A stretch of 64,000 nucleotides of DNA from Dehalococcoidia bacterium. Lineage in GTDB: Bacteria; Chloroflexota; Dehalococcoidia; SHYD01. The position numbers and the translations under genes are program-made. The stretch is from positions 666,580-730,579 of the forward strand of contig OZ244809.1 in the NCBI GenBank assembly GCA_965220215.1. The letters are read 5' to 3'. The notes under the pieces were generated by a model, which saw only the letters and a program-made list of their open reading frames with translations, made no database searches and was not told where the DNA came from. Below, one piece after another: positions 1-64,000 of this stretch (positions within the stretch are counted from its first letter, which is position 1; each line of letters opens with the position of its first letter).

Positions 1-157
1 CCGGACCTTCATAGACTTCTGACGCAGGATAGCGTTATCAGCGTAGAGGATTTCTTTAATGGCCATCGTCATCACCTCGTAGCTCAAAGCTACACATCGT
101 AGTCTCAATTATAAGAGTGGGGATCACGCCTGTAAAGCTGCGTTAACGGGACTCCAC

Positions 158-2683
158 TCAAAGCACCTGAGCAGGATCGACGTCTATGATCCAGCCCCTG
201 GGCGGCGGGAACCGCACCAGAAGCTCGGAGGAATCGTAGCCTTTGAGGAGCACCTGCCAGCGGTACTGCCCTCGCACGCGACGAAAGAAGGCGGGCACCG
301 GTCCCAGCACTTCGGCGTCGGTCAGGCCGGCCTCAGCCCGCGCCTGGTTCAGCGCACGGGCGTAGGACGCGGCGGCGCGCTGGGCGCGGCCGGCGTTCGG
401 TTCGGAGTAGAGCAGGCGCACCATGAGACGAAAGGGCGGGTAGCCGTGACGGCGGCGGAAGGCCAGCTCTCGATGGGCAAAGATCTCGTAGTCCTGACGG
501 GCGGCGCTGTTGATGGCGTAGTGGTCTGGTGTGTATGTCTGGATAACTACCTTGCCCGCCCACTGGCCGCGGCCCGCCCGTCCGGCCACCTGAGTGAGCA
601 GCTGGAAGGTGCGCTCTGCGGCGCGGAAGTCCGGCAAATAGAGGTTCACGTCCGCATTCACCACGCCCACCACGGTGACCCGCGGCAGGTCCAGCCCCTT
701 GGCAATCATCTGGGTGCCTACCAGCACGTCCGCTTCACCCGAGGAAAACTGCTGGAGGATCTCCTGGTGGGTGCGGCGGCCTCGCACGGTATCACTATCC
801 CAGCGGAGCACCCGGGCCTGGGGAAACAACGCTTCCACCTCCTGTTGCACCCGTTCCGTCCCTGCGCCCAAAAACTTGATACGTCCGCTCTGGCACTCCT
901 CACAGCGGGTAGGCACGGGGCGCTGGAGGTTGCAGTGATGGCAGATGAGATGCTCCTTAGCGCTGTGATAAGTCAAGGGCACTTCGCAGCGGCGGCAGCG
1001 CACCACCGTGCCGCAATCCCGGCACTGCACAAAGGTGGCGGAGCCGCGCCGGTTCAAGAAGAGGATGGCCTGCTGCTCCGAGCGCATCGCCTGCCCTAAC
1101 GCGTCCTGAAGCGTCCGGCTAAAGAGGCTGTAGTTGTGGGATTTAAGCTCGTCCCGCAGGTCCACGACTTCCACCTGAGGCAACCCTCTGTCCCTGGGCA
1201 GGCCGCTTGCCAGATGCACCACCGGCGAAATACGTTCCGGCAGCTCCAGCAGCTTGTAGCGACCTTCCAACGCTTCCAGGTAGCTCTCCAAGGAAGGTGT
1301 GGCGCTGCCCAAGAGCACCACTGCGCCGGTGTGCCGGGCAAGCTCAATCGCCGTCGTACGGGTGTGGTAGCGCGGCGCGGGGTCCTGCTGCTTGTAGGTA
1401 GGCTCGTGCTCTTCGTCTATGACGATAAGGCCCACGTCCGGCTGTGGTGCAAAGAGCGCGCTGCGCGGCCCAATGACCACCTGGAACTCCCCTTCACGGA
1501 TGCGCCACCACTCGTCGTACGCCTCACCGGCGGAGAGGCCGCTGTGGAGCACCGCCACCTTGCCGGGGAAGCGGGCGGAGAACCGCTCCACCATCTGCGG
1601 CTCCAGGGAGATCTCCGGCACCAGCACAATGCCCCGCTTGCCTTGGGCCACACAGGTCTCCAGAGCGCGGATATAAAGCTCCGTCTTGCCGCTCCCCGTA
1701 ACGCCGTAGAGCAGGAAAACGGGCGGCGCATCGCTATCAGGCGAAGCGGGCGCGCGCTCCAACGACAGCACCAGCGGGCGCAGCGCGGCCTCCTGGGCAG
1801 GGGTTAGCGGTAGCGAGAACGCCTCCTGGGACGAACGGTCGGCTAGGGGGTCGCGGGTCACTCGCTCCTGTTCGATGGTTACGTAGCCCTGCGCCACCAG
1901 CGAGCCCAGCGAGCCACTGCTTGGACCGAGGCTCTCCTGCACCTCAGCCACAGACATCCCCTCTTGTTGCCCTCGCAGCAGTTCGACGATAGCGCGCTGC
2001 TTGGCCTTACGATGCCAGTCCGGCTCATCCAGCCGTGCGTCAGCGCCTTTGCCGGTGAGTTTGAGCGACCGCTGGAACTTTGGGCCGGCGCGCGGGCGTT
2101 CCAACTGAGAGATTCTGGCTACAAGCCCTTTGGAGACAAGCGAGTCCGCAATCTGTGTTGCGTTGGCGCCCAACGCCCGTTGCAGGTCCTGTGCAGAGAC
2201 CGGAGCGGCCTCCCTCGCCAGGTACTCCAGCACGCGCGCCGTCTTGGGGGGAAGCGTGTCATCGTTGAGGGCGCGGGGGTCCAGCGCCTGGTAGGCCACC
2301 AGGACGCGCTGCCGAAAACCGGGCGGCATCATCAGCTCCGCGCAGCTAAAGAGGGGGGCAAAGTAGTAGTCGGAGAGCCACTGCGCCAGGTCACAGCGCG
2401 CCTGACTCAGCACGGGTTGCGCTTCTATGGGCGCGTGGAGCGCCTTTACTTCGGGGAGAGTTGTGGTGTCCGAGAAGCCGAAGACGATGCCTTGGGCAAG
2501 CTGAGAGCCGCGCCCGAAGGGCACCCAGACCGCTTGGCCGCGGCTGACTTCCATGTTGAGGGGAATGCTATAGGTGAAGGTCTTCTGCGGCGCAGAGGAG
2601 TCTACCGCGACTTCTGCGTACCGCATTAGCTCTGCTGGGGACGGGGGAACCCAACGCTCGCTACGGCTGGACGCAGGGCACAC
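158..2683 (-). CDS. priA: Primosomal protein N' (replication restart helicase PriA)
   Basis: 841-aa ORF with Walker A motif GVTGSGKTELY and a DExH box (IDEEHE). It also has a Cys-rich zinc-binding region (CRDCG..CRRCE..CHHC..CEEC) typical of PriA. Confidence 0.9.
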   Translation of the reverse strand: MCPASSRSERWVPPSPAELMRYAEVAVDSSAPQKTFTYSIPLNMEVSRGQAVWVPFGRGSQLAQGIVFGFSDTTTLPEVKALHAPIEAQPVLSQARCDLAQWLSDYYFAPLFSCAELMMPPGFRQRVLVAYQALDPRALNDDTLPPKTARVLEYLAREAAPVSAQDLQRALGANATQIADSLVSKGLVARISQLERPRAGPKFQRSLKLTGKGADARLDEPDWHRKAKQRAIVELLRGQQEGMSVAEVQESLGPSSGSLGSLVAQGYVTIEQERVTRDPLADRSSQEAFSLPLTPAQEAALRPLVLSLERAPASPDSDAPPVFLLYGVTGSGKTELYIRALETCVAQGKRGIVLVPEISLEPQMVERFSARFPGKVAVLHSGLSAGEAYDEWWRIREGEFQVVIGPRSALFAPQPDVGLIVIDEEHEPTYKQQDPAPRYHTRTTAIELARHTGAVVLLGSATPSLESYLEALEGRYKLLELPERISPVVHLASGLPRDRGLPQVEVVDLRDELKSHNYSLFSRTLQDALGQAMRSEQQAILFLNRRGSATFVQCRDCGTVVRCRRCEVPLTYHSAKEHLICHHCNLQRPVPTRCEECQSGRIKFLGAGTERVQQEVEALFPQARVLRWDSDTVRGRRTHQEILQQFSSGEADVLVGTQMIAKGLDLPRVTVVGVVNADVNLYLPDFRAAERTFQLLTQVAGRAGRGQWAGKVVIQTYTPDHYAINSAARQDYEIFAHRELAFRRRHGYPPFRLMVRLLYSEPNAGRAQRAAASYARALNQARAEAGLTDAEVLGPVPAFFRRVRGQYRWQVLLKGYDSSELLVRFPPPRGWIIDVDPAQVL

Positions 2684-2748
2684 ACGTCTAGGGACATCCT
2701 AGCTAGCTCTACGCGCGCTGCTCCGTGAAAGGAGCGCGAAGGGAGGGC

Positions 2749-3087
2749 TTAGATACGCTCGCGAAGACGGGCGGCGCGGCCAATGCGTCCTCGCAAATAG
2801 TAGAGCTTGGCTCGGCGGACAATGCCGTGGCGGACTACTTCTACTTTGTCCAGACGAGGCGAGTGATTCATGAAGGTGCGCTCCACACCCACGCCGTGGG
2901 AGATGCGGCGCACCGTGAAGTTGGCGTCAACCGCGCCGTGACTCAACCGGATAACCACGCCCTCAAAGACCTGGATACGCTCGCGGGTGCCTTCAACTAC
3001 CTTGGTGCTGACACGAACGGTATCGCCGGGCTTCAGCTCAGGCACATTGGGATTAGCCACTATAGGAAACAGATCAGACACACTCAT
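2749..3087 (-). CDS. rplS: 50S ribosomal protein L19
   Basis: The translation [26 protein letters not shown]...[13 protein letters not shown] matches the bL19 family. I placed the start at the internal ATG (reverse-complement CAT at 3085-3087) rather than the longer ORF. Confidence 0.9.
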
Positions 3088-3157
3088 GGAAAACCAATGA
3101 CTCCTTACGGGATACGCTCTCCACATCTTATACGAAGCGGCAAGTATTGGCTAGTGG

Positions 3158-3910
3158 TCATAGCTCCAGCCCCGTCTGCTCCCGTAGCCAAATGCGCTCT
3201 TGCGCGCTCAAGTGAGCGGACGCCAGGAGGTCAGGACGGCGCTGGGCTGTGCGGAGTAATGCCTGCTGCCGTCGCCACTTAGCCACCGCAGCATGGTCTC
3301 CAGAGAGGAGGATATCCGGCACGCTCCAGCCTTTGAAGTCGGCCGGGCGCGTGTATTGGGGGTACTCCAGAAGCCCCATGTTGAAGGACTCCTCCTCAGC
3401 AGACTCCGAGGAACCCATAACACCGGGTTGCAGGCGCACCACAGCGTCGGTCAGCACCATAGCGGGCAACTCGCCGCCGGTGAGCACGTAGTCGCCAATG
3501 CTGATCTCCCGTGTGACTAGGTGCTGCCGGATCCGCTCGTCCACGCCCTCGTAATGGCCGCAAAGGAGCGCCAGCCAGGAAGACTGGGCTAACTCGCGAG
3601 CAATGGCCTGGCTAAACGGCTCGCCTTGAGGAGTGAGCAGGATAGTAGCTGGGGGCTGGTCATGGCCCTCTTCGGCGCCCTCGGCATACACGTGCGCTAG
3701 CGCCTCATCCACCGGCTCCGGCTTCATCACCATGCCGGCGCCACCGCCGTAGGTATAGTCGTCCACCACGCGGTGCTTATCGTGGGCGTAGTCACGGATG
3801 TTGTGGAAGTAGACTTGGAGCAACCCATCCGCTCTGGCGCGAGCAACGATGCTCTTATCGAATGGGCCCTGGAACATCTCCGGAAACAGGGTGAGGATAT
3901 CTATACGCAT
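3158..3910 (-). CDS. trmD: tRNA (guanine37-N1)-methyltransferase
   Basis: [17 protein letters not shown]... has the TrmD SPOUT pattern. It sits upstream of rplS as in the canonical trmD-rplS operon. Confidence 0.9.
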
Positions 3911-3919
3911 GAGGAAGGA

Positions 3920-4414
3920 CTACCTGCGGGGGTGCTCCTCCACGGAGGCGCGCAGGGTTTCAAGCGCGTGGGGCAGCACCGGCAGCAGGACGTCCAGGCA
4001 CTCTTCCACAGCTTTGGGGCTCCCGGGTAGGTTCACAATGAGCGTGCGGCCACGGATGCCCGCTACAGCACGGCTTAACATAGCCATGGGGGTCTTCTGG
4101 AGGCTGGCGGCGCGGATGGCCTCAGCGATACCCGGCACTTCCCGCTCCAGCACCTGCTTAGTGGCTTCCGGCGTCACGTCTCTAGGCGCAAAGCCAGTGC
4201 CGCCGGTGGTAAGGATCAGGTTCAGCCGGCTGGCATCCGCCCATAGGGTCAGGGTTTCTGCAATCAGCGGCTGTTCGTCAGCGACGATCCCGCTCTCCAC
4301 CACCTGGCCGCCGCGCGGCTCCACCAGCGCGCGGATGGCGGGGCCGCTCAGGTCTTCCCGTTCGCCCTGAGCACCCTTATCGCTGATGGTCAAGATGCCT
4401 ACCGTAAACGCCAT
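3920..4414 (-). CDS. Molybdenum cofactor biosynthesis protein, MoaB/MogA family
   Basis: MAFTVGILTISDKGAQGERED...GGTGFAPRDVTPEAT matches the MogA/MoaB fold pattern. The start is taken at the internal Met (CAT at 4412-4414). Confidence 0.7.
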   Translation of the reverse strand: MAFTVGILTISDKGAQGEREDLSGPAIRALVEPRGGQVVESGIVADEQPLIAETLTLWADASRLNLILTTGGTGFAPRDVTPEATKQVLEREVPGIAEAIRAASLQKTPMAMLSRAVAGIRGRTLIVNLPGSPKAVEECLDVLLPVLPHALETLRASVEEHPRR

Positions 4415-4439
4415 TTGTGCTGTCTCTCCGAGTAGAGCA

Positions 4440-5390
4440 ATGATAGCATACGGGCACAGGAAGGACGTGAGCGTGAACAAGCAGGGCTTTGACGTAGTAA
4501 CCGGAGCCTTTGGCTACACCGGCCGTTATATTGCGAAGCGGCTGGTGGCGCAGGGACGCACCGTAGCCACGCTCACGCGGCGCACGCAGCCGGCGGGCCT
4601 CTTCCCGCAGCCGCTGCAGCGGATTGTGCCCAACTTTGCCGATCGGGATGCCCTAGCCGCACAGCTCCAAGGGGCCGACACCCTCTACAACACGTACTGG
4701 GTGCGCTTTGATCATGGCGGTACCGGCCATGAGGCTGCCGTGGAACACTCCCGGACGCTTTTTGCCGCGGCGCGGATGGCGGGAGTGGGCAAGATTGTCC
4801 ACGTGAGCATCGCCCATGCAGACTCCCGCTCACCCTTGCCCTACTACCGGGGCAAAGGACAGGTGGAGGAAGCGCTACGCGGGGAAGGTGTACCCTATGT
4901 CATCATTCGTCCCACCCTGGTCTTTGGGCGGGAAGACATCCTAGTGAACAACATCGCGTGGTTCCTGCGACGCTTTCCCTTCTTTGGGTTGCCCGGCTCC
5001 GGCGACTACGGTGTGCGGCCAGTCTTCGTGGAGGACGTGGCAGACCTAGCCCTACGCACCGATCTTGCTGATGCCAACGCGATAGTGGACGCGGTGGGTC
5101 CTGAAAAGTACACCTTCCGGGAGTTGGTGGCGCTGGTAGCCAGCGGCGTTGGGGAAGCTCGGGGGCTCGTAGGACTACCGCCACGCGTGGCACTGGCCGC
5201 AACCGCGCTGGTAGGGCTCTTAGTGCGAGACGTGGTGCTAACCGAGGACGAAGTGCGGGGGTTGATGGCAGGTCTGCTCACAACTGACGGGGCTGCGTCA
5301 GGAGAGACCCGCTTCAGCGAGTGGCTAGAGGAAAACGCAAGCTGGCTGGGGAAAGAGTACCGTTCCGAGCTAGGGGCACACTTTCGTTAG
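4440..5390 (+). CDS. NAD(P)H-binding atypical SDR / NmrA-like epimerase-dehydratase family protein
   Basis: N-terminal Rossmann motif VVTGAFGYTGRYIAKRL. The start is chosen at ATG 4440, divergent from the MoaB/MogA gene. Confidence 0.6.
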   Translation: MIAYGHRKDVSVNKQGFDVVTGAFGYTGRYIAKRLVAQGRTVATLTRRTQPAGLFPQPLQRIVPNFADRDALAAQLQGADTLYNTYWVRFDHGGTGHEAAVEHSRTLFAAARMAGVGKIVHVSIAHADSRSPLPYYRGKGQVEEALRGEGVPYVIIRPTLVFGREDILVNNIAWFLRRFPFFGLPGSGDYGVRPVFVEDVADLALRTDLADANAIVDAVGPEKYTFRELVALVASGVGEARGLVGLPPRVALAATALVGLLVRDVVLTEDEVRGLMAGLLTTDGAASGETRFSEWLEENASWLGKEYRSELGAHFR

Positions 5391-5404
5391 GTCTGGGTGC
5401 CCGC

Positions 5405-5683
5405 TCACCTGCTGAAAGGCTGGTCAAACCAGCGGGTGTGCATCTGCATTAGAAAGTCGTCGTTGATGGGGTAGCCGGAGGCGGAACCCACTACCGCATC
5501 GAAGCCGCAGTTGGGGCAGAGTGCGGTAGTGTACACCCCTTGCCGCTCGTACTCCCACTCCTTGATGTCTGCGGGGGCAAAGATTGCCAGGCAGCGGAAG
5601 CAGCCGCAGCTTTCGCTCTGCAGCAGCTCCTCGCGGTGAAACAAGGTGTGCTTATTCGCTTCTTCTAAGTCGTACTCAGCCAT
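5405..5683 (-). CDS. Hypothetical small Cys-rich (zinc-ribbon-like) protein
   Basis: 92-aa ORF with CGCFRC...CPNCG cysteine pairs. I recognise no family. Confidence 0.4.
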   Translation of the reverse strand: MAEYDLEEANKHTLFHREELLQSESCGCFRCLAIFAPADIKEWEYERQGVYTTALCPNCGFDAVVGSASGYPINDDFLMQMHTRWFDQPFSR

Positions 5684-5990
5684 AGTTATAATGCCTGCTT
5701 TTCTGCAATTCCTGCTACGTATATTAGCTGCCCGTCAGTTCCTAGACAAAGAGGGTCTGGGCCTATGCGGGATAGTATGTGGCCGTCCGTAGCTAATAAC
5801 CGGAACCGCATCCTTATGGCACAGCACATCTATAGCAAGCCCCTCTACCTCTAAGACATAGCCCCTCACCAATCGGTCTAGCACAAACCGCGCTCCTTGT
5901 TGGCGATTGAAAAGTCCTGCTATACTGCTGAATGAGCCCGGCGATGAATCGATACCGCGCGGGCAGAGGGATGGCAACCAAAACCACGTT

Positions 5991-6761
5991 ATGAATATCC
6001 TTGTCATTGGCGACGTTGTAGGCACGCCCGGGCGGAGAGTCATCCAGTCCTCTTTAGAAAGCCTACGCTCTGAACTCGATATCGACCTGGTTGTAGCTAA
6101 TGGCGAGAATGCCGCTCATGGCCGGGGCATCACCGTCGGTCTCCTGGAAGAGATGCTGAACTCTGGGGTAGACGTGGTGACAACCGGCAATCACGTGTGG
6201 GACCAGCGGGAGTTCCTGCCGCACCTGGACTCCGATTATCCTATCATCCGACCGGTCAACTACCCTGATGGCGTGCCCGGCCGCGGCTATCTCATAGCGC
6301 AGGATGTGCTTATTGTGAACGCGATGGGCCGCACATTCATGCCATCGGTAGACTGCCCCTTTCGGGCTATGGATAAGCTGCTCTCTACGTTCAGCACCCT
6401 CCCTCGTACTATCCTGGTGGACTTCCATGCGGAGGCTACTTCAGAGAAGGTCGCTATGGGCTGGTACCTAGACGGTCGCGTGACCGCAGTGGTGGGGACG
6501 CACACCCATGTGCCTACCGCGGATGCCAAGGTGCTGCCCATGGGCACAGCCTTTGTCACAGACATCGGCATGACCGGCCCTTGCCACTCTATCATCGGCA
6601 ACGAGGTGGATGCCGTGCTTTCGCGCTTCCTTACCTCTATGCCTACCGCGCTGCCGGTTGCTGAAGGCCCGGCCCAGCTGAATGCCATGGTCATAGAAGT
6701 GGACGACAAGAGTGGCCGCGCCCGCTCCATCAGGCGCATTGAGCGCAGCGAGCGAGAATAA
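5991..6761 (+). CDS. ymdB: YmdB-like metallophosphoesterase (TIGR00282 family)
   Basis: MNILVIGDVVGTPGRRVI...VVANGENAAHGRGIT matches the YmdB N-terminus closely. The start is at ATG 5991. Confidence 0.8.
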   Translation: MNILVIGDVVGTPGRRVIQSSLESLRSELDIDLVVANGENAAHGRGITVGLLEEMLNSGVDVVTTGNHVWDQREFLPHLDSDYPIIRPVNYPDGVPGRGYLIAQDVLIVNAMGRTFMPSVDCPFRAMDKLLSTFSTLPRTILVDFHAEATSEKVAMGWYLDGRVTAVVGTHTHVPTADAKVLPMGTAFVTDIGMTGPCHSIIGNEVDAVLSRFLTSMPTALPVAEGPAQLNAMVIEVDDKSGRARSIRRIERSERE

Positions 6762-6769
6762 GCACCCGC

Positions 6770-7615
6770 ATGCACGTAGATTTACACATGCACACTACGG
6801 AGTCCGACGGTCGTCTGACTCCTACCCAGCTCGTTGACGTGGCCGCCAGCAACGGCGCCAGAATCATCGCTATCACCGACCACGACTCCACCCAAGGGCT
6901 GGCAGAAGCCTACCGAGCGGCGGAGAAGCACCCTCAGCTCACTATTATCCCCGGCATCGAACTGAGCACGGATATTCCCGGCAGCGAGGTGCACATCCTG
7001 GGCTATTTTCTGGACTACCACCGGCCGGCCTTCCAGGACATTCTGAACGATTTCCGGGAAGCTCGGGAAGACCGCGGACGCCGCATGGTGGATAAGCTTG
7101 CAGAGATGGGCATGCCCGTCAGTTGGGACCGCGTGCGGGAGCTGGCCGGTGGCGGCTATGGCGCAGTAGGCCGCCCACACGTAGCGCAAGCGATGGTGGA
7201 GGAAGGCTACGTGCCTGCCATCAAGGATGCCTTCGACCTCTATATTGGACGCACCGGGCTGGCCTATGCCGAACGGCCAAAGCTCACTCCCCCGGAAGCA
7301 GTGAAGATGATTGAAGAGGTAGGCGGCCTTGCGGTGATGGCCCATCCGAAGGATGTCTTGCCTAACCTGGAACCCATCTTGGAAGAACTTAGCAAAGCCG
7401 GCCTAGCGGGCATGGAAGCCCACTACCAGGGCTACGAGCCCGGCCTCGTCAAGCAGCTTGTGAACACGTGCAACGAGTACGACATCATTCCCTGCGGCGG
7501 CAGCGACTTCCACGGCTTCCCCGGCCGCATGGAGTTGGGCCCCGGCCAGGTGGACGTGCCCTGGGAAACCGCTGAACGCCTGTATGCCCTCAAGGGCGTA
7601 CCAATCGCTTCTTAA
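6770..7615 (+). CDS. PHP-domain metal-dependent phosphoesterase (TrpH/YciV-like)
   Basis: [23 protein letters not shown]...ITDHDS is the PHP domain signature. Confidence 0.8.
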
Positions 7616-7619
7616 GCCT

Positions 7620-8078
7620 ATGGTGCTCGGCCCTCGAGAAATCCAGGCCATCATCCCCCATCGCTGGCCGTTCCTGCTGGTGGACAAGATCGTTGAGATC
7701 GAACCCGGCAAGCGGGCTGTGGGGATCAAACAGGTCTCCAGTGGCGAGATCTATTTCCAGGGGCATTTCCCCGACCTCCCCATCATGCCCGCGGTGCTCA
7801 CCGTGGAAGCCCTCGCCCAAGTAGGCGCGATAGCGCTCATGAGCCAACCCGAACACAAGGGGAAGGTGGCCCTCTTTGCCGGCATTGACGACTTTCGCTT
7901 CCGCAAGGCCGTCTTCCCCGGCGATACCCTGCGCCTGGAAGTGACGCTGGACCGCATCCGCGGCAACTTTGGCAAAGGCACCGGCCGCGCCACCGTTGAC
8001 GATCAGGTTGCTTCTGAGGGCACTATCATGTTCATGCTGGCGCCGCCGGATGCTGTTGCGCCGCCCCAGGGTTCATAA
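7620..8078 (+). CDS. fabZ: 3-hydroxyacyl-ACP dehydratase
   Basis: [49 protein letters not shown] is the FabZ hotdog motif. The start is at ATG 7620. Confidence 0.85.
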
Positions 8079-8117
8079 GCGGGCAGCCGCTGTTGGCATT
8101 AGTGCAGGCAGTCCGCC

Positions 8118-9287
8118 GTGCTCTTTTTGAAAGACCGTTTAGTTACCTTCTTATGCTCGCGGCTGGCAAATCTCTTCCCCAACACAAAAGCCGTCCCCTC
8201 CCTTCCCGCTAACGCCCGCATCCTGGTCATCAAACCCTGTTGCCTGGGGGACATGCTCCTTGCAACCCCAGTCCTTGCCGTACTGCGAGAGCGCTTCCCT
8301 GCCGCTACCATCACACTCGTCACCAGCCCCTGGGCTAGACCCGCTGCGGAGGGCAACCCCCACCTGAGCAGTATCGAGACGTGGGACTTTCCCGAACGGG
8401 GCGGCATCCGGAGCTTGTGGGGCTACTACCAACTCGCACGCCGCCTGAAAGAGGGACACTTCCACGCCGCGGTGGTGTTGGACCGGTCACCGCTAGTGGC
8501 TATGGTGCCCAGGCTAGCGGGTATCCCTATCAGAGCGGGGTTAGACAGCGGCGGCCGCGGCTTTCCGCACACGCATCGCGTGTCCACCACGCCGCTGCGC
8601 CACGAAGCCTCTCTCTACCTCTCCACTGCGATGATGTTGATCGGACAACCCGCAGACGCGTCACTGCTCTTCAGCCCCAACCCAGAAGACCAGCGCTGGG
8701 CAAATACAGAGCTCGCGGAAAAAGAGCGTTGGATTGCCATCCACCCCGGCGGCGGCGTGAATCCAGGCAGCACTCTCCTAGGAAAGCGCTGGCCTTTGGA
8801 ACAGTACACAGCCCTCGCAGGACAGCTCCTGCTCCAAGGGCATTCCGTCGTGCTGGTAGGCCCGCCTGAGGACTTGGAGGCGGCGGACGTTATCCGGGAG
8901 CAGTCGCTAGCCTTTGTAAACCAGCACCAGCAGCGCACACGCGGGGCGCGCCCCGGCCTGCTGCGTAATTACGCCGGTCAGACCAGCTTCGGCCAGCTGG
9001 CCGCGGTGCTGCAGCGGTGCAGCGCTTTTGTCGGCAACGATACCGGCCCAATGCACCTGGCGGTAGCCGTAAACACGCCGGTGGTGGCGATCTTCGGCCC
9101 TTCCAAGCCGGACGTTTACGGGCCCTATGACAAGCGCAGCCAGGTGATCTATCACGGAGAGGCGTGTCAGGGCTGCGTCTTCCGAGGCGGCCTGGCCGTG
9201 CAGTGCAAGCAGGCATACGCCTGCACCGCGGCGGCCGGCGTTGAAGAGGTGGAGAGCGCGCTCCTCTCCCTGCTCAAGGCATCCTAG
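8118..9287 (+). CDS. Glycosyltransferase family 9 (ADP-heptose:acceptor heptosyltransferase-like)
   Basis: N-terminal ILVIKPCCLGDMLLATPVL and C-terminal GNDTGPMHLAVAVNTPVVAIFGPS are the GT9 hallmarks. Confidence 0.8.
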   Translation: MLFLKDRLVTFLCSRLANLFPNTKAVPSLPANARILVIKPCCLGDMLLATPVLAVLRERFPAATITLVTSPWARPAAEGNPHLSSIETWDFPERGGIRSLWGYYQLARRLKEGHFHAAVVLDRSPLVAMVPRLAGIPIRAGLDSGGRGFPHTHRVSTTPLRHEASLYLSTAMMLIGQPADASLLFSPNPEDQRWANTELAEKERWIAIHPGGGVNPGSTLLGKRWPLEQYTALAGQLLLQGHSVVLVGPPEDLEAADVIREQSLAFVNQHQQRTRGARPGLLRNYAGQTSFGQLAAVLQRCSAFVGNDTGPMHLAVAVNTPVVAIFGPSKPDVYGPYDKRSQVIYHGEACQGCVFRGGLAVQCKQAYACTAAAGVEEVESALLSLLKAS

Positions 9288-9360
9288 AGAGCTGATTGCC
9301 CCTCTACCTGGCCGATGCTAGGATACGGATACGACCTCGTTTCGTAAGAGAAGAGCAGCT

Positions 9361-10518
9361 TTGAAAGAACTCGTGCGCCGCCGTTTGCTCCAAGTTGCCG
9401 GTAGGGCGCTGCGTCACACATCGGCAGCACCCCTAGGCCTACCCCAACGCGTGGTGGTGCTCCGTCCCGACCACCTGGGCGACCTTCTGCTCACCGCGCC
9501 CGCACTCCGCTTACTCCGTACCCGCCTGCCGGAAAGCCATATCTCCCTGCTGGTAGGCCCTTGGAACCGTGAAGCTGCTTCCCATATACCTTATGTCAAC
9601 GATGTGCTTGTCCTGGACTACCCCTGGTTCGACCGCCAGCCCAAAGGCGCGCCCTGGGCGCCCTATTTCCAGCTACGCCAAGAAGCAGAGAGATTGCACC
9701 GCGCTGCCTTCGACCTCGCGCTGATTATGCGCCACGACTTCTGGTGGGGCGCATGGCTGGCAGCAGCCGCGGGTATCCCGCAACGAGCCGGTTACAACCT
9801 CCCAGAGGTTGCGCCCTTCCTTACCACCGCACTCCCCTATGCGTCTGGTCTCCACGAGACAGAGCAGTGCCTACGGCTGGTGCAGGCGGCAGCGCCTAGT
9901 GAAGACAGCGCTATGCGCGCTACGGACGGGCTGGATTTTGTCCCCACGCCTGATGAACAGGCCTTTGCGGAGAAGTGGCTACAGGAACACGGCCTAGCAG
10001 ACGCCATCGTTGCGCTGCACCCCGGCGCGGGCGCACCGGTAAAGCAATGGCCGTCAGATCGCTTCGGTATGCTGGCCCAGCAGCTGGCAACCGACCACCG
10101 CGTTGGCATTGTGGTCACCGGCGACACCCATGAGGCCGCCCTAGTGCAGCAGGTGGTTGCAAGCAGTGAAGAGGCTCACGCCGCTCCTCTGGTGGGCGCG
10201 ACTATCGGACAGGTGGCTGCCGTGCTCCAGCGGTGCGCGCTGGCCGTGGGCGGCGATTCCGGCATTCTTCACCTAGCCGCGGCAGTGGGCACACCAACGG
10301 TGCGGCTCTACGGCTCCGTGGACTCCCAGCGCTTTGGGCCCTGGGGCGCGCCGGAACAGCACCAAATCCTGCGGGCGGAGCTGGCCTGCGTGCCCTGCAA
10401 CCGGCTCGACTTTCCTGCAGAAGAGTTGCCCTACCATCCCTGCCTTCGCAGTATCACCACGGACGCGGTGCTCCAATCCGTGCGAGCGATGCTGTCGCCC
10501 GTAGCGGCTGCTTTGTAG
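9361..10518 (+). CDS. Glycosyltransferase family 9 (heptosyltransferase-like)
   Basis: VVVLRPDHLGDLLLTAPALRLL...GGDSGILHLAAAVGTPTVRLYGS. The ORF track gives a TTG start at 9361. Confidence 0.75.
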   Translation: MKELVRRRLLQVAGRALRHTSAAPLGLPQRVVVLRPDHLGDLLLTAPALRLLRTRLPESHISLLVGPWNREAASHIPYVNDVLVLDYPWFDRQPKGAPWAPYFQLRQEAERLHRAAFDLALIMRHDFWWGAWLAAAAGIPQRAGYNLPEVAPFLTTALPYASGLHETEQCLRLVQAAAPSEDSAMRATDGLDFVPTPDEQAFAEKWLQEHGLADAIVALHPGAGAPVKQWPSDRFGMLAQQLATDHRVGIVVTGDTHEAALVQQVVASSEEAHAAPLVGATIGQVAAVLQRCALAVGGDSGILHLAAAVGTPTVRLYGSVDSQRFGPWGAPEQHQILRAELACVPCNRLDFPAEELPYHPCLRSITTDAVLQSVRAMLSPVAAAL

Positions 10519-10520
10519 CC

Positions 10521-11636
10521 ATGCGGATCGGCATCGACGCTAGCAGGGCGCTGGCTTCGCAACGTACCGGCACGGAGAACTACTCGTTGCACCTCATCCG
10601 TCACCTCCTAGCTCAGGCTGAGGAGGAATTGTCGGAGGACACCTTTGACCTCTACTGTCCGCAACGGCCGCCGGCGGGGCTCTTTTCCGACAGCCCTCTG
10701 GCCCGTGAGCGGGTCATCCCTCTGCCGCGGCTGTGGACCCACGTGCGCCTCTCTCTGGAGATGCTGACGAACCGCCCGGACGTGCTCTTTGTGCCTGCGC
10801 ATATCATCCCCCTCGTCCACCCGAACTCCTGTGTAGTGACTATCCACGACCTGGGGCATCTCTACTACCCGGAGACCTACCCCAAGAACACTCTGCGCTA
10901 TCTGACCTGGGGCACGGAGCACAACCTCAAAGTTGCCCAACATGTGCTGGCCGACTCCCAGGTGACTAAGCAGGACATCGAGGAGCGCTTCAACGTGGAA
11001 CCTGAGCGGATCACTGTGGTCTACCCCGGCATCTCCGGCGAGTACCGCACTGGCTATACCCCCAACGCCATTGCGGGGGTTCGGGAGCGCTACGGCATCG
11101 ATGGGCCCTACGTGCTCTACGTAGGCACGCTACATCCCCGTAAGAACGTGGAACGCCTATTGGAGGCCTTTGTCGCCGCCAAGCAAGAGCATGGACTGGC
11201 GGAAACACTAGTCATCGCAGGCCGGCTGGGGTGGCTGCCGGAGGGCATTCTGCGGCGACTCAAAGACGCGGAACCATCGGTCAAGCTAGCGGGCTACGTG
11301 CCCGAAAACGATCTCCCACTGCTCTATGAGGGCGCCCGCCTCTTTGTGCTTCCATCACTGTTTGAGGGCTTTGGCATGCCAATCTTGGAAGCCATGGCCT
11401 GCGGCACACCGGTGCTGGCCGCGGACAGCTCTTCCCTACCTGAGGTGGTTGCCGACGCCGGCGCGCTCTTCAACCCCAACGATGTCGATCAGCTTGCCAG
11501 CTCTATCGCCTGGCTCCTGCAACATCCGGCGACCCTCGAAGACTTCCGGGCGCGCGGGCTGGAACGAGCGCGCGAGTTCTCCTGGGACGTGGCCGCTCGC
11601 CACACCCTGGACATCCTGCGGGCAGCGAGCAGCTAA
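10521..11636 (+). CDS. Glycosyltransferase family 4
   Basis: MRIGIDASRA...; the C-terminal VLPSLFEGFGMPILEAMACGTPVLAADSSSLPEV is the GT4 EX7E-type motif. The start is at ATG 10521. Confidence 0.8.
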   Translation: MRIGIDASRALASQRTGTENYSLHLIRHLLAQAEEELSEDTFDLYCPQRPPAGLFSDSPLARERVIPLPRLWTHVRLSLEMLTNRPDVLFVPAHIIPLVHPNSCVVTIHDLGHLYYPETYPKNTLRYLTWGTEHNLKVAQHVLADSQVTKQDIEERFNVEPERITVVYPGISGEYRTGYTPNAIAGVRERYGIDGPYVLYVGTLHPRKNVERLLEAFVAAKQEHGLAETLVIAGRLGWLPEGILRRLKDAEPSVKLAGYVPENDLPLLYEGARLFVLPSLFEGFGMPILEAMACGTPVLAADSSSLPEVVADAGALFNPNDVDQLASSIAWLLQHPATLEDFRARGLERAREFSWDVAARHTLDILRAASS

Positions 11637-11640
11637 AGCC

Positions 11641-12714
11641 ATGCAACGCATCCTTGTGGTCAAGCTGGCTGACATCGGCGACGTGCTCACCGCCACACCC
11701 GCGCTGCGGGCGCTGCGGCATGCCTTCCCCCACGCCCACATCACCGCGCTGGTGCCACCAAACTCCGCGGGAGTCCTAGAGGGATCCGCACTGACGGACG
11801 ACCTCATCCTCTTTAACAAGCAGTCCTTTGAGTCCACAAGCGGCCTACTGCGGCCACAGGCTGTGGGCAGTCTCGCCGGACTGGGGCTGCGGCTACGGCG
11901 TGCAGGGTTCGATGCGATACTCTTTCTGCACCACCTGACCACGGCTGCCGGCGCTCGCAAATACGCAGGGCTGGCGGCGGCAGCAGGCGCGCCGGTGCGG
12001 GCCGGCCTAGATAACGGACGGGGTGGGTTCCTGACCCACCGCGTGCAGGATCAGGGGTTCGGGGCGTTCCACGAGGTGGAGTACAGCAACCAGGTGGTGC
12101 AACTGCTAGGCGTTGAGCCGGACTACGGCCCCCTCGCCTTCACGCTGCAGGACGCCGACCTCTCACAAGCTGAGGAATTACTCAAGGGACACACCGGCAA
12201 GCCCCGCATTGCTGTGCATCCCGGCAGCGGCAGCTATAGTATGGCCCGACGCTGGCCCATCGAGCGGTTCACAGCGCTGGCGAAGGGCCTAGTCGAGCGG
12301 CTGGACGCAACGGTAATCGCCGTGGGCGGCAGTGATGAACAAGCGCTGGGAAACGCTGTGGCGCAAGCAGCAGGAGTAACGGCGCTGGACCTGACCGGCC
12401 GCACGACGCTGCGAGAATTGGGTGCAGTGCTCCAGTCCTGCGATCTGCTGGTCTGCAACGATAGCGGAGTCATGCACCTTGCGGCGGCGGTGGGCACGCC
12501 GGTAGTCGCGCTGTTCGGTCCCTCCAACCACCGCGCATGGGGGCCCTGGTCGCCCGAAGCTGCTTCCACCGTGCTCCGGTCGGACTTACCCTGTAGCCCC
12601 TGTTTCTACACCGGCCACTCCTTGGGCACGCCGGAGGGCTGTCCGGAGCGCACCTGCCTTCATCTCATTCCTCCTGAGCAGGTCTTGGATGTCGTCCAGC
12701 GTCACCTCGCCTGA
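11641..12714 (+). CDS. Glycosyltransferase family 9 (heptosyltransferase-like)
   Basis: MQRILVVKLADIGDVLTATPALRAL...CNDSGVMHLAAAVGTPVVALFGPS. The start is at ATG 11641. Confidence 0.8.
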   Translation: MQRILVVKLADIGDVLTATPALRALRHAFPHAHITALVPPNSAGVLEGSALTDDLILFNKQSFESTSGLLRPQAVGSLAGLGLRLRRAGFDAILFLHHLTTAAGARKYAGLAAAAGAPVRAGLDNGRGGFLTHRVQDQGFGAFHEVEYSNQVVQLLGVEPDYGPLAFTLQDADLSQAEELLKGHTGKPRIAVHPGSGSYSMARRWPIERFTALAKGLVERLDATVIAVGGSDEQALGNAVAQAAGVTALDLTGRTTLRELGAVLQSCDLLVCNDSGVMHLAAAVGTPVVALFGPSNHRAWGPWSPEAASTVLRSDLPCSPCFYTGHSLGTPEGCPERTCLHLIPPEQVLDVVQRHLA

Positions 12715-13447
12715 GCTAAGGGCCTGCTCTGTCCTGGGCGTACACGTGCATGGGCTTACTCTGGGAGAAGCCCTCGCCCAAATAGATACGTTCATAGTGT
12801 CTGGCAATACCCACCAGGTGGTAACAGTGAACCCGGAGTACGTGGTGGTCGCCCAACAGAACGCCGCTTTCCGCAGCGTGTTGAACAACGCAGACCTGGC
12901 CTTAGTGGATGGCATAGGGTTGTCCTGGGCCACGTGGGCCCTCGGCTGCGGGTGGGCGCAACGCATTCCAGGGGTCGATCTGGTGGATGCGCTGGCAGCC
13001 CTGGCCGCGGAGAAGGAGTACCGAATCTTCCTCCTAGGCGCGCGAGCGGGAGTGGCGGAGGGCGCAGCCCGGGCGCTGCAGCAGCGCTACCCTGGCCTCT
13101 TTGTAGCCGGAACCTACGCCGGTTCACCCAAGATGGAGGATGAGGAGACGATCCGCACCCAGATCCAGGCGGCTGAACCGCACATCTTGTTTGTGGCGTA
13201 CGGCGCGCCAGCCCAAGACCTCTGGATTCAGCGGATGCTGCCTCGTCTGGGCGTGCCTGTCGCTATGGGCGTTGGCGGCGCGTTCGACTACCTCAGCGGC
13301 GTACTGCCCAGAGCGCCGGGCCTGATGCGTAAGCTGGGCCTGGAATGGCTCTACCGGCTGTATCGAGAACCTCAGCGCTGGCGGCGCATGCTGCGCCTGC
13401 CCCACTTTGCGTGGATGGTGTTGCGGCAACGGCTGCAACAGCGCTAA
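12689..13447 (+). CDS. WecB/TagA/CpsF family glycosyltransferase (GT26)
   Basis: VTVNPEYVVVAQQNAAFRSVLNNADLALVDGIGL...LGARAG is the GT26 pattern. It overlaps the preceding GT9 gene by 26 nt. Confidence 0.8.
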   Translation: MSSSVTSPELRACSVLGVHVHGLTLGEALAQIDTFIVSGNTHQVVTVNPEYVVVAQQNAAFRSVLNNADLALVDGIGLSWATWALGCGWAQRIPGVDLVDALAALAAEKEYRIFLLGARAGVAEGAARALQQRYPGLFVAGTYAGSPKMEDEETIRTQIQAAEPHILFVAYGAPAQDLWIQRMLPRLGVPVAMGVGGAFDYLSGVLPRAPGLMRKLGLEWLYRLYREPQRWRRMLRLPHFAWMVLRQRLQQR

Positions 13448-13521
13448 CGGCGCGCCGTTCCTATTGAGAGCGACTGCTGTGCTACACTGGCGGCGGTATT
13501 CTCTCTAGCGCAAACATACAG

Positions 13522-14085
13522 ATGACGCAACAAACCTCTCCCCTGCCCCAGGCTCCAAACTTCTGTCTCCGACACCCGGACACCGAGAGCAACCTGCGCT
13601 GCAGCAAGTGCGATTCCTACATCTGCCCGCGCTGCCTCGTCATGACCCCTGTGGGCGCCCGCTGTCCGGACTGCGCCCACGTGCAGGCGCTACCGCAGTT
13701 TGAGGTCAAGCCCATAGAGTATGCCAGGGGAACCGGTGCAGCAGCAGGCGTAGCGCTGGTGGCCGGCGCGATCTGGGCCATCCTCCCCTTTGGCAATTTC
13801 CTAGGCTTTCTCTTCGGTATTGGCGCGGGATTTGCTATTAGTGAAGGCATGAACGCGGCCACCAACCGGCGCCAGAGCACAGGACTCAAAATCATTGCCG
13901 CGTGTGGCGTGGTCCTAACTTTCCTTTTCTCTCAAGTAATCGGCATCATCCTGGCGTTCGGCATGCCTTCTAATCCAGAAGTGATCCCAGTGCTCTTTAT
14001 TGCCGCATTCCAAGGGATGATGAGTCCCTTTACCTTGATCATCGTCGGCCTTGGCGCATTCTTCGCGGTCACCAGGATAGGGTAG
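13522..14085 (+). CDS. Hypothetical membrane protein with N-terminal B-box-like zinc ribbon
   Basis: CLRHPDTESNLRCSKCDSYICPRCLV..CPDCAH is followed by several hydrophobic helices. Confidence 0.5.
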   Translation: MTQQTSPLPQAPNFCLRHPDTESNLRCSKCDSYICPRCLVMTPVGARCPDCAHVQALPQFEVKPIEYARGTGAAAGVALVAGAIWAILPFGNFLGFLFGIGAGFAISEGMNAATNRRQSTGLKIIAACGVVLTFLFSQVIGIILAFGMPSNPEVIPVLFIAAFQGMMSPFTLIIVGLGAFFAVTRIG

Positions 14086-14094
14086 GCGTTAACT

Positions 14095-15093
14095 ATGCCC
14101 GATCTCACACAGTGGCCTGGCAAGTGGCGCGGCAAACGTATCGTCGTGCTGGGTGACCTGTGCCTAGACGAGTACATCGTGGGCAAAGCCCAGCGCCTCA
14201 GCCGGGAAGCGCCGGTGCCGGTGTTGGAGTTCCAGGAGCGCTTCTCCATGCCGGGGGCAGCGTGCAGCCCCGCGCTGAACATTCAGGCAGTAGGCGGCAA
14301 CGCGGCCTTAGTAGGACTGGTGGGGAATGATGAAGCAGGGCATACGCTGCTGTTTACTCTGAACCAAGCTGGCATAGATACCACAGGCGTAATAGTGGAC
14401 ACCGCGCATAGCACCACCGTGAAGACGCGGGTGCTGGCCAGCCACCTCTTCCCGCACCAGATGGTGCGCATAGATAACGTGGACAGGCAACCCATAGGCC
14501 GCGCGACCGCGAACAAGCTGCGCGACGCCGTTGCCCGGGCCGCTGCCCAAGCGGACGCAGTCCTCGTTTCCGACTACCGCAGCGGCGTGGTAAGCGCGCC
14601 ACTGGTGGCGAGGGCGGTGGAAGCAGCCAGGCAGCGGAACATTGTGACTACGGTGGACTCGCAAGGAGAGTTTGCCAAGTACCGGGGCGCAACCCTGCTG
14701 CGCTGCAACAAGGAGGAGGCGGAGAGCTACCTTCGCCGCAGCCTGACCACAGACAAGGCCTTTGCTGCCGCTGCCGCTGCCCTACAAAGACGCCTCAACG
14801 TGGCCTCTGTGATTATCACGAGAGGCAGCGACGGCCTCAGTCTTACCGACGCCGCGGGGCAGAGCTACCACCTACCCGCCAGCAACCCCAGTGAAGTCTA
14901 CGACGTCACCGGCGCGGGCGATGCAGTGATTGCGCTCGTTACGTGCGGGCTGACTGGGGGCTCAGACCTGTTCTCCGCGGCGCAGGTGGGCAACATTGCC
15001 GCAGGACTGGTCGTGCGCAAGCTGGGCAACGCAACGGTGGCGCTATCTGAGCTTACAGATGCGCTTACCGCTTACGACCGCGACTCCACGTAA
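14095..15093 (+). CDS. D-glycero-beta-D-manno-heptose-7-phosphate kinase (RfaE/HldE domain I, PfkB family)
   Basis: RIVVLGDLCLDEYIVGKAQRLSREAPVPVLEF is the HldE kinase-domain signature. It is 332 aa with no fused adenylyltransferase domain. Confidence 0.8.
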   Translation: MPDLTQWPGKWRGKRIVVLGDLCLDEYIVGKAQRLSREAPVPVLEFQERFSMPGAACSPALNIQAVGGNAALVGLVGNDEAGHTLLFTLNQAGIDTTGVIVDTAHSTTVKTRVLASHLFPHQMVRIDNVDRQPIGRATANKLRDAVARAAAQADAVLVSDYRSGVVSAPLVARAVEAARQRNIVTTVDSQGEFAKYRGATLLRCNKEEAESYLRRSLTTDKAFAAAAAALQRRLNVASVIITRGSDGLSLTDAAGQSYHLPASNPSEVYDVTGAGDAVIALVTCGLTGGSDLFSAAQVGNIAAGLVVRKLGNATVALSELTDALTAYDRDST

Positions 15094-15125
15094 ACAGGGA
15101 CGGGTAAACCCGCCCCTGTTTCTAA
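15093..15125. terminator. Bidirectional intrinsic terminator between the convergent heptose-7-phosphate kinase gene and rpoC
   Basis: Hairpin ACAGGGACGGG-TAAA-CCCGCCCCTGT followed by TTTCT. It lies between two convergent stop codons. Confidence 0.6.
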
Positions 15126-15149
15126 CTAACTTCAGCTTGTAGCGGCAGC

Positions 15150-19565
<4,416 letters not shown>

Positions 19566-19573
19566 GTGCGCTC

Positions 19574-23368
<3,795 letters not shown>

Positions 23369-23714
23369 AACGAGCCCCTCCTTGGGAGAACTAAAGCAGG
23401 TTGAGCGGGATTCTCAGACACGCAAAAAGCGGGTGTGATCCATTACACTCTGGAAACCAGAAATACGGGGGTTGGGGATTGCCTAATAAGCCACTATACA
23501 TAGTGTGCGTCAAGACATAATAACTTTAACGCTAACACATGTCAACTACTATCTTTCCTTAATTAAAGGGCGGTCTCTGGAATGAACCCCAGAAACTGGG
23601 AAAAAGGCCTCGTGAGGAAGCACATCGGCCACGCGCCTATGCTAAAATTAAGGGGCGCACTTTCTTGCAGACGTCACCGTCCGCACCCTCGCGACTCCTC
23701 ATGAAAGGGAATCC

Positions 23715-25382
23715 ATGGGGGAAGATACCAAAACAGACACCCATCGCGTCGCCACCAGTGGTGACTTAGAGGTCTCCACTTATCTTGAGCTTGCAGAAGC
23801 CAAGGTAGGAGCCAAGCCTCTTCCCGAAGACGGCACCAGACCCAAGCGGGACACCATTGTTGTGCTGGACTTCGGTTCCCAGTACAGCTTGCTCATCGCC
23901 CGCCGCATCCGGGAACTGAACGTCTACTGCGAGATGGTCTCCTACGATACGCCCTGGGAGCAGATAGCGTCGCTCCAGCCCAAGGGATTCGTCCTCTCCG
24001 GCGGTCCCGCCAGCGTCTACGAAGCGAATGCCCCGCTAATCCCGCCCTACATCCTTGAGGCGAACGCGCCCATCCTGGGTATCTGCTACGGCATGCAGCT
24101 CCTTGCGCATCAGCTTGGCGGCAGAGTAGTGCCCGGCGATAAGCGAGAGTACGGCTTTGCAGTCCTCCACAGGGAGACGGACGACAGCCCCATCTTCAGG
24201 GACATGCCTCCCTCTTCTCAAGTATGGATGAGCCACGGCGACCGCATAGACGAGCTGCCTCCCGGCTTCAAGCCTCTGGCCTACACCGATAACTCTCCCA
24301 TCGCTGCCATGGGCGACGACAGAGGCCACGTTGGCATCCAGTTTCACCCGGAGGTGGTTCATACCGTTCACGGCAAGGAGTTGCTGCGGAACTTCCTCTA
24401 CGAAATCTGCGGCTGCACCGGCGATTGGACGGCCGGGAATTTCATCAATGAGAACATCCAGCGCATCCGTGACCAGGTGGGCAACGGCCGCGTGCTCTGT
24501 GCCCTCTCCGGCGGCGTAGACTCTGCGGTAGTAGCCGCCCTCATCGGGCAGGCCATCGGCGATCAGCTTACCTCTATCTTTGTGAATAACGGCCTGCTCC
24601 GCCTCAATGAAGCCGAAAGCACTCTGGAGACACTGCACCGCAACCTTATCTGGAACATCGAGTACGTAGACGCTACCGACCGCTTCTTGGGCGCGCTGAA
24701 CGGAGTCGTTGACCCAGAACAGAAGCGCATGATTGTGGGAGAGACCTTCATCCGGGTCTTTGAGGAGGAGGCCCGCAAGCTAGGCCGCATCGATTTCCTG
24801 GCCCAGGGCACCCTCTACCCCGACGTCATCGAAAGCGCCACCTCCGACCAGAAGAGCACGGCAAAGATTAAGACGCACCACAACGTAGGCGGCCTCCCCA
24901 GCGATATGCAGTTCAGCCTCATCGAGCCGCTGCGCTACCTCTTTAAAGATGAGGTGCGCCAGGTGGGCCTCGCGCTTGGTCTGCCGGAGGAGATGGTCTG
25001 GCGGCAGCCCTTCCCCGGCCCGGGCTTGGCCATCCGCATGATGGGCGCGGTGACGCAGGAGCGGCTGGATTTGCTGCGAGCCGCAGACGCCATCGTGACG
25101 GATGAGATCCTGAAGGCCAGCTACTACAGAGAAACAGCCCAGGTCTTTGCAGTGCTGCCGGGCGTGCGCACCGTTGGCGTCATGGGCGACTTCCGCACGT
25201 ACCGTGAGGTTATTGCGGTACGCGCCATTACCAGCGAGGACTTTATGACGGCCGACTGGGCTCGCCTGCCCTACGACCTGTTGGCCCGTATGAGCAACCG
25301 TATCGTCAATGAGGTGCCGGGGATCAATCGAGTGGTGTACGACATCACCTCCAAACCGCCGGGCACCGTGGAGTGGGAGTGA
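23715..25382 (+). CDS. guaA: GMP synthase (glutamine-hydrolysing)
   Basis: Glutamine-amidotransferase domain ([19 protein letters not shown]), the SGGVDS PP-loop and a C-terminal dimerisation domain. The N-terminus appears about 45 aa longer than usual. Confidence 0.9.
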
Positions 25383-25440
25383 TTACTAAGCGTAAGAATC
25401 TCCTGCGGTTCCTGTTTCTTGAAACTGAGTAAGAATAACT

Positions 25441-26985
25441 ATGGCCCCTAAAACAATAGTCACGATTAACTGTAAAATCCCAGGAAGCCTCTCGGAGTAC
25501 ATCCGTTTTGAGTCCAAAGCTTCTTTATGGGACTGGGATATTATACTGTTCCGCCCAAGCATCACTGACTATATGTCTTGGGACGAAGAATATTACCAGG
25601 GTAAGCCATTACTTAACGATAACCGTTCCTTTCAACTCAAAGACGCAGCAAACCATTGGAGCCGTGAACTCGCAGAGGCCTTCAGGGCGGGGAAGACTAT
25701 CTTTGTTCAGCTATGTCCGCTTCGGGAAATCTACGTAGATTCTGGCAAGCGCGAGTATTCAGGTTCAGGAAAAAGCCGCCAGACAACGCGAATTGTAGAC
25801 TTATTCAACAACTATAAAACCCTTCCGGTGGATATTAAGGTTACCGCTGCAGAAGGCAGGGCAATGCAACTAACCAGAGAAGGGGACTTCCTAGTTGAGT
25901 ACTGGAAAGAATTCGGTCATCTTTCTACTTACAAAGTTCTCCTTCCAGAAGACCTAGGCATACCACTGTGTGTAACGAAAACTGGTTCAAAGCCGGTTGC
26001 TGCTATGCTAGAAAACCCGGAGCACGGTGGGCACATCATACTATTGCCGTACTTAGAGCTGATGGAGGAAGACTTCTACGAGGAGCTTGTGGTAGCAACG
26101 AGTTCAAATGAAGAAGACGAAGAGTATGAAGATGAAGATGATGATGATGATGAGTCGGGCTTAGATGACTTTGAGGAGTCGGATGAGATCGATGAAGAGA
26201 TTGTTTGGACAAAGAAGGGCAACATTTTTGGACATAAACTAATTAGCTCCCTATGTGCCATAGATGATGCCCTTGAGGGTGGGATAAAATCTACACCTAT
26301 CCCCGATTGGGCCACCGACGATGCTTACGTCTTACCAAAAGAAGCTGAGCTCCAACAAGAACTGTTAAAAGTAGAAGTTGCTCAGGGAGAACTAGCTGCT
26401 AAGAATGAAGAGATTGCTGCGAGTATATACGAAGAGCGCTCTCTTAGACGGTTGCTATATGAGAATGGTCATCTACTAGAAAAAGCAGTTCTTAAGGCTT
26501 TACAGCTTTTAGGGTTCCATGCAGAGCAATACCGGGATTCAAAATCAGAGTTTGATGTGGTTTTTCAATGTCCAGAAGGACGCTTCTTGGGTGAGGTTGA
26601 AGGCAAAGATGACAAGCCTATCAATGTCGACAAGATACGTCAGTTGGCGATGAATGTTCATGAAGATTTTAGCAGGGACGACGTTGCAGAGATTGCAAAA
26701 GGGGTGCTTTTTGGAAACGCTTATCGCTTAAGAGCACTCCCAGACCGCGGAGATTATTTTACAGAGAAGTCTACAACTGCGGCTAAGAGCAGCGGAATCG
26801 CTCTTGTCCGTACTCCGGATTTGTTCGATGTTGCGAAGTACCTGTCTAATAGGGTTGACGATGATTTTTCTAAGAAATGCCGTGAAGCGATTCTGTCCGC
26901 AAGCGGAGAAGTAGTGCTATTTCCAGCCATACCAACGGAGGACGTACGGACATTCGTAAGGATGCAGCAATCTGAGACCAAGTAA
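25441..26985 (+). CDS. Hypothetical 514-aa protein, compositionally foreign, with a poly-acidic linker and a C-terminal restriction-endonuclease-like (putative PD-(D/E)xK) motif
   Basis: GC content is far lower than the flanks, about 45% in the first 60 nt by my count. The architecture is an N-terminal domain of unknown fold, an acidic run EEDEEYEDEDDDDDESGLDDFEESDEIDEE, a predicted coiled coil, then EFDVVFQCPEGRFLGEVEGKDDK, which I read as D...E.EGK. I found no match to a named family. Confidence 0.6.
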   Translation: MAPKTIVTINCKIPGSLSEYIRFESKASLWDWDIILFRPSITDYMSWDEEYYQGKPLLNDNRSFQLKDAANHWSRELAEAFRAGKTIFVQLCPLREIYVDSGKREYSGSGKSRQTTRIVDLFNNYKTLPVDIKVTAAEGRAMQLTREGDFLVEYWKEFGHLSTYKVLLPEDLGIPLCVTKTGSKPVAAMLENPEHGGHIILLPYLELMEEDFYEELVVATSSNEEDEEYEDEDDDDDESGLDDFEESDEIDEEIVWTKKGNIFGHKLISSLCAIDDALEGGIKSTPIPDWATDDAYVLPKEAELQQELLKVEVAQGELAAKNEEIAASIYEERSLRRLLYENGHLLEKAVLKALQLLGFHAEQYRDSKSEFDVVFQCPEGRFLGEVEGKDDKPINVDKIRQLAMNVHEDFSRDDVAEIAKGVLFGNAYRLRALPDRGDYFTEKSTTAAKSSGIALVRTPDLFDVAKYLSNRVDDDFSKKCREAILSASGEVVLFPAIPTEDVRTFVRMQQSETK

Positions 26986-27038
26986 GTTAAGTGCGGATAA
27001 CTGTAAACAAACAACATGACAAATGTGGGAGTAGCACT

Positions 27039-27236
27039 ATGGCACTAGCCGATTTCATCTCTGCAGCTATGAGCAAGGCCGTCTACAAGGAGATGCCTGA
27101 CGGGACGTTTGAAGCGACCGTACCGCAGCTCTCCGGAGCGATAGGCCGCGGCAAGACCCGTGAGGAGTGTGAAGCCGAGCTCCTCAAATACGTGGAGCAC
27201 TGGATAAAGCGCACCATGGGGACATTGCACCAGTAG
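27039..27236 (+). CDS. HicB/UPF0150-like small protein (putative antitoxin-like partner)
   Basis: DGTFEATVPQLSGAIGRGKTREECEAELLKYVEHWIK follows the HicB-type pattern DGxYxAxVPxLPGCxxxGxTxEEAxxxxxEAIxxxLE. The start is at ATG 27039. Confidence 0.55.
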   Translation: MALADFISAAMSKAVYKEMPDGTFEATVPQLSGAIGRGKTREECEAELLKYVEHWIKRTMGTLHQ

Positions 27237-27254
27237 CGCGGCCTTAAGCTAGCT

Positions 27255-28628
27255 ATGAATGTCCTTGTCATCGGGTCCGGCGCAAGGGAGCACGCCATCG
27301 CTTGGAAGCTGGCGCAGAGCCCCCGCGTACGGAACATCTACGTAGCGCCCGGCAACGCAGGCACTGCGCTCGTTGCCTGCAACATGCCCATAAAGGAGAG
27401 CGATACTGATGGACTGCTGCGCGCCGCTCGGGACAATGGCGTCGATCTCACGATAGTGGGCCCGGAAGTGCCGCTGGCGGAGGGTATTGTGGACACCTTC
27501 CAGGAGCAGCGCATGCCAATCTTCGGCCCCACGCGGAACGCGGCCCGCATCGAGTCCAGCAAATCCTTCGCTAAAGACCTCATGCAACGCCACGGCGTCC
27601 CCTGCGCCCAGAGCCAGACCTTCGACCGGATGGACGCGGCAATGGCCTACATTGCGGAGATGGGACTGCCCATCGTCATCAAGGCAGACGGACTGGCAGC
27701 GGGCAAGGGGGTTTCTATCTGCTTCACCCATGAAGAAGCCACCACAGCCCTTGAAGATGCCCTGGTTCGCCGCACCTTTGGCATGGCCGGCGCAAAGGTC
27801 GTGGTTGAGGAGTACCTGGAAGGCCCGGAGGCCAGCTTGCTTGCCTTCTGCGACGGCAAGACGGTGCTCCCTATGACTCCCGCCGCGGACTACAAGCGCG
27901 CCTATGACTACGACCAGGGTCCCAACACCGGCGGCATGGGCGCATATAGCCCACCACCCTACTTTGGTCAGGCACAGGTGGACGAAGCCAAACGCACCAT
28001 CCTTGAACCGATAGTGCACGCCCTGGCAGAGGAGGGCTCGCCCTTTGTGGGGGTGCTCTTTGCCGGTCTAATGGTCACCTCCAGAGGGCTGCGGGTGTTG
28101 GAGTTCAACTGCCGTTTTGGAGACCCGGAGAGCCAAGTAGTGCTCCCTAGGCTGAAGACAGACTTACTTAGTGTGGTGGAGGCATGCCTGCAAGGGCGGC
28201 TGGACACCATCACGTTGGAGTGGGACTCCCAGGCCAGCGTGGGCGTGGTGGTTGCCTCCGAGGGGTACCCCCGCGAGTATAAAACGGGCTACGGTATCAC
28301 CGGTCTTGATCAGTTGGCGGACGGCATTCGAGTGTTTCACAGCGGCACCGCCGCCCGCTCCATGCAGAATCGCGACGGCGGCCCGAACCTCCCCGGCGGC
28401 TCGGTGGAAGAGCGGCTGGGTGGCAATATCGTTACCGCGGGTGGGCGCGTGCTCACGGTGGTCGCGATGGGCCAGACGCTGGAAGAGATACGGGAGCGCG
28501 TCTACCAGAACGTCGATCTCATCCGCTTCGAGGGCGCCTTCTCTCGCCGCGACATCGGCATTCCGTCCGGCAGCGCCCCCAGCGCTCCCCCAATAGCAGT
28601 GTCATCCCCAGAACAACCGGCCACTTAG
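27255..28628 (+). CDS. purD: Phosphoribosylamine--glycine ligase
   Basis: MNVLVIGSGAREHAIAWKLAQSPRV... is the PurD ATP-grasp protein. Confidence 0.9.
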   Translation: MNVLVIGSGAREHAIAWKLAQSPRVRNIYVAPGNAGTALVACNMPIKESDTDGLLRAARDNGVDLTIVGPEVPLAEGIVDTFQEQRMPIFGPTRNAARIESSKSFAKDLMQRHGVPCAQSQTFDRMDAAMAYIAEMGLPIVIKADGLAAGKGVSICFTHEEATTALEDALVRRTFGMAGAKVVVEEYLEGPEASLLAFCDGKTVLPMTPAADYKRAYDYDQGPNTGGMGAYSPPPYFGQAQVDEAKRTILEPIVHALAEEGSPFVGVLFAGLMVTSRGLRVLEFNCRFGDPESQVVLPRLKTDLLSVVEACLQGRLDTITLEWDSQASVGVVVASEGYPREYKTGYGITGLDQLADGIRVFHSGTAARSMQNRDGGPNLPGGSVEERLGGNIVTAGGRVLTVVAMGQTLEEIRERVYQNVDLIRFEGAFSRRDIGIPSGSAPSAPPIAVSSPEQPAT

Positions 28629-28638
28629 GAGAGTTAGT

Positions 28639-29103
28639 ATGCCATTAGTAGGTGTTGTCCTTGGCAGCCGCTCCGACGAGCCTGTGATGAAGGCCTGCAC
28701 AGAGCTGCTGGAACGGTACGGCATTTCATACGAGGTGAAGGTCATGTCCGCCCACCGGGTGCCGGACATGGTCAAGGAGTATGCCAGCACGGCGCGCGAG
28801 CGGGGTATCCAGCTCTTCATCGCTGCAGCGGGCGGCGCAGCCCACCTGCCGGGCGTGCTGGCAAGCTGGAGCACCCTCCCCATCATCGGCGTGCCCCTGG
28901 CCTCCAGCGAGCTAAAGGGGATAGACTCCCTGTACAGCATCGTGCAGATGCCGCCGGGCATTCCCGTAGCCACAGTCTCTGTGGGCGAGTGGGGCGCTCG
29001 CAACGCCGCCCACCTTTCGGCACAGATCCTGGGCCTGCAGAACGAAGCTATCCGCGCTGCCTACGACGCCTACCGCGCAGAGCAAGCGGCTGCCTATAAG
29101 TAA
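28639..29103 (+). CDS. purE: N5-carboxyaminoimidazole ribonucleotide mutase
   Basis: PLVGVVLGSRSDEPVM...SAHRVPDMV...AAGGAAHLPGVLAS is the PurE signature. Confidence 0.9.
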   Translation: MPLVGVVLGSRSDEPVMKACTELLERYGISYEVKVMSAHRVPDMVKEYASTARERGIQLFIAAAGGAAHLPGVLASWSTLPIIGVPLASSELKGIDSLYSIVQMPPGIPVATVSVGEWGARNAAHLSAQILGLQNEAIRAAYDAYRAEQAAAYK

Positions 29104-29137
29104 CATGGCTCACGAACAACTGGGCCTAGGTATCGCC

Positions 29138-29219
29138 GTTCATGGTGAGCTTGGCGAATCCATGAACCGGACTAGCGTCCGGGCGCTGCCCATCCTTCGA
29201 CAGCCTCAGGATGAGCGGG
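29138..29219. repeat. Degenerate copy of the REP/MITE-like palindromic element (family of GTCATTCTGAG...CTCAGAATGAC)
   Basis: The left arm GTTCATGGTGAGCTTGGCGAATCC and right arm CTTCGACAGCCTCAGGATGAGCGG resemble the family consensus. Confidence 0.4.
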
Positions 29220-29253
29220 CTGCTCGGCTTAAAACGGACTATCAGGGGGAACA

Positions 29254-29523
29254 ATGCTAACAAAACTACTCGGCTTAATTGCTGGAATGGCGCTGGTTGC
29301 AGACGGCTTGCTGGCTATCTTCTCGCCGGAAAAGTGGAGAGAGTACTGGCGGGAGATTGCCACCTACCTCCCCGGCGGCGCCGCCGAATACCTTGACGAA
29401 GTGGTGCAGGTAACAGAGAAGCACAGGGAGCAGTCGCCGGGAACCGTTATGGGCTTGTTCGCCCTAAGGACGGTCCTGGGGGTGATGCTCGTGAAACTCG
29501 CCCTGCGCTCTCGCTGGCGATAG
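29254..29523 (+). CDS. Hypothetical small membrane protein
   Basis: 89-aa ORF with two hydrophobic segments, inserted between purE and purB. Confidence 0.4.
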   Translation: MLTKLLGLIAGMALVADGLLAIFSPEKWREYWREIATYLPGGAAEYLDEVVQVTEKHREQSPGTVMGLFALRTVLGVMLVKLALRSRWR

Positions 29524-29552
29524 TCTCACATAGAAGATACTGGAGCGTCTAA

Positions 29553-30848
29553 ATGATTGACCGCTACACCCGTCCGGAGATGGCCCGCATCTGGAACGAC
29601 GAGCACAAGTTCGCGCAATGGCTGCGGGTGGAAGTCGCCGCCTGCGAAGCCTGGGCCGACATAGGCGTAGTCCCGCGAGAAGCGGCGGAGAAGATCGCCC
29701 GGACCGCCAGCTTCCGCATCGGGGACATCAACCGCTATGAGCAGGAGATGCACCACGATATGAATGCCTTCCTGCGCTCGGTCAGTGACAGCCTAGGCGA
29801 AGAGTCCCGTTGGGTCCATCTTGGTCTCACCTCCTACGACACTGAGGATCCGGCCACTGCCCTGCGCTTGGTAGATGCCGCCAACATCCTCTTGGAAGAC
29901 CTACGGCGCTTGGACGAGGCCATCGCCACACGAGCCCTGGAGTTTAAGGACACTATCTGCATGGGCCGCAGCCACGGCATGCACGCGGAACCCATCACCT
30001 TTGGCCTCAAACTGCTGAACTGGCTGGACGAAGTCCGCCGCGGCGTTGAGCGTTTAGAGGCAGCGAAGAAGGATATTGCCGTGGGGAAGATAAGCGGCCC
30101 CGTTGGCAGCCATGCCACCGTTCCCCCAGAGCTTGAAGTCCGGATCTGCGAGCGCCTTGGCCTAGGCGTGGACAACGTCAGCACCCAGATCGTCTCACGA
30201 GACCGCCACGCGCACTTCATCCAGACTCTGGCTCTTATCGGCGCTTCTTTGGAGCGGTTCGCCACGGAGGTGCGCCACCTGCAACGCAGCGAGGTTGGCG
30301 AGGCGGAGGAGCCGTTTCAGGAAGGTCAGCAGGGCTCCAGCTCCATGCCCCACAAGCGTAATCCGGAGAAGGCTGAGCGCGTCTGCGGCCTGGCGCGAGT
30401 GCTGAGGGCTAACTCCATCGCCGCGCTGGAGGACATCGCCCTGTGGCACGAGCGCGATATCTCTCAGTCTAGTGTGGAACGCATAATCTTCCCCGACTCC
30501 TGCCTTGCGCTGGACTACATGCTGGCGCTCTTCACCGACATCGTACGCGGCCTGGTGGTCTACCCGGAGCGTATGCAGGAGAACCTGGAGCTTACCAAGG
30601 GTGTTGTGTTTTCCCAGCGCTGCCTGCTGGCGCTGGTAGAGGCGGGGATGAGCCGCCAGGTTGCATATCCAATCATCCAGCGAGCGAGCCACGCGGCCCT
30701 GGCGCAACGCCGTCCCTTCCGCGAGACCATTGCTGAAGAGCCCGAGGTAAGCTCACGCCTCACCGAGACCGACCTGGACAAGATCTTCGACTACGGCTAT
30801 TTCGTGCGAGAGGTGGACAAGAGCTTCGCCCGTATGGGGCTGAACTGA
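29553..30848 (+). CDS. purB: Adenylosuccinate lyase
   Basis: MIDRYTRPEMARIWNDEHKFAQWLRVEVAACEAWA... is the PurB family. Confidence 0.9.
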   Translation: MIDRYTRPEMARIWNDEHKFAQWLRVEVAACEAWADIGVVPREAAEKIARTASFRIGDINRYEQEMHHDMNAFLRSVSDSLGEESRWVHLGLTSYDTEDPATALRLVDAANILLEDLRRLDEAIATRALEFKDTICMGRSHGMHAEPITFGLKLLNWLDEVRRGVERLEAAKKDIAVGKISGPVGSHATVPPELEVRICERLGLGVDNVSTQIVSRDRHAHFIQTLALIGASLERFATEVRHLQRSEVGEAEEPFQEGQQGSSSMPHKRNPEKAERVCGLARVLRANSIAALEDIALWHERDISQSSVERIIFPDSCLALDYMLALFTDIVRGLVVYPERMQENLELTKGVVFSQRCLLALVEAGMSRQVAYPIIQRASHAALAQRRPFRETIAEEPEVSSRLTETDLDKIFDYGYFVREVDKSFARMGLN

Positions 30849-30862
30849 TGACCACGAGCAGC

Positions 30863-30948
30863 GTCATTCAGAGCCTGCCTACCGCAGGCAGGCAAAGCTA
30901 AGAATCCAATTTAGCCTGGATTTTCTTAGGCGCCTTCCTCTGAATGAC
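30863..30948. repeat. REP/MITE-like nested palindromic element, copy A
   Basis: GTCATTCAGAGC...CTAAGAATCC...GGATTTTCTTAGG...CTCTGAATGAC. The ATG of the next ORF lies inside the right arm. Confidence 0.65.
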
Positions 30949-31468
30949 AGAGCACCCACTCCTTGCCAAGCTCACCGGCGGTGACCGGCGCTCCATCGGC
31001 CGCAGCAACGAGGTGGCTGCGGAGGCGCAGGCACACCCGGAGCTGATCCCTGTCCTGGTTGAGGGCCTGTCCTCGGAAGATTTGCTTATTCGCATGCGCG
31101 CCGGTGACGCCCTGGAGAAGGCCACCCGCCAGCGCCCGGACCTCCTCGAACCCCATCGCTCTCTACTGCTCTCCCTCGCGGTCACGACAACAGAGCAGGA
31201 ACTGAGGTGGAGCCTGGCACAGATGCTGCCGCGCATCCAATGGAGCGCGGAAGATCGCAAAAAACTCGTGGAAACCCTCTTCGGGTATTTGGCAGACAAG
31301 AGTACAATAGTTAAAGTAATGGCTCTCCAAGCCCTCAGTGATCTCACGCGCCAGGACCCGTCGCTTACCTCAACCGTGGTCCAGGCCATCCACCAAGAAT
31401 CCGTAGCCGGACGTCCCGCGGTGCAAGCGCGGGGACGTAAGCTACTACGAATACTAGAGAAGAGGTAA
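30944..31468 (+). CDS. Hypothetical HEAT-repeat-like protein
   Basis: 174-aa helical repeat protein between purB and purC. The start may lie downstream, because the annotated ATG is inside a repeat element. Confidence 0.45.
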   Translation: MTEHPLLAKLTGGDRRSIGRSNEVAAEAQAHPELIPVLVEGLSSEDLLIRMRAGDALEKATRQRPDLLEPHRSLLLSLAVTTTEQELRWSLAQMLPRIQWSAEDRKKLVETLFGYLADKSTIVKVMALQALSDLTRQDPSLTSTVVQAIHQESVAGRPAVQARGRKLLRILEKR

Positions 31469-31470
31469 CC

Positions 31471-32373
31471 ATGGCTCTATTGCTGGAAACCCGCCTGCCT
31501 AATCTATTCCGCCGGGGCAAAGTCCGGGACACCTATGACCTGGGGGATAAGCTCCTCATGGTCGCCACAGACCGTATCTCCGCTTTTGACGTGGTGCTGC
31601 CCACAGGCATCCCCGACAAGGGCGCGGTGCTCACCCAGCTCTCTGCCTTCTGGTTCGACAGGCTGGGCCATCTAGCGCCGAACCACTTCGACACCCTTAT
31701 CACCAGCGCCGACCAGTTGGAGCCCTACCGCGATATCCTGGGCGCGGACAACGATCTGGAGGACCTCGTAGGCCGCTCTATGCTGGTTCGCAGGGCAGAA
31801 CCCATCCTAGTCGAGTGTGTAGTGCGCGGCTACATCTCCGGCTCCGGCTGGGCCGAGTACAAGGACCGCGGCACCCTGGCAGAAGTAGAGCTGCCCGGCG
31901 GCATGCGGGAGAGCGAAGAGTTGGACGAACCCCACTTTACACCGGCCACCAAAGCGGACAGCGGCCATGACGAGAACATCTCAATTGGGGAGATGGCGAA
32001 CATGCTGGGGAGCGACCTCACAGAGACGCTCCGCCGCTACAGCGTCAGCCTCTACGAGCACGCGCGGGTCTATGCCCGCGGCAAGGGCATCATCATTGCG
32101 GACACCAAATTCGAGTTCGGTATCGCGGACGATAAAGTCATACTCATTGACGAAGTGCTGACGCCCGACAGCAGCCGCTTCTGGGGCACGCGGGACTACC
32201 GGCCCGGCATAGCGCCGCCCAGCTTCGATAAGCAGTACGTGCGGGACTGGTTAGTGGCCAGCGGCTGGGACAAAGAGCCGCCCGCGCCGGAGTTGCCAGC
32301 GGACGTGGTGGCCCGTACCACCGAGAAGTACCGCGAAGCTTACGAACGACTGGCTGGACATCCCCTTTCGTAA
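31471..32373 (+). CDS. purC: Phosphoribosylaminoimidazole-succinocarboxamide synthase
   Basis: GKVRDTYDLGDKLLMVATDRISAFDVVLPTGIPDKG is the SAICAR synthetase signature. Confidence 0.9.
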   Translation: MALLLETRLPNLFRRGKVRDTYDLGDKLLMVATDRISAFDVVLPTGIPDKGAVLTQLSAFWFDRLGHLAPNHFDTLITSADQLEPYRDILGADNDLEDLVGRSMLVRRAEPILVECVVRGYISGSGWAEYKDRGTLAEVELPGGMRESEELDEPHFTPATKADSGHDENISIGEMANMLGSDLTETLRRYSVSLYEHARVYARGKGIIIADTKFEFGIADDKVILIDEVLTPDSSRFWGTRDYRPGIAPPSFDKQYVRDWLVASGWDKEPPAPELPADVVARTTEKYREAYERLAGHPLS

Positions 32374-32391
32374 GCCAAGCCGCTAGCTGTT

Positions 32392-32712
32392 ATGGAGGAT
32401 CTACAAACTGTCATTGAGCAGTATATGGATAGCCTGCCGGAGTGCACCCAAAAACACGCCTTCGGCTTCTTGTGCTACTTTGCCAAAGGCCGCGTCTTTG
32501 GCATGTACGACGGGATTGCGCTGACCTTAAAGTTCGATAAGCCCACCGGCGACGATCTGCTCAAGCTCCGGATGGGCAAACGCTTCCGACACGCTACTAA
32601 TGCCTTTGGCCGCTCCTGGATCCGGGTCTACCCGGAAAAGATGGAGTCCGACGAAGTGGTGGAAACCCTGATAAAGCAAAGCTATGACTACGTGATAGAG
32701 AGCAAAGAATGA
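32392..32712 (+). CDS. Hypothetical protein, TfoX-N/YjbR-like pattern
   Basis: HAFGFLCYFAKGRVFGMYDGIALTLKFDKP resembles the TfoX N-terminal domain. GC is lower than the flanks. The ATGA overlap gives stop/start coupling with purS. Confidence 0.45.
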   Translation: MEDLQTVIEQYMDSLPECTQKHAFGFLCYFAKGRVFGMYDGIALTLKFDKPTGDDLLKLRMGKRFRHATNAFGRSWIRVYPEKMESDEVVETLIKQSYDYVIESKE

Positions 32713-32981
32713 GCTTCTATTTAGGCAAGGTTGTTGTTACGCCCAAGCCAGCAGTGAACGACCCGCAGGGGGTCACTATCACCGGCGGCCTTCATGCGCT
32801 GGGGTTCCGCTCCGTGCAGCAGGTGCGCATGGGCAAGTACCTGGAGGTGCAGCTAGAGGCCGCCGATCAGGCAGAGGCGCAGACTCAGCTAGAAGAGATG
32901 TGCAGTAAGCTGCTGTCTAACACCGTTATCGAAGATTTCCGCTTCGACCTGGAAGAGGTCGCAGCGCCCGCCGCTCCTTAG
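32709..32981 (+). CDS. purS: Phosphoribosylformylglycinamidine synthase subunit PurS
   Basis: MSFYLGKVVVTPKPAVNDPQGVTITGGLHALGF...YLEVQLEA is the PurS family. Confidence 0.85.
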   Translation: MSFYLGKVVVTPKPAVNDPQGVTITGGLHALGFRSVQQVRMGKYLEVQLEAADQAEAQTQLEEMCSKLLSNTVIEDFRFDLEEVAAPAAP

Positions 32982-33001
32982 TTCCGTCTCGCGCTGGAAG
33001 C

Positions 33002-33107
33002 GAGAACGACGCCCCGCGTCATTCTGAGCAAAGCGAAGCATCCACACTTAAGAGGCTTCTGGGAACCTTAAGTGGATTCTTCGGTCGCTCCGCTTCCTCA
33101 GAATGAC
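33002..33107. repeat. REP/MITE-like nested palindromic element, copy B
   Basis: GAGAACGACGCCCCGC-GTCATTCTGAGCAAAGCGAAGCATCCACACTTAAG...CTTAAGTGGATTCTTCGGTCGCTCCGCTTCCTCAGAATGAC. Confidence 0.75.
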
Positions 33108-33123
33108 AGTTAGGCCTGGAAGA

Positions 33124-33208
33124 GGGAACGACGCCCCTTGTCATTCTGAGCAAAGCGAAGAATCCACCTTAAGAGGCTTCTTCGGTCGTTATGCTTCCTC
33201 AGAATGAC
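33124..33208. repeat. REP/MITE-like nested palindromic element, copy C (tandem to copy B)
   Basis: GGGAACGACGCCCCTT-GTCATTCTGAGCAAAGCGAAGAATCCACCTTAAGAGGCTTCTTCGGTCGTTATGCTTCCTCAGAATGAC. Confidence 0.75.
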
Positions 33209-33217
33209 ATACCGAAG

Positions 33218-34492
33218 CTATATCTCTACCTCCCGCACCTCTCGCACGCGCTTGCCGATGAAGAGCACTCCCGCGAGCACGAAGAAGGCTTCGCCCGCGA
33301 TGGTGAAGGGCGCCCCGATAACCGAGGCGATGGCGCCCGCTTGAATCGCCCCCAGGGCCGGCGCGCCGATGATGAACATCATCCGTATGCTCTCGATGCG
33401 GCCGCGTAGCTGGTCGGGCGTGACAAGCAGCAAGATGGTGTTGCGGAAGGTCACGTTTACCTGGTCCAGCGCCCCCAGCAGCGCCACTACAAATATAGAG
33501 AGGGCAAAGATGGGTGAAAGCCCAAAGGCAATGAGCGCCAGACCGTAGCAGAGGAGCGCACCCAGCACCATGCGCCCCTTGTGACGCACCCAAGTCAGGT
33601 TCAGCACCGTTAGCACACCCAGTACCGCGCCGCCGCCGTTGGCAGCCAGGAGCATACCCAGTCCCTGGGGACCTACGTGCAGCACATCTTCTGCGAACAC
33701 CGGCATCAGCGGCTCGAACGCGCCGAAGAAGGTGGCGACCGCGTCCAGCATGAGCAGCGAGAGGATGATTGGGGTCCCCAGCATAAACGTTAGCCCCTCC
33801 CGCATAAGATGAATCATGTTCTGCGGCTGGTCTTCCTGTTTGGCGATTGCGGAGGGCAGCCCCAGCGCCACTATAAAGGAGAGCACGTAGAGCACCACGT
33901 TGAGTATGAAGGTACCGGATACTCCTATGGTAGCCAGCAGCAAGCCGGCAACACCTGGCCCCATCGTGCGGGTGAGCTGGTTGTTTACCGAGTTCAGTAA
34001 GATGGCGCCCGTCACCTGTTGTGGCGGCAGAATAGTGGGAAGCAACGCCACCTGAGAAGGCCGCTCCATCACACTGCCTGCGGTGCTCAAGAAGGTGGCG
34101 CCATAGAGGTGCCACACGTTCAGGACACCGGCAAGCTGTAATGCCACCAGCCCGCAACCGAGCACTACACGGAAGACCTGTGTGAGCAGAATCAGCTTCT
34201 TGCGGTCGAACTTGTCTGCCAGCGAGCCGCCCGCCAGGGAGAAGAGCAGCAGCGGTACCACCTGGAACGCGCCTAACAGTCCGAGCATGAAAGGAGAACC
34301 GGTCAGATCGTAGACCAGATAGAGGCTCATGACCCGCAGCCCTTGTTGCCCTAACTGGGCAAAGAACGCGGAGACCCAAAGCAGTCGGTAGCGCGGATTG
34401 GCCAGCGCCCAGATGGGATGCGTACGCTTGGGATCAGAAGGTGGTGCGGTCTCCGACGGAGTGTCGGACGGGGACGATGGAGGGTCTGCCAT
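33218..34492 (-). CDS. MFS transporter
   Basis: 424 aa with 12 predicted hydrophobic helices and an MFS-like N-terminus. The overlapping 396-aa ORF in another frame is a shadow. Confidence 0.8.
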   Translation of the reverse strand: MADPPSSPSDTPSETAPPSDPKRTHPIWALANPRYRLLWVSAFFAQLGQQGLRVMSLYLVYDLTGSPFMLGLLGAFQVVPLLLFSLAGGSLADKFDRKKLILLTQVFRVVLGCGLVALQLAGVLNVWHLYGATFLSTAGSVMERPSQVALLPTILPPQQVTGAILLNSVNNQLTRTMGPGVAGLLLATIGVSGTFILNVVLYVLSFIVALGLPSAIAKQEDQPQNMIHLMREGLTFMLGTPIILSLLMLDAVATFFGAFEPLMPVFAEDVLHVGPQGLGMLLAANGGGAVLGVLTVLNLTWVRHKGRMVLGALLCYGLALIAFGLSPIFALSIFVVALLGALDQVNVTFRNTILLLVTPDQLRGRIESIRMMFIIGAPALGAIQAGAIASVIGAPFTIAGEAFFVLAGVLFIGKRVREVREVEI

Positions 34493-34506
34493 TCGGCAAT
34501 ACTACA

Positions 34507-35109
34507 CTAAAGGACGCCTTTTGTACTGGGCACGCTGCCGCCGCGCCGCTCGTCAATGCGCGTAGCCATATCCAGCGCGCGGGCAAGGCCTTTGAACATG
34601 GCCTCGGCAACGTGGTGGCCGTCCTCACCGCTAAAGACGTGCACGTGTAGGTTGTTGCGGCTCTCCCTGGCAAAGGTTTCCAGGAAGTGATGCACTAACT
34701 CCTTGGACAACTGGCCTATCGGTCCGCTGGGCAGCGGGCCCTCCAGCACCGCATAGCCGCGCCCGCTGAGGTCGACGGCCACCATAGCGAGGGCCTCATC
34801 CAGCGGCACGATGGCGTGGCCCATGCGCACGATGCCGGCGCGGTCACCCAGGGCTTTGTCAAAGGTCTGCCCCAGGACGATGGCGATGTCCTCAACCGTG
34901 TGGTGAGCGTCGATGCGCTCGAAGTCGCCTGTTGCCTTTATCGTTATGTCGAATAGCCCGTGGCGTCCGAGTTGCTCCAGCAGGTGGTCCAACATCCCGA
35001 TGCCGGTGGAGACAGCAACATCGCCGCTGCCGTCCAGCGCGATCTCAACGGAGACCTCCGTCTCTCTGGTCTTGCGGTGCATCTCCGCTTTGCGCGGGGT
35101 GTCTGACAT
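34507..35109 (-). CDS. hisB: Imidazoleglycerol-phosphate dehydratase
   Basis: RKTRETEVSVEIALDGSG...GIGMLDHLLEQL...HHTVEDIAIVLG is the IGPD family. Confidence 0.9.
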   Translation of the reverse strand: MSDTPRKAEMHRKTRETEVSVEIALDGSGDVAVSTGIGMLDHLLEQLGRHGLFDITIKATGDFERIDAHHTVEDIAIVLGQTFDKALGDRAGIVRMGHAIVPLDEALAMVAVDLSGRGYAVLEGPLPSGPIGQLSKELVHHFLETFARESRNNLHVHVFSGEDGHHVAEAMFKGLARALDMATRIDERRGGSVPSTKGVL

Positions 35110-35111
35110 CT

Positions 35112-36227
35112 TTACAGCTCCTTGAGGGCGGCCAGCACTGCGTCCGTGTGCTCCGGCTTGCCCGTGCTGATGCGAATTGCGTTGGGTAAGTAGGGGCTAT
35201 CCACGCGTTTGATGAAGATACCGCGCCGCTCCAGCTCATTCTTTAGCGCAGCGGCGTCCCGGCCATCAACCTTGCACAGAAGAAAGTTCGCTTCCGAGGG
35301 AATGGGTTCTAGGTAGGAGATGCCCTGCAGCGCCTGGAACATACGGCCACGTTCCTGCACCATCAACCCCACTCGCTTCAGGAGGAGGTCGCGCTCTTCA
35401 AGGGATACCTGAGCGGCTACCAAACCCGCTACATTCACATTGTACGGCGGCTTGATCAGGTCGATGAGGGAGACTAAGGCGGGCGTAAGCGCGCCATAGC
35501 CCACCCGAAGGCCGGCCAAACCCGCCCACTTGGAGAAGGTGCGCAGCACCACCAAGTTCTCATGCTCCCGCACCAACGGCGCGTAGGAGGGGGCTGCGCT
35601 GAACTCCTGGTAGGCCTCGTCCACCACCACCAGTATTCCAGTGTCCAGGAGCACATCTAGCTCATCCGAGCGCAGCGGGTTGCCCGTAGGATTATTTGGA
35701 GACGCCAGGAAGATAATTTTGCTGTTCGGTTGCTTTGCCGCCGCAAGCAGCGGCTCCATGTCCAGAGTAAAATCCGCCTTGCGAGGCACGTCCACCACGC
35801 GACCGCCTACTACTTGAGTGGTGAAAGGGTACATACCGAAGGTGGGGCTGCAGGTGAGGATGGCATCGCCGGGCTCCACCAGCAGCCGGGCGAGCAGGTC
35901 GATTAGCTCGTCGGAGCCGCTGCCCACGGCTATCTCCTCAGCCGCGACGCCAAGGTAGCCTGCTAGGCCCAGGCGCAGCTCCCGCTGGCTGGGGTCGGGA
36001 TAGATGTGATACGCATCGTATTGCTGGAGCGCCGCCAGGGCGCGTGGCGCAGGGCCGTAGGGATTCTCATTCCCGTCCAGCTTAATGACCCCCTCCTGAG
36101 ACAGTCCGCCCTCCTTGCTCAGGATGTCCGTGGGGACTATGGGCACGTAGGGCGTCAGTTCCTGATAGTGCTTGCGGATGGCGGAGCGGAGGCGCTCGCT
36201 CTTGATGCCTTGGGGTGTCTCGGTCAC
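35112..36227 (-). CDS. hisC: Histidinol-phosphate aminotransferase
   Basis: Class II aminotransferase; LDGNENPYGP, the PLP-lysine region and the his-operon context. Confidence 0.9.
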   Translation of the reverse strand: MTETPQGIKSERLRSAIRKHYQELTPYVPIVPTDILSKEGGLSQEGVIKLDGNENPYGPAPRALAALQQYDAYHIYPDPSQRELRLGLAGYLGVAAEEIAVGSGSDELIDLLARLLVEPGDAILTCSPTFGMYPFTTQVVGGRVVDVPRKADFTLDMEPLLAAAKQPNSKIIFLASPNNPTGNPLRSDELDVLLDTGILVVVDEAYQEFSAAPSYAPLVREHENLVVLRTFSKWAGLAGLRVGYGALTPALVSLIDLIKPPYNVNVAGLVAAQVSLEERDLLLKRVGLMVQERGRMFQALQGISYLEPIPSEANFLLCKVDGRDAAALKNELERRGIFIKRVDSPYLPNAIRISTGKPEHTDAVLAALKEL

Positions 36228-37564
36228 TGGGCCCTAATCTCCTGCGCGGAGAGTTGCTGGTGCATCTCTACAGCCCTGGCATGGGCGGTCAGACCCTCCG
36301 CGCGAGCAATGGTGGCCGCCGCGGGAGCCAGAGCCGACGAGTCCGCGGCGTCCAGCCCAACCACGCTGGTCACCTTCACAAAGTCATCCGCGTGCAGGGG
36401 CGAACTGAAGCGCGCCGTCGCTCCGGTGGGCATGACGTGACTTGGCCCCGCCACGTAGTCGCCTAGGGCAGCGGAGGTGGCCGAGCCCACAAAGAGCGCG
36501 CCCGCGTGGCGTACGCGGTCGGTCAGCGACCAGGGGTCGCGAGTAAGTATAGAGAGGTGTTCCGGCGCTAGGATGTTAGAGAGGTCTGCGCCCTGGCTCA
36601 GGGTCTCGACAAGGATAAACAGCCCGTTGTTGTTCAACGCGCCGCGGATGACGTCGGAGCGTTCGAGCTCGGCAAGCTGGCGCTCAACCTCCTGCTCCAC
36701 GGTGTTGAGCAACCGTTCTGAGTCGGTGATGAAGATAGCAGAGGCTAGCTCGTCGTGCTCTGCCTGGGCCAGCAGGTCAGCGGCGCAGAGACGGGGATCG
36801 GCGGAGTCATCGGCCAACACAGCCCCTTCGGTGGGACCGTGGAGGCCGTCTATGCCCACAGTGCCGTAGACCGCACGCTTCGCCAACACCACAAAGAGGT
36901 TGCCCGGCCCGCAGATCTTGTCCACCCGGGGGATGCTCTCCGTGCCGTAGGCCAGCGCGCCAATGGCCTGGGCGCCGCCCACTTTGAATACTCTATCCAC
37001 GCCAGCAATCTTTGCCGCGGCCAGCACCAGAGAGCTGGCGTTGCCCTCACGGTCCGGCGGCGTCACCGCTATTATCTCGGGCACGGATGCCACCTTGGCG
37101 GGGACCGCAGTCATGAGCACGGTGGAGGGATAGGCGGCGCGACCACCCGGCACATAGATGCCGACGCGGTCTAAGGGCCGCACAAGCTGACCCCAGCCGG
37201 CGGGCTTGTCGATCCAGGTCTTGGGCAAATGCGCCTCGTGGAAGCGGCGAATGCGCTCGGCGGCCAGCTCCAGCGCAGCTAACACATCGGGCGGCGCGGC
37301 CTGATACGCCTGCGTGATCTCCTTATACGAGACTTCGAACTCAGGGAGAGTGACGCCATCAATGCGGGCAGTATACTCACGCAACGCAGCATCGCCGCGG
37401 GTCCGCACGTACGCCAGAATCTCCGCTACGGCTTCCTGGGGCGTAATCGGCCGCCCAAACAGTTCATTTAGCCGCGCGAGCACTGCTGCTGAGGGGGCAA
37501 GCTCTTGGAGTTGCCGCTTCTCTAGGAATTCGCGAGATGCTTTGTAGCCACGAATAAACTTCAC
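36224..37564 (-). CDS. hisD: Histidinol dehydrogenase
   Basis: 446 aa in the HisD family. It overlaps hisC by 4 nt. Confidence 0.9.
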   Translation of the reverse strand: MKFIRGYKASREFLEKRQLQELAPSAAVLARLNELFGRPITPQEAVAEILAYVRTRGDAALREYTARIDGVTLPEFEVSYKEITQAYQAAPPDVLAALELAAERIRRFHEAHLPKTWIDKPAGWGQLVRPLDRVGIYVPGGRAAYPSTVLMTAVPAKVASVPEIIAVTPPDREGNASSLVLAAAKIAGVDRVFKVGGAQAIGALAYGTESIPRVDKICGPGNLFVVLAKRAVYGTVGIDGLHGPTEGAVLADDSADPRLCAADLLAQAEHDELASAIFITDSERLLNTVEQEVERQLAELERSDVIRGALNNNGLFILVETLSQGADLSNILAPEHLSILTRDPWSLTDRVRHAGALFVGSATSAALGDYVAGPSHVMPTGATARFSSPLHADDFVKVTSVVGLDAADSSALAPAAATIARAEGLTAHARAVEMHQQLSAQEIRAQ

Positions 37565-37659
37565 ACTAACCTCTGTTCACATTGAGCACATGATTGCTGT
37601 GCTTCACGTTTCCTTGAGAGAGCTTACGGAAGGGGCTGGCCTTAGTGCGCGCCGTTTGG

Positions 37660-38673
37660 TCACACCCCGTTAGTGGACGCCAGCACCCGGCTTAGCTGCT
37701 CAAAGGACTCGGCCTGCTGCTCAAACACATAGTTGGGCGGAAACACGGTCACGCTGGCGGCCCCAATGCTCCTGAGGTGTTGCACCGCCTGCAACAACTC
37801 GGGCTTACGCACTACCACCGTCACGGCGTACCAATCCTGCTCCTCGCCGTACCGGCTATACACCTTGGAGACCGTGGGCCCACGCATGCCCGCGGCCGCG
37901 GGATGGCTGATGACGCCCTGGGCCACCGACTCCGGAGTGTCGCCCCGGATGTTGGCCGTGATGCTGAAATAGTCCCTGGCCCGCAGGTTGGCCTCGATCA
38001 TCTCAAGCATGCGCTTGGTGGTCTCCAGCGCCACGCTGTTCTGACGCAATGCCTCTAAGTTGCCAATGAGGCAAGACTGTGACGTGAGAATGTTGCCATC
38101 GGTCAGGGTTTTGAGGCCGTTCTCTCGCAGCGTGGTGCCGCTGGAGGTGAGGTCGGCGATGACATCGGCAAAGCCCATGGTCGGCGCGACCTCGATGGCC
38201 CCCGTCGACGCCACCAGGTTGAAGTAGTTCAGCTCTTTACGCAGCAGAAACTCCCGCACCAACCGGGGGTACTTTGTGGCGACCCGCAGCTCCTGGCCCC
38301 GGTCCCGCAGCTCCTCAGAAACCTCCACCATGTCCGCCATGGAGGAGACGTCTATCCAGGTCTCCGGCACCGCAAGTACTAGATAGCATCCCCCATACTC
38401 CAGGTCTTCCATCAGTACATGGGTATCGCTGCCTTCGTGCAGGTGCTCCCTCACAATGTCCAGTCCGGTGATACCCAGGTCTACGCTGCCTTCCTCCACC
38501 TTGGCGGGGATGTCCGCCGCGCGCTGGAAGAGGACGGTGGTGTTGGGCAGCGCCGGGATGGCGGCCATGTACTGGCGCTCGTTGGGGCGGTTGACGCTCA
38601 GCCCGCACGCCCGCAGGAACGCAAGCGTGGGCTCTTCTAGTTCGCCCTTGCTGGGCAACGCTACACGTAACAT
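37660..38673 (-). CDS. hisG: ATP phosphoribosyltransferase, long form with C-terminal regulatory domain
   Basis: MLRVALPSKGELEEPTLAFLRACGL...DLGITGLD; the C-terminal ~90 aa resemble the HisG regulatory domain. Confidence 0.9.
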   Translation of the reverse strand: MLRVALPSKGELEEPTLAFLRACGLSVNRPNERQYMAAIPALPNTTVLFQRAADIPAKVEEGSVDLGITGLDIVREHLHEGSDTHVLMEDLEYGGCYLVLAVPETWIDVSSMADMVEVSEELRDRGQELRVATKYPRLVREFLLRKELNYFNLVASTGAIEVAPTMGFADVIADLTSSGTTLRENGLKTLTDGNILTSQSCLIGNLEALRQNSVALETTKRMLEMIEANLRARDYFSITANIRGDTPESVAQGVISHPAAAGMRGPTVSKVYSRYGEEQDWYAVTVVVRKPELLQAVQHLRSIGAASVTVFPPNYVFEQQAESFEQLSRVLASTNGV

Positions 38674-38680
38674 AGCTTGC

Positions 38681-40117
38681 TCACGCCACCGATAGCTCTT
38701 GCAGGCGCCCCGCGCCTACAACGACTACACGCCCGATGCCCGCCTGCTGGCAGTAACTCAACCGCTCTGCCTCTGATCGAAGCTCCACTTCCAACACTGC
38801 GGCCACGCCTTGTGCCCGCAGTTGCTCCGCTTGTCGTACGGCCTCGGCAAAGTCGCTGTCCCGCTCTGCCGCTACCAGGACGCCGGCGGGTTCGCCGGAC
38901 GCTGCGGCGCCTCCGGGCGCGCTCGCCAGGAGGTCCTCCAGGGTGTAGGCAAAGCCCAGGGCTGGCACGCTGGCTGGCCCGCCTAGGGCCGGCACTAATT
39001 CGTCGTAGCGGCCGCCCCCGCCCACGGGGCGGGAAGCATCGCCTGCGTATAGCTCAAAGACAATGCCGGTGTAATAGCCCAGGGGCCGGATAAGCCCCAG
39101 GTCCAGCTCAATAGAGATGCCGTCCAGGTGGAAGGCGTCCAGGGTAGTAATGACCGCCTCCAATTCCTGCAGCAGCGGGAAGGCTACGCCGTAGCGCGAT
39201 GCAATAGCTGCGCCCGCCTGTAGCGCGTTGTTTGGCGACTCCCGTACCTGGCTCAACTCCTGCACCAGTCCTAGCGCCCGCTCGATGTCCTGAGGCTGGT
39301 CCGTAGCCTGATACTTAGCCCGGAAGCGGCTGATGATCTCCTCCGGCCCGCGCCGGCCGGTGGGACGGGTTGCGCCCGCCTGCACAAACCATTCCAACAA
39401 GCCCAGCGTATCCTCCATCGCCGCGCCGGCAGCGCTCCTTGCTTCCGCTTGCTCTTCAGGAAGCTCTGCCTCGTCGGGAGACGCGGTCTGAAGCGCGCGC
39501 AGCCCTTCACGTAACTGCTCCACTCCATCTTGGCTGCTGCGCACCAGCGCAAGGTGGTTCGCGAGATAAAGCTGGGAACGCTCCGAGAGCCCGATGCCTG
39601 CCAACAGGCTGGGCAACAGGCCCGCGTGGCCCAGCACCAGCCGCGGTGACGGCGCCCCAATGGCGCGCATCCCCTGGCAGGCCAGAGCCAGCAACTCCGC
39701 GTCGGCGCGGGGCGTGCCCCCACCGATGAGCTCGGCTCCTAGCTGGGTGAACTGGCGCAGCTGCCCTTGACGAGTATCGCCGTCCCGGAAGACAGGGCCG
39801 CAGTACTGCCAGCGTAGCGGTAGGGACAGCTCCTGAGCGTGGTTGATATAGCTGCGGATGATCGAGCCGGTGAACTCCGGACGCAGGCAAAGGCGCTCGC
39901 CCTCTTGGTCGGTGAAGGTGAACATGAGGCCCGCCACCTGGCTACCCAGCTTGCGGAGATAGAGGTCGACGCGCTCCAGCACCGGCACCTCGACCTCTTG
40001 ATAGCCGTAGGAGGCCAGCAAGGCCTGTAGCCGTTGCTGCGCCTGCTGCACCAGAGAGAGCCCTAGCCGGCGCCGGTCTTGTGTGCCTGGAAGCGGCGTT
40101 TGCGATCGATCCGTCAC
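38681..40117 (-). CDS. hisZ: Histidyl-tRNA synthetase-like protein (HisZ/HisS family) at the head of the his operon
   Basis: Class II aaRS HisRS-type motifs LRPEFTGSIIRSY, GPVFRDGDTRQGQLRQFTQLGAEL and GGGGRYDEL, with a GTG start. The 478-aa length and a C-terminal alpha/beta segment suggest an anticodon-binding-like domain may be retained. Confidence 0.7.
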   Translation of the reverse strand: MTDRSQTPLPGTQDRRRLGLSLVQQAQQRLQALLASYGYQEVEVPVLERVDLYLRKLGSQVAGLMFTFTDQEGERLCLRPEFTGSIIRSYINHAQELSLPLRWQYCGPVFRDGDTRQGQLRQFTQLGAELIGGGTPRADAELLALACQGMRAIGAPSPRLVLGHAGLLPSLLAGIGLSERSQLYLANHLALVRSSQDGVEQLREGLRALQTASPDEAELPEEQAEARSAAGAAMEDTLGLLEWFVQAGATRPTGRRGPEEIISRFRAKYQATDQPQDIERALGLVQELSQVRESPNNALQAGAAIASRYGVAFPLLQELEAVITTLDAFHLDGISIELDLGLIRPLGYYTGIVFELYAGDASRPVGGGGRYDELVPALGGPASVPALGFAYTLEDLLASAPGGAAASGEPAGVLVAAERDSDFAEAVRQAEQLRAQGVAAVLEVELRSEAERLSYCQQAGIGRVVVVGAGRLQELSVA

Positions 40118-40251
40118 GTTATCCTGTTCTTAGTTACTTAGTTTTATTGTACCCCAGGCAGGCATACCTAGCCACTCATAAGAGAACGTAGAAAGGCCGC
40201 TTCTTGTACATTGCCCGCCACAGCGCAGCTTTGGTATCCTTCCCAGTTGTA

Positions 40252-40326
40252 AGTGCTGTAGCACAGCCGGGAGAGCATTTGTCTGGCAGACAAGGGTCAG
40301 GGATTCGAGTCCCATCTGCTCCACCA
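40252..40326 (+). pseudogene. Degenerate tRNA-Ala-like remnant (duplicate of the tRNA at 41624-41699 including about 45 bp of upstream sequence)
   Basis: About 85% identical to the intact tRNA-Ala. It has acceptor and D-stem mismatches (AGUG versus GGGG at the 5' end, A:A in the D stem) and a 1-nt deletion. The shared upstream block GTACATTGCCCGCCAC[A/C]GCGC[A/G]GCTTTG.. occurs at 40206 and 41578. Confidence 0.6.
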
Positions 40327-40345
40327 AACCTCCGCTAGGGAAAAA

Positions 40346-41185
40346 ATGACAAACATCCATGGCACAGGACCCGTTTTCACTTCCCAACTCTTTCCGCAAC
40401 TCCTCGACAATCTGCTCGGTGTGCTGGAGTCGCTTAGGCCTGGGGAGTGGTATATGCCGACTCCGTGTCCTGGATGGTCAACTCACGACTTGGTTGCGCA
40501 TATTCTCGGGGGCGAGGTTGGACAGTTGTCTATGGAACGCGATGGGTTTAATGCTTCTTTGGTCACCGCGGACAACTGGGATGATTTCGTCAGGGGACTG
40601 AACGACTTAAACGAGCAATGGGTTACAGCTCTCAGGAGGGTGAGTCCTCAACTATTGATCGACCTTCTGAGATCAACAGGAGACCAGGTGAACGGGTACC
40701 TTGAGTCGCTTGACCCTTACACTGTCGGTCCTATAGTGAGCTGGGCAAGCCCTGATCCCGTTCCTATGTGGCTGCACATCGCTCGCGAATATACGGAGCG
40801 CTGGCACCACCAGCAACAGATCCGGGAAACGGTAGGCAGACCGCTGCTAACCGACCCAGGCTGGTTTGCCCCGGTCCTGGCGACCTTCGTGTACGGCCTG
40901 CCACGCGCTTACTCTGAGGTCGACGCCCCCACAGGCACAAGGATCAGGGTCACTATATCGGGCCCTTCGGGCGGGACCTGGACGGTATCCCGCTCCCAAG
41001 CTGAATGGGTGCTGCTTTACGGTGGGACTGGGAAAGCTGCCGCCGAAATCACGCTCGATGAGGCTGACGCTTGGAAGCTGTTCACCAAGAGCATCGCCAG
41101 AAACATCGTAGAGCCGCGGGTTATACTCGAAGGAGATCGAGAGCTTGGATTGAAGGCTCTGGACACAGTATCGATCATCGCATAG
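40346..41185 (+). CDS. DinB/YfiT-like (mycothiol-dependent maleylpyruvate isomerase N-terminal domain family) protein
   Basis: WSTHDLVAHILGGEV...His-rich DinB_2-type N-terminal pattern. GC is lower than the core genome. It sits between the two tRNA-Ala copies. Confidence 0.65.
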   Translation: MTNIHGTGPVFTSQLFPQLLDNLLGVLESLRPGEWYMPTPCPGWSTHDLVAHILGGEVGQLSMERDGFNASLVTADNWDDFVRGLNDLNEQWVTALRRVSPQLLIDLLRSTGDQVNGYLESLDPYTVGPIVSWASPDPVPMWLHIAREYTERWHHQQQIRETVGRPLLTDPGWFAPVLATFVYGLPRAYSEVDAPTGTRIRVTISGPSGGTWTVSRSQAEWVLLYGGTGKAAAEITLDEADAWKLFTKSIARNIVEPRVILEGDRELGLKALDTVSIIA

Positions 41186-41623
41186 GAGGGATAAGCATAT
41201 CCTTTATCACCGTCCTGCATGCCCTGGCAGATTCACAGAGAGAGTACCAACTCGAAAGTGGTACTGTGTACAGTCCACGATGGCCCACCACTTCCAAGCT
41301 GAAGCGGTAGATGTTTTCCTGGGCGGGACTGAGGGCCAAGGCTCCCGCCAAGTCCCAGTTCTCCCTCCTCTCACTGTTCGGGTGGTCTCTCGGCTGGGAA
41401 CAGGGCAATAGACGCCGGCTAAACCGCTGACACGTCTAGGGGTGGGTGCTGCAGTACCGCTGCTCAGACCGATATCTACGGTGGTCAAAGAGGCTAATTG
41501 CGCCGTAGCATCGCAATGCAGCAAGTTCCTAGGCTACACATTAGCTAGGTGCGGCGTCAGACTCATCCCATGAACACGTACATTGCCCGCCACCGCGCGG
41601 CTTTGCTATACTTATTGCTTATT

Positions 41624-41699
41624 GGGGCTGTAGCTCAGCTGGGAGAGCATTTGTCTGGCAGACAAAGGGTCAGGGGTTCGAGTCCCCTCAGCTCCACCA
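41624..41699 (+). tRNA. tRNA-Ala (anticodon GGC)
   Basis: Folded by hand: 7-bp acceptor stem with the G3:U70 Ala identity pair, anticodon loop CUGGCAG, T-loop UUCGAGU and an encoded CCA. Confidence 0.9.
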
Positions 41700-41702
41700 A
41701 AT

Positions 41703-41817
41703 TAGACTAAACCGAAAACCTAACACTACGGTTTGTTCTTTACCTGTAATGAGGCCCAAGTCCGTGCCTTTGCGTGCCTTTGATCGATGGCCCTCCGTGT
41801 TCCTTGCAGGCAGGCTC
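41703..41817. repeat. About 115-bp imperfect direct repeat, left copy (partner at 45046-45161)
   Basis: About 85% identity. The shared core is CACCTGTAATGAGGC[C/G]CAAGTCCGTGCCTTTGCGTGCCTTT. Confidence 0.7.
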
Positions 41818-42013
41818 TTGGGATGCACACCATCAACTGAACCGTCTCACTACACCTGCCAACAGGCTATGTGAAAGCAATCGTCTCTTCGGGCGTAGCT
41901 ATGGATTTCTATGCCCATCTCGAAACAGGCTTCGTCCGGGCCAAGCGCCTGAATGGACCTGGCACAGGGTGGACGAACTCTTGTGCGACGCAGCGGCAGC
42001 AAAGGAGCAGGTC

Positions 42014-42889
42014 ATGCGAGCAGTGATTGCAAAGCGTAAGCGGATGGTGCCCACGGTCGCATCCATAAGCGTGGTGAGCCTCGCGCTCATCGTGAGTGTC
42101 ATCTGGTTCCTTGGGACCCCGGGGCAGGCTCACGCGTGTAAGTGTGCGGAACCCGGTTCTCCTTCCGAAGAGCTGGGGAAGTTTGCAGCAGTCTTCGCAG
42201 GGAGAGTCGTCTCGATTGAACACTCCTATGACCCCAATGCAGCGTCTGTCTCCCCCGGGGACCGCACCACGGTTGGCTTTGAGGTCAGCGCCGTGTGGAA
42301 GGGGGCTGTTTATGAAAGCATGTATGTAACCACGCCACCAACTGGCGGGAGTTGCGGTTTTGCCTTCATCGAAGGAGGGGAGTACATCGTCTATGGTCAC
42401 GACAGCAACTATGATGACGGCGGCTATACCGTTGGCATATGCAGTCGCACGGCCCTCCTTGGACAAGCGCAAGCTGATCTCGACGCGCTAGGGGAGGGCA
42501 GTGCTCCTCAAGCCGGGACGGGCGGACCAGCGCCTGAACAACCACAGGACGGGGAGGGCAGTGCTCCTCAAACCGAGGTGGGCGGACCTGCACCTGAACA
42601 ACCACAGGACGGGGAGGGCAGTGCTCCTCAAGCCGAGGTGGGCGGACCAACGCTTGAACAACCACAGGACGGGGAGGGCAGTGCTCCTCAAGCCGAGGTG
42701 GGCGAACCAGCGCCTGAACAACCACAGGACGGGGAGGGCAGTGCTCCTCAAGCCGAGGTGGGCGGACCAGCGCCTGAACAACCACAGGATACGGTTGCAG
42801 GTAGGGCGTGGATAATCATTCTGGCAGTTGCTGCGGCGGTTGTTGTAGTGAGCGGGAGCGTAGTGTACGCACGTGTCAGGCGTCGGTAG
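42014..42889 (+). CDS. Secreted TIMP/NTR-like domain protein with five tandem 20-aa Pro/Glu/Gln-rich repeats and a C-terminal transmembrane anchor
   Basis: The signal peptide ends AHA, then the mature N-terminus CKCAEP matches the TIMP CxC start. Further TIMP-like blocks are AAVFAGRVV, VWKGAV, YVTTPPTGGSCGF and GEYIVYGH. The start at ATG 42014 has an AAGGAG Shine-Dalgarno sequence. Confidence 0.6.
   Translation: MRAVIAKRKRMVPTVASISVVSLALIVSVIWFLGTPGQAHACKCAEPGSPSEELGKFAAVFAGRVVSIEHSYDPNAASVSPGDRTTVGFEVSAVWKGAVYESMYVTTPPTGGSCGFAFIEGGEYIVYGHDSNYDDGGYTVGICSRTALLGQAQADLDALGEGSAPQAGTGGPAPEQPQDGEGSAPQTEVGGPAPEQPQDGEGSAPQAEVGGPTLEQPQDGEGSAPQAEVGEPAPEQPQDGEGSAPQAEVGGPAPEQPQDTVAGRAWIIILAVAAAVVVVSGSVVYARVRRR
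42491..42787 (+). repeat. Five near-perfect 60-bp tandem repeats (in-frame, encoding DGEGSAPQAEVGGPAPEQPQ)
   Basis: GGGGAGGGCAGTGCTCCTCAAGCCGAGGTGGGCGGACCAGCGCCTGAACAACCACAGGAC occurs five times with 1-3 substitutions each. Confidence 0.9.
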
Positions 42890-43216
42890 GTTCACAGAGC
42901 CCCCAGCCACATCTCGAACACGGTACCACCTACCCCACGTAAGCCACTAAACTGGACAAAATCAAGAACCTTCATTCTTTGGAATCAATAAACACGGAAA
43001 ACTCCGATACTCATGGGCGGTCGGTTTGGGTCCATTCAAGCCGGGTAGGATTTTTAGACAATAGCGTGCGCCCCAAAGAGGCTGGCGGAGGAGGGTCGCC
43101 GCGGGGACGCGTATGGTATGCGACGGACGGATCGAAATTCCGGTTTCGTCCTCCAATGGGCTGAGCCGAACCGCCCCGGCCGGATGGATCGCAATGTCCC
43201 CCGGCAGCCGTCCCCG

Positions 43217-43465
43217 TCAACTGAACCACTCCAGCTCGTAGCGCCCGGGCTCCCCGTCGATCTCCCCGTAGGTGGCAAGGTCAAACATTGGGAGTTCATT
43301 GGCATCAGGCATCCACACGAACGGTAAGGGCACGTCTCCGAAATCCCTGCGAGCGCACCCGTGCTCCTTGAGCCACGACTCAGAGACCCACGACGGCATC
43401 ACGTACTGGCCACCCTTGACACGCTGGACAACTGGCGTCGGCTGGTGGTGCGGTACGATTGGCAT
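43217..43465 (-). CDS. Hypothetical protein (possible gene remnant)
   Basis: 82-aa ORF in a 600-bp stretch with no clean long ORF. I recognise no family. Confidence 0.25.
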   Translation of the reverse strand: MPIVPHHQPTPVVQRVKGGQYVMPSWVSESWLKEHGCARRDFGDVPLPFVWMPDANELPMFDLATYGEIDGEPGRYELEWFS

Positions 43466-43586
43466 ACCGACGTCTACATCGCATTCCCGACTATCGCCTG
43501 CTTCATGACCACACTGTCAAAGATTTTGGGATAGGTTCATGACTCTCGTTTTCTAAGACCTAACGCTTTTAGCAGGCGCGCGCTTT

Positions 43587-44246
43587 TCAGCGTCGCCTGG
43601 CTAAACTTGCTAAGCCCTTTATGGTAGATGGCAATTCCCTAAACGTAGCGACCTTGGCAGTTGCCTTGGACAAATCGTGAGCTGCAGTGAACTCGTTCGC
43701 AACCACGATGCAGTCAATACCCGCCGCTATTGCCGACTTCAACCCTCTCGCCGAGTCTTCAATAACCACCGTTTCAGCGGCAGTAGCACCAAAGCGTTGG
43801 AGTCCTCTCAAATAGGGCTCGGGATGTGGTTTAGCTCGCTCGTAATCCTCCCGAGTTAAATAGAATTCCATATGATCCAGGATGGATCGCCTTTCGTGTA
43901 TTAAGGTGAAATCAGGTGGTTTGGAGGTAGTAATTATGCCCATCCTGTACTCACTTGCGAGTACGTCTAGCGTTTCCAAGACACCCTCGATTTCGATGTC
44001 TTCGGTGATCAGGTATTCCTGGTAGTACCGGTTTCTTAGTTCTCGGCCACGATTAATTTCAGATTCGGATATTCCTGAAACTCGTGCCGCCTCCCACGCG
44101 GAAACCCCATTGGCCATATTCACCAAATATGCGTCTCGTGGGAGATCAATTCCGAGAGATGCCAGCGCTCGTTTGTTTGCCAGGTAATACCAATGTTCTG
44201 TTTCGACTAAAACCCCATCATGGTCAAAGAGAATGTATTTTTTCAC
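43587..44246 (-). CDS. HAD-superfamily hydrolase (phosphatase/beta-phosphoglucomutase-like)
   Basis: MKKYILFDHDGVLVETE has the HAD motif I DxDG. Downstream motifs are IITTS and EDSARGLKSAIAAGIDCI. GC is markedly lower, about 45-50%. Confidence 0.75.
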   Translation of the reverse strand: MKKYILFDHDGVLVETEHWYYLANKRALASLGIDLPRDAYLVNMANGVSAWEAARVSGISESEINRGRELRNRYYQEYLITEDIEIEGVLETLDVLASEYRMGIITTSKPPDFTLIHERRSILDHMEFYLTREDYERAKPHPEPYLRGLQRFGATAAETVVIEDSARGLKSAIAAGIDCIVVANEFTAAHDLSKATAKVATFRELPSTIKGLASLARRR

Positions 44247-44351
44247 TTCTGTGCTCGATTCAATTTCGGCTTAACGATCAAGCTAACTTGACGAGCTCCT
44301 TGCGCTAAGCCGAAAGTCGCCTTGTTCACTGAATGAAGAAGCCATACCCCA

Positions 44352-44786
44352 TCACATCGGCTCAGCAACGAACACCGGTATCCTCCGCTCCGTCCGGCTC
44401 TGATACTCCTCGTAGGGCGGGAACGCTGCCACTGCCAGTTCCCACAACCGCGCTCTTTCCTCTGCATCCACAACTTCGCGGACCCGCATCGCGCACACCT
44501 CGGTCTCGTCCCGAATCTCTACGTTACCGTCCGCCCGGAGATTGTGCACCCATTCCGGGTTCTTCGGCGCACCGCCTCTAGATCCCACCAAGATGTACTT
44601 GTTCCCTTCCTTCACCCGCATCAGCGGCGTCTTTCGGATTGCCCCGGTCTGGTTTCCCTTATTCGTCACAATGATTACGGGCAGTCCGGTATCGCGCAGC
44701 GTCGTCCCTTCTTTGCCCTCACTCCCCTCGTAGAGCTCCACCTGCTCGCGAACCCAATCCATGGTCGACGGTATGTACTCTGACAT
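44352..44786 (-). CDS. Deazaflavin (F420)-dependent nitroreductase family protein (DDN/DUF385)
   Basis: PVIIVTNKGNQTGAIRKTPLMRVKEGNKYILVGSRGGAPKNPEWVHNLRADGNVEI is the DDN-family split-barrel signature. Confidence 0.7.
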   Translation of the reverse strand: MSEYIPSTMDWVREQVELYEGSEGKEGTTLRDTGLPVIIVTNKGNQTGAIRKTPLMRVKEGNKYILVGSRGGAPKNPEWVHNLRADGNVEIRDETEVCAMRVREVVDAEERARLWELAVAAFPPYEEYQSRTERRIPVFVAEPM

Positions 44787-45045
44787 GTTTCCGTTCTGCC
44801 TCCCAATTAACAGTTGCTTGCCACCTAATCATAGTGCGAGTCTCTGCTAACCACCAATACCACCACGGCTTCCCAACTGCACGCTTACCCTTGTTTCTCT
44901 GTCCATTGCCACTACAAGACGTGAATCCAAAAAGCGGAGTTGACAGCATGCCAATAGAGCCTCTCAATCATAAGCCATACCTTGACTTACCCCCGAAGAC
45001 TTGGGCAGAACAGCCGCGCCTGACATTGGCTCCCCAGACTAGCGC

Positions 45046-45161
45046 CTAGACTAAGTTAAGAACCTAAACGCTGCGGTTCGTTCTTCACCTGTAATGAGGC
45101 GCAAGTCCGTGCCTTTGCGTGCCTTTTATCGAAGGCCCTCTGTGCACCGTGCAAGCAGGCT
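45046..45161. repeat. About 115-bp imperfect direct repeat, right copy (partner at 41703-41817)
   Basis: See the left copy. The repeat-encoded pseudo-ORF starts MPLIDGPPC and MPFIEGPLC are artefacts of this repeat. Confidence 0.7.
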
Positions 45162-45721
45162 CGACGCTCACGATCTCGCCAGTCCCCCAGTTCTTAACTT
45201 ACGTTGTCCCACGCAAACCTCGTGACAGCAGGATAGGTGTCCCGTTCACTTATGCACTCCTGGTCGAGTGTTCAGACACAAGCGGTCTAGTTCCTTCCCG
45301 GCGGGCGGTGCTGCGGAATATGCCGGCGACTCCATGCCTTCAGGGTTGATACAAGAAGGCACCAAGCCGCCTTCCGCTTTACCAGATCGAGGTCCTACTC
45401 GCTCAACGGACTGCGTTCCAGCAAGGCTTATTGTTCCGCAACCTGTCAGCACTTGGCCGGATTGAACAGTTTGCGCTCGGCGGCGGAGAGCCATACCCTG
45501 TCTGGAACCGACGCGTGAGCGCGCTATATCGTCGCTCCGCCTGGGGTGCTATAATTTAATCATCAACTCAAAGATAGTATTGCCTACCGTAGAGTTAGGC
45601 TCACTAAATACCTTCAGTGCGGAGAAGAGCAGGTGTGTAATCAGAGCCTCACCCTTAGCAGCGGGGTACAGCCCGGCACGTAAGGCCGAGAGGCCTCCTC
45701 CTGCATAGGAGAAGACGAGAC

Positions 45722-45750
45722 GGGCAGGGCAAAGACCCTGCCTTTTGTGT
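45722..45750 (+). terminator. Intrinsic-terminator-like hairpin plus U-tract 22 nt upstream of the 45772 start codon
   Basis: GGCAGGG-CAAAGA-CCCTGCC followed by TTTTGTGT. A second hairpin, AGGCCGAGAGGCCT, lies just upstream. Confidence 0.5.
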
Positions 45751-45771
45751 GCGCAGTCTGGGAGTTGTGAG

Positions 45772-46518
45772 ATGGCAACCATAAGGGAACAGATTATCGA
45801 ACGGGCATTAGAGCTTCTTAGAAGCCATCCCGACGGCATCCGCTACGCAGAACTCGTCCGAAAAGTGGTTGAGTCCGACCCATTATTCAAAAGCGCTTAT
45901 GTAGACTCAAACGTATGGAACTTACACATGCAGTTCCCCGAGAAGGTTTATAAGCCGGCAAGAGGCTTGTATAGACTGACCGAATATCGCGATCAAGGGA
46001 CTGACCAACTTAAGCCAGAACTTGTTCCTAAACCCCCACTGAAGATAAAGGAAGAGGATTTCTACGGGCCGTTCGCAGACTGGCTAGTGAACGATCTGGA
46101 AGACTGTACAAAGGCGATTCCGCTAGGCGGGGGCAAGTTCAAAGATAAATGGGGAACACCAGACGTAATTGGCAAGCGGGAGTCCAGACCAAGCGATATT
46201 CTGCAAGCGCCTACAGAAATTGTATCGGCGGAAATTAAGCTGGATACCCAGCAATTGGTAACCGCATTCGGACAAGCCTGTGCTTATCGTCTGTTTAGCC
46301 ATAAATCGTATCTAGTTGTGCCTAAAGATTCGCCCCAAGACGAAGTAGCTAGATTGGATGCGTTATGCCAAGTCTTCGGCATCGGATTGATCTTGTTTGA
46401 TGCGTCTTCCCCAGAAGACCCTGGTTTTGACATCCTTGTTCGCCCTCGTAAACAAGACCCAGAGATGTTTTACACAAACAAGTACTTGAAGCTCATTGAA
46501 AAAGAGATGTTTTCCTAG
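45772..46518 (+). CDS. Hypothetical low-GC protein: N-terminal winged-helix-like domain plus C-terminal PD-(D/E)xK-like nuclease pattern
   Basis: GC is about 48%. The N-terminus HPDGIRYAELVRKV..KPARGLYRLTE reads as a winged-helix wing. The C-terminus has DWLVNDLED ... GTPDVIGK ... IVSAEIKLD, which I read as E ... D ... ExK. Confidence 0.5.
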   Translation: MATIREQIIERALELLRSHPDGIRYAELVRKVVESDPLFKSAYVDSNVWNLHMQFPEKVYKPARGLYRLTEYRDQGTDQLKPELVPKPPLKIKEEDFYGPFADWLVNDLEDCTKAIPLGGGKFKDKWGTPDVIGKRESRPSDILQAPTEIVSAEIKLDTQQLVTAFGQACAYRLFSHKSYLVVPKDSPQDEVARLDALCQVFGIGLILFDASSPEDPGFDILVRPRKQDPEMFYTNKYLKLIEKEMFS

Positions 46519-46530
46519 TCGGAGTAACTC

Positions 46531-48987
46531 ATGGCAGAACGGTACAACCCCCAAGAGATAGAACCCAAGTGGCAGGAACGCTGGGAAGCGGAGGGCCTCT
46601 ATCGCCTCAACCCAAATCCCAGCAAACCCAAGTGGTATGCCCTCACCATGTTTCCCTACACCTCGGGCGACCTCCACTGCGGCCACTGGTACGCCATGGG
46701 CCCCTCCGACGTGCAGGCCCGCTACAAGCGCATGAAGGGCTACGACGTCTTCTTCCCGGTGGGGTTTGACGCGTTCGGGCTGCCGGCGGAGAACGCCGCC
46801 ATCTCGCGCGGCATCCACCCACAGAAGTGGACGCTGGACAACGTAGTGCGCATGCGGGGCCAGCTCCGTAGCATCGGCGCGATGTTCGACTGGGACCAGG
46901 AGATTATCACGTGCCTGCCAGAGTACTATCAGTGGAACCAATGGCTCTTCCTGCAGTTTTACAAAAAGGGCTTGGCCTATCGCGCCAAGGCTGCCGCCAA
47001 CTGGTGTCCTAGCTGCCAGACGGTGCTGGCCAACGAACAGGTAGCGGCGGACGGCACCTGCGAGCGCTGCCATACCGTCGTGACCAAGCGGGACCTGGAG
47101 CAGTGGTTCTTCCGCATCACCCAGTACGCGGACGAGCTGCTGGAGTTTGGCGATCTGGAGTGGCCCGAGCGGGTTAAGACCATGCAGACCAACTGGATCG
47201 GCAAGAGCTACGGCACCGAGATGACCTTCCCTCTGGAACGGCCAGACCTGCCTGAGAAGGAGATCCGCGTCTTCACCACCCGGCCGGACACCATCTACGG
47301 AGCGACCTTCATGGTGCTGGCCCCGGAGCATCCCCTGGTGGCGCAGCTCACCACCGCCGACAAGCAGTCAGAGGTGGACGCCTATCTGGAGGAGACCCGC
47401 CTCCGATCAGATATAGAGCGGCTCTCCACCGTGGGGGAAAAGAGCGGTGTCTTCATTGGCGCGTACTGCGTAAACCGCTTTACCGGGCAGCGCATCCCCA
47501 TATTCATTGCAGACTACGTGTTGATGCACTACGGCACCGGCGCGGTCATGGCCGTGCCCGCCCACGATACCCGTGACTTCGCCTTCGCGCAGAAGTACAG
47601 CCTGCCCATCGTGACCGTCATCGCGCCGCCGGGCTACCAGGGCGAGCCGCTGACCGAGGCGTACGTTGATCCCGGCGTCATGGTGAACTCCGGCGACTTC
47701 AACGGCCTCTCCAGCACCGAGTTTATGGACAAGGTGAAAGACTATACGGAGGCACAGGGCTGGGGCAGCCGCAAGGTGTCCTACCGGCTGCGGGACTGGC
47801 TCATCTCCCGCCAGCGATACTGGGGCACGCCCATCCCTATCATCTACTGCGACCAGTGCGGCATCGTGCCACTGCCGGATGACCAGCTCCCCGTGTTACT
47901 GCCGGAGGACGCGGAGTTCAAGCCCACGGGCGAGTCGCCGCTGAAGTACCACCAGGGCTTCTTCAACACGACCTGCCCCGACTGCGGTCGTCCCGCCACC
48001 CGTGAGACCGACACCATGGACACCTTTGTCGATTCCAGCTGGTATCAGATGCGCTACCTGAGCCCCGGCTATGATCAAGGACCCTTCGACCCAGCGGTGG
48101 CGGCAGGCTGGCATCCGGTGGACCAGTACACCGGCGGCGCAGAGCACGCTACGATGCACTTGCTCTACGCCCGCTTCTTCCACAAAGTGATACGAGACCT
48201 GGGGCTGGTAGACACGCCGGAGCCCTACCTGCGCCTGTTCAACCAAGGGCAGATCCTAGGGACAGACGGCCAGCGCATGAGCAAGTCCCGGGGCAACGTA
48301 GTTGCGCCCGATGAAAATGTCTCCAGGTACGGCACAGATACCTTCCGCGCCTACCTCATGTTCCTAGGCCCTTGGGAGCAGGGCGGCCCTTACAACACCG
48401 ACGGCATCAACGGCATCACGCGCTGGGTAGGCCGCGCGTGGACACTGGTGCTGGACACCTGGACTGCTTCACGCTCCGGCACGCCGGGCGAGACGCCATT
48501 GAAGGAGCTGCAGCGTGTCACCCACCAGACCATCCGCCGCGTGGATGAAGACCTGGCCGATTTCCGCTTCAACACCATGCTGGCTGCGCTCATGGAGTTC
48601 ACCAACTATCTGACCAAGCCGGAGACCCAGGCGCTCAGAGGCACACCGGAATGGCGCGCCGCCCTGGAATCGCTCATCCTAATGATCGCGCCCAGTACAC
48701 CTCACGTGGCAGAGGAGCTGTGGGAGCGGACCGGCCACCGTTTCAGCGTGCACCAGCAGCCGTTCCCTACCTGGGACCCCGCGCTGGTGACCAACGAAGA
48801 GATCACCCTGGTGGTGCAGGTGAACGGCAAGGTGCGGGACAAGCTCACCGTAGCCACCGGCGTGAACGAGGCCCAGGCCCGGGAGCTGGCCCTGGCATCG
48901 GACAAAGTGCAGTCGCAGCTAGACGGCAAGCAGGTGGCGCAGGTGATCTACGTGCCCGGCCGTCTTGTGAACGTGGTCGTGCGATAA
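46531..48987 (+). CDS. leuS: Leucyl-tRNA synthetase
   Basis: 818 aa with the HIGH-type motif (PYTSGDLHCGHWYAMG), KMSKS (RMSKSRGN) and the CP1 editing region. Confidence 0.95.
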   Translation: MAERYNPQEIEPKWQERWEAEGLYRLNPNPSKPKWYALTMFPYTSGDLHCGHWYAMGPSDVQARYKRMKGYDVFFPVGFDAFGLPAENAAISRGIHPQKWTLDNVVRMRGQLRSIGAMFDWDQEIITCLPEYYQWNQWLFLQFYKKGLAYRAKAAANWCPSCQTVLANEQVAADGTCERCHTVVTKRDLEQWFFRITQYADELLEFGDLEWPERVKTMQTNWIGKSYGTEMTFPLERPDLPEKEIRVFTTRPDTIYGATFMVLAPEHPLVAQLTTADKQSEVDAYLEETRLRSDIERLSTVGEKSGVFIGAYCVNRFTGQRIPIFIADYVLMHYGTGAVMAVPAHDTRDFAFAQKYSLPIVTVIAPPGYQGEPLTEAYVDPGVMVNSGDFNGLSSTEFMDKVKDYTEAQGWGSRKVSYRLRDWLISRQRYWGTPIPIIYCDQCGIVPLPDDQLPVLLPEDAEFKPTGESPLKYHQGFFNTTCPDCGRPATRETDTMDTFVDSSWYQMRYLSPGYDQGPFDPAVAAGWHPVDQYTGGAEHATMHLLYARFFHKVIRDLGLVDTPEPYLRLFNQGQILGTDGQRMSKSRGNVVAPDENVSRYGTDTFRAYLMFLGPWEQGGPYNTDGINGITRWVGRAWTLVLDTWTASRSGTPGETPLKELQRVTHQTIRRVDEDLADFRFNTMLAALMEFTNYLTKPETQALRGTPEWRAALESLILMIAPSTPHVAEELWERTGHRFSVHQQPFPTWDPALVTNEEITLVVQVNGKVRDKLTVATGVNEAQARELALASDKVQSQLDGKQVAQVIYVPGRLVNVVVR

Positions 48988-48998
48988 CTACCGCGTCC

Positions 48999-49112
48999 TG
49001 TCATCCTGATCGCTCAACGCAATTAGCACAACGGCTTTGTCATGCTGAGGAACGTCAGCGACGAAGCATCTGGCGGGGGGAGGCTGGCCTCGGGTAGCAT
49101 GGCTCTCATGAC
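48999..49112. repeat. REP/MITE-like element, copy D (left arm duplicated, degenerate right arm)
   Basis: TGTCATCCTGATCGCTCAACGC ... TGTCATGCTGAGGAACGTCAGCGACGAAGCATC ... GCTCTCATGACG, immediately after the leuS stop. Confidence 0.55.
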
Positions 49113-49324
49113 GTTAAGGCTTCACCCGTCGGTATAATGTTCATAATCTTGTTTACTACGAACCAACAACAGACATCCGAATTGCAATTGAGAGAAAAAG
49201 CAGATAATGAGGTGGACCCGGGCAGAGAAGCTACTATTGATCGCGTCAGTCAATCCAAACTGGTATGACCTAACGAGCACATTCTTCCTCACGCCGGATC
49301 TCACAGCACAGAAAGGAGCACAAC

Positions 49325-50260
49325 ATGCGAGCCGTAGTAGTTGACCCGTCTAGCGCTCAGAAACTAGTACTGCAGGAGGTAGACGCTCCGCAGCCCTTGC
49401 CAAGCGAGGCCCTGGTGAACGTCTCCGCCATCTCCCTGAACCGCGGCGAGGTGCGCAGCTCCCTGGCAGGCACCCAACCGGGCGCGCGTCCCGGATGGGA
49501 CCTGGCCGGCACGGTAGAGCAGGCCGCCTCCGATGGCACCGGCCCCCAGGTTGGGCAGCGGGTGGTCGGCATTCTGCGCACGCGGGCGTGGGCCGAGCAG
49601 GCCGCGGTGCCCACCACACAGCTTGCCTTGCTGCCTGAGGGCGTCTCTTTTGAGCAGGCCTCTACGCTGCCGGTAGCCGGACTCACCGCCCTCTACGGAC
49701 TGGGCATCGCCGGGAGTTTGCTGGCGCGCAGTGTGCTCATCACTGGCGCATCTGGCGGCGTGGGCCACCTGGCGGTGCAGCTCGCGCTGGAGTCGGGCGC
49801 ATCGGAAGTGGTCGGCACGGTGCGGCAAGAGAAGCACGCCGCAGCGGTGCAGGCCGCGGGCGCAACCAAGGTCGTGGCAGATGAGACCGGCGAGGGCGCA
49901 AAGGCTTTTGGCCCCTACCACCTGGTCTTCGACGGCGTGGGCGGCCAGACGCTCGTTAACGCCCTGCCGACCCTTGCCAGCAACGGCTACTACGTCTACT
50001 ACGGCGGCAGCGGCGGCACCTCCGCAACTATCGAGCCTATGCGCATCCCCACCCCCACAACCTTTTACCGCCTTAGCGTGTTTCAAGAGTTTGGCAAAGA
50101 GGCGGCCTCGCTGGGCCTGGCCCGCATGAGCCAGCTCATTGCAGCGGGCAAACTGAATCCCCTCATCGACCTGGAAGCGCCGTGGACGGAGATTGCTTCC
50201 GTGGCCCAGAAGCTCGTTGACCGCGCCTACCCCGGCAAGGCCGTTCTGCACGTAAATTAA
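49325..50260 (+). CDS. Zinc-type alcohol dehydrogenase / quinone oxidoreductase (MDR superfamily)
   Basis: GroES-like N-terminus and the Rossmann motif ITGASGGVGHLAVQLA. Confidence 0.8.
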   Translation: MRAVVVDPSSAQKLVLQEVDAPQPLPSEALVNVSAISLNRGEVRSSLAGTQPGARPGWDLAGTVEQAASDGTGPQVGQRVVGILRTRAWAEQAAVPTTQLALLPEGVSFEQASTLPVAGLTALYGLGIAGSLLARSVLITGASGGVGHLAVQLALESGASEVVGTVRQEKHAAAVQAAGATKVVADETGEGAKAFGPYHLVFDGVGGQTLVNALPTLASNGYYVYYGGSGGTSATIEPMRIPTPTTFYRLSVFQEFGKEAASLGLARMSQLIAAGKLNPLIDLEAPWTEIASVAQKLVDRAYPGKAVLHVN

Positions 50261-50272
50261 GAGCTACCGCCT

Positions 50273-50351
50273 GTCATGCCGAGCATAGCGAAGCATCCTG
50301 AGCAAATAAGTGAGTTCTTCGTCCTCACCTTTGGCGAGTCTTCAGAATGAC
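50273..50351. repeat. REP/MITE-like element, copy E
   Basis: GTCATGCCGAGCATAGCGAAGCATCC...GAGTTCTTCG...CTTCAGAATGAC. Confidence 0.65.
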
Positions 50352-50368
50352 ATTGCACAAGAGGCACC

Positions 50369-51190
50369 ATGACCCAACACCATAACGGCCTGGACGGCCA
50401 GTTCGCCCTCGTCTTGGGGGCATCTTCCGGCTTTGGCGGCGCGGTCGCGCTGGAGCTGGCCCGCCAGGGCATGCACATCTTCGGCGCGCACCTGGACCGC
50501 CGCGCAACGCTGCCTAACGTCGAACAAATCGTCGGTGCGATACGGTCGCTGAGCAGAGAGGCCCACTTCTTCAACGTAAACGCGGCCGATGCCGAGAAGC
50601 GTGGGGAGGTCGTCGCCGCCATCAAGGAGCGAGTGACCGCAGACCCTTCCGGCCCGCAGACGGTGAAAGTGCTGCTCCACTCTCTAGCCTTTGGCACACT
50701 GCGCCCCTATCTCTCGGAAGACCCAAAAGAGAGGCTGACACAGGCGCAGATGGAGATGACCCTGGACGTGATGGCCAACAGCCTGGTCTACTGGACCCAG
50801 GACCTGCACTTTGCCGGCCTGCTGGGAGAGGGCAGCCGCATCTACGCCATGACCAGCTCAGGCTCCACGCGAGTAGTGCCCACCTACGGCGCGGTGTCTG
50901 CGGCAAAAGCGGCGCTGGAGAGTCACATCCGGCAGCTTGCGATGGAGTTGGCTCCCATGGGCGTGACCGCGAACGCCATCCGCGCCGGTGTGACCGATAC
51001 TCCCGCGCTGCGACGCATCCCCGGCCACGAGAGCCTTATCAGCAAGGCGGAGCAGGGCAACCCCAGCGGCCGTATGACCACCCCCGAGGACATTGCACAT
51101 GCCATCGCAGTGCTAGCCAATGACGGCACACGCTGGCTTACCGGCAACGTGCTGGGCGTGGATGGCGGGGAAGACATCGCGAGCTGGTAG
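50369..51190 (+). CDS. SDR-family oxidoreductase, enoyl-ACP reductase-like (FabI/FabL-type Y-x6-K)
   Basis: LVLGASSGFGGAVALELARQG Rossmann motif and the TYGAVSAAK Y-x6-K catalytic pair. Confidence 0.6.
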   Translation: MTQHHNGLDGQFALVLGASSGFGGAVALELARQGMHIFGAHLDRRATLPNVEQIVGAIRSLSREAHFFNVNAADAEKRGEVVAAIKERVTADPSGPQTVKVLLHSLAFGTLRPYLSEDPKERLTQAQMEMTLDVMANSLVYWTQDLHFAGLLGEGSRIYAMTSSGSTRVVPTYGAVSAAKAALESHIRQLAMELAPMGVTANAIRAGVTDTPALRRIPGHESLISKAEQGNPSGRMTTPEDIAHAIAVLANDGTRWLTGNVLGVDGGEDIASW

Positions 51191-51238
51191 CGGCCACGAG
51201 GGATAGGGCAATTAGGGACAGTATGAATCAATTAAGGA

Positions 51239-51694
51239 GTGTTGTTGGTCGACCGCACTCATGAGGCAGTGAACAACGTTGAGCGTAATCGTTTGCACGC
51301 CCTCATCACCCGGCTGAGCGATGCAGAGCTGAGTCTGCACATGCCCGCGGGTTGGACGGTAGCCGCAGTGCTAGCGCATATCGGTCTTTGGGACGCGCGA
51401 GCCGTATTCTTGATTGAGAAGTGGCAACGCGGCGTTGAGCCTTCTGTTGCCGACTATGAGCCTGAAGACCTTGACTGGGTAAACGACTCGGCCAAACCGC
51501 TCTGTCTCGCGATTCCACCGCGTGATGCAGCGCTGCTCGCCCTCCGTCTCGCGGAGGAGGCTGATAGGAACATCGAAGCATTGAGTGATGAGCTGCTCGT
51601 TAAGATAAGCGCAGTCGGAAGCCCTTTTGATCTGTCACGAGCGGAACACCGCAAAGAGCACTTGGAAGACATCGAACAAGTACTGAACTCTTGA
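51239..51694 (+). CDS. DinB/YfiT-family protein
   Basis: WTVAAVLAHIGLWD... resembles a DinB_2-like four-helix bundle. Confidence 0.55.
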   Translation: MLLVDRTHEAVNNVERNRLHALITRLSDAELSLHMPAGWTVAAVLAHIGLWDARAVFLIEKWQRGVEPSVADYEPEDLDWVNDSAKPLCLAIPPRDAALLALRLAEEADRNIEALSDELLVKISAVGSPFDLSRAEHRKEHLEDIEQVLNS

Positions 51695-51733
51695 GGAAAT
51701 AGACCTCTCTAGCTACGCGGTTTTAAGAGACCC

Positions 51734-52162
51734 TTACTCCGGCGATGACGGTCGTTCCGCTGCCGGCCCCATATAGATCCACACCAGCCCATGTCGCTCT
51801 ACCATCGGATAGGAAATCGTCTTGAACGCGGCCACGTGGACCGCGCCGCCGTCGATCCGCTGGCCTTCCACATCATACTTCCAGCCGTGGAGCATGCACT
51901 GGATGCCGTCCTCCGCGTTCCGGCCTGCCGCTAGCGAGCCTCCCTCATGGGGGCAGAACGCGTCCAGCACGCCTAGCCGGCCACTGGTGTCTCGAAACAC
52001 GATCAAGTGCTCGTTAAGCACACGCAGCCGCACGGGCGGCGCGTCCGCGGCCGGCAGCTGGTCAACGGGAAGGACGGGGAGCCAGTAGCGTCGCAATGCC
52101 TTGCCAACCGGGTTGTAGCGAGTGGCCCGGCGCAGGACGGTCATTTCTTGAGCGGATAGCAC
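51734..52162 (-). CDS. Rieske [2Fe-2S] domain protein
   Basis: The CPHEGG ... CMLHGWKY Rieske CxH/CxxH boxes. Confidence 0.75.
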   Translation of the reverse strand: MLSAQEMTVLRRATRYNPVGKALRRYWLPVLPVDQLPAADAPPVRLRVLNEHLIVFRDTSGRLGVLDAFCPHEGGSLAAGRNAEDGIQCMLHGWKYDVEGQRIDGGAVHVAAFKTISYPMVERHGLVWIYMGPAAERPSSPE

Positions 52163-52331
52163 GCGTTCAGTATATCCTGCCGCCCACCCTTAAGAGCGCT
52201 CCGCCGGTCACCTTGGCGACCTCATCGCGAAGACGGGGGAGGAGGGCGCGGAAAGGCCAGGGCAAATGCCCTGGCCTACGTTCATCACTATCTCCTGGAC
52301 CTATAGGAAGGGGTCGAGATGAGGGTATCCG

Positions 52332-53528
52332 CTACTTGGCGGCGCGGGCTGCGTCGATGAGGATGGTCGCCACCTCTGGCCGGCTGTACTCCGGCGGTGG
52401 CAGCGCGCCTTCCTGGAGCATGGTGCGCACCTGGGTGCCGCTCAGGTTCACGTGATTGGCCGGATCGTGAGGGCAGGTCTTCAGCGATGCCATAGCTCCG
52501 CACGACTGGCAGTAGAAGGTGTTATCGAAGAACATGGGGGTGATACCCAACTCGGCAGGAGTGAACTCCTCGAAGATCTTCTGGGCGTCGTAGGTGCCAT
52601 AGTAGCTCCCCACGCCGGCGTGGTCCCGGCCCACAATGAAGTGGGTGCAGCCGTAGTTCTTCCGCACCATGGCGTGGAAGATGGCCTCACGCGGGCCTGC
52701 GTAGCGCATAGGAGCCGGCAGCACGGAGAGGAGGACCCTGTCCTTGGGGTAGTAGCCGTCCAAGAGCACCTGGTAGCAGCGCATCCGAACGTCCGCAGGA
52801 ATGTCGTCACTCTTGGTTTCTCCCACCAGCGGGTGCAGCAGGAGGCCATCGCAGATCTCCAGCGCGGACTTCTGGATGTACTCGTGGGCTCGGTGTACAG
52901 GGTTGCGGGTCTGGAAGCCGACGATGCGCCGCCAGCCGCGCTCCCGGAAGCTTGCGCGGGTATCGGCAGGCGTCAGGCGGTACTCCAAGAAGTCCTGGGG
53001 CACCGGCGGCGAGATGACGGTGACTTTGCCGCCCAGCAGCACATCGCCCTGGGCATAGAGCATGGTCACACCCGGATGCGCCTCCTCCTCCGTGCGGAAG
53101 ACCTGACGCGCCTCTAGGGCTTTCTCGTAACGATACTTCTCTGCAATCTCAAGCACGGCGACAATAGTCCCCGTGCCATTGGCCAACGCCAGCTCCTGGC
53201 CCTCTTTCAGGCCGGCAGCCTCCTCTTCCGAGACGGAGAGGGTGATGGGGATGCTCCACACAAGGCCGTTGGCTAGGTGCATGTGGTCACGCACCTCTTT
53301 GTAGTCATGCTCACCCATGAAGCCCTCAATGGGAGAGTAGGCCCCGTTGGCCAGAAGCTCCAAGTCCCAGGTCTCCCGGACGGCTAGCGTGTGCTTAGGA
53401 AGGGTTTTTGCCCGCTCCGCCAACGCGGCGGCATCGGTATCAGATGCCTTGCTGGAAACGAGCGTCCCGCCGTGGGGCGGGATAGCATCGGTTGCAGCTG
53501 TGGACATAGATGTAGCGGAAGCGGTCAT
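52332..53528 (-). CDS. sat: Sulfate adenylyltransferase (ATP sulfurylase)
   Basis: [12 protein letters not shown] (QTRN motif) and GRDHAGVG motifs. Confidence 0.9.
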
Positions 53529-54085
53529 TAGGATACTCCCCCAGCCACAGTGGACGCTGCGCCTACGTAACCCAGGTCTTGCAGCTTTTGCACGATCTTT
53601 GCGGCGCTCTCGTCTATGCCCTCTTTTTCCGAGTTCACAACTACGTCAGCGTTCAAGGGCGGCTCGTAGGGGTCGGAGACACCGGTGAAGTTCTGGATCT
53701 CGCCCCGCAGAGCCTTCTCGTAGAGGCCCTTCACGTCGCGGCGGGTCAGCTCCTCGATGGAACACTCCACGTACACCTCGACGAAACGACCGATGTTCTG
53801 CCGCGCCTCGTCCCGCACGTCACGGTAGGGCGAGATGGCTGCGGTGATAGCAACCACATCATTACGAGTGAGTAGCTTTGCTACAAAGGCAATGCGCCGG
53901 ATGTTGGTGTCCCGGTCTTCTTTAGAGAAACCCAGCCCTTTGCTGAGGTTGGTGCGAACTTCATCGCCGTCCAGCACCTCAACCTTGTGACCGTATTGCA
54001 GTAACTCTTCGGTTACTTTGTTTGCCAGAGTGGACTTGCCGGCGCCCGAGAGGCCAGTGAACCAGAGGGTAAAACCTGAAGCCAT
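53528..54085 (-). CDS. cysC: Adenylylsulfate kinase
   Basis: [20 protein letters not shown] is the P-loop of APS kinase. It abuts sat. Confidence 0.9.
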
Positions 54086-54113
54086 CTAGATGATTCCTCC
54101 CACCAATAGTTAG

Positions 54114-54863
54114 CTATTGCTTCTGCACGTCCGTAAGGGAAATGGTGGCCTCGTTCTCTTCATGGAGGCCGCACTCATCCTTGTCGAAGTCGGCCCACCG
54201 CCCGGAGCGGGGATCGTCGCCGGGGTTGACCGCCTTGGTGCAATTGGTGCACCCGATGCTGGGATACCCGCGATCGTGGAGCGGGTTGTAGGGAACGTCG
54301 TGCTCAAAGATGTAGCCCCAGACCTGACGATCGTTCCAGGAAGCCAGCGCGTTGATCTTCACCAGATCGAATTGGGTGTCCCACTCCACCAGGTCTACGT
54401 TCGCGCGGTTCTTGGTCTGGTCCCGGCGGATGCCGGTAATCCATGCGCGCTTGCCCTCCATAGCCCGCTTGTTGGGCTCCACTTTGCGCAGCGCGCAACA
54501 GAGGTTAGGGTCGCTGGTCCAGAGCTCCGCGCCGTGTTGTGCGGCCTGCTCTTCAGGCGTGATCAGGGACTTGTAGGCAGAGGGGGTGAAGCCATAGCGC
54601 TCGCTGGCGCGCTTCACGAGGTCATAGCTCTCCGGGAAGAGGTAATCCGTATCCAGGTAGAACACCTCCACCTTGGAGTTGATCTTCATCATCATGTCCA
54701 GCAGCACCATGCCTGAGATACCGCCAAAGCTACACGCCATGGACAAGTCCGGGTGAAAGGTATCTACCGCCCAGCGCAAAATCTCCTGAGGGTCTTTGCC
54801 CTCAAACCCTGCGCTAATGGCCTTAAGCTCTTCAAGAGAATAGTGCTGCGTTTGGCTTGCCAT
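54114..54863 (-). CDS. cysH: Adenylylsulfate/phosphoadenylylsulfate reductase (thioredoxin-dependent, Fe-S type)
   Basis: The PAPS-reductase fold SFGGISGMVLLDMM plus the CC...ECGLH cysteine motifs of the APS-reductase subtype. The start is taken at the internal Met (CAT at 54861-54863). Confidence 0.85.
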   Translation of the reverse strand: MASQTQHYSLEELKAISAGFEGKDPQEILRWAVDTFHPDLSMACSFGGISGMVLLDMMMKINSKVEVFYLDTDYLFPESYDLVKRASERYGFTPSAYKSLITPEEQAAQHGAELWTSDPNLCCALRKVEPNKRAMEGKRAWITGIRRDQTKNRANVDLVEWDTQFDLVKINALASWNDRQVWGYIFEHDVPYNPLHDRGYPSIGCTNCTKAVNPGDDPRSGRWADFDKDECGLHEENEATISLTDVQKQ

Positions 54864-55034
54864 AGTGCCTCTCTCCGAGAAAGTATAGTTATTTATCAAC
54901 AATATAAACTATACGTGAAAAGTGTAACGTTCCCCTTTTTTTGTGTCAATAGTGACTAGCTGCGCTCACGCACGACGGGGAATGGAAACGACGAAGCGTA
55001 CTTCGTCTAATTGGAAGGCATACGAGCAGCGTGC

Positions 55035-55550
55035 TTATCGGGAGCCTAGGAGCTTCTCTTCCTCCTCGATTCCCTGAATGGCGCTGTTGACGGTGCCGAG
55101 TTGGGTGTTAAGGCTGTTCTCCAACCGCCGGAGCTGGAGCAGGACATATTCATTGAACTCCCGCCGGCGCTCCGCCGTCTCCTGCTCTGTGCGAGTGACA
55201 GTGTCCTGGGCCTGCTGTTCCGCCTGGGCCATGACCTTCTCTGCCTCCGCGCGCGCCGCGGCCACCAGTTGATGCTCATCCAAGCGCTGGCGGAAGGCAG
55301 ACTCCGCCTCATCCCGAATGCGCTGGCCGGACTCACGCGCGTCCTGGAGCAACTGTTCCTGGCTTGCCAGCACTTCCTGGGCATGCTCGACGTCTTCCGG
55401 AATGGAGGCGCGCATCTGATCTACCAGCTCCAACAGCTCGATCTTGTCCAAGAGAACTTTATCCAGCCCTGGAACCGAAAAAGACTCTGTGGACAGGGTT
55501 TCTAGGCGGTCAATTAGCTGCAAGATATCGATGGCGAGCCTCCTAAAACT
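55035..55550 (-). CDS. Hypothetical coiled-coil protein
   Basis: A long heptad-like helical sequence. The start is uncertain. The annotated ATG at 55616 would overlap coaD by 68 nt, and an AGGAGG Shine-Dalgarno sequence sits near 55550. Confidence 0.35.
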   Translation of the reverse strand, partial: SFRRLAIDILQLIDRLETLSTESFSVPGLDKVLLDKIELLELVDQMRASIPEDVEHAQEVLASQEQLLQDARESGQRIRDEAESAFRQRLDEHQLVAAARAEAEKVMAQAEQQAQDTVTRTEQETAERRREFNEYVLLQLRRLENSLNTQLGTVNSAIQGIEEEEKLLGSR

Positions 55551-56058
55551 ATGCTTCCTGCCTACCCGTGCCGCTGCCCGGTTGACGCAGCTTCTGCTGT
55601 AAGGCGCGGTCAACATTCTCGGGCACCATCCCTACCAGTGGATACCCCATTCCCCACAGCTCCTTGATACGGGTGGAGCTCAGGTAGAGGTACTCGTGGC
55701 TGCTCATCATGAAGATTGATTCAATATCTGCCAACATGCGCTTATTCGTGAGGGCCATTTCCAGCTCATACTCATAGTCGGAGAGCGCGCGCAGGCCGCG
55801 CACCAGGGCCCTAGCTCCAAGCTGTTGCGCCAGCTCAACGGTTAGGCCGGTGTACGGTATCACGGAGATGTTGGAGTTTTGCGGCAGGCAGCCCCGCCAT
55901 AGCTCAATGCGCTCTTCCGTATCGAAGAGGAGTCGCTTAGGCGGCTCATCAAACACTGCGACCACTACTTCATCAAAGAGCCTGGCTGCGCGCAGGGCAA
56001 TGTCCAGATGTCCAAGGGTAACGGGATCGAAGCTACCGGGGTAGATTGCCTTAGCCAT
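55549..56058 (-). CDS. coaD: Phosphopantetheine adenylyltransferase
   Basis: MAKAIYPGSFDPVTLGHLDI is the CoaD N-terminus. Confidence 0.9.
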   Translation of the reverse strand: MAKAIYPGSFDPVTLGHLDIALRAARLFDEVVVAVFDEPPKRLLFDTEERIELWRGCLPQNSNISVIPYTGLTVELAQQLGARALVRGLRALSDYEYELEMALTNKRMLADIESIFMMSSHEYLYLSSTRIKELWGMGYPLVGMVPENVDRALQQKLRQPGSGTGRQEA

Positions 56059-56617
56059 TGCTTCGCTCCTCTCTCGTAAAGAGCAAGATCATCGTATCTC
56101 CGTGCCGTCGCTGCTTCTCTAACGCTAGCGACGGATAATCGTGGGTCGTTCCCTCTTGGGACCGGACACTACGCTCCAGCACCAGCTGGCCCTCTCGCTC
56201 CAGGAGGTCTTTATCGACCAGTGCACTCACTAGCTCCACGTCCACGGCCTGCCCGTAAGGCGGGTCCATAAAGACCAGGCTATAGGGGCCGACCAGTTGC
56301 GGAAGCGCCCGCTGCGCTGACAAGCAGTACACTTTGGCCCGGCCAGCCAGCCCTAAGCGCTGCAGGTTCTCCTGAATAACGGCGCAACATTGGGGCTCCT
56401 GATCTATAAAGTCCGCCCAACCTGCGCCGCGGCTCAATGCTTCGATACCCAGCGCACCTGTGCCGGCATAGACGTCCAGCACCCGCTCCTCTTCCGAGAA
56501 GTACGGCCCCACGATATTAAAGATCGCGCCCCGAACTAAATCCGAGGTAGGGCGAACGCCTGCTTTGCGAGGCGCTTTCAGGGGGTGGCCCTTGACCTCA
56601 CCCGCTATCACACGCAC
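56051..56617 (-). CDS. rsmD: 16S rRNA (guanine966-N2)-methyltransferase
   Basis: MRVIAGEVKGHPLKAPRKAGVRPTSDLVRGAIFNI is the RsmD family. It overlaps coaD by 8 nt. Confidence 0.85.
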   Translation of the reverse strand: MRVIAGEVKGHPLKAPRKAGVRPTSDLVRGAIFNIVGPYFSEEERVLDVYAGTGALGIEALSRGAGWADFIDQEPQCCAVIQENLQRLGLAGRAKVYCLSAQRALPQLVGPYSLVFMDPPYGQAVDVELVSALVDKDLLEREGQLVLERSVRSQEGTTHDYPSLALEKQRRHGDTMILLFTREERSNG

Positions 56618-56651
56618 AGACGCTTGCAGTCCTGAGGCAAGGCACAGCGGC

Positions 56652-57797
56652 TCACTCGCGCTCTCCCAGGGTGACCTCCACCGCCAACTCTTGGCCCTCT
56701 CGATTCACCACAACGGGAACCTTCTCATCGGGCTGGTGCTTCATGAGCATATTCAGCAGCGGACGGTCCTGGTCAATGGCATCATCGCCAATCTTAATGA
56801 TGATATCGCCTTCCCTCAACCCCGCTTGGGAGGCGGGCCCGTCTGCGGCTACCTGGACGATGAAGGCCCCGTAGCGGACGGGCAAGCCGTAGAAGGAGGC
56901 CAGCGCCGGGTTAATCTGCTGGTGGGAGATGCCCATGTAGGGCCGCACCACTTTGCCTGTTGCGACAAGTTGGCTCGCCACCTGACGGACGGTGTTGCTG
57001 GGGATGGCAAACCCAATGCCTTCCACCAGCTGACCTTCACCGGTAAGGCGAATGACGCTGGTGTTGATGCCTACTACCTGACCCGCGGCATTCACCAGCG
57101 GCCCGCCGCTGTTCCCTTGGTTGATGGCGGCATCGGTCTGGATGAGGTCTTCCATGACCAGACCTCCCCCGCGCCAGACCCGGTGCAGGCCGCTCACCAC
57201 ACCCTGGGTGACGGTGTTGCTGAAATGTCCCAACGCGCTGCCGATGGCGACCACCCGTTGCCCAGGTGTCAACGCATCGGAATCGCCCATCTCCAAGGGC
57301 TCCGTTGTGCCGGCATCGATCTTCAGCACTGCGATATCATTGAAGGGATTATCCGTGCCGACGAGAGTTGCTTCGACCCGCTCGCCGTCGTGAAAGATGA
57401 CGGCGAGGTTCAACGCGCCCTCAACAACATGGGCATTGGTGACAACGTGTCCCTGGTCGTCAAAAATAAAACCAGAGCCGGACGCGATTTCCGGTGTGGT
57501 GATGCCGCCTTGTCGCCGGGGAGCATCTAGGTCGGCCACAACCGTAACGACGCTGGGACCCACGCGCTGCACCACATCCACCATCGCGGAATCCTCGGTA
57601 AGGCTGAAGCTCCCCCGCGTGGATGGCGCACTAGGCCCGTCGATGATGCCGGAAGGTAGAAGAACCATCACAGCCAGCGCGCCGCCAACGCCGCCTGCAA
57701 ACAGCGATACAAGCATAACGAGCACGAGCGAGAGTCGGGACGACCGTGCACGGGGCTGCTGCTCAGGCGGGGACGCTGTAGTTGCTTCCATACTCAT
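56652..57797 (-). CDS. htrA: HtrA/DegP-family serine protease with PDZ domain
   Basis: Trypsin-like catalytic blocks (GSGFIFD..HVVTNAHVV, GNSGGPLVN) plus a C-terminal PDZ domain and an N-terminal transmembrane segment. Confidence 0.85.
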   Translation of the reverse strand: MSMEATTASPPEQQPRARSSRLSLVLVMLVSLFAGGVGGALAVMVLLPSGIIDGPSAPSTRGSFSLTEDSAMVDVVQRVGPSVVTVVADLDAPRRQGGITTPEIASGSGFIFDDQGHVVTNAHVVEGALNLAVIFHDGERVEATLVGTDNPFNDIAVLKIDAGTTEPLEMGDSDALTPGQRVVAIGSALGHFSNTVTQGVVSGLHRVWRGGGLVMEDLIQTDAAINQGNSGGPLVNAAGQVVGINTSVIRLTGEGQLVEGIGFAIPSNTVRQVASQLVATGKVVRPYMGISHQQINPALASFYGLPVRYGAFIVQVAADGPASQAGLREGDIIIKIGDDAIDQDRPLLNMLMKHQPDEKVPVVVNREGQELAVEVTLGERE

Positions 57798-58088
57798 AAG
57801 TTATGCGCTTCCTCAAGGCAATGTTTCAGTGAGAGGGCTACCGGCGTGGTGAGGAGTCGAAAGTCGCTGATCAGGACTGTTGACTGCCGTGATTTTACGT
57901 TAACTTTGCGTTAATTGTAGCACAGCGGCTGCTGCCCGCCTCAAGAGGGTTACGCACGCCACAAGGTCATCCTACGCCTCTATACAGTTGTTCGGGCGGA
58001 GCATATAATAGTGCCGAGCGAGAGACTACACGTCGCTCTCGTTTTTTTATTTCTCGGGTTTTTGCACAGGTTGGTAAGGAGTAGGAGG

Positions 58089-58559
58089 ATGACGCAGCGA
58101 CAACAGCCGGCCTACCTCACTCCGGAGGGCCACGAAGAGCTACTGCGGGAACTGGAGCGTCTCCGAACTGTCCGAAGGGGTGAGGTTGCAGACATCATCA
58201 ACCAGGCCAAAGAGCTTGGGACAACCGTCAACAACGCAGAGTACGATGATGCCAAACGAGAGCAGTCCTTTGTAGAGGGACGCATTCTGGAGCTTGAAAC
58301 CGTCCTTAAATCAGCCAAGGTTATCCCGCACAGCACGGGCACTAATATACAGGTCGGCGCCAGGGTGGTGTTGATGACAGCAGACGGGCAAGAGGAGCAC
58401 TTCACCATCGTAGGCAGCGCAGAGGCGCACCCACTGGAGGGCAAGATCTCCAACGAGTCCCCCGTAGGCAAAGCGCTCATGGGTAAAAAAGTGGGTGACC
58501 CCGTGCAGGTAATGACCCCGGGCGGAGTCATTAGCTACACTATTCGGAGCCTGGAATAG
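58089..58559 (+). CDS. greA: Transcription elongation factor GreA
   Basis: AYLTPEGHEELLRELERLR...NAEYDDAKREQSFVEGRILELE is the GreA family. The start is at ATG 58089. Confidence 0.9.
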   Translation: MTQRQQPAYLTPEGHEELLRELERLRTVRRGEVADIINQAKELGTTVNNAEYDDAKREQSFVEGRILELETVLKSAKVIPHSTGTNIQVGARVVLMTADGQEEHFTIVGSAEAHPLEGKISNESPVGKALMGKKVGDPVQVMTPGGVISYTIRSLE

Positions 58560-58655
58560 TCCAGGGCACGTGACCAGCACAACGGCCCAAAGACCCCAGG
58601 TACAGACCTGGGGTCGTACACTGTCCGAAGCAGCACAGAGTAAGTAGACCGCAAC

Positions 58656-60143
58656 ATGACACAACGCAACGAAGAATACTATCGCCAGCGATTGTCCAAA
58701 CTGGAGCGCCTGCGCAGCGCCGGCGTCGATCCTTATCCGGCCCGCTTCAAGCGCACCCACACCGCGCAGGAAGCCACTGCGCGCTTTGAGCAGCTCCACG
58801 GCGATACGCCCGGCGCCCACGGCGAAGAAGAAGTGACCGCGGCAGGACGCCTGACCGCCCAGCGCATCATGGGCAAGGCCAGCTTCATGGACCTCAACGA
58901 TGGCTCCGGCAAGCTCCAGCTCTACTTCCGCTCCGACCACCTGAGCCCGGAGCAGTACGAGGCACTGGAGCACCTGGACTTGGGAGACTTTCTGGGCGCA
59001 ACCGGTACCCTCTTCCGCACCCGCACCGGCCAGATCAGCCTGGAGGTGCATAGCTACACCGTTCTGGCCAAGGCGTTGCAGCCGCCACCGGAGAAGTGGC
59101 ACGGCCTGACCGACGTGGAGACGCGCTACCGCCACCGCTATCTTGACCTCATGTCCAGCGAGGAGGTGCGCGCCACCTTTGTGGCACGCGCCCGTCTGGT
59201 GGCGGCCATGCGCCGCTTCCTCAACGACCGCGGCTTCATCGAAGTGGAGACGCCGGTGCTGTTACCTCACGCCGGCGGGGCAGCCGCCCGGCCCTTCGCG
59301 ACCCACCACAACGCCTTGGACCAGGACTTCTTCCTACGCGTTGCCACCGAGCTGCACTTGAAGCGACTCATCGTCGGCGGCTATGAGAAGGTCTACGAGA
59401 TTGGACGCATCTTCCGCAACGAGGGCATCTCCACCAAACACAACCCCGAATTTTCCACGATGGAGTGCTATGAAGCCTACGCCGACTATCAGGACATGAT
59501 GGCGTTGGTGGAGCAGATGGCGGCGTTCATGGCCCAGGAGACCGTGGGCGCGCTGGAGATCCCCTTCAAGGAGCAGACCATCTCCTTAGCGCCGCCGTGG
59601 CAACGCTACACCTTTGAGGAGGTGCTCCGGGAGCACACCGGCATCAGCTTCCTGGACTACCCGGACGCGGCCTCCCTCTACCAGGCCATCAAGGAGAAGG
59701 GGCTACGGGTGCCGCCCGGTCTCGGCTACGGCAAGCTAGTGGACGAACTCTTTTCCGAATACGCAGAGTCGCACCTGATCCAGCCCACCTTTCTGCTGGA
59801 CTACCCCATTGAGCTATCCCCCCTAGCCAAGCAGAAGGCTGACGACCCGCGGCTGGTGGAGCGGTTCGAAGGCTTTATTGGCGGGATGGAGATAGCCAAC
59901 GCGTTCAGCGAGTTGAACGACCCCGAGGAGCAGCGCCGCCGCTTCGGTCAGCAGGCCACCGCCCGCGCGGAGGGCGACGAAGAAGCCGAGCTTCCTGATG
60001 AGGACTTCCTCTTTGCCCTAGAGCACGGCATGCCCCCTACGGGCGGACTGGGCATGGGTATTGACCGCCTAGCCATGATCTTCACGAACAATGCCTCCAT
60101 CCGGGAGGTCATCCTCTTCCCCCAGCTCCGAAGCAAGGAGTAG
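58656..60143 (+). CDS. lysS: Lysyl-tRNA synthetase, class II
   Basis: OB-fold N-terminus, class II motifs (FRNEG, GGLGMGIDRL). Confidence 0.95.
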   Translation: MTQRNEEYYRQRLSKLERLRSAGVDPYPARFKRTHTAQEATARFEQLHGDTPGAHGEEEVTAAGRLTAQRIMGKASFMDLNDGSGKLQLYFRSDHLSPEQYEALEHLDLGDFLGATGTLFRTRTGQISLEVHSYTVLAKALQPPPEKWHGLTDVETRYRHRYLDLMSSEEVRATFVARARLVAAMRRFLNDRGFIEVETPVLLPHAGGAAARPFATHHNALDQDFFLRVATELHLKRLIVGGYEKVYEIGRIFRNEGISTKHNPEFSTMECYEAYADYQDMMALVEQMAAFMAQETVGALEIPFKEQTISLAPPWQRYTFEEVLREHTGISFLDYPDAASLYQAIKEKGLRVPPGLGYGKLVDELFSEYAESHLIQPTFLLDYPIELSPLAKQKADDPRLVERFEGFIGGMEIANAFSELNDPEEQRRRFGQQATARAEGDEEAELPDEDFLFALEHGMPPTGGLGMGIDRLAMIFTNNASIREVILFPQLRSKE

Positions 60144-60249
60144 CGCCCCCCGTCTGCAGGTACTCGCAAGCCATCGTTAGTCGGGAGTCTGTCGAAACGA
60201 CGCCGGTGGTGGGCAAGGCAGAAGGAGGAGCAGGTTAATAACTGAGCAA

Positions 60250-60278
60250 CTGCAGCCCTGCGTGATACAGGGCTGCAG
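60250..60278 (+). other. Perfect 11-bp stem hairpin (CTGCAGCCCTG-CGTGATA-CAGGGCTGCAG) between lysS and the pentapeptide-repeat gene
   Basis: Seen directly in the sequence. There is no U-tract, so it is not a canonical intrinsic terminator. Confidence 0.4.
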
Positions 60279-60310
60279 AAGAATGGTGTATCACCTAGTA
60301 CAAGGATGCG

Positions 60311-60886
60311 ATGAAAGAATACACGGAGAAACAGCTAGAAAACATCTTGAAAGAGCACAAGAAGTGGTTAGCGGACCCCCTCAGAGGCCGCCGCGCCGAC
60401 CTGAGCGACGCTGATCTGAGCGGCAAAGAAATGCAGGAAACCAATCTAAGCAAGGCCGGGCTGATCGGAGTCGACCTGCAATACGCTGACCTGAACGGCG
60501 CTGACTTCTCCGGAGCCGACCTGAGCGACGCCAACCTGCGCGGCGCTGACCTGCGGTGGGCTAACTTGATGGGAGCCAACCTGAGCAACGCCAACCTGCG
60601 CGGCGCTGACCTGCGCAACGCTGACCTGCGGGACGCCATCCTGCAGGAGGCCAACCTGCGGGAGGCCGACTTAAGCTACACCAAACTACGGGGAGCCCGC
60701 CTGCAGGGCGCCGACCTGCGCGGCGCTGACTTCTCCGGAGCTGACCTACAATTCGCTGATCTGAACAGCGCTAACCTGCAGTTCGCTATCCTGCGCACCG
60801 CTGACCTGCAGGGAGCTTCCATGGTGAACGCTTTCCTGGAAGACGCCCGTCTGCCGGCCAAGAACCCAGATGAAGAGGAAGAATAA
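60311..60886 (+). CDS. Pentapeptide-repeat protein
   Basis: About 30 consecutive A(D/N)LxG-type pentapeptides (ADLSDADLSG...ANLRGADLR...). Confidence 0.8.
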   Translation: MKEYTEKQLENILKEHKKWLADPLRGRRADLSDADLSGKEMQETNLSKAGLIGVDLQYADLNGADFSGADLSDANLRGADLRWANLMGANLSNANLRGADLRNADLRDAILQEANLREADLSYTKLRGARLQGADLRGADFSGADLQFADLNSANLQFAILRTADLQGASMVNAFLEDARLPAKNPDEEEE

Positions 60887-61030
60887 CGAGAGCGCTCGCC
60901 CGCACCTCTTACCCCTGTGGTAGGAGCGGCGTGGCCCAGGTGGTGATCCTCTATTCTCGTCCCCTTGCCAGCCTGTCATGGTAAACTGGCTGCGATCTCT
61001 TCCTTCATCAATCGTACATTGGGGTAGTTT

Positions 61031-62302
61031 ATGTTAAGTATTCAGCTCATCCGCGAACATCCGGAGGTGGTGGAGCGCGCCATGGCCCGCCGCCACTCGG
61101 ACACGCCCCTGGACGAGATCCTGGCGCTGGACGCCGACCGCCGCAAGCTCCTCCAAGAGGCCGACGCCCTCAAAGCCCGGCGCAACGAGGTGAGCCGCAA
61201 CATCGGGCGTTCCCGTCAGGAGTCGCCGGAGGCTTTCGAGCAGACGCGCGAGGAGATGCGCCAGGTGGGCGACCAGATTAGCGCGCTGGAAGCGCAGACC
61301 GCAGACAAGGAAACTCGCCTGAACGACCTACTGCTGATGCTCCCCAACCTGCCGGACGACTCCGTGCCGGAGGGCGAGGATGAGAGCGGCAACCTGGTGC
61401 TACGCACGGAGGGCACGCCACCTAGCTTCGATTTCGAAACGCAAGCCCATTGGGACATGGGTGAGCGCCTGGACATCATCGATTTCCAGCGCGGCGTAAA
61501 GCTCTCCGGAAGCCGCTTCTATGTGCTCAAGGGCCTGGGCGCGCGGCTGCAGCGGGCCCTCATCACTTGGATGCTGGACTTCCATACCAGCCGCGGCTAC
61601 GTAGAGATCTACCCGCCTGCGCTGGTCAAGTCCGAGGTCATGCAAGGCGCGGGCCAACTCCCAAAGTTCTTTGATAACCTCTACCGTGATGCGGAAGAGG
61701 ACCTTTTCCTCATCCCTACCGCGGAGGTGCCCGTCACCAACCTCTATCGTGATGAGATCCTGCCGCCGGACGCCCTCCCCATCTACCACGCGGCGTACAC
61801 CCCCTGCTTCCGCCGGGAGAAGGTGTCGGCCGGGCGGGATGTGCGCGGCATTAAGCGCGTCCACCAGTTCGACAAGGTGGAGATGTATAAGTTTGTGGAC
61901 CCAGAGACCTCCATGGACGAGCTTGAGCGGATGCTGGCGGACGCCGAGGAGTTGTGCCGGATGCTGGACATCCCCCACCGCATCCTCTCGCTGTGCACTG
62001 GAGACCTGGGTTTCTCCGCAGTGAAGACCTACGACATCGAGATCTGGGCGCCCGGCAGCAAGGAGTGGCTGGAGGTAAGCTCCGTGAGCAACTGCGGCGA
62101 CTTCCAGGCACGGCGGGCCAACATCCGCTACCGCCCGGAGCCCAACGGCCGGCCCATGTTCCCCCACACCCTCAACGGCTCCGGCCTAGCCCTGCCCCGG
62201 GTGATGATCGCGATCCTGGAGAACTACCAGCAGGCGGACGGTACAGTGGTCATCCCCGAGACGCTGCGCCCCTACATGGGCGGCCGAGAGCGCATTGGCT
62301 AG
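61031..62302 (+). CDS. serS: Seryl-tRNA synthetase
   Basis: N-terminal coiled-coil arm and class II core (FRRE, GSGLALPR). Confidence 0.95.
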   Translation: MLSIQLIREHPEVVERAMARRHSDTPLDEILALDADRRKLLQEADALKARRNEVSRNIGRSRQESPEAFEQTREEMRQVGDQISALEAQTADKETRLNDLLLMLPNLPDDSVPEGEDESGNLVLRTEGTPPSFDFETQAHWDMGERLDIIDFQRGVKLSGSRFYVLKGLGARLQRALITWMLDFHTSRGYVEIYPPALVKSEVMQGAGQLPKFFDNLYRDAEEDLFLIPTAEVPVTNLYRDEILPPDALPIYHAAYTPCFRREKVSAGRDVRGIKRVHQFDKVEMYKFVDPETSMDELERMLADAEELCRMLDIPHRILSLCTGDLGFSAVKTYDIEIWAPGSKEWLEVSSVSNCGDFQARRANIRYRPEPNGRPMFPHTLNGSGLALPRVMIAILENYQQADGTVVIPETLRPYMGGRERIG

Positions 62303-62331
62303 CAACAGCACCGAACTAACAGGAGCATCTC

Positions 62332-62670
62332 ATGGCAACCTACATTCTTCTGCTCACCCTTACGCCTGAAGGTCGCGAGAAGGCGCTGGCCGACCCGGAT
62401 AGCCTGCGGCGCGCGGAGGCAGCCATCAGAGTCTCCGGCACGCAGGTGCTGGGCCTCTACGGCGTCCTGGGCCAGTACGATTTCGTCTCGATTCTGGATG
62501 CGCAAGACAACGCGGCTGTAGCTCAGTTCTCTCTGGAGCTGGGAGTGAGAGCAGGGGTGTTTGTGAACTCTCTGCCGGCCATCCCCATCAGCCGGTTTGA
62601 GCATGCCTCCGACGAGCCGGTCGCGCAGGCAGAAGCCGATCCCCAGCTTGCTCGTCCGTCGCCTAACTAA
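62332..62670 (+). CDS. GYD-domain protein
   Basis: YGVLGQYDFVSILDAQDNAAVAQFSLELG is the GYD family pattern. Confidence 0.7.
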   Translation: MATYILLLTLTPEGREKALADPDSLRRAEAAIRVSGTQVLGLYGVLGQYDFVSILDAQDNAAVAQFSLELGVRAGVFVNSLPAIPISRFEHASDEPVAQAEADPQLARPSPN

Positions 62671-62956
62671 ACCAGCGCGCTTTTCCCAAGGTGGTGGGCT
62701 AGTTGGCATTAGGCTGGCAAACAGCCGCCCGTGCTTCGACAAGCTCAGCATGAGCGGCTCGTAGGTTCCTGCACTTCGCTCAGGGTAAACAGACGCGCAC
62801 CATGAGCGACACGTTGCTCGCACGCTACTAACCATGCCGTTCGCCAGACGCGAGTGCCTAAACAGGCGGGACTTGTGGTACACTGCTGCCAGCAATTTCA
62901 GGCACGCGCGCCTGACCTTGCAAGCACCAACAAGCACTATTTCGTAGGAGGGAAGA

Positions 62957-63916
62957 ATGGCCAGAGTATCCCCGACAGATGAGCAGATCTACAAATGGTT
63001 TGACGAGCTTAGCAACTGGGGCCGCTGGGGTAAGGACGACCGCATGGGCACGCTCAACCTCATCACCCCCAAGAAACGGCTTGAGGCCGCCGCCCTGGTA
63101 AAAGAAGGCATTGGCGTTTCCTGCTCGTATCCTATCCGTTTCAATGAGCACAACACCGACGATACGTGGGCTGAGCCCCGGCATTATATGAACAGCATGC
63201 CGGCCCAGAACACGGCAGAGTTCATGGGTCCCACCGGCAGCACGGACATAGGCGTGCTGAACTTCCACGGCCTAAGCCTCACCCACATAGACTGCCCGGG
63301 CCACTACTTCTTCAAACCGGCCGCGGACCGCCCCATTGCCGGTTACAACAACCTGTCCCCCAACGTAGTAACGCCTCGCGGCGTCGACCCGAGTGGCGCC
63401 GTTACCCTGATTGGTGATGGCATCATCTCCCGCGGCGTCCTGATCGACCTGCCCCGGCTGCGCGGCGTGGAGTGGCTGGAGCCCGGCACGCCCATCTTCC
63501 CGGAGGACATTGAAGAGGCCGAGGAAGCCCAAGGCGTGAAGGCAGGCCCCGGCGACATCCTCTGCGTCTCCACCGGCCACGGCAAGCGCAAGCGCAAAGA
63601 GGGCTGGAACAGCCGTCCCGGCGAGCAGGCCGGCCCCGATGGCGCACTGCTGCCCTGGATGAAACAGCGTGACGTATCCGTCCTGGCCTGCGACACCGCC
63701 AACGACTGGATCCCTAAGACAGAGGGCATGATGATCCGCCCTATCCACGGCATCGGCATTGCGGCTATGGGTATGTGGCTCATCGATGGCGCCGACTACG
63801 AGGGACTCAGCTACGAGTGCGCTCGCATGCAGCGCTGGGAGTTCCTCTTCATCGTCCCGCCGTTGAAGCTGAACAACTCCACCGCAAGCCCGGTGAACCC
63901 CATCGCCTTCCTGTAA
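62957..63916 (+). CDS. Cyclase-family protein (kynurenine formamidase-like)
   Basis: Cyclase-family blocks HGLSLTHIDCPGHYF and GVLIDLP. Confidence 0.8.
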   Translation: MARVSPTDEQIYKWFDELSNWGRWGKDDRMGTLNLITPKKRLEAAALVKEGIGVSCSYPIRFNEHNTDDTWAEPRHYMNSMPAQNTAEFMGPTGSTDIGVLNFHGLSLTHIDCPGHYFFKPAADRPIAGYNNLSPNVVTPRGVDPSGAVTLIGDGIISRGVLIDLPRLRGVEWLEPGTPIFPEDIEEAEEAQGVKAGPGDILCVSTGHGKRKRKEGWNSRPGEQAGPDGALLPWMKQRDVSVLACDTANDWIPKTEGMMIRPIHGIGIAAMGMWLIDGADYEGLSYECARMQRWEFLFIVPPLKLNNSTASPVNPIAFL

Positions 63917-63935
63917 ATCGCTACATTAGGCACAA

Positions 63936-63973
63936 GGACTACGACCCAGGTGCTCGTGCCCTGGGTCGTAGCC
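63936..63973 (+). terminator. Terminator-like long hairpin after the cyclase gene
   Basis: GGACTACGACCCAGG-TGCTCGTGC-CCTGGGTCGTAGCC, followed by a second short hairpin. Confidence 0.4.
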
Positions 63974-64000
63974 TGCCTCTGTAGTTTAGCTTGCAGAGGT

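Follow-up and report, generated by a model that had tools for sequence, protein, structure and literature searches.

A single-gene insertion between guaA and purD of a Dehalococcoidia bacterium encodes a candidate stand-alone nuclease

The interval between guaA and purD in this Dehalococcoidia bacterium holds two co-oriented genes and a tract of low GC content, which raises the question of whether both genes arrived together as one functional module, and of what the larger one does. The window analysed here is the whole 64,000-nucleotide stretch of DNA around this locus, and all coordinates refer to it. On its plus strand, guaA (GMP synthase; 23715..25382) is followed by gene 1 (514 aa; 25441..26985), gene 2 (65 aa; 27039..27236) and purD (27255..28628), with successive spacers of 58, 53 and 18 nt in the ORF list. 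The left flank is identified by its open reading frame, by Pfam GATase/GMP_synt_C domains on orthologues and by the junction sequences, and the right flank by its open reading frame and GARS domains on orthologues. Public assemblies have identical gene calls for all four genes, in agreement with the layout given by an earlier sequence-only reading. That reading took the whole 1.87 kb between guaA and purD to be foreign, and its two genes to be a toxin–antitoxin, abortive-infection or defence module.

The inserted segment and its resident neighbour

The GC content falls to 0.44–0.47 across positions 25400–27050, compared with 0.58–0.66 in the flanks, but the two genes do not share this shift. 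Gene 1 has a GC content of 0.455 and a GC3 of 0.437, whereas gene 2 has values of 0.576 and 0.727. Since the GC3 of gene 2 resembles that of guaA (0.775), purD (0.758) and rpoB (0.704), the foreign segment comprises gene 1 only, and the foreign origin proposed for the whole interval holds for gene 1 and not for gene 2.

Comparison with relatives locates the ends of the foreign segment. In eight contigs of close Dehalococcoidia-like relatives (L090–L093, L103, L104, L106 and L107) we found the empty-site arrangement that the sequence-only reading had proposed to look for, in which guaA is followed after 4 nt by the UPF0150 gene and then purD, without gene 1; the gene 2 protein is identical to that of the window in four of them. 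Within one species-level lineage, the site is thus filled in 2 contigs and empty in 8. The empty site contains one copy of the 8-bp sequence GTGGGAGT, whereas the filled site contains two, exactly at the junctions (25373..25380 and 27025..27032), as seen by junction alignment, by blastn breakpoints, which overlap by 8 bp in L090–L093, and by a repeat scan, which recovers the pair with a spacing of 1652 (family D16). The inserted segment (25381..27032, plus strand) is 1,652 bp long, consisting of 1,644 bp of foreign DNA and the second repeat copy, and holds one gene, as opposed to a two-gene cassette. A recent horizontal insertion into the guaA–purD neighbourhood, as first proposed from composition, is therefore supported by the empty-site contigs and by the repeat at the breakpoints.

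The segment entered seamlessly, with guaA on one side and an orphan UPF0150 gene that was already there on the other. The last codons of guaA are preserved, with a TGA stop now supplied by the insert in place of the TAG of the empty site, and the right repeat copy restores the native GGGAG ribosome-binding context upstream of gene 2. The locus is thus a clean case of one gene entering a housekeeping operon seamlessly. There are no terminal inverted repeats at the insert ends and no recombinase within the insert. Target-site duplication and microhomology-mediated insertion explain the 8-bp repeat equally well. We considered an integron-cassette origin and disfavour it, as the 3′ flank leaves too little length for a typical attC and there is no integrase in the vicinity. 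Predictions above shuffled background gave neither a promoter nor a terminator belonging to gene 1, and its transcription therefore probably continues from the host operon.

The UPF0150/HicB-like fold assigned to gene 2 from sequence is borne out. The protein matches Pfam PF21748 (UPF0150-like, E 1.6e-14), and its AlphaFold2 model, in which the whole 65-aa chain forms an alpha-beta-beta-beta-alpha core, superposes on the UPF0150 protein TTHA0281 with a TM-score of 0.77. The likeness to TTHA0281 and to HicAB systems is confined to this N-terminal HicB fold, as the protein has no C-terminal DNA-binding domain (RHH or HTH) and, as the sequence-only reading had recognized, no HicA partner: a HicA toxin gene (PF07927) is absent beside gene 2 in the window and in the empty-site genomes, where there is no room for one, because gene 2 begins 4 nt after guaA at empty sites and ends 18 nt before purD. 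Gene 2 also departs from HicAB in its chromosomal location, its host composition and its retention between guaA and purD whether or not gene 1 is present. Synteny is not kept in a more distant relative, whose RpoB is 74% identical. As seen among close relatives, gene 2 is a native resident of the guaA–purD gap and lies outside the insert. Conservation of the pair at this position, which the sequence-only reading would have taken as a sign of housekeeping, thus applies to gene 2 and not to gene 1.

These observations bear directly on the idea that the two genes are one acquired toxin–antitoxin, abortive-infection or defence module, with gene 1 as effector and gene 2 as HicB-like antitoxin or regulator. 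The genes are adjacent and co-oriented with 53 nt between them, the fold of gene 2 is genuine, and a solo nuclease might seem in need of a neutralizer. However, the insertion breakpoints leave gene 2 outside, its composition is that of the host, it persists in eight contigs without gene 1, and it lacks both the DNA-binding domain and the HicA partner. Nor does the pairing recur elsewhere: a UPF0150 gene was found beside none of about 87 other loci with gene 1 homologues by tblastn of gene 2, and among none of 159 immediate neighbours of the homologues by Pfam. We regard the two-gene module as extremely improbable, and its absence removes a HicB–nuclease pairing that would have been a false lead.

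Domains and putative active site of the gene 1 protein

The AlphaFold2 model of the gene 1 protein (mean pLDDT 87.5) consists of two domains and a long helix between them. The N-terminal alpha/beta domain (approximately residues 1–281; 25441..26283, plus strand) carries a GATase1 alpha/beta fold by structure comparison, of the class-I glutamine-amidotransferase-like kind (ThuA/IFT52-N/GH42M-like). In an alignment of 250 family members, 34–59% identical to gene 1, this domain has no invariant or near-invariant Cys that could serve as the nucleophile of the GATase Cys-His-Glu triad; the sole conserved Cys of the family, C480, lies within the nuclease domain. From the model and this alignment, the N-domain is predicted to be a catalytically dead class-I glutamine-amidotransferase-like domain. 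Descent from the GATase domain of the adjacent guaA was considered and rejected, as the domain occurs throughout the family, across phyla, and is not similar to guaA in sequence. Inside the N-domain, residues 219–251 (26095..26193, plus strand) form an acidic disordered loop with pLDDT below 50. The loop has a median length of 8 aa across the alignment and reaches 20 aa or more in 30 of the 250 members, and is a lineage-specific expansion, not a hallmark of the family.

Between the domains, DSSP assigns a 41-residue helix on the model (residues 299–339; 26335..26457, plus strand). It is the least conserved segment of the protein, with a mean pairwise identity of 0.29, and is probably a coiled-coil or dimerization element joining both domains.

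The C-terminal domain (residues 341–500; 26461..26940, plus strand) shows an alpha-beta-beta-beta-alpha-beta restriction-endonuclease-like core in the model and is FokI/AF1548-like by structure comparison. It is the most conserved part of the protein (pairwise identity 0.54 versus 0.38). Its candidate active-site residues are E347, D372, E385, E387, K389, K398 and Q401; in the 250 members, D372, E385, K398 and Q401 are 100% conserved, E347 and E387 99%, and G388 99–100%. The conserved acidic residues and Lys fit the PD-(D/E)xK pattern, distributed over the first helix and strands beta2 and beta3. The canonical Lys of (D/E)xK falls at position 389, where 84% of members have K and 16% have R; because of this substitution the exact catalytic set is uncertain, and the role of each single residue can be assigned only provisionally from sequence. 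The acidic run, the long helical segment and the conserved EFD...GEVEGK block described earlier are all present, and the model together with the conserved residues supports the PD-(D/E)xK nuclease fold that had been proposed for the C terminus.

Could the protein instead be a non-catalytic DNA-binding or scaffold protein with a nuclease fold, or the window copy a functionless, decaying passenger? The variability at position 389 and the lack of a predicted promoter would be compatible with either. Against this, the open reading frame is intact and its homologues align to it over the full length, and acidic and basic residues that are 99–100% invariant at 34–59% overall identity have the pattern expected of a maintained active site. 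We therefore consider a non-catalytic or decaying protein very unlikely and treat gene 1 as encoding a putative metal-dependent nuclease.

Spread, mobility and neighbours of the gene 1 family

The sequence-only reading found no recognizable family for gene 1, and database searches agree: hmmscan against Pfam, NCBIfam, PADLOC and PHROGs gave no matches, PDB sequences yielded none with phmmer or with a profile hmmsearch, PADLOC-DB 2.0.0 contained no family at E ≤ 1, and a Shedu-type check with Pfam DUF4263 was negative. Invisible to these resources, the family is nonetheless about 2,900 clusters wide (2,938 clusters at 50% identity). More than 683 homologues were aligned full-length to gene 1, and the best 150 family representatives all share its architecture. 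The family occurs in at least 117 species from many bacterial phyla and in two methanogens (archaea).

Its members behave as accessory genes. On average, the family gene lies 7.8 GC points below its own flanks (78 loci, Wilcoxon p = 1e-11). Homologues, among them WP_049126869.1 of Enterobacter hormaechei, are carried on seven Enterobacter IncF plasmids, where they adjoin IS elements, and members often travel on elements that have their own integrases or transposases. A tblastn search of 50,697 GenBank phage genomes found no member, blastn of 5,426 E. coli genomes found no copy of the plasmid homologue, and only 8 of 2.9 million IMG/VR contigs contain the family. Gene 1 is a horizontally acquired accessory gene with a sporadic, mobile distribution.

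A distribution of this kind might be produced by the nuclease itself, if gene 1 encoded a selfish mobility enzyme, homing-endonuclease-like or an unusual PD-(D/E)xK transposase, with no part in defence. The insert is a single gene flanked by an 8-bp direct repeat and has no other mobility gene, it sits in an intergenic gap with the conserved operon undisrupted, and the sporadic, AT-rich occurrence across phyla would suit such an element. However, the insert ends lack terminal inverted repeats, gene 1 has no similarity to a transposase family in Pfam or NCBIfam, and the members often ride elements that supply their own integrases or transposases. The 80 genomic loci come from 80 different assemblies and thus give no sign of multicopy expansion, and the insertion sites and neighbours are heterogeneous, which speaks against homing-type site specificity. 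Selfish mobility is unlikely on this evidence.

An accessory nuclease for host DNA repair or recombination, of the NucS/EndoMS or Hjc type, is slightly less probable again. NucS/EndoMS and Hjc resolvases are among the structural neighbours, and many neighbours of the homologues are housekeeping genes, but the closest folds are cleavage domains of restriction enzymes, not resolvases. Presence that varies within a species-level lineage, foreign composition in most hosts and carriage on plasmids and prophages also argue against a function in host DNA metabolism.

We found no partner that accompanies the family. No Pfam family recurs among the 159 immediate or the 147 second and third neighbours, and the largest neighbour cluster in an all-against-all blastp of 459 flanking ORFs has 4 members, in ORFs called by a naive longest-ORF greedy procedure that may miss very small partners. 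At the window itself the scope for a missed partner is limited, because the insert leaves only 58 nt upstream and ~47 nt downstream of gene 1. A cognate DNA methyltransferase is likewise absent from the insert and not recurrent among the neighbours of homologues, only a few of which adjoin methyltransferases. Gene 1 is thus a solo gene without a conserved partner.

Candidate defence role and relation to known systems

Several homologues lie in settings associated with anti-phage defence. One is found in a P2-like prophage between portal gpQ and replication gpA, an interval that in P2-like prophages is a validated anti-phage hotspot (PMC9122126). Others adjoin the integrase of a Toprim-primase element, a CI repressor, or HepT/MNT and ParE genes, and one lies within an island with TIR, DUF1156/DUF499, AAA_15/21 and MNT genes. 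Of 150 genes adjacent to homologues, at least ~14 have a PADLOC match (E ≤ 1e-10), a raw, background-uncorrected rate of ~9%. The association with defence is moderate, not strong, because gene 1 itself matches no PADLOC model and the second and third neighbours are mostly ordinary. The absence of the family from the GenBank phage genomes and from E. coli, and its rarity in IMG/VR, also count against a defence role. Such a role is plausible for gene 1 on its own, and we favour, with somewhat better than even confidence, the view that it encodes a horizontally acquired stand-alone nuclease directed against phages or other mobile elements. If so, one compact gene would make up the whole system, with a sensor of a new kind, and the homologues on Enterobacter IncF plasmids would offer a tractable representative.

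In such a stand-alone defence nuclease, the FokI/AF1548-type PD-(D/E)xK domain, with its intact and invariant putative active site, would cut DNA, and the long helix linking the domains would probably bring two cleavage domains together, a pairing that FokI-type domains require. The N-domain would supply recognition of a target or trigger, or oligomerization. Since the family lacks a conserved methylase, antitoxin or other partner alongside, self-protection would have to be built into the protein, either as specificity for a non-self DNA feature, similar to Type IV enzymes and END nucleases, or as autoinhibition until a phage cue appears.

The closest functional analogy, and in our view the best, is with the END nucleases, in which a solo Type IIS-like (FokI-type) endonuclease is fused to an inactive EndoIII sensor, with no methylase (PMC12191111). 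Similar to these, gene 1 is a mobile, accessory single gene without a methyltransferase, and combines a FokI-type domain with what appears to be a dead enzyme-derived domain. The N-domain is of the class-I glutamine-amidotransferase-like type, however, as opposed to iEndoIII, and no sequence relationship between gene 1 and END nucleases was detected.

Other systems resemble gene 1 in part. FokI and other Type IIS enzymes (BspD6I, HindIII) show no sequence-level similarity to it and, unlike them, gene 1 has no cognate methyltransferase in the window or conserved elsewhere. Its N-domain lacks the helix-turn-helix or winged-helix character of a recognition domain of the D1–D3 type; the structural matches are GATase1, ThuA and IFT52-N folds, not DNA-binding folds. 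With Type IV enzymes gene 1 shares the status of a stand-alone nuclease gene without a methylase, but it differs from AF1548, Mrr-like and Type IV proteins (MspJI, AspBHI) in having no Pfam Mrr_cat match, and searches of Pfam, NCBIfam and PADLOC and a structure search with the N-domain revealed no modified-base reader (SRA, EVE/PUA, iEndoIII or GmrSD DUF262). The CARF–nuclease proteins Card1, Can2 and Cdn1 (VC1899) have an alpha/beta ligand-sensor domain ahead of a PD-(D/E)xK nuclease on a single polypeptide, a layout similar to that of gene 1, and the nuclease domains match; the N-domain of gene 1 is GATase1-like, not CARF, and gene 1 has no CRISPR or CBASS neighbourhood to supply a signal. 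In the literature, we found no specific report of a defence architecture that joins a GATase-like domain to a nuclease.

The pairing of a FokI-type cleavage domain with an unusual, apparently dead enzyme domain leads us to a more specific proposal, which we hold only tentatively. The gene 1 family may be an undescribed, widespread single-protein immune nuclease in which the dead GATase-like domain acts as a sensor and licenses a FokI-type domain paired through the coiled coil. The cue for the N-domain could be a ligand of phage origin, a sugar-type hypermodification on the DNA or a phage protein. A sensor role is conjectural, because no known domain for binding DNA or modified bases, or for sensing nucleotides, matches the N-domain. 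If true, the proposal would extend the sensor-plus-nuclease logic seen in Type IV, END and Card1-like effectors by a new class of sensor.

The guaA–purD gap is not the only one of its kind. In relatives of the host, nearby gaps of this pur cluster hold further solo nuclease or restriction–modification genes, which suggests that the intergenic gaps of this cluster serve as small defence hotspots in this small-genome Chloroflexota lineage.

An insertion in the guaA–purD interval

Between guaA (23715–25382, forward strand) and purD (27255–28628, forward strand), the ORF map bears out the layout given in the sequence-only reading: a 514-aa ORF (25441–26985, forward strand; gene 1) is followed by a 65-aa ORF (27039–27236, forward strand; gene 2), with successive spacers of 58, 53 and 18 nt. 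The same reading took both genes for one AT-rich, foreign cassette. GC does drop to 0.44–0.47 over approximately 25400–27050, versus 0.58–0.66 on either side (300-nt sliding window), but the foreign composition is that of gene 1 only (GC 0.455, GC3 0.437). Gene 2 (GC 0.576, GC3 0.727) is indistinguishable in GC3 from the host genes guaA (0.775), purD (0.758), purE (0.781) and rpoB (0.704). A second, smaller dip (0.48–0.49) at 23300–23750 coincides with the divergent rpoB–guaA intergenic region and probably reflects a promoter there, not foreign DNA. The mechanical rpoB ORF (19574–23368, reverse strand) spans 1,264 aa, versus 1,233 aa called for orthologues in related genomes, and the first ATG probably precedes the true start by ~31 codons.

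Comparison with related genomes of 1.7–2.4 Mb, whose flanks are 93–96% identical to the window in DNA and whose gene 2 copies share 95–100% protein identity, shows that gene 2 is a native resident of the gap. In contigs L090–L093 the order is rpoC-rpoB-guaA, 4 nt, the UPF0150 gene and purD-purE, with gene 1 absent; L103, L104, L106 and L107 have the same empty configuration and encode a gene 2 product with 100% identity to that of the window. Among the related contigs compared, gene 1 is carried only by the window genome and by one low-coverage contig (L089/L105), where it is 90% identical and split by frameshifts. The host lineage belongs to the Chloroflexota and is Dehalococcoidia-like, as every named RpoB relative at 65–73% identity bears these labels.

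The breakpoints fall at 25380 and 27025 by blastn, with an 8-bp overlap between the two matches in the empty-site genomes, and a repeat finder independently returned the direct repeat GTGGGAGT at 25373–25380 and 27025–27032, 1,652 bp apart, which is also directly visible in the junction alignment. The insert is therefore 25381–27032, a single gene with 58 nt on its 5′ side and ~47 nt on its 3′ side. It is seamless with respect to both neighbours: the guaA C terminus (VEWE) is kept, with the TAG stop of the empty site replaced by a TGA from the insert, and the second copy of the octamer gives gene 2 back its upstream GGGAG context. Gene 1 is thus almost certainly a solo acquired gene. No promoter or terminator prediction within the insert rose above shuffled expectation, so gene 1 is probably transcribed together with the host operon.

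A target-site duplication and a microhomology-mediated insertion would account equally well for the 8-bp repeat. Together with the solo insert, the repeat would suit a selfish homing or transposase-like element, but this reading is unlikely, as no terminal inverted repeats were found at the insert ends, the family is single-copy, its insertion sites are heterogeneous and its members are carried on other elements. The insert also contains no recombinase.

In other strains of the host lineage, neighbouring gaps of the pur cluster are occupied by other AT-rich solo genes. Depending on the genome, the gap ahead of purB encodes a PLDc_2 protein (285 aa, GC3 0.36), an ORF of 102 aa, or an N6/N4 methylase together with an MTaX1/HNH protein; the gap behind purB encodes either a NucS_C-like protein (GC3 0.44, 357 aa) or one with DUF7002 (L090:8587-9795; L091:9929-11084; L092:8762-9070; L104:6478-8198; L103:7901-8198). 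In the window, neither gap (29524–29552 and 30864–30937) has such a gene. The pur cluster of this lineage seems to provide small hotspots for defence or nuclease genes. Further along, a weak Rfam tRNA match at 40252–40323 (forward strand; 31.4 bits, gathering score 29), with no ARAGORN call, may represent a tRNA of degenerate or unusual form.

A widespread gene family and its neighbours

A word-indexed search returned more than 683 homologues of gene 1, which align over their full length at 40–58% identity and are all unnamed and without Pfam domains. An exhaustive profile search gave 2,938 clusters (50% identity) at E ≤ 1e-3 and 773 at E ≤ 1e-30, the top 150 of which all share an architecture of ~460–500 aa. 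Scanning one genome per species places relatives in at least 117 species, with hosts including Planctomycetota, Acidobacteriota, Patescibacteria, Pseudomonadota, Cyanobacteria, Campylobacterota and two methanogenic archaea.

The gene is a stand-alone one across this family. Gene 2 had no tblastn match at the homologue loci; all-against-all blastp of 459 flanking ORFs gave a largest cluster of four; and Pfam searches of 81 downstream, 78 upstream and 147 second or third neighbours found no UPF0150 and no recurrent family. For five homologues with precomputed Pfam gene calls, the neighbours differ each time. The HicB/UPF0150 fold proposed for gene 2 holds, because gene 2 matches PF21748 (UPF0150-like, E 1.6e-14) and its AlphaFold2 model (alpha-beta-beta-beta-alpha; pLDDT 85.8) can be superposed on TTHA0281 (TM 0.77, probability 1.0) and 2yzt, both stand-alone UPF0150 proteins. 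With no HicA and no co-inheritance, the two genes do not form a HicAB module. The sequence-only reading is thus confirmed in part: its nuclease and HicB-fold calls stand, and its two-gene toxin–antitoxin or abortive-infection module is now extremely improbable, given a native gene 2, a gene 1 inserted alone and no UPF0150 beside the homologues.

Most homologues are AT-richer than their surroundings (mean −0.078 GC, Wilcoxon p = 1e-11, 78 loci), by more than 0.03 at 59 of the 78. A homologue is present on seven IncF plasmids of clinical Enterobacter, of which six are typed as conjugative and one as non-mobilizable; transposases (IS3 and IS21) and a GNAT/DUF1778 toxin–antitoxin pair flank it. 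The family is absent from 50,697 GenBank phages and from E. coli; eight IMG/VR contigs carry a homologue. In one P2-like prophage (L102), it lies between the portal gene, which follows the gpP terminase, and replication gene A; the gpQ–gpA interval of such prophages is an experimentally demonstrated anti-phage hotspot (PMC9122126). On other viral or prophage contigs, it follows the integrase of a Toprim-primase element (L095) or adjoins a CI repressor (L098) or a KAP NTPase (L099). On the P2-like contig L101, it comes after tail gene D, with the gene for an adenine methyltransferase of the D12 class (Dam-type) directly upstream (L101:6802–7719 and 8001–9410), the sole restriction–modification-like pairing seen and not a recurrent one. 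One chromosomal homologue sits in an island with TIR, DUF1156/DUF499, AAA_15/21, MNT and DUF433/DUF5615 genes, and another in a HepT/MNT and ParE neighbourhood.

PADLOC models matched (E ≤ 1e-10) at least ~14 of 150 real-sized adjacent genes at 68 loci: five AriA/PtuA/Old-type ATPases, three Type I methylases, two specificity subunits, two Type II methylases and two RT-protease genes. Relative to the published estimate that defence accounts for ~1.5% of bacterial genes (PMC13434031), this would be a moderate enrichment. Carriage on mobile elements and presence that varies between strains make an accessory repair nuclease rather improbable.

Predicted protein and proposed role

With 32 diverse sequences as input, AlphaFold2 gave a confident model of the gene 1 product (mean pLDDT 87.5), in which a 41-residue helix (299–339) joins a glutamine-amidotransferase (GATase1)-like N-terminal domain to a FokI/AF1548-like C-terminal domain. 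Predicted fold and motif place the latter in the PD-(D/E)xK superfamily, upholding the earlier nuclease call, and an active nuclease is very likely; with its putative catalytic residues invariant, an inactive or decaying protein is quite improbable. The acidic run is a disordered loop within the N-domain and a lineage-specific expansion (family median 8 aa; 20 aa or more in 30 of 250 members). Conservation peaks in the nuclease domain (mean pairwise identity 0.54; conservation of 90% or more in 47 of 160 columns), with faster divergence in the N-domain (0.38) and helix (0.29), a pattern that would fit a conserved effector with a faster-evolving recognition or assembly module. The protein is not a GATase enzyme, as it lacks the triad, nor a Type IIS restriction–modification system, having no methylase and no DNA-recognition domain, and it matches no PADLOC system.

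The reading with most support is that gene 1 encodes a single-chain nuclease, working alone, that takes part in conflicts with phages or other mobile DNA, and we lean towards a role in defence. Cleavage would fall to the C-domain. FokI-type cleavage domains must pair, and two of them may do so via the helix and perhaps also the N-domain, with the dead GATase1-like domain recognizing the target or trigger. As no methylase or antitoxin is conserved alongside gene 1, self-protection would have to be intrinsic, through specificity for a non-self DNA feature or autoinhibition; a Type IV-like specificity in particular is less likely than not. In function, the nearest precedent is that of the END nucleases (PMC12191111), in which a solo FokI-type nuclease carries an inactive EndoIII sensor and, with no methylase alongside, restricts hypermodified phages. 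Gene 1 is left as a candidate defence nuclease, so far uncharacterised: a single, widespread gene whose product combines its domains in an unusual way. For experiments, the family has a convenient representative in the 36.7%-identical plasmid homologue WP_049126869.1 (L094:9001-10341, Enterobacter hormaechei IncF plasmid NZ_CP031569.1), annotated 'hypothetical protein'.

Follow-up and report, generated by a model that had tools for sequence, protein, structure and literature searches.

In the 64-kb stretch of DNA from an uncultured Dehalococcoidia bacterium analyzed here (the window), the interval between hisZ and leuS forms a flexible genomic islet with tRNA-Ala(GGC) as its anchor. Foreign genes have entered it, been exchanged and disappeared again more than once, and the locus is a genuine strain-variable integration hotspot that now holds integrase-less remnants. 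The interval measures 6.4 kb in the window's species vs 0.6 kb at a sister-species locus (L091), and is divided by three partial copies (A, B and C) of a single unit made up of a promoter, the tRNA gene and a 115-nt flank. We consider it most likely, with a probability of roughly 60%, that a copy of the tRNA locus arrived within the incoming DNA and that the same traffic as in sister lineages built the islet. The features are, in order:

38681-40117, minus strand: hisZ, ATP phosphoribosyltransferase regulatory subunit (Pfam tRNA-synt_His, 7e-60), conserved left border
40206-40251, plus strand: copy A promoter region, TTGCCC-18 nt-TATCCT with a weakened -10, aligning to 41578-41623
40252-40326 (end 40323/6), plus strand: pseudo-tRNA-Ala, copy A (Rfam tRNA 31.4 bits, gathering score 29; no ARAGORN call)
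40327-40334, plus strand: copy A 3' flank, AAACCTCC, common to the window and L083
40346-41185, plus strand: DinB/MDMPI-like gene (Pfam MDMPI_N, 1.4e-14; TIGR03083, 8.6e-19)
41297-41577, plus strand: conserved arm upstream of the working tRNA gene, common to strains with differing cargo
41578-41623, plus strand: copy B promoter, TTGCCC-18 nt-TATACT with TG extension (promoter scan)
41624-41699, plus strand: intact tRNA-Ala(GGC), copy B (ARAGORN call; Rfam tRNA 66.5 bits)
41703-41817, plus strand: 115-nt repeat copy 1, 3' flank of the working tRNA gene (direct-repeat alignment)
42014-42889, plus strand: membrane-anchored NTR/TIMP-fold protein with five 20-aa tandem repeats (Foldseek; tandem repeat family D1)
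43217-43465, minus strand: ORF82, conserved 82-aa ORF (99-100% aa identity in L081, L082 and L084)
43587-44246, minus strand: HAD-IA hydrolase (Pfam HAD_2, 1.1e-27), compositionally foreign (GC 48.6%, GC3 0.49)
44352-44786, minus strand: F420-dependent (deazaflavin) nitroreductase/DDN, F420H2_quin_red (PF04075, 5.7e-42; TIGR00026)
45047-45162, plus strand: 115-nt repeat copy 2 (copy C, flank only; direct-repeat alignment)
45648-45752, plus strand: leuS leader, conserved, with two hairpins (alignment with L001, L085, L086, L089 and L091; terminator scan)
45772-46518, plus strand: ORF248, an inserted low-GC gene between leader and leuS (GC3 0.50)
46531-48987, plus strand: leuS, conserved right border of the hotspot

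The window was compared with four other assemblies of the same species (L081, L082, L083 and L084; 95-96% nucleotide identity in the flanks), whose loci come from low-coverage assemblies (4x-18x by contig name) with frameshifted genes; assembly error could account for minor discrepancies, above all those in L083. Synteny of hisZ is kept in L081, L083, L089 and L091, and LeuS is 98% identical to conspecific proteins and 74-77% identical to those of sister species. In the sister species L001, L086 and L091 the tRNA-Ala(GGC) gene lies 160-260 nt upstream of leuS, with L091 reading hisZ, 264 nt, tRNA, 250 nt, leuS; these three loci represent ancestral or empty site states. The ancestral order is hisZ on the minus strand, about 0.2 kb, promoter and tRNA-Ala on the plus strand, a leader of roughly 0.2 kb, and leuS on the plus strand. 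The leader in the window, whose second hairpin (45722-45743 plus a T-run) is terminator-like, is the ancestral sequence between tRNA-Ala and leuS. ORF248, which has no family match, is variable or decaying among strains: L081 has a version 83.5% identical at the amino acid level, L083 and L084 retain fragments, and L082 has lost the gene by deletion between GAGATG microhomologies.

An intact tRNA-Ala gene and a degenerate copy sharing its upstream sequence had been predicted originally, and both lie where they were reported: ARAGORN and Rfam place the intact gene, Rfam and alignment the copy. The 46 nt upstream are common to both copies (40206-40251 and 41578-41623), giving 84.7% identity over 124 nt (E = 1e-34) for tRNA plus upstream region; L001, L086, L089 and L091 share the conserved TGCTATACT -10 ahead of the tRNA gene. 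Copy B, read from its sequence, retains G3:U70, which reads as U:U in copy A. That copy A is a pseudogene, as proposed, follows from its lower Rfam score (31.4 vs 66.5 bits), the missing ARAGORN call, mispairs in the acceptor stem, D-stem and T-stem of its cmscan alignment, and a 1-nt deletion (AAG-GG vs AAAGGG). It is nevertheless full length, keeps its promoter at the ancestral distance from hisZ, and lies 1.37 kb upstream of the working gene. Its identity to the intact gene is 88% in the window and 74% in L083, and it is truncated in L081. No two strains agree in copy A, whereas L081, L082 and L084 match copy B at 100%; copy A is unconstrained.

The three copies are related in a particular way: copy A, in the ancestral position beside hisZ, consists of promoter and pseudo-tRNA; copy B is the complete, working gene; and copy C is the flank alone. 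Measured against B, A and C complement each other as neighboring halves without overlap, A stopping at CCAAA and C starting at TAGACTAA, which follows CCAAAT in B. The predicted ~115-bp direct repeat of about 85% identity around 3.3 kb was recovered at 84.5% identity over 116 nt (E = 1e-31; start-to-start distance 3345), and the two repeat pairs are therefore equally diverged (84.7% and 84.5%). The short perfect att-like core that might have been expected was sought in both pairs and is not present; the longest perfect match is 25 nt in each.

The 115-nt repeats might instead be a selected functional sequence (a small RNA, terminator module, regulatory site or REP-like element) and not scars, a reading that we regard as highly improbable. 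Four strains keep both copies, the core of which (CCTGTAATG.G.C.CAAGTCCGTGCCTTTG) hardly varies, and a 5-bp hairpin (GAACC/GGTTC) tolerates G-U changes, as this reading would predict; the repeats themselves, however, give no sign of structured RNA. On neither strand is their folding energy better than that of shuffled sequences (z from -0.3 to 0.03), none of 29 predicted pairs has a compensatory change, and Rfam returns no match even at E <= 1. Exactly two copies occur in the window, copies in the fetched loci stand at orthologous positions only, and scans of JGI metagenomes and IMG/VR with the exact repeat core found no match. The repeats are thus not dispersed in any of the sequences searched, and the proposed integration is not refuted by dispersal. 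Most of both copies has been lost in L083.

Sister lineages document what integration looks like at these genes: P4-type tyrosine integrases insert phage-like elements of roughly 10 kb at tRNA-Ala genes. L085 carries such a 10-kb element at exactly the tRNA-Ala(GGC)-leuS site, with an integrase of domain order Arm-DNA-bind_3/Phage_int_M/Phage_integrase as well as portal, capsid protease and primase-associated genes. A 21-nt tRNA-Ala(GGC) 3' fragment, CGAGTCCCCTCAGCTCCACCA, closes the element 250 nt before leuS, and its attL end lies beyond the fetched locus. Integrases 85-86% identical to that of L085 directly follow tRNA-Ala(UGC) in L087 and L088, and in L087 the exact 21-nt repeat, which in these elements spans the T-loop to CCA, recurs 10.3 kb apart. 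At L089 a gene unaccompanied by an integrase lies between the tRNA and a 34-nt fragment of its 3' end with one mismatch. What the integrase events of L087 and L085 leave on the distal side is a short, exact piece of the tRNA 3' end (21 nt), whereas the extra copy in the window is full length, promoter-bearing and upstream.

This difference bears on the original prediction of serial integration, in which two elements entered the tRNA gene by classical site-specific recombination and the repeat pairs are attL/attR. The part that stands is a tRNA-gene hotspot with integrase-less remnants, supported by the tRNA position in sister species, by L085 and L089 and by strain variation; the part that does not is the assignment of the repeat pairs as att flanks of serial elements, and we judge the scheme as a whole quite unlikely. 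Integrase-bearing elements do use this site in sister species, direct repeats bracket both segments, and the cargo is foreign in composition, since GC3 is 0.49-0.62 for the HAD, ORF248, TIMP-like and DinB genes vs 0.75-0.84 for hisZ and leuS. The copy A flank also weakly resembles the AAACCTTC that follows the 34-nt fragment in L089 (6 of 7 nt). However, classical events in this lineage leave the 21-nt (L087, exact) or 34-nt (L089) fragment downstream of an intact gene, and the 115-nt repeats are free of tRNA sequence. The window, L081, L082 and L084 also lack any significant tRNA remnant ahead of repeat 2. In L083, by shuffling tests, the decayed repeat 2 is preceded by a 13-nt match to the tRNA D-arm (p = 7e-4), and an extra tRNA 3' end runs into the opening 12 nt of repeat 1 (p = 3e-4), which suggests that copy C once contained tRNA sequence. 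As predicted, the window has no integrase: a local P4-type tRNA-Ala integrase used as a tblastn query found no relative there, and neither the window nor the four conspecific loci contain an integrase, excisionase or transposase.

The segment between copies B and C is also a compositional mosaic (GC3 0.49 to 0.76), not one element as serial integration would have it. It holds four genes, encoding the NTR/TIMP-fold protein, ORF82, HAD and DDN; the DDN gene is native-like in composition (GC3 0.73) and is found in L083 too. The DinB/MDMPI, HAD hydrolase and DDN gene calls were upheld by Pfam and TIGR matches. The "TIMP-like" label is valid at the level of fold: Pfam and NCBIfam are silent, and Foldseek (E = 2e-4, probability 1.0) ranks TIMP-2, TIMP-1, N-TIMP-3 and other NTR domains highest among the PDB matches to an AlphaFold model (core pLDDT 72-87). 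The 600-bp stretch taken for a decayed gene instead contains ORF82, which has no family match. The TIMP-like gene recurs as an 89% nucleotide-identical copy beside tRNA-Lys in L092/L093, with homology confined to the gene, and so may well be independently mobile. An ancient fixed arrangement, raised as an objection to integration, applies within the species only: both 115-nt repeats and the 3.3-kb islet are absent from sister species and present in three of the four other conspecific strains, and are for that reason old and largely fixed within the species.

The compartment between A and B behaves differently from strain to strain. The DinB/MDMPI start codon lies 19 nt past the pseudo-tRNA, and the gene (GC3 0.62 vs 0.75-0.84 in flanking core genes) is missing at every other fetched locus, marking it as strain-specific cargo. 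In its place are peptidase S9 and ORF189 (L081), unrelated ORFs (L082 and L084) or about 180 nt (L083). Strain-specific sequence starts just past the copy A flank, about 8 nt after its CCA. On the right, homology resumes in the conserved arm, which is absent from L083 and the sister species, at about 41297-41303 with L082 and L084 and at 41380 with L081; a 70-nt part of the arm (41343-41412) is duplicated around a cassette in L084. Boundaries this ragged (41297, 41303, 41380) are more readily explained by deletion or illegitimate recombination than by precise site-specific exchange.

Such raggedness would also suit a local segmental duplication or triplication, by slippage or unequal crossing-over with no mobile element, into which genes entered later by illegitimate recombination while deletions trimmed the copies. 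A and B have a common anticodon stem (CATTTGTCTGGCAGACAA), unlike L001 and L086, and share a promoter-distal motif, GTACATTGCCCGCCAC, not seen upstream of the sister-species tRNA; the copies therefore diverged within this lineage. The microhomology deletion in L082 and the absence of a recombinase gene point the same way. We nonetheless think a purely local origin unlikely: several extra deletions are needed to leave A without its flank and C without its tRNA, and neither the onset of strain-specific sequence so close to the copy A CCA, nor the integrase-borne elements at the same site in sister species, nor the recurrence of one cargo gene beside another tRNA gene is explained.

Under the preferred reading, in which incoming DNA brought its own tRNA locus, the long 85%-identical repeats would derive from that DNA, and traffic like the integrase elements of sister lineages would have built the islet. 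Either the incoming DNA had its attP inside a complete tRNA gene, or a circular molecule recombined through tRNA-locus homology (Campbell-type). Two full tRNA genes would have resulted, of which the redundant copy A then decayed; later deletions would have removed the integrase genes and parts of the repeats, and the A-B cargo may since have been swapped between strains via the conserved flanks. We know of no described arrangement in which attP takes in a promoter together with the 5' portion of a tRNA, and the anatomy of the locus is what suggests this step. The elements in the window would now be immobile remnants. The hotspot is of a type well known in genome plasticity, with leftover repeats that are longer and odder than usual: an ordinary class of feature with an unusual scar pattern.

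The gap between hisZ and leuS in the window is filled by three partial or complete copies of a tRNA unit and by several cargo genes, in the following order.

38681-40117, minus strand: hisZ, the left end of the interval
40252-40323, first after hisZ: tRNA-like stretch of copy A (promoter plus pseudo-tRNA); Rfam 31.4 bits against a threshold of 29
40346-41185: DinB/MDMPI gene
41297-41577: the arm, 280 nt
41624-41699, after the arm: intact tRNA-Ala(GGC) of copy B (promoter, tRNA and repeat 1); ARAGORN and Rfam, 66.5 bits
42014-42889: membrane protein with a predicted NTR/TIMP fold
Next, in this order, all minus strand: ORF82, a HAD hydrolase and an F420-dependent DDN-family reductase
45047-45162: repeat 2 (copy C, flank only), followed by about 490 nt up to the leuS leader
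45648-45752: conserved leuS leader
45772-46518: ORF248
46531-48987, plus strand: leuS, the right end of the interval

The intact tRNA-Ala(GGC) gene and its degenerate copy, together with the upstream sequence they share, were as described in the original prediction. The intact gene lies inside the variable interval, the adjacency expected of a tRNA-targeting island. ARAGORN did not call copy A, whose acceptor, D and T stems contain mispairs in the cmscan alignment and which, read by eye, has lost the G3:U70 alanine identity pair. Copies A and B have 46 nt of upstream sequence in common, and the full pair is 84.7% identical over 124 nt (E = 1e-34). A promoter scan identified the common upstream part as the tRNA promoter (TTGCCC-18 nt-TATACT), and its -10 element, TGCTATACT, is kept 5' of tRNA-Ala(GGC) in four sister-species loci. 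Because copy A is 135 nt from hisZ, and given the layout in sister species, we place copy A at the ancestral position and regard copy B and the arm upstream of it as additions. Among strains the intact tRNA sequence is invariant (100% identity). Copy A varies between them and matches the intact gene at 53-88%. A 21-nt tRNA core matched the window only at the intact gene and the upstream pseudo-copy. At 59505-59520 an exact match of 16 nt to the 3' end of the pseudo-tRNA was taken as chance, since it falls inside a 495-aa ORF (58656-60143) without tRNA context.

The sequence directly 3' of the intact tRNA (repeat 1, 41703-41817) recurs at 45047-45162 with 84.5% identity over 116 nt (E = 1e-31), confirming the repeat pair of about 115 bp and 85% identity noticed earlier; these are the only two copies in the 64-kb window. 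Copies A and C correspond to two halves of the copy B unit that adjoin without overlap: copy A stops at CCAAA, and copy C begins with TAGACTAA, which in copy B comes after CCAAAT. The two repeat pairs are equally diverged. The original prediction had regarded both pairs as att-like, and a search for a perfect core found no exact stretch longer than 25 nt in either of these roughly 85%-identical pairs; neither pair is a minimal att core. Orthologous copies of the 115-nt repeat in different strains are 82-99% identical, compared with 71-87% for paralogous copies; the copies group by position, and the duplication is therefore older than the strain split, though not by much.

Several other identities for the repeats were considered and set aside. 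Exact-core scans of JGI metagenomes and IMG/VR for a dispersed REP/MITE-like or phage-borne sequence were empty, and in the other fetched loci searched the repeat occurred solely at orthologous positions, so the dispersed element that had been raised as grounds for revising the integration reading was encountered neither in these collections nor in the window. Folding z-scores near 0 and no compensatory pairs spoke against a structured RNA, and Rfam had no match to the repeats. Nor did they resemble the tRNA-leuS spacer of sister species, whose conserved counterpart is the leader at 45648-45752. A GCTCC-CCA string just 5' of repeat 2 was rejected as a remnant of the tRNA 3' end because shuffled sequences score as well in 71% of cases and genomic windows in 59%, with a like result in L081, L082 and L084, the loci of three other conspecific assemblies; tRNA similarity before repeat 2 was not significant (shuffle fraction 0.71-0.97).

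Four conspecific assemblies (L081 to L084; LeuS 98% identical, flanks 92-96% identical in nucleotides) were compared with the window as low-coverage assemblies, 4x-18x by their contig names, with frameshifted genes included. The older part of the interval, made up of copy B, the two 115-nt repeats and the four genes between those repeats, is common to the window, L081, L082 and L084. The compartment from copy A to the arm contains the DinB gene in the window, a peptidase S9 gene and ORF189 in L081, unrelated ORFs in L082 and L084, and about 180 nt in L083; the DinB gene is absent from all four other conspecific loci. Its left boundary is about 8 nt past the copy A CCA in the window and L083; in L081 it falls within copy A itself, near nucleotide 25. 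The right boundary is ragged (41297-41380). L084 carries a 1.5-kb strain-specific cassette (ORF264) between 70-nt, 94%-identical direct repeats of part of the arm (277-345 and 1814-1883, corresponding to 41343-41412 of the window). This cassette is a third case at the locus of long imperfect repeats around a cassette. The peptidase S9 gene of L081 (2034-4052) has a distant relative, about 66% identical in nucleotides over 0.7 kb, at 1852-3897 of the related locus L087, 6 kb upstream of an integrase-bearing tRNA-Ala(UGC) site.

The L083 locus is heavily rearranged. One fragment joins the tRNA 3' end to the first 12 nt of repeat 1 (p = 3e-4), and a 13-nt D-arm match lies upstream of a decayed repeat 2 (p = 7e-4). 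What remains of tRNA-Ala(GGC) at this locus is a broken full-length copy, with an 8-nt deletion and damage to its acceptor stem, and one short piece of the 3' end (6664-6785 and 6962-6992). The intact gene is absent there; either the gene is dispensable in the species or the 15x assembly is wrong there.

Composition gave a mixed signal of cargo origin, as judged from the spread of GC3. The HAD (0.49), ORF248 (0.50), TIMP-like (0.57) and DinB (0.62) genes depart from the core genome, as expected in a tRNA-targeting island, and the DDN (0.73) and ORF82 (0.76) genes are native-like; GC3 is 0.75 in hisZ and 0.84 in leuS, in keeping with the low GC attributed at first reading to the HAD and DinB genes. 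PADLOC and PHROGs returned no defence or phage family match for any cargo. The TIMP-like label given to the 42014-42889 protein holds at the level of fold. The top Foldseek matches of its predicted structure were TIMP-2 (E = 2e-4), N-TIMP-3 (TM 0.65) and other NTR domains, and the Cys-x-Cys following its signal sequence (C42 and C44) is invariant in 34 homologs; the modelled protein thus combines an NTR-type OB fold with an N-terminal Cys-x-Cys. Pfam left the window protein unscored, PF00965 being present in one homolog, and a metagenome scan with the protein found no relatives in JGI contigs. Members of this family are typically 211 aa; the window copy has five tandem 60-nt repeats (20 aa, SAPQAEVGGPAPEQPQDGEG; 42491-42789), of which L082 apparently has fewer. 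The gene recurs at 89% identity in L092/L093 (9550-10636), a different contig of the sample that also yielded L084, where it follows tRNA-Lys(UUU) at a distance of 370 nt; the homology does not extend beyond the gene.

Among named relatives, Dehalococcoidia/Chloroflexota MAGs are the closest. Loci of sister species include empty and occupied sites. In L091 (LeuS 76%), hisZ is followed by 264 nt, tRNA-Ala(GGC), 250 nt and leuS, for a hisZ-leuS gap of 588 nt in total; in L001 and L086 the tRNA is 160-260 nt 5' of leuS. Presence/absence polymorphism with an empty site, a hallmark of tRNA-targeting islands, was therefore found, L091 being empty and the contents of L081 to L084 differing. The original prediction, serial site-specific integration at tRNA-Ala(GGC), was to be abandoned if relatives showed the same gene order with both repeat pairs; the 115-nt pair and the genes it encloses are shared by the conspecific L081, L082 and L084 but absent from sister species. 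The his operon is inverted relative to tRNA-Ala/leuS, such that the window (35112-46531), L089 and L091 differ from L001 (10001-16936), in which hisZ through hisB reads toward the tRNA.

The sister locus L085 (LeuS 76%) carries a phage-like element of at least 10 kb immediately 5' of leuS (1-9752), its tRNA-proximal (attL) end lying beyond the fetched locus. Besides a P4-type integrase with Arm-DNA-bind_3, Phage_int_M and Phage_integrase domains, the element codes for a portal, an S78 protease, a capsid protein and a DUF5906 protein, and it ends in a 21-nt 3' fragment of tRNA-Ala(GGC), CGAGTCCCCTCAGCTCCACCA, 250 nt before leuS. In the related loci L087 and L088, integrases 85-86% identical to that of L085 lie directly after tRNA-Ala(UGC), and in L087 the homologous 21 nt, from T-loop to CCA, is repeated exactly 10.3 kb downstream (element 9823-20196). 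Phage- or satellite-like elements of about 10 kb with P4-type integrases are thus found at tRNA-Ala genes of related Dehalococcoidia (L085, L087). L089 retains an integrase-less remnant consisting of the tRNA, ORF203 and a 34-nt 3' tRNA fragment. The distal direct repeat of the tRNA 3' end that accompanies tyrosine-integrase islands is therefore present in L085, L087 and L089, whereas no tRNA 3' fragment was found downstream of the working gene in the window.

In sister species the tRNA-leuS spacer consists of a conserved leader whose two hairpins are invariant, matched in the window by 45648-45752 (L001 16800-16915, L085 9795-9915, L086 9790-9900, L089 9232-9352, L091 9800-9915). It is about 110 nt long and kept across lineages at only 74-77% LeuS identity. 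Hairpin 1 is CGGGC-N4-GCCCG; hairpin 2, CCGGGCAGGG-N6/7-CCCTGCC, is followed by a T-run and is terminator-like, and a promoter-like TGCTATAAT lies nearby at about 45545-45553 of the window. Rfam had no match to the leader, and the six sequences contained no compensatory changes; it could be an attenuator or riboregulator of leuS.

Between this leader and leuS lies the low-GC ORF248, which had no family match. The window and L081 versions share only 83.5% identity (LeuS 98%), and the gene is in fragments in L083 and L084. In L082 it was lost by a deletion between GAGATG microhomologies; the last 15 nt or so of the gene remain, and L082 was therefore rejected as an empty site for it. A PD...ExK-like motif (TPDVIG...SAEIK), picked out by eye, would suggest a restriction-endonuclease-like fold; single-sequence structure prediction gave a mean pLDDT of 36, too low for the model to be used. 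At the same position, L089 has a toxin-antitoxin-like pair (DUF433 and DUF5615).

The remark that no integrase remains in the window agrees with our searches: tblastn with the local P4-type integrase gave no match better than E = 3.7 in the window and conspecific loci, and no recombinase domain was found among the interval ORFs tested. Integration chemistry is seen solely in the sister lineages, and by analogy we infer that it may extend to the window. On the simplest reading, DNA coming in at the tRNA 3' end would have brought its own copy of the tRNA locus, either with an attP within a full tRNA gene or as a circle recombining through that homology, and full extra copies would have been created as a consequence. 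One tRNA copy, then redundant, would have decayed, and the recombinase genes, with portions of the copies, would have been lost by deletion. Local duplication alone, with illegitimate insertions coming later, is a less likely alternative.

A more specific form of the integration reading has, all parts taken jointly, a probability of roughly 0.15. The attachment site of small integrative elements in this lineage may be a whole tRNA-Ala gene with its promoter, so that every integration would add a full tRNA gene while the displaced host copy decays. The pseudo-tRNA beside hisZ, with its 21-nt core kept, may serve as a landing pad that spares the working tRNA, and may lend its promoter to the cargo behind it, here the DinB gene, which starts 19 nt past the pseudo-tRNA. 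A P4-type tRNA-Ala integrase, encoded at some other place in the genome, may exchange the cargo in trans.

Features of this kind have precedents. A sublocation scheme for tRNA-gene islands with P4-family integrases was reportedly drawn up by Williams (2002). The elements in L085 and L087 conform to it, in that their repeat extends from the T-loop as far as the 3' CCA and the L087 integrase lies beside the tRNA, whereas the window lacks both an integrase and a 3' tRNA fragment at the distal boundary. Elements of the ICESt1/ICESt3 family are said to include cis-mobilizable forms and to undergo tandem accretion (Pavlovic et al. 2004, as cited in PMC3146451). The window resembles them in its integrase-less segments, surrounding direct repeats and a site used by integrase-bearing relatives. 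Cis-mobilizable elements keep functional, near-identical att sites; unlike these, the window repeats are 15% diverged, and no trans-acting integrase was identified in the window or the conspecific loci.

Within the same bacterial class, tandem ssrA-specific islands of Dehalococcoides reuse one small-RNA gene for integration and stack strain-specific cargo downstream (McMurdie et al. 2011, PMC3146451). Many of the islands have no integration module and are read as cis-mobilizable or as fixed remnants from accretion. The island repeats lie downstream and copy roughly 20 bp from the 3' end of ssrA, and the recombinase is the serine integrase DsiB (PMC3146451). The reused small-RNA site, stacked strain-specific cargo and decayed remnants are alike. 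Here, unlike in the ssrA islands, the target is tRNA-Ala(GGC), the sister-lineage integrases are P4-type tyrosine recombinases, and the repeats are 115-124 nt at 85% identity, one being a full promoter-bearing tRNA copy that lies upstream. Prochlorococcus islands seeded by tycheposons occupy conserved positions beside tRNA genes, where successive integrations drive older elements inward and scatter degenerate remnants and partial tRNAs; both phage-satellite-like and cargo-only forms occur, with flanking repeats described as partial tRNAs (Hackl et al., bioRxiv 10.1101/2020.12.28.424599). The present locus is likewise tRNA-anchored at a conserved position, with remnants and both phage-satellite-like and cargo-only forms, but its extra copies include a whole tRNA with promoter as well as a repeat of the 3' flank alone. 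The window locus yielded no tycheposon hallmark genes.

The locus is thus a further example of a known feature type, unusual only in the form of its scar. The scar pattern, in which a complete tRNA copy lies upstream and another repeat holds flank alone, would matter only if a distinct integration mechanism lay behind it. The practical value is modest: the interval should be treated as accessory DNA in annotation and pangenome work, and the P4-type integrase with its 21-nt tRNA-Ala core is a defined integrase/att pair in Chloroflexota. For uncultured Dehalococcoidia, the locus is a hotspot of gene gain and loss whose empty, integrase-occupied and decayed states are seen across relatives, and a worked example of how small accessory genes (DinB/MDMPI-family, F420-dependent reductase, HAD phosphatase and TIMP-fold) are shuffled between strains.

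Follow-up and report, generated by a model that had tools for sequence, protein, structure and literature searches.

The window, i.e., the whole stretch of 64,000 nucleotides analyzed here, harbors at positions 42014..42889 (forward strand) a complete gene of a Chloroflexota (Dehalococcoidia-type) bacterium, encoding a 291-aa precursor and ending with a stop codon. A Shine-Dalgarno-like AAGGAG (42002..42007, forward strand) is located 6 nt upstream of the ATG, and this ATG at 42014 was preferred over an upstream GTG at 41774 since the homologues begin at the equivalent Met. Translation bore out the ORF proposed in the preliminary description, and all the sequence elements named there, namely, the leader, the CKC motif, the domain, the repeats, the hydrophobic anchor, and RVRRR, were found to be present. 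The neighboring genes in the window code for DinB/MDMPI, HAD, and F420H2 quinone reductase proteins. No ORF with an HExxH motif was detected within the 64-kb window, and no metzincin gene was found adjacent and co-oriented at the locus as in the gene pair of Listeria. Analysis of the 5′ region with Rfam returned a tRNA as the sole match, scanning for promoters and terminators revealed a single promoter-like site before the tRNA and no terminator, and the PADLOC defense models gave no match.

The precursor begins with a Sec-type signal peptide at residues 1–41 (42014..42136, forward strand), assigned from the sequence, the family statistics, and the model, with a predicted cleavage site. The leader, MRAVIAKRKRMVPTVASISVVSLALIVSVIWFLGTPGQAHA, is composed of a basic n-region (KRKR), a hydrophobic core, and a c-region (GTPGQAHA) with A-x-A at positions −3/−1, and is followed in the translation by CKCAEPGSPSEE; in the full-length model, a helix spans residues 14–34, within the signal peptide. 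The predicted site A-H-A/C obeys the −3/−1 rule. Among 130 distant relatives, position −1 was Ala in 127, position −3 was occupied by Ala, Val, Ser, or Thr, and position −2 was bulky (Tyr, His, Phe, or Leu) in ∼80%, with C-x-C placed directly after the A-x-A site in 127 of the 130; in three multi-domain relatives, C-x-C was retained solely in the first, post-signal copy. A Cys residue right after the signal peptide is a hallmark of lipoproteins. The lipobox pattern [LVI][ASTVI][GAS]C was absent in the present protein, which reads Q-A-H-A-C at this site, and was not found across the relatives. The site was assigned to signal peptidase I and not to a lipobox because of the residues found at −1, −2, and −3 in the relatives. 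The earlier claim of a leader ending in AHA and a mature protein starting from Cys-Lys-Cys is in agreement with the −3/−1 rule and the A-x-A pattern of the family, by which cleavage is predicted to expose Cys as residue 1. The mature N-terminus would then be Cys1 of the C-x-C motif, freed by signal peptidase I.

The mature protein opens with a TIMP N-domain-like OB-fold domain (residues 42–162, mature residues 1–121; 42137..42499, forward strand), delimited with profiles, AF2, and Foldseek and beginning with Cys-Lys-Cys. The protein searched on its own showed no match in Pfam or NCBIfam, and no curated NCBIfam family covered the domain in well-annotated relatives; since the protein alone matches nothing in Pfam, the link to TIMPs is visible at the family level only. 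A family profile of 49 diverse domains, searched against the PDB with HMMER, aligned from residue 1 with the human TIMP-2 N-domain (E = 1.2e-8), with TIMP-1 (E = 3e-3), and with TIMP-3 (E = 7e-3), and TIMPs were the only family to emerge from this search. Alignment of the family with the TIMP-2 N-domain by hhalign gave 97.2% probability (E = 3.3e-11) over 103 columns. PF00965 was matched by 18 of the 49 diverse members (best E = 2.5e-8), whereas PF01759, the generic NTR family of netrin/C345C/sFRP type, was matched by a single member at E = 0.014, which does not place the domains in that family. Profile similarity to TIMPs, on which the preliminary description depended, is hence detectable for the family.

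Four invariant Cys codons (42137-42139, 42143-42145, 42353-42355, and 42440-42442, forward strand) were recognized in the family alignment. The corresponding residues, at mature positions 1, 3, 73, and 102, aligned with Cys1, Cys3, Cys72, and Cys101 of TIMP-2 in both the profile alignment and hhalign, and exactly four Cys residues were present in 94 of 98 domains. It is inferred from the alignment that Cys1–Cys73 and Cys3–Cys102 form the two disulfides of the TIMP ridge (Cys1–Cys70 and Cys3–Cys99 in TIMP-1). The third disulfide of the TIMP N-domain (Cys13–Cys124 in TIMP-1, Cys13–Cys126 in TIMP-2) is absent, with a non-Cys residue aligned to TIMP-2 Cys13, and so is the C-terminal TIMP domain with its three further disulfides, residue 162 being followed only by repeats, a transmembrane (TM) helix, and a basic tail that contain no Cys. 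The N-terminal consensus of the family is C-S-C-x-x-P-G-x-P, with residue 2 being Ser in 80 and Thr in 7 of the 98 domains, i.e., the residues used by TIMPs; in the present protein and its Chloroflexota clade, residue 2 is Lys. To our knowledge, Lys at this position is unlike natural TIMPs. The loop before Cys73 reads S-A-S-C-G-[F/Y] in the family and SAVCG in TIMP-2. The three blocks that had been proposed as TIMP landmarks from the sequence were paired by hhalign with the same TIMP-2 blocks, i.e., AAVFAGRVV with ADVVIRAKAV, VWKGAV with MFKGPE, and TTPPTGGSCGF with YTAPSSAVCGV.

Tertiary structure prediction of the domain using AlphaFold2 yielded a model with a pLDDT of 93.2 and a pTM of 0.87. 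When this model was searched against the PDB with Foldseek, the top 19 matches were TIMP-1/-2/-3 or the NTR domain of PCOLCE, and agrin NtA, complement C345C (C3/C4/C5), and the meteorin NTR domain were found among the lower ones. Comparison with N-TIMP-3 gave a TM-score of 0.76 and an rmsd of 2.7 Å, and the BFVD viral structures contained no match better than E = 1e-2. The model thus places the domain in the OB-type NTR fold that had been anticipated, with its four Cys residues at positions of the TIMP disulfide pattern, the third disulfide excepted. Owing to the agreement of the sequence profiles with the predicted structure, it is nearly certain that the domain is homologous to the N-terminal domain of animal TIMPs.

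The domain runs into five tandem 60-bp units with the consensus GEGSAPQAEVGGPAPEQPQD (residues 160–259; 42491..42790, forward strand), as resolved by Tandem Repeats Finder (period 60 bp, 5.0 copies, 42491-42789, 93% matches, score 535) and by alignment of the units, in which the mean column identity was 97% with 10 variable columns. This stalk is acidic, rich in Pro, Gly, and Gln, and disordered, and residues 162–259 showed a pLDDT below 50 and no secondary structure in the full-length model. The repeats had been taken to be five perfect 20-aa units; the number and length are correct, but the units are near-identical and not perfect, four of the five deviating from the consensus by one or two residues (AGT, TEV, PTL, and GEP variants). 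Unit 1, with the AGT variant, retains the ancestral single-copy linker sequence. The relatives contain about one unit, and the five-unit stalk is limited to this lineage. The nearest relative, located on a contig of another assembly (L002), encodes a 96% identical protein and carries the same five-unit array with 99% DNA identity; as that assembly is independent, the array is not an assembly artifact. Of the suggested recent expansion or ongoing slippage, a lineage-specific expansion from about one to five units was upheld, and ongoing slippage found no support in the only close comparison, in which the present gene and that on L002 have five units each with shared position-specific variants.

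The stalk leads to a C-terminal transmembrane anchor at residues 265–285, AWIIILAVAAAVVVVSGSVVY (42806..42868, forward strand), recognized from the sequence and a predicted helix, after which the protein ends with ARVRRR and the stop codon. The RVRRR sequence (42872..42886, forward strand) constitutes a basic cytoplasmic tail with the character of a stop-transfer/positive-inside signal. The full-length model predicted a helix over residues 260–290 following the disordered stalk, in keeping with the hydrophobic anchor plus RVRRR noted earlier. A TM-like C-terminal segment was present in 191 of 269 relatives and an LPxTG-like sorting signal instead in 30 of them, with LPSTGG or LPNTGG seen in some close relatives. 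The present protein does not contain LPXTG, despite its hydrophobic stretch and basic tail. Equivalent basic tails (RRSKR, RRRKS, KGRKR, and RKYKK) were found in relatives from other phyla, and the same architecture was observed in members from Bacillales, Myxococcota, and Moranbacteria. The gene product is predicted, from sequence and model, to be a C-terminally anchored cell-surface protein.

An indexed search retrieved 445 homologues, and an exhaustive search (E ≤ 1e-3) showed that the family comprises at least 4,352 clusters at 50% identity, ranging over bacteria and archaea, i.e., Chloroflexota, Bacillales, Myxococcota, Moranbacteria, and Nitrosopumilus. In the Chloroflexota clade to which this gene belongs, a few members only gave Pfam matches, and a sponge microbiome is the source of at least one member. 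Some prokaryotic members, like those from Halobacillus shinanisalinarum, Lederbergia citri, and Paenibacillus albidus, are automatically labeled "Tissue inhibitor of metalloproteinase" in UniRef/JGI. In the literature covered, no paper describing the prokaryotic family and no assay or biochemistry on any member was found. The TIMP-evolution literature examined treats TIMPs as metazoan and, for example, bacteria are not mentioned in PMC10755359; a study of Listeria from 2021 found no literature records of bacterial TIMP-like proteins (PMC8235301). The family is hence very large, both bacterial and archaeal, and essentially unstudied.

Like animal TIMPs (PF00965, MEROPS I35), the members of this family are secreted, with a mature chain starting from C-x-C and an OB-fold NTR domain of ∼120 residues, and they share with them the [F/W]KG and S-x-x-C-G blocks and, as far as the alignment indicates, the two disulfides by which the N-terminal segment is fastened to the core (Cys1–Cys72 and Cys3–Cys101 in TIMP-2). 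The identity to TIMPs is about 18–22%. The present protein deviates from animal TIMPs in being prokaryotic, in lacking the C-terminal TIMP domain and the counterpart of TIMP-2 Cys13–Cys126, in the Lys2 of its clade, and in being held on the cell through a stalk of repeats and a TM helix (some relatives use LPxTG). The automatically labeled prokaryotic TIMPs (Halobacillus shinanisalinarum etc.) belong to the same family (profile E ∼1e-38 to 1e-44) and show the same order of a signal peptide, an Ala followed by the Cys-x-Cys domain (C-S-C in their case), LG.G, a linker, a TM helix, and a basic tail; they are solitary genes in variable contexts. Their residue 2 is Ser, their linker is short and not repeated, and roughly half of them match PF00965 when searched individually, whereas the present lineage has Lys2, a stalk expanded fivefold, and mostly no Pfam match in its clade. 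The Tim protein of the Listeria monocytogenes Mtz-Tim pair is likewise bacterial and cell-associated with a predicted TIMP-like fold; it has been proposed to interact with a metzincin and, with its LTAC lipobox, belongs to the lipoproteins (PMC8235301). The present protein differs from Tim in its signal peptidase I site, its C-terminal anchor, the absence of an adjacent metzincin, and sequence homology to TIMPs at the family level. The NTR domain of PCPE-1, agrin NtA, complement C345C, and meteorin, all found among the structural matches, have the same OB-fold as the present domain; with the exception of agrin NtA, they occupy internal or C-terminal positions in their native proteins and have no free N-terminal Cys there. 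The sequence similarity of such non-inhibitory NTR modules to the family is much weaker than that of TIMPs.

By analogy with TIMPs, cleavage of the Sec signal peptide after Ala41 would make Cys42 residue 1 and the opening residue of a ∼120-residue OB-fold domain homologous to the inhibitory N-domain of TIMPs, which Cys1–Cys73 and Cys3–Cys102 would staple as in the TIMP inhibitory ridge. The ∼100 disordered acidic residues of the five 20-aa units may hold this domain off the membrane, in which the single C-terminal TM helix with its RVRRR tail would anchor the protein; as the anchoring is C-terminal, the N-terminus would be left free. For TIMPs, the N-terminal Cys has been described as critical, a single extra Ala abolishing inhibition (PMC2871463). 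The free α-amino and carbonyl groups of Cys1 might then bind, as chelators, the catalytic zinc of a metzincin-type metalloprotease outside the cell, with residue 2, which is Lys in this protein and Ser in the majority of the family, filling the S1′ pocket, and the protein would function as a tethered inhibitor shielding the cell surface. Such a tethered surface TIMP-like inhibitor is mildly favored as the overall explanation. No consistent protease neighbor was found across ∼80 Chloroflexota loci. The commonest peptidase neighbor, an M16 peptidase in 16 of these loci at a distance of 1.5–4 kb, was rejected as a partner since it is non-adjacent and travels with 11–13 of the same other neighbors, so that its recurrence represents synteny within one subclade. 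We know of no M16 peptidase that is a target of TIMPs. The neighborhoods from Nitrosopumilus, two Halobacillus, Lederbergia, Paenibacillus, and Moranbacteria also contained no protease neighbor. As no protease gene lies consistently nearby, inhibition is a function that we infer, and the chances for it are about even.

The domain could also, with the same TIMP ancestry and fold, be a non-inhibitory NTR/OB-fold binding module, i.e., a surface adhesin or ligand-binding domain comparable to the laminin-binding agrin NtA, netrin, C345C, or the NTR domain of PCPE. The structural matches include PCOLCE NTR, agrin NtA, C345C, and meteorin NTR, a stalk with an anchor is also a typical adhesin layout, fusions to large and varied C-terminal regions exist within the family (P0207, 978 aa; P0215, 818 aa; P0175, 468 aa), and no conserved protease partner was seen in the neighborhoods examined. 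It has been shown that the PCPE-1 NTR domain starting at its first Cys does not inhibit MMP-2, BMP-1, or ADAMTS enzymes (PMC2871463). Because this PCPE-1 construct inhibits no metzincin tested, the fold and an N-terminal Cys are not sufficient for inhibition (PMC2871463). Against a binding module of this kind stand the much closer sequence relation to TIMPs, seen in the Pfam counts and in the PDB sequence search, the almost universal presence of the TIMP-distinguishing C-x-C at the exact mature N-terminus together with its loss in internal copies, and the conservation of the ridge residues (Ser/Thr2 and the SxSCG loop), and this reading is regarded as unlikely, though deserving serious weight.

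Much less probable is a role of the N-terminal Cys residues as functional thiols, either with Cys42 lipid-modified as in a lipoprotein or with C-x-C as a copper or zinc site like that of periplasmic OB-fold metallochaperones. The position of Cys immediately after the signal peptide would suit a lipoprotein, as would the precedent of Listeria Tim, the one bacterial TIMP-like protein studied (PMC8235301), and the C-terminal part of a close relative weakly resembled the NCBIfam model LpqS, a (lipo)protein with a putative role in copper homeostasis, below the threshold (E = 0.0027; 18 bits, where 35 are required). The LpqS match, however, scores far under this limit and concerns the linker and TM region rather than the domain; the four Cys residues of 94 of the 98 domains map to the two TIMP disulfides, and since the C-terminus already carries a TM or LPxTG anchor, another one at the N-terminus would be superfluous. 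The lipoprotein reading in particular was rejected on the −2/−3 statistics, which follow the signal peptidase I pattern. A derivation from, or kinship with, the barrel of chymotrypsin-like (calicivirus 3C-type) cysteine proteases, in which GGSCGF would resemble the active-site turn GDCGCPY, has hardly any probability left. The C-terminal barrel of the norovirus 3C-like protease was matched at E = 0.017–0.03 with the single sequence, at 0.05–0.08 with the profile of the close clade, and at 0.29–1.4 with the diverse profile, so the match fades as the profile broadens, whereas that to TIMPs grows; it covers ∼60 residues of one barrel without a counterpart of the catalytic His or acid, and no protease appeared among the listed structural matches. 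Such a relation was effectively refuted by the broader profile and the fold search.

TIMPs are regulators of the animal extracellular matrix. The features by which TIMPs inhibit, i.e., a free N-terminal Cys-x-Cys, the pair of ridge disulfides, and the loop S-x-S-C-G, are predicted to be kept in the prokaryotic family, where a stalk anchored to the cell carries them. Should these proteins indeed inhibit metalloproteases, prokaryotes would possess a major, so far unrecognized class of protease inhibitors, with consequences for the question of where animal TIMPs originated, and small two-disulfide scaffolds could become available for inhibitor engineering. It might be speculated, as a distinctly long shot, that the TIMP N-domain did not arise in animals but descended from, or was exchanged with, a prokaryotic family of surface-tethered N-terminal-Cys inhibitors, and that, in the Chloroflexota clade of this gene, the Lys2 variant on its long stalk neutralizes metzincins of a host or of competitors at the cell surface, for example, in resisting digestion or influencing matrix remodeling of the host. 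If the domain does not inhibit, the family shows the use of the TIMP/NTR fold outside animals.

The TIMP-like gene occupies window positions 42014–42889 on the plus strand as an uninterrupted ORF (291 codons and a stop), with AAGGAG located 6 nt 5' of its ATG. A longer variant of the ORF, starting at GTG 41774, was returned by the ORF finder; ATG 42014 was chosen as the start because every close homologue starts at the equivalent Met. In the product, the basic n-region is KRKR and is followed by a hydrophobic core; the leader ends GTPGQAHA, and the mature protein begins CKCAEPGSPSEE. A domain of ~120 residues, with LGEG as its last residues, is followed by a stalk of five 20-residue units in tandem and by the C-terminus AWIIILAVAAAVVVVSGSVVY, ARVRRR and the stop. 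All the elements listed in the preliminary description (ORF, leader with C-x-C, domain, repeats, and hydrophobic anchor with RVRRR) were found in the translated sequence. Computationally, 42014–42889 is a genuine conserved gene, and its product is secreted and C-terminally anchored.

The window protein alone gave no match in Pfam or NCBIfam, and a PDB sequence search with it gave only marginal matches, to calicivirus 3C proteases. An exhaustive HMMER search with the mature domain as the query retrieved 4,352 clusters with E ≤ 1e-3 (clustering at 50% identity), of which 750 reached E ≤ 1e-10, and the alignments nearly always began at query residue 1, ~25–45 residues inside the subject protein. 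A family profile (A2) of 49 diverse domains, compared with PDB by HMMER, aligned from residue 1 with the human TIMP-2 N-domain (E = 1.2e-8), TIMP-1 (3e-3) and TIMP-3 (7e-3). Comparison of A2 with the TIMP-2 N-domain by hhalign gave 97.2% probability (E = 3.3e-11, 103 columns), and the blocks it paired are the three landmark blocks that had been matched by eye. The Pfam check for TIMP (PF00965), negative for the window protein, was positive for 18 of the 49 domains scanned individually (best 2.5e-8); the generic NTR family PF01759 was matched by one of them (E = 0.014). The calicivirus relation was rejected because the match weakens as the profile broadens, E rising to 0.29–1.4 under A2.

The window's domain was modelled by AlphaFold2 with A2 as the alignment, at a mean pLDDT of 93.2 and a pTM of 0.87. 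The top 19 PDB matches found by Foldseek were, without exception, TIMP-1, -2 or -3 or the PCOLCE NTR domain, with the best superposition on N-TIMP-3 of the TACE complex (TM 0.76, rmsd 2.7 Å), followed by agrin NtA, complement C345C and meteorin NTR modules. The predicted structure is in agreement with the OB-type NTR fold proposed earlier. On profile and model evidence, the N-terminal domain is almost certainly homologous to the TIMP N-domain, with a predicted TIMP fold.

In TIMP-2, Cys1, Cys3, Cys72 and Cys101 pair into two disulfides, which secure the N-terminal segment against the core and give rise to the inhibitory ridge. These residues align with the four invariant Cys of the family, at mature positions 1, 3, 73 and 102; exactly four Cys were present in 94 of the 98 domains. 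The third N-domain disulfide of TIMP-2 involves Cys13, which hhalign aligned with a non-Cys position. The conserved TIMP disulfide pattern is, by alignment, retained at two of the three N-domain disulfide positions, the third being absent. The N-terminal consensus is C-S-C-[V/A/I]-x-P-G-[S/P]-P-x-E-E, residue 2 being Ser (80/98), Lys (8/98, the window's clade) or Thr (7/98), and the loop preceding the third Cys reads S-[G/S]-A-S-C-G-[F/Y]-x-F as against SSAVCGV in TIMP-2.

Ala precedes Cys1 in 127 of 130 distant relatives; position -3 is A, V, S or T, and position -2 is Y, H, F or L in ~80%. By sequence this pattern is a signal peptidase I A-x-A site with no lipobox, from which a free N-terminal Cys is predicted across the family, including the cleavage exposing Cys as residue 1 that had been envisaged for the window protein. 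The N-terminal Cys is critical to TIMP inhibition, and one added Ala abolishes it (PMC2871463). More than one copy of the domain was observed in only 3 of 444 retrieved relatives (P0157, P0189 and P0210, with two or three tandem copies). Their first copy always shows A followed by C-x-C, and C-x-C is kept in none of the four internal copies, two being without the N-terminal Cys pair and two having C-x-x-C. For this very small number, the loss would fit a motif useful solely at a free N-terminus.

In the full-length model, a hydrophobic helix at residues 14–34 represents the signal-peptide core and the folded domain comes next; residues 162–259, comprising the five repeats, have pLDDT below 50 and no secondary structure, and a C-terminal helix spans 260–290. 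A C-terminal TM-like segment was present in 191 of 269 relatives and an LPxTG-like sorting signal in 30, some close relatives terminating in LPSTGG or LPNTGG, a hydrophobic stretch and RRLSRR. The layout common to members of Bacillales, Myxococcota and Moranbacteria comprises a signal peptide, the CSC domain and LG.G, then a short linker, a TM helix and a basic tail. Such a C-terminal tether is the arrangement that keeps the N-terminus free.

Within the close Chloroflexota clade (P0004, P0012, P0018, P0026, P0070 and P0120), the anchor is either a plain TM helix ending in an RRR tail or the sortase-type LPSTGG/LPNTGG signal with RRLSRR, and a third, Trp/Cys-rich C-terminus (…WCTNV) was seen in P0042, P0045 and P0073. 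Fusions of the TIMP-like domain to large unrelated C-terminal regions were also observed, namely, P0207 (978 aa), P0175 (468 aa), P0126 (437 aa) and P0123 (320 aa), as were Nitrosopumilus-type fusions with large C-terminal regions (P0215, P0224 and P0257, 325–818 aa). In P0215, residues 164–210 form a WING-49 domain (NCBIfam), and in P0224 the TIMP-like domain is followed by sequence resembling a repeated beta-propeller type.

Tandem Repeats Finder reported a 60-bp period with 5.0 copies at 42491–42789 (score 535), the aligned units differing in 10 columns and averaging 97% column identity. The repeats, described initially as five perfect 20-aa units, are indeed five in number and are near-identical rather than perfect, as four of them carry one or two protein-level substitutions. 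The array is no assembly artefact, because L002, a contig from an independent assembly, encodes a protein that is 96% identical and has the same five units, with 99% identity in DNA. Most close-clade proteins are ~211 aa long with a single linker unit, GEG.APQAGTGGPAPEQPQD, two have another, two-unit duplication, and among the 176 retrieved only P0001 matches the window in having five units. In the window, unit 1 is the ancestral "AGT" version and units 2–5 share "AEV/TEV"; hence, the amplification took in the ancestral linker and, with it, the closing residues of the domain (GEG). Unit-specific variants, ACC in unit 2 and CCAACGC in unit 3, are common to the window and L002, and the five-unit state is therefore older than their split. 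The suggested expansion was thus borne out as lineage-specific, and ongoing slippage left no sign, the window and L002 having five units each.

Enzymes of the M43 ulilysin/mirolysin type and of the M35 Lys-N type have a basic P1' preference. There is about an even chance that the tethered domain inhibits an extracellular zinc metalloprotease in the manner of TIMPs, in which case Cys1 would chelate the protease zinc and residue 2 would occupy the S1' pocket; Lys2, as against Ser2 elsewhere, might reflect a target with such a preference, e.g., of the M43 or M35 types named. The main rival, a non-inhibitory NTR binding module, is possible at clearly lower probability and is credible since the PCPE-1 NTR domain, even cut to begin at its first Cys, shows no metzincin inhibition (PMC2871463) and no protease partner is evident. 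A lipoprotein or metal-binding protein, set beside the A-x-A leader, is a poorly supported and improbable reading, and a protease remnant, set beside the predicted TIMP fold, is poorly supported and exceedingly improbable.

ORF clustering over ~80 Chloroflexota loci, together with the other neighbourhoods read, revealed no conserved neighbour gene. The commonest neighbour in these loci was an M16 peptidase (16 loci), which is co-oriented with the TIMP-like gene and lies downstream of it at a distance of 1.5–4 kb, non-adjacent. It is a piece of one subclade's syntenic block, because 11–13 of the 16 loci contain the same further genes. No protease was found in the neighbourhoods of Nitrosopumilus, two Halobacillus genomes, Lederbergia, Paenibacillus and Moranbacteria, which were unlike each other and in some cases held transposases or resolvases. 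In the whole 64-kb window there is no HExxH ORF, and the TIMP-like gene is flanked by DinB/MDMPI-like, HAD and F420H2-dependent quinone reductase genes. The M16 (pitrilysin-type) zinc peptidase of the Chloroflexota subclade is ~1,000 aa long with an N-terminal hydrophobic segment and lies at about 9.4–15.5 kb in each of L027, L033, L035, L036, L038, L039, L040, L042, L044, L046, L050, L053, L065 and L078; a phage-type integrase is located ~6 kb away in 11 of these loci.

The 80 loci retrieved from reference genomes with the close-clade profile were all from Chloroflexota, as Dehalococcoidia or SAR202 MAGs. One of these, MPMM01 SAR202 bin22, belongs to the Aplysina aerophoba sponge microbiome (PMC5649159). 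Other bin labels among them seem to be of sponge or coral holobiont type. The wider family includes many free-living Bacillales (Halobacillus, Lederbergia, Ureibacillus, Psychrobacillus and Lysinibacillus), Paenibacillus, Myxococcota, Candidatus Moranbacteria and the archaeon Nitrosopumilus. Among the distant members listed, about half carry precomputed PF00965 matches, and some are named "Tissue inhibitor of metalloproteinase" in UniRef and JGI; NCBI labels members as hypothetical proteins, and no NCBI curated family for the domain was found. An identical 192-aa TIMP-like protein is encoded at 6001–6579 in two Halobacillus loci, L084 and L085 (GCA_022919835.1 and GCA_022921115.1), in different surroundings, one of which includes transposase, resolvase and IS21 genes; this mobile-element setting suggests recent movement of the gene by horizontal transfer.

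Compared with canonical TIMPs, the window protein lacks the third N-domain disulfide and the entire C-domain and is membrane-tethered. It is not of the Listeria Mtz-Tim type, in which Tim is a lipoprotein, TIMP-like in structure only, and its gene adjoins that of its metzincin (PMC8235301). No paper on a prokaryotic family homologous to TIMP turned up in a literature search of limited coverage; the Listeria authors, too, found no record of bacterial TIMP-like proteins (PMC8235301), and bacteria go unmentioned in a 2023 study of TIMP evolution (PMC10755359). The existence of the family is no new information, because databases already auto-label part of it as TIMP. What is new is the explicit case for family-wide conservation of the inhibitory determinants, the consistency of the C-terminal anchoring, the family's size and its breadth across taxa, and the Lys2 and five-fold stalk of the window's lineage.

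The tRNA-Ala(GGC) gene at 41624–41699, with ~45 nt of upstream leader (41578–41701), has a degenerate second copy at 40206–40328, 1.37 kb upstream (82–92% identity; Rfam tRNA 31 bits at 40252–40323, no ARAGORN call). The two copies bracket the DinB/MDMPI-like gene (40346–41185), and the intact copy has a sigma-70-like promoter match in its leader (41583–41612). A 96-nt direct repeat (88% identity, no Rfam match) occurs at 41722–41817, beginning 22 nt past the tRNA-Ala gene, and at 45067–45162, 3.3 kb apart, bracketing the TIMP-like gene, a small ORF, and the HAD and F420H2 quinone reductase genes. The core of the repeat is present twice and no more in the window, against a chance expectation of 0, and L002 has it at least once in the syntenic position (6338–6363); the repeat may be the scar of an insertion or duplication at a tRNA-linked hot spot. 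GC is 0.47–0.60 in window 40000–46500 as against 0.63–0.68 in both flanks, which hold his-biosynthesis genes (37660–40117, minus strand) and leuS (46531–48987, plus strand). GC and repeats together suggest that 40000–46500 is a small variable island between core genes.
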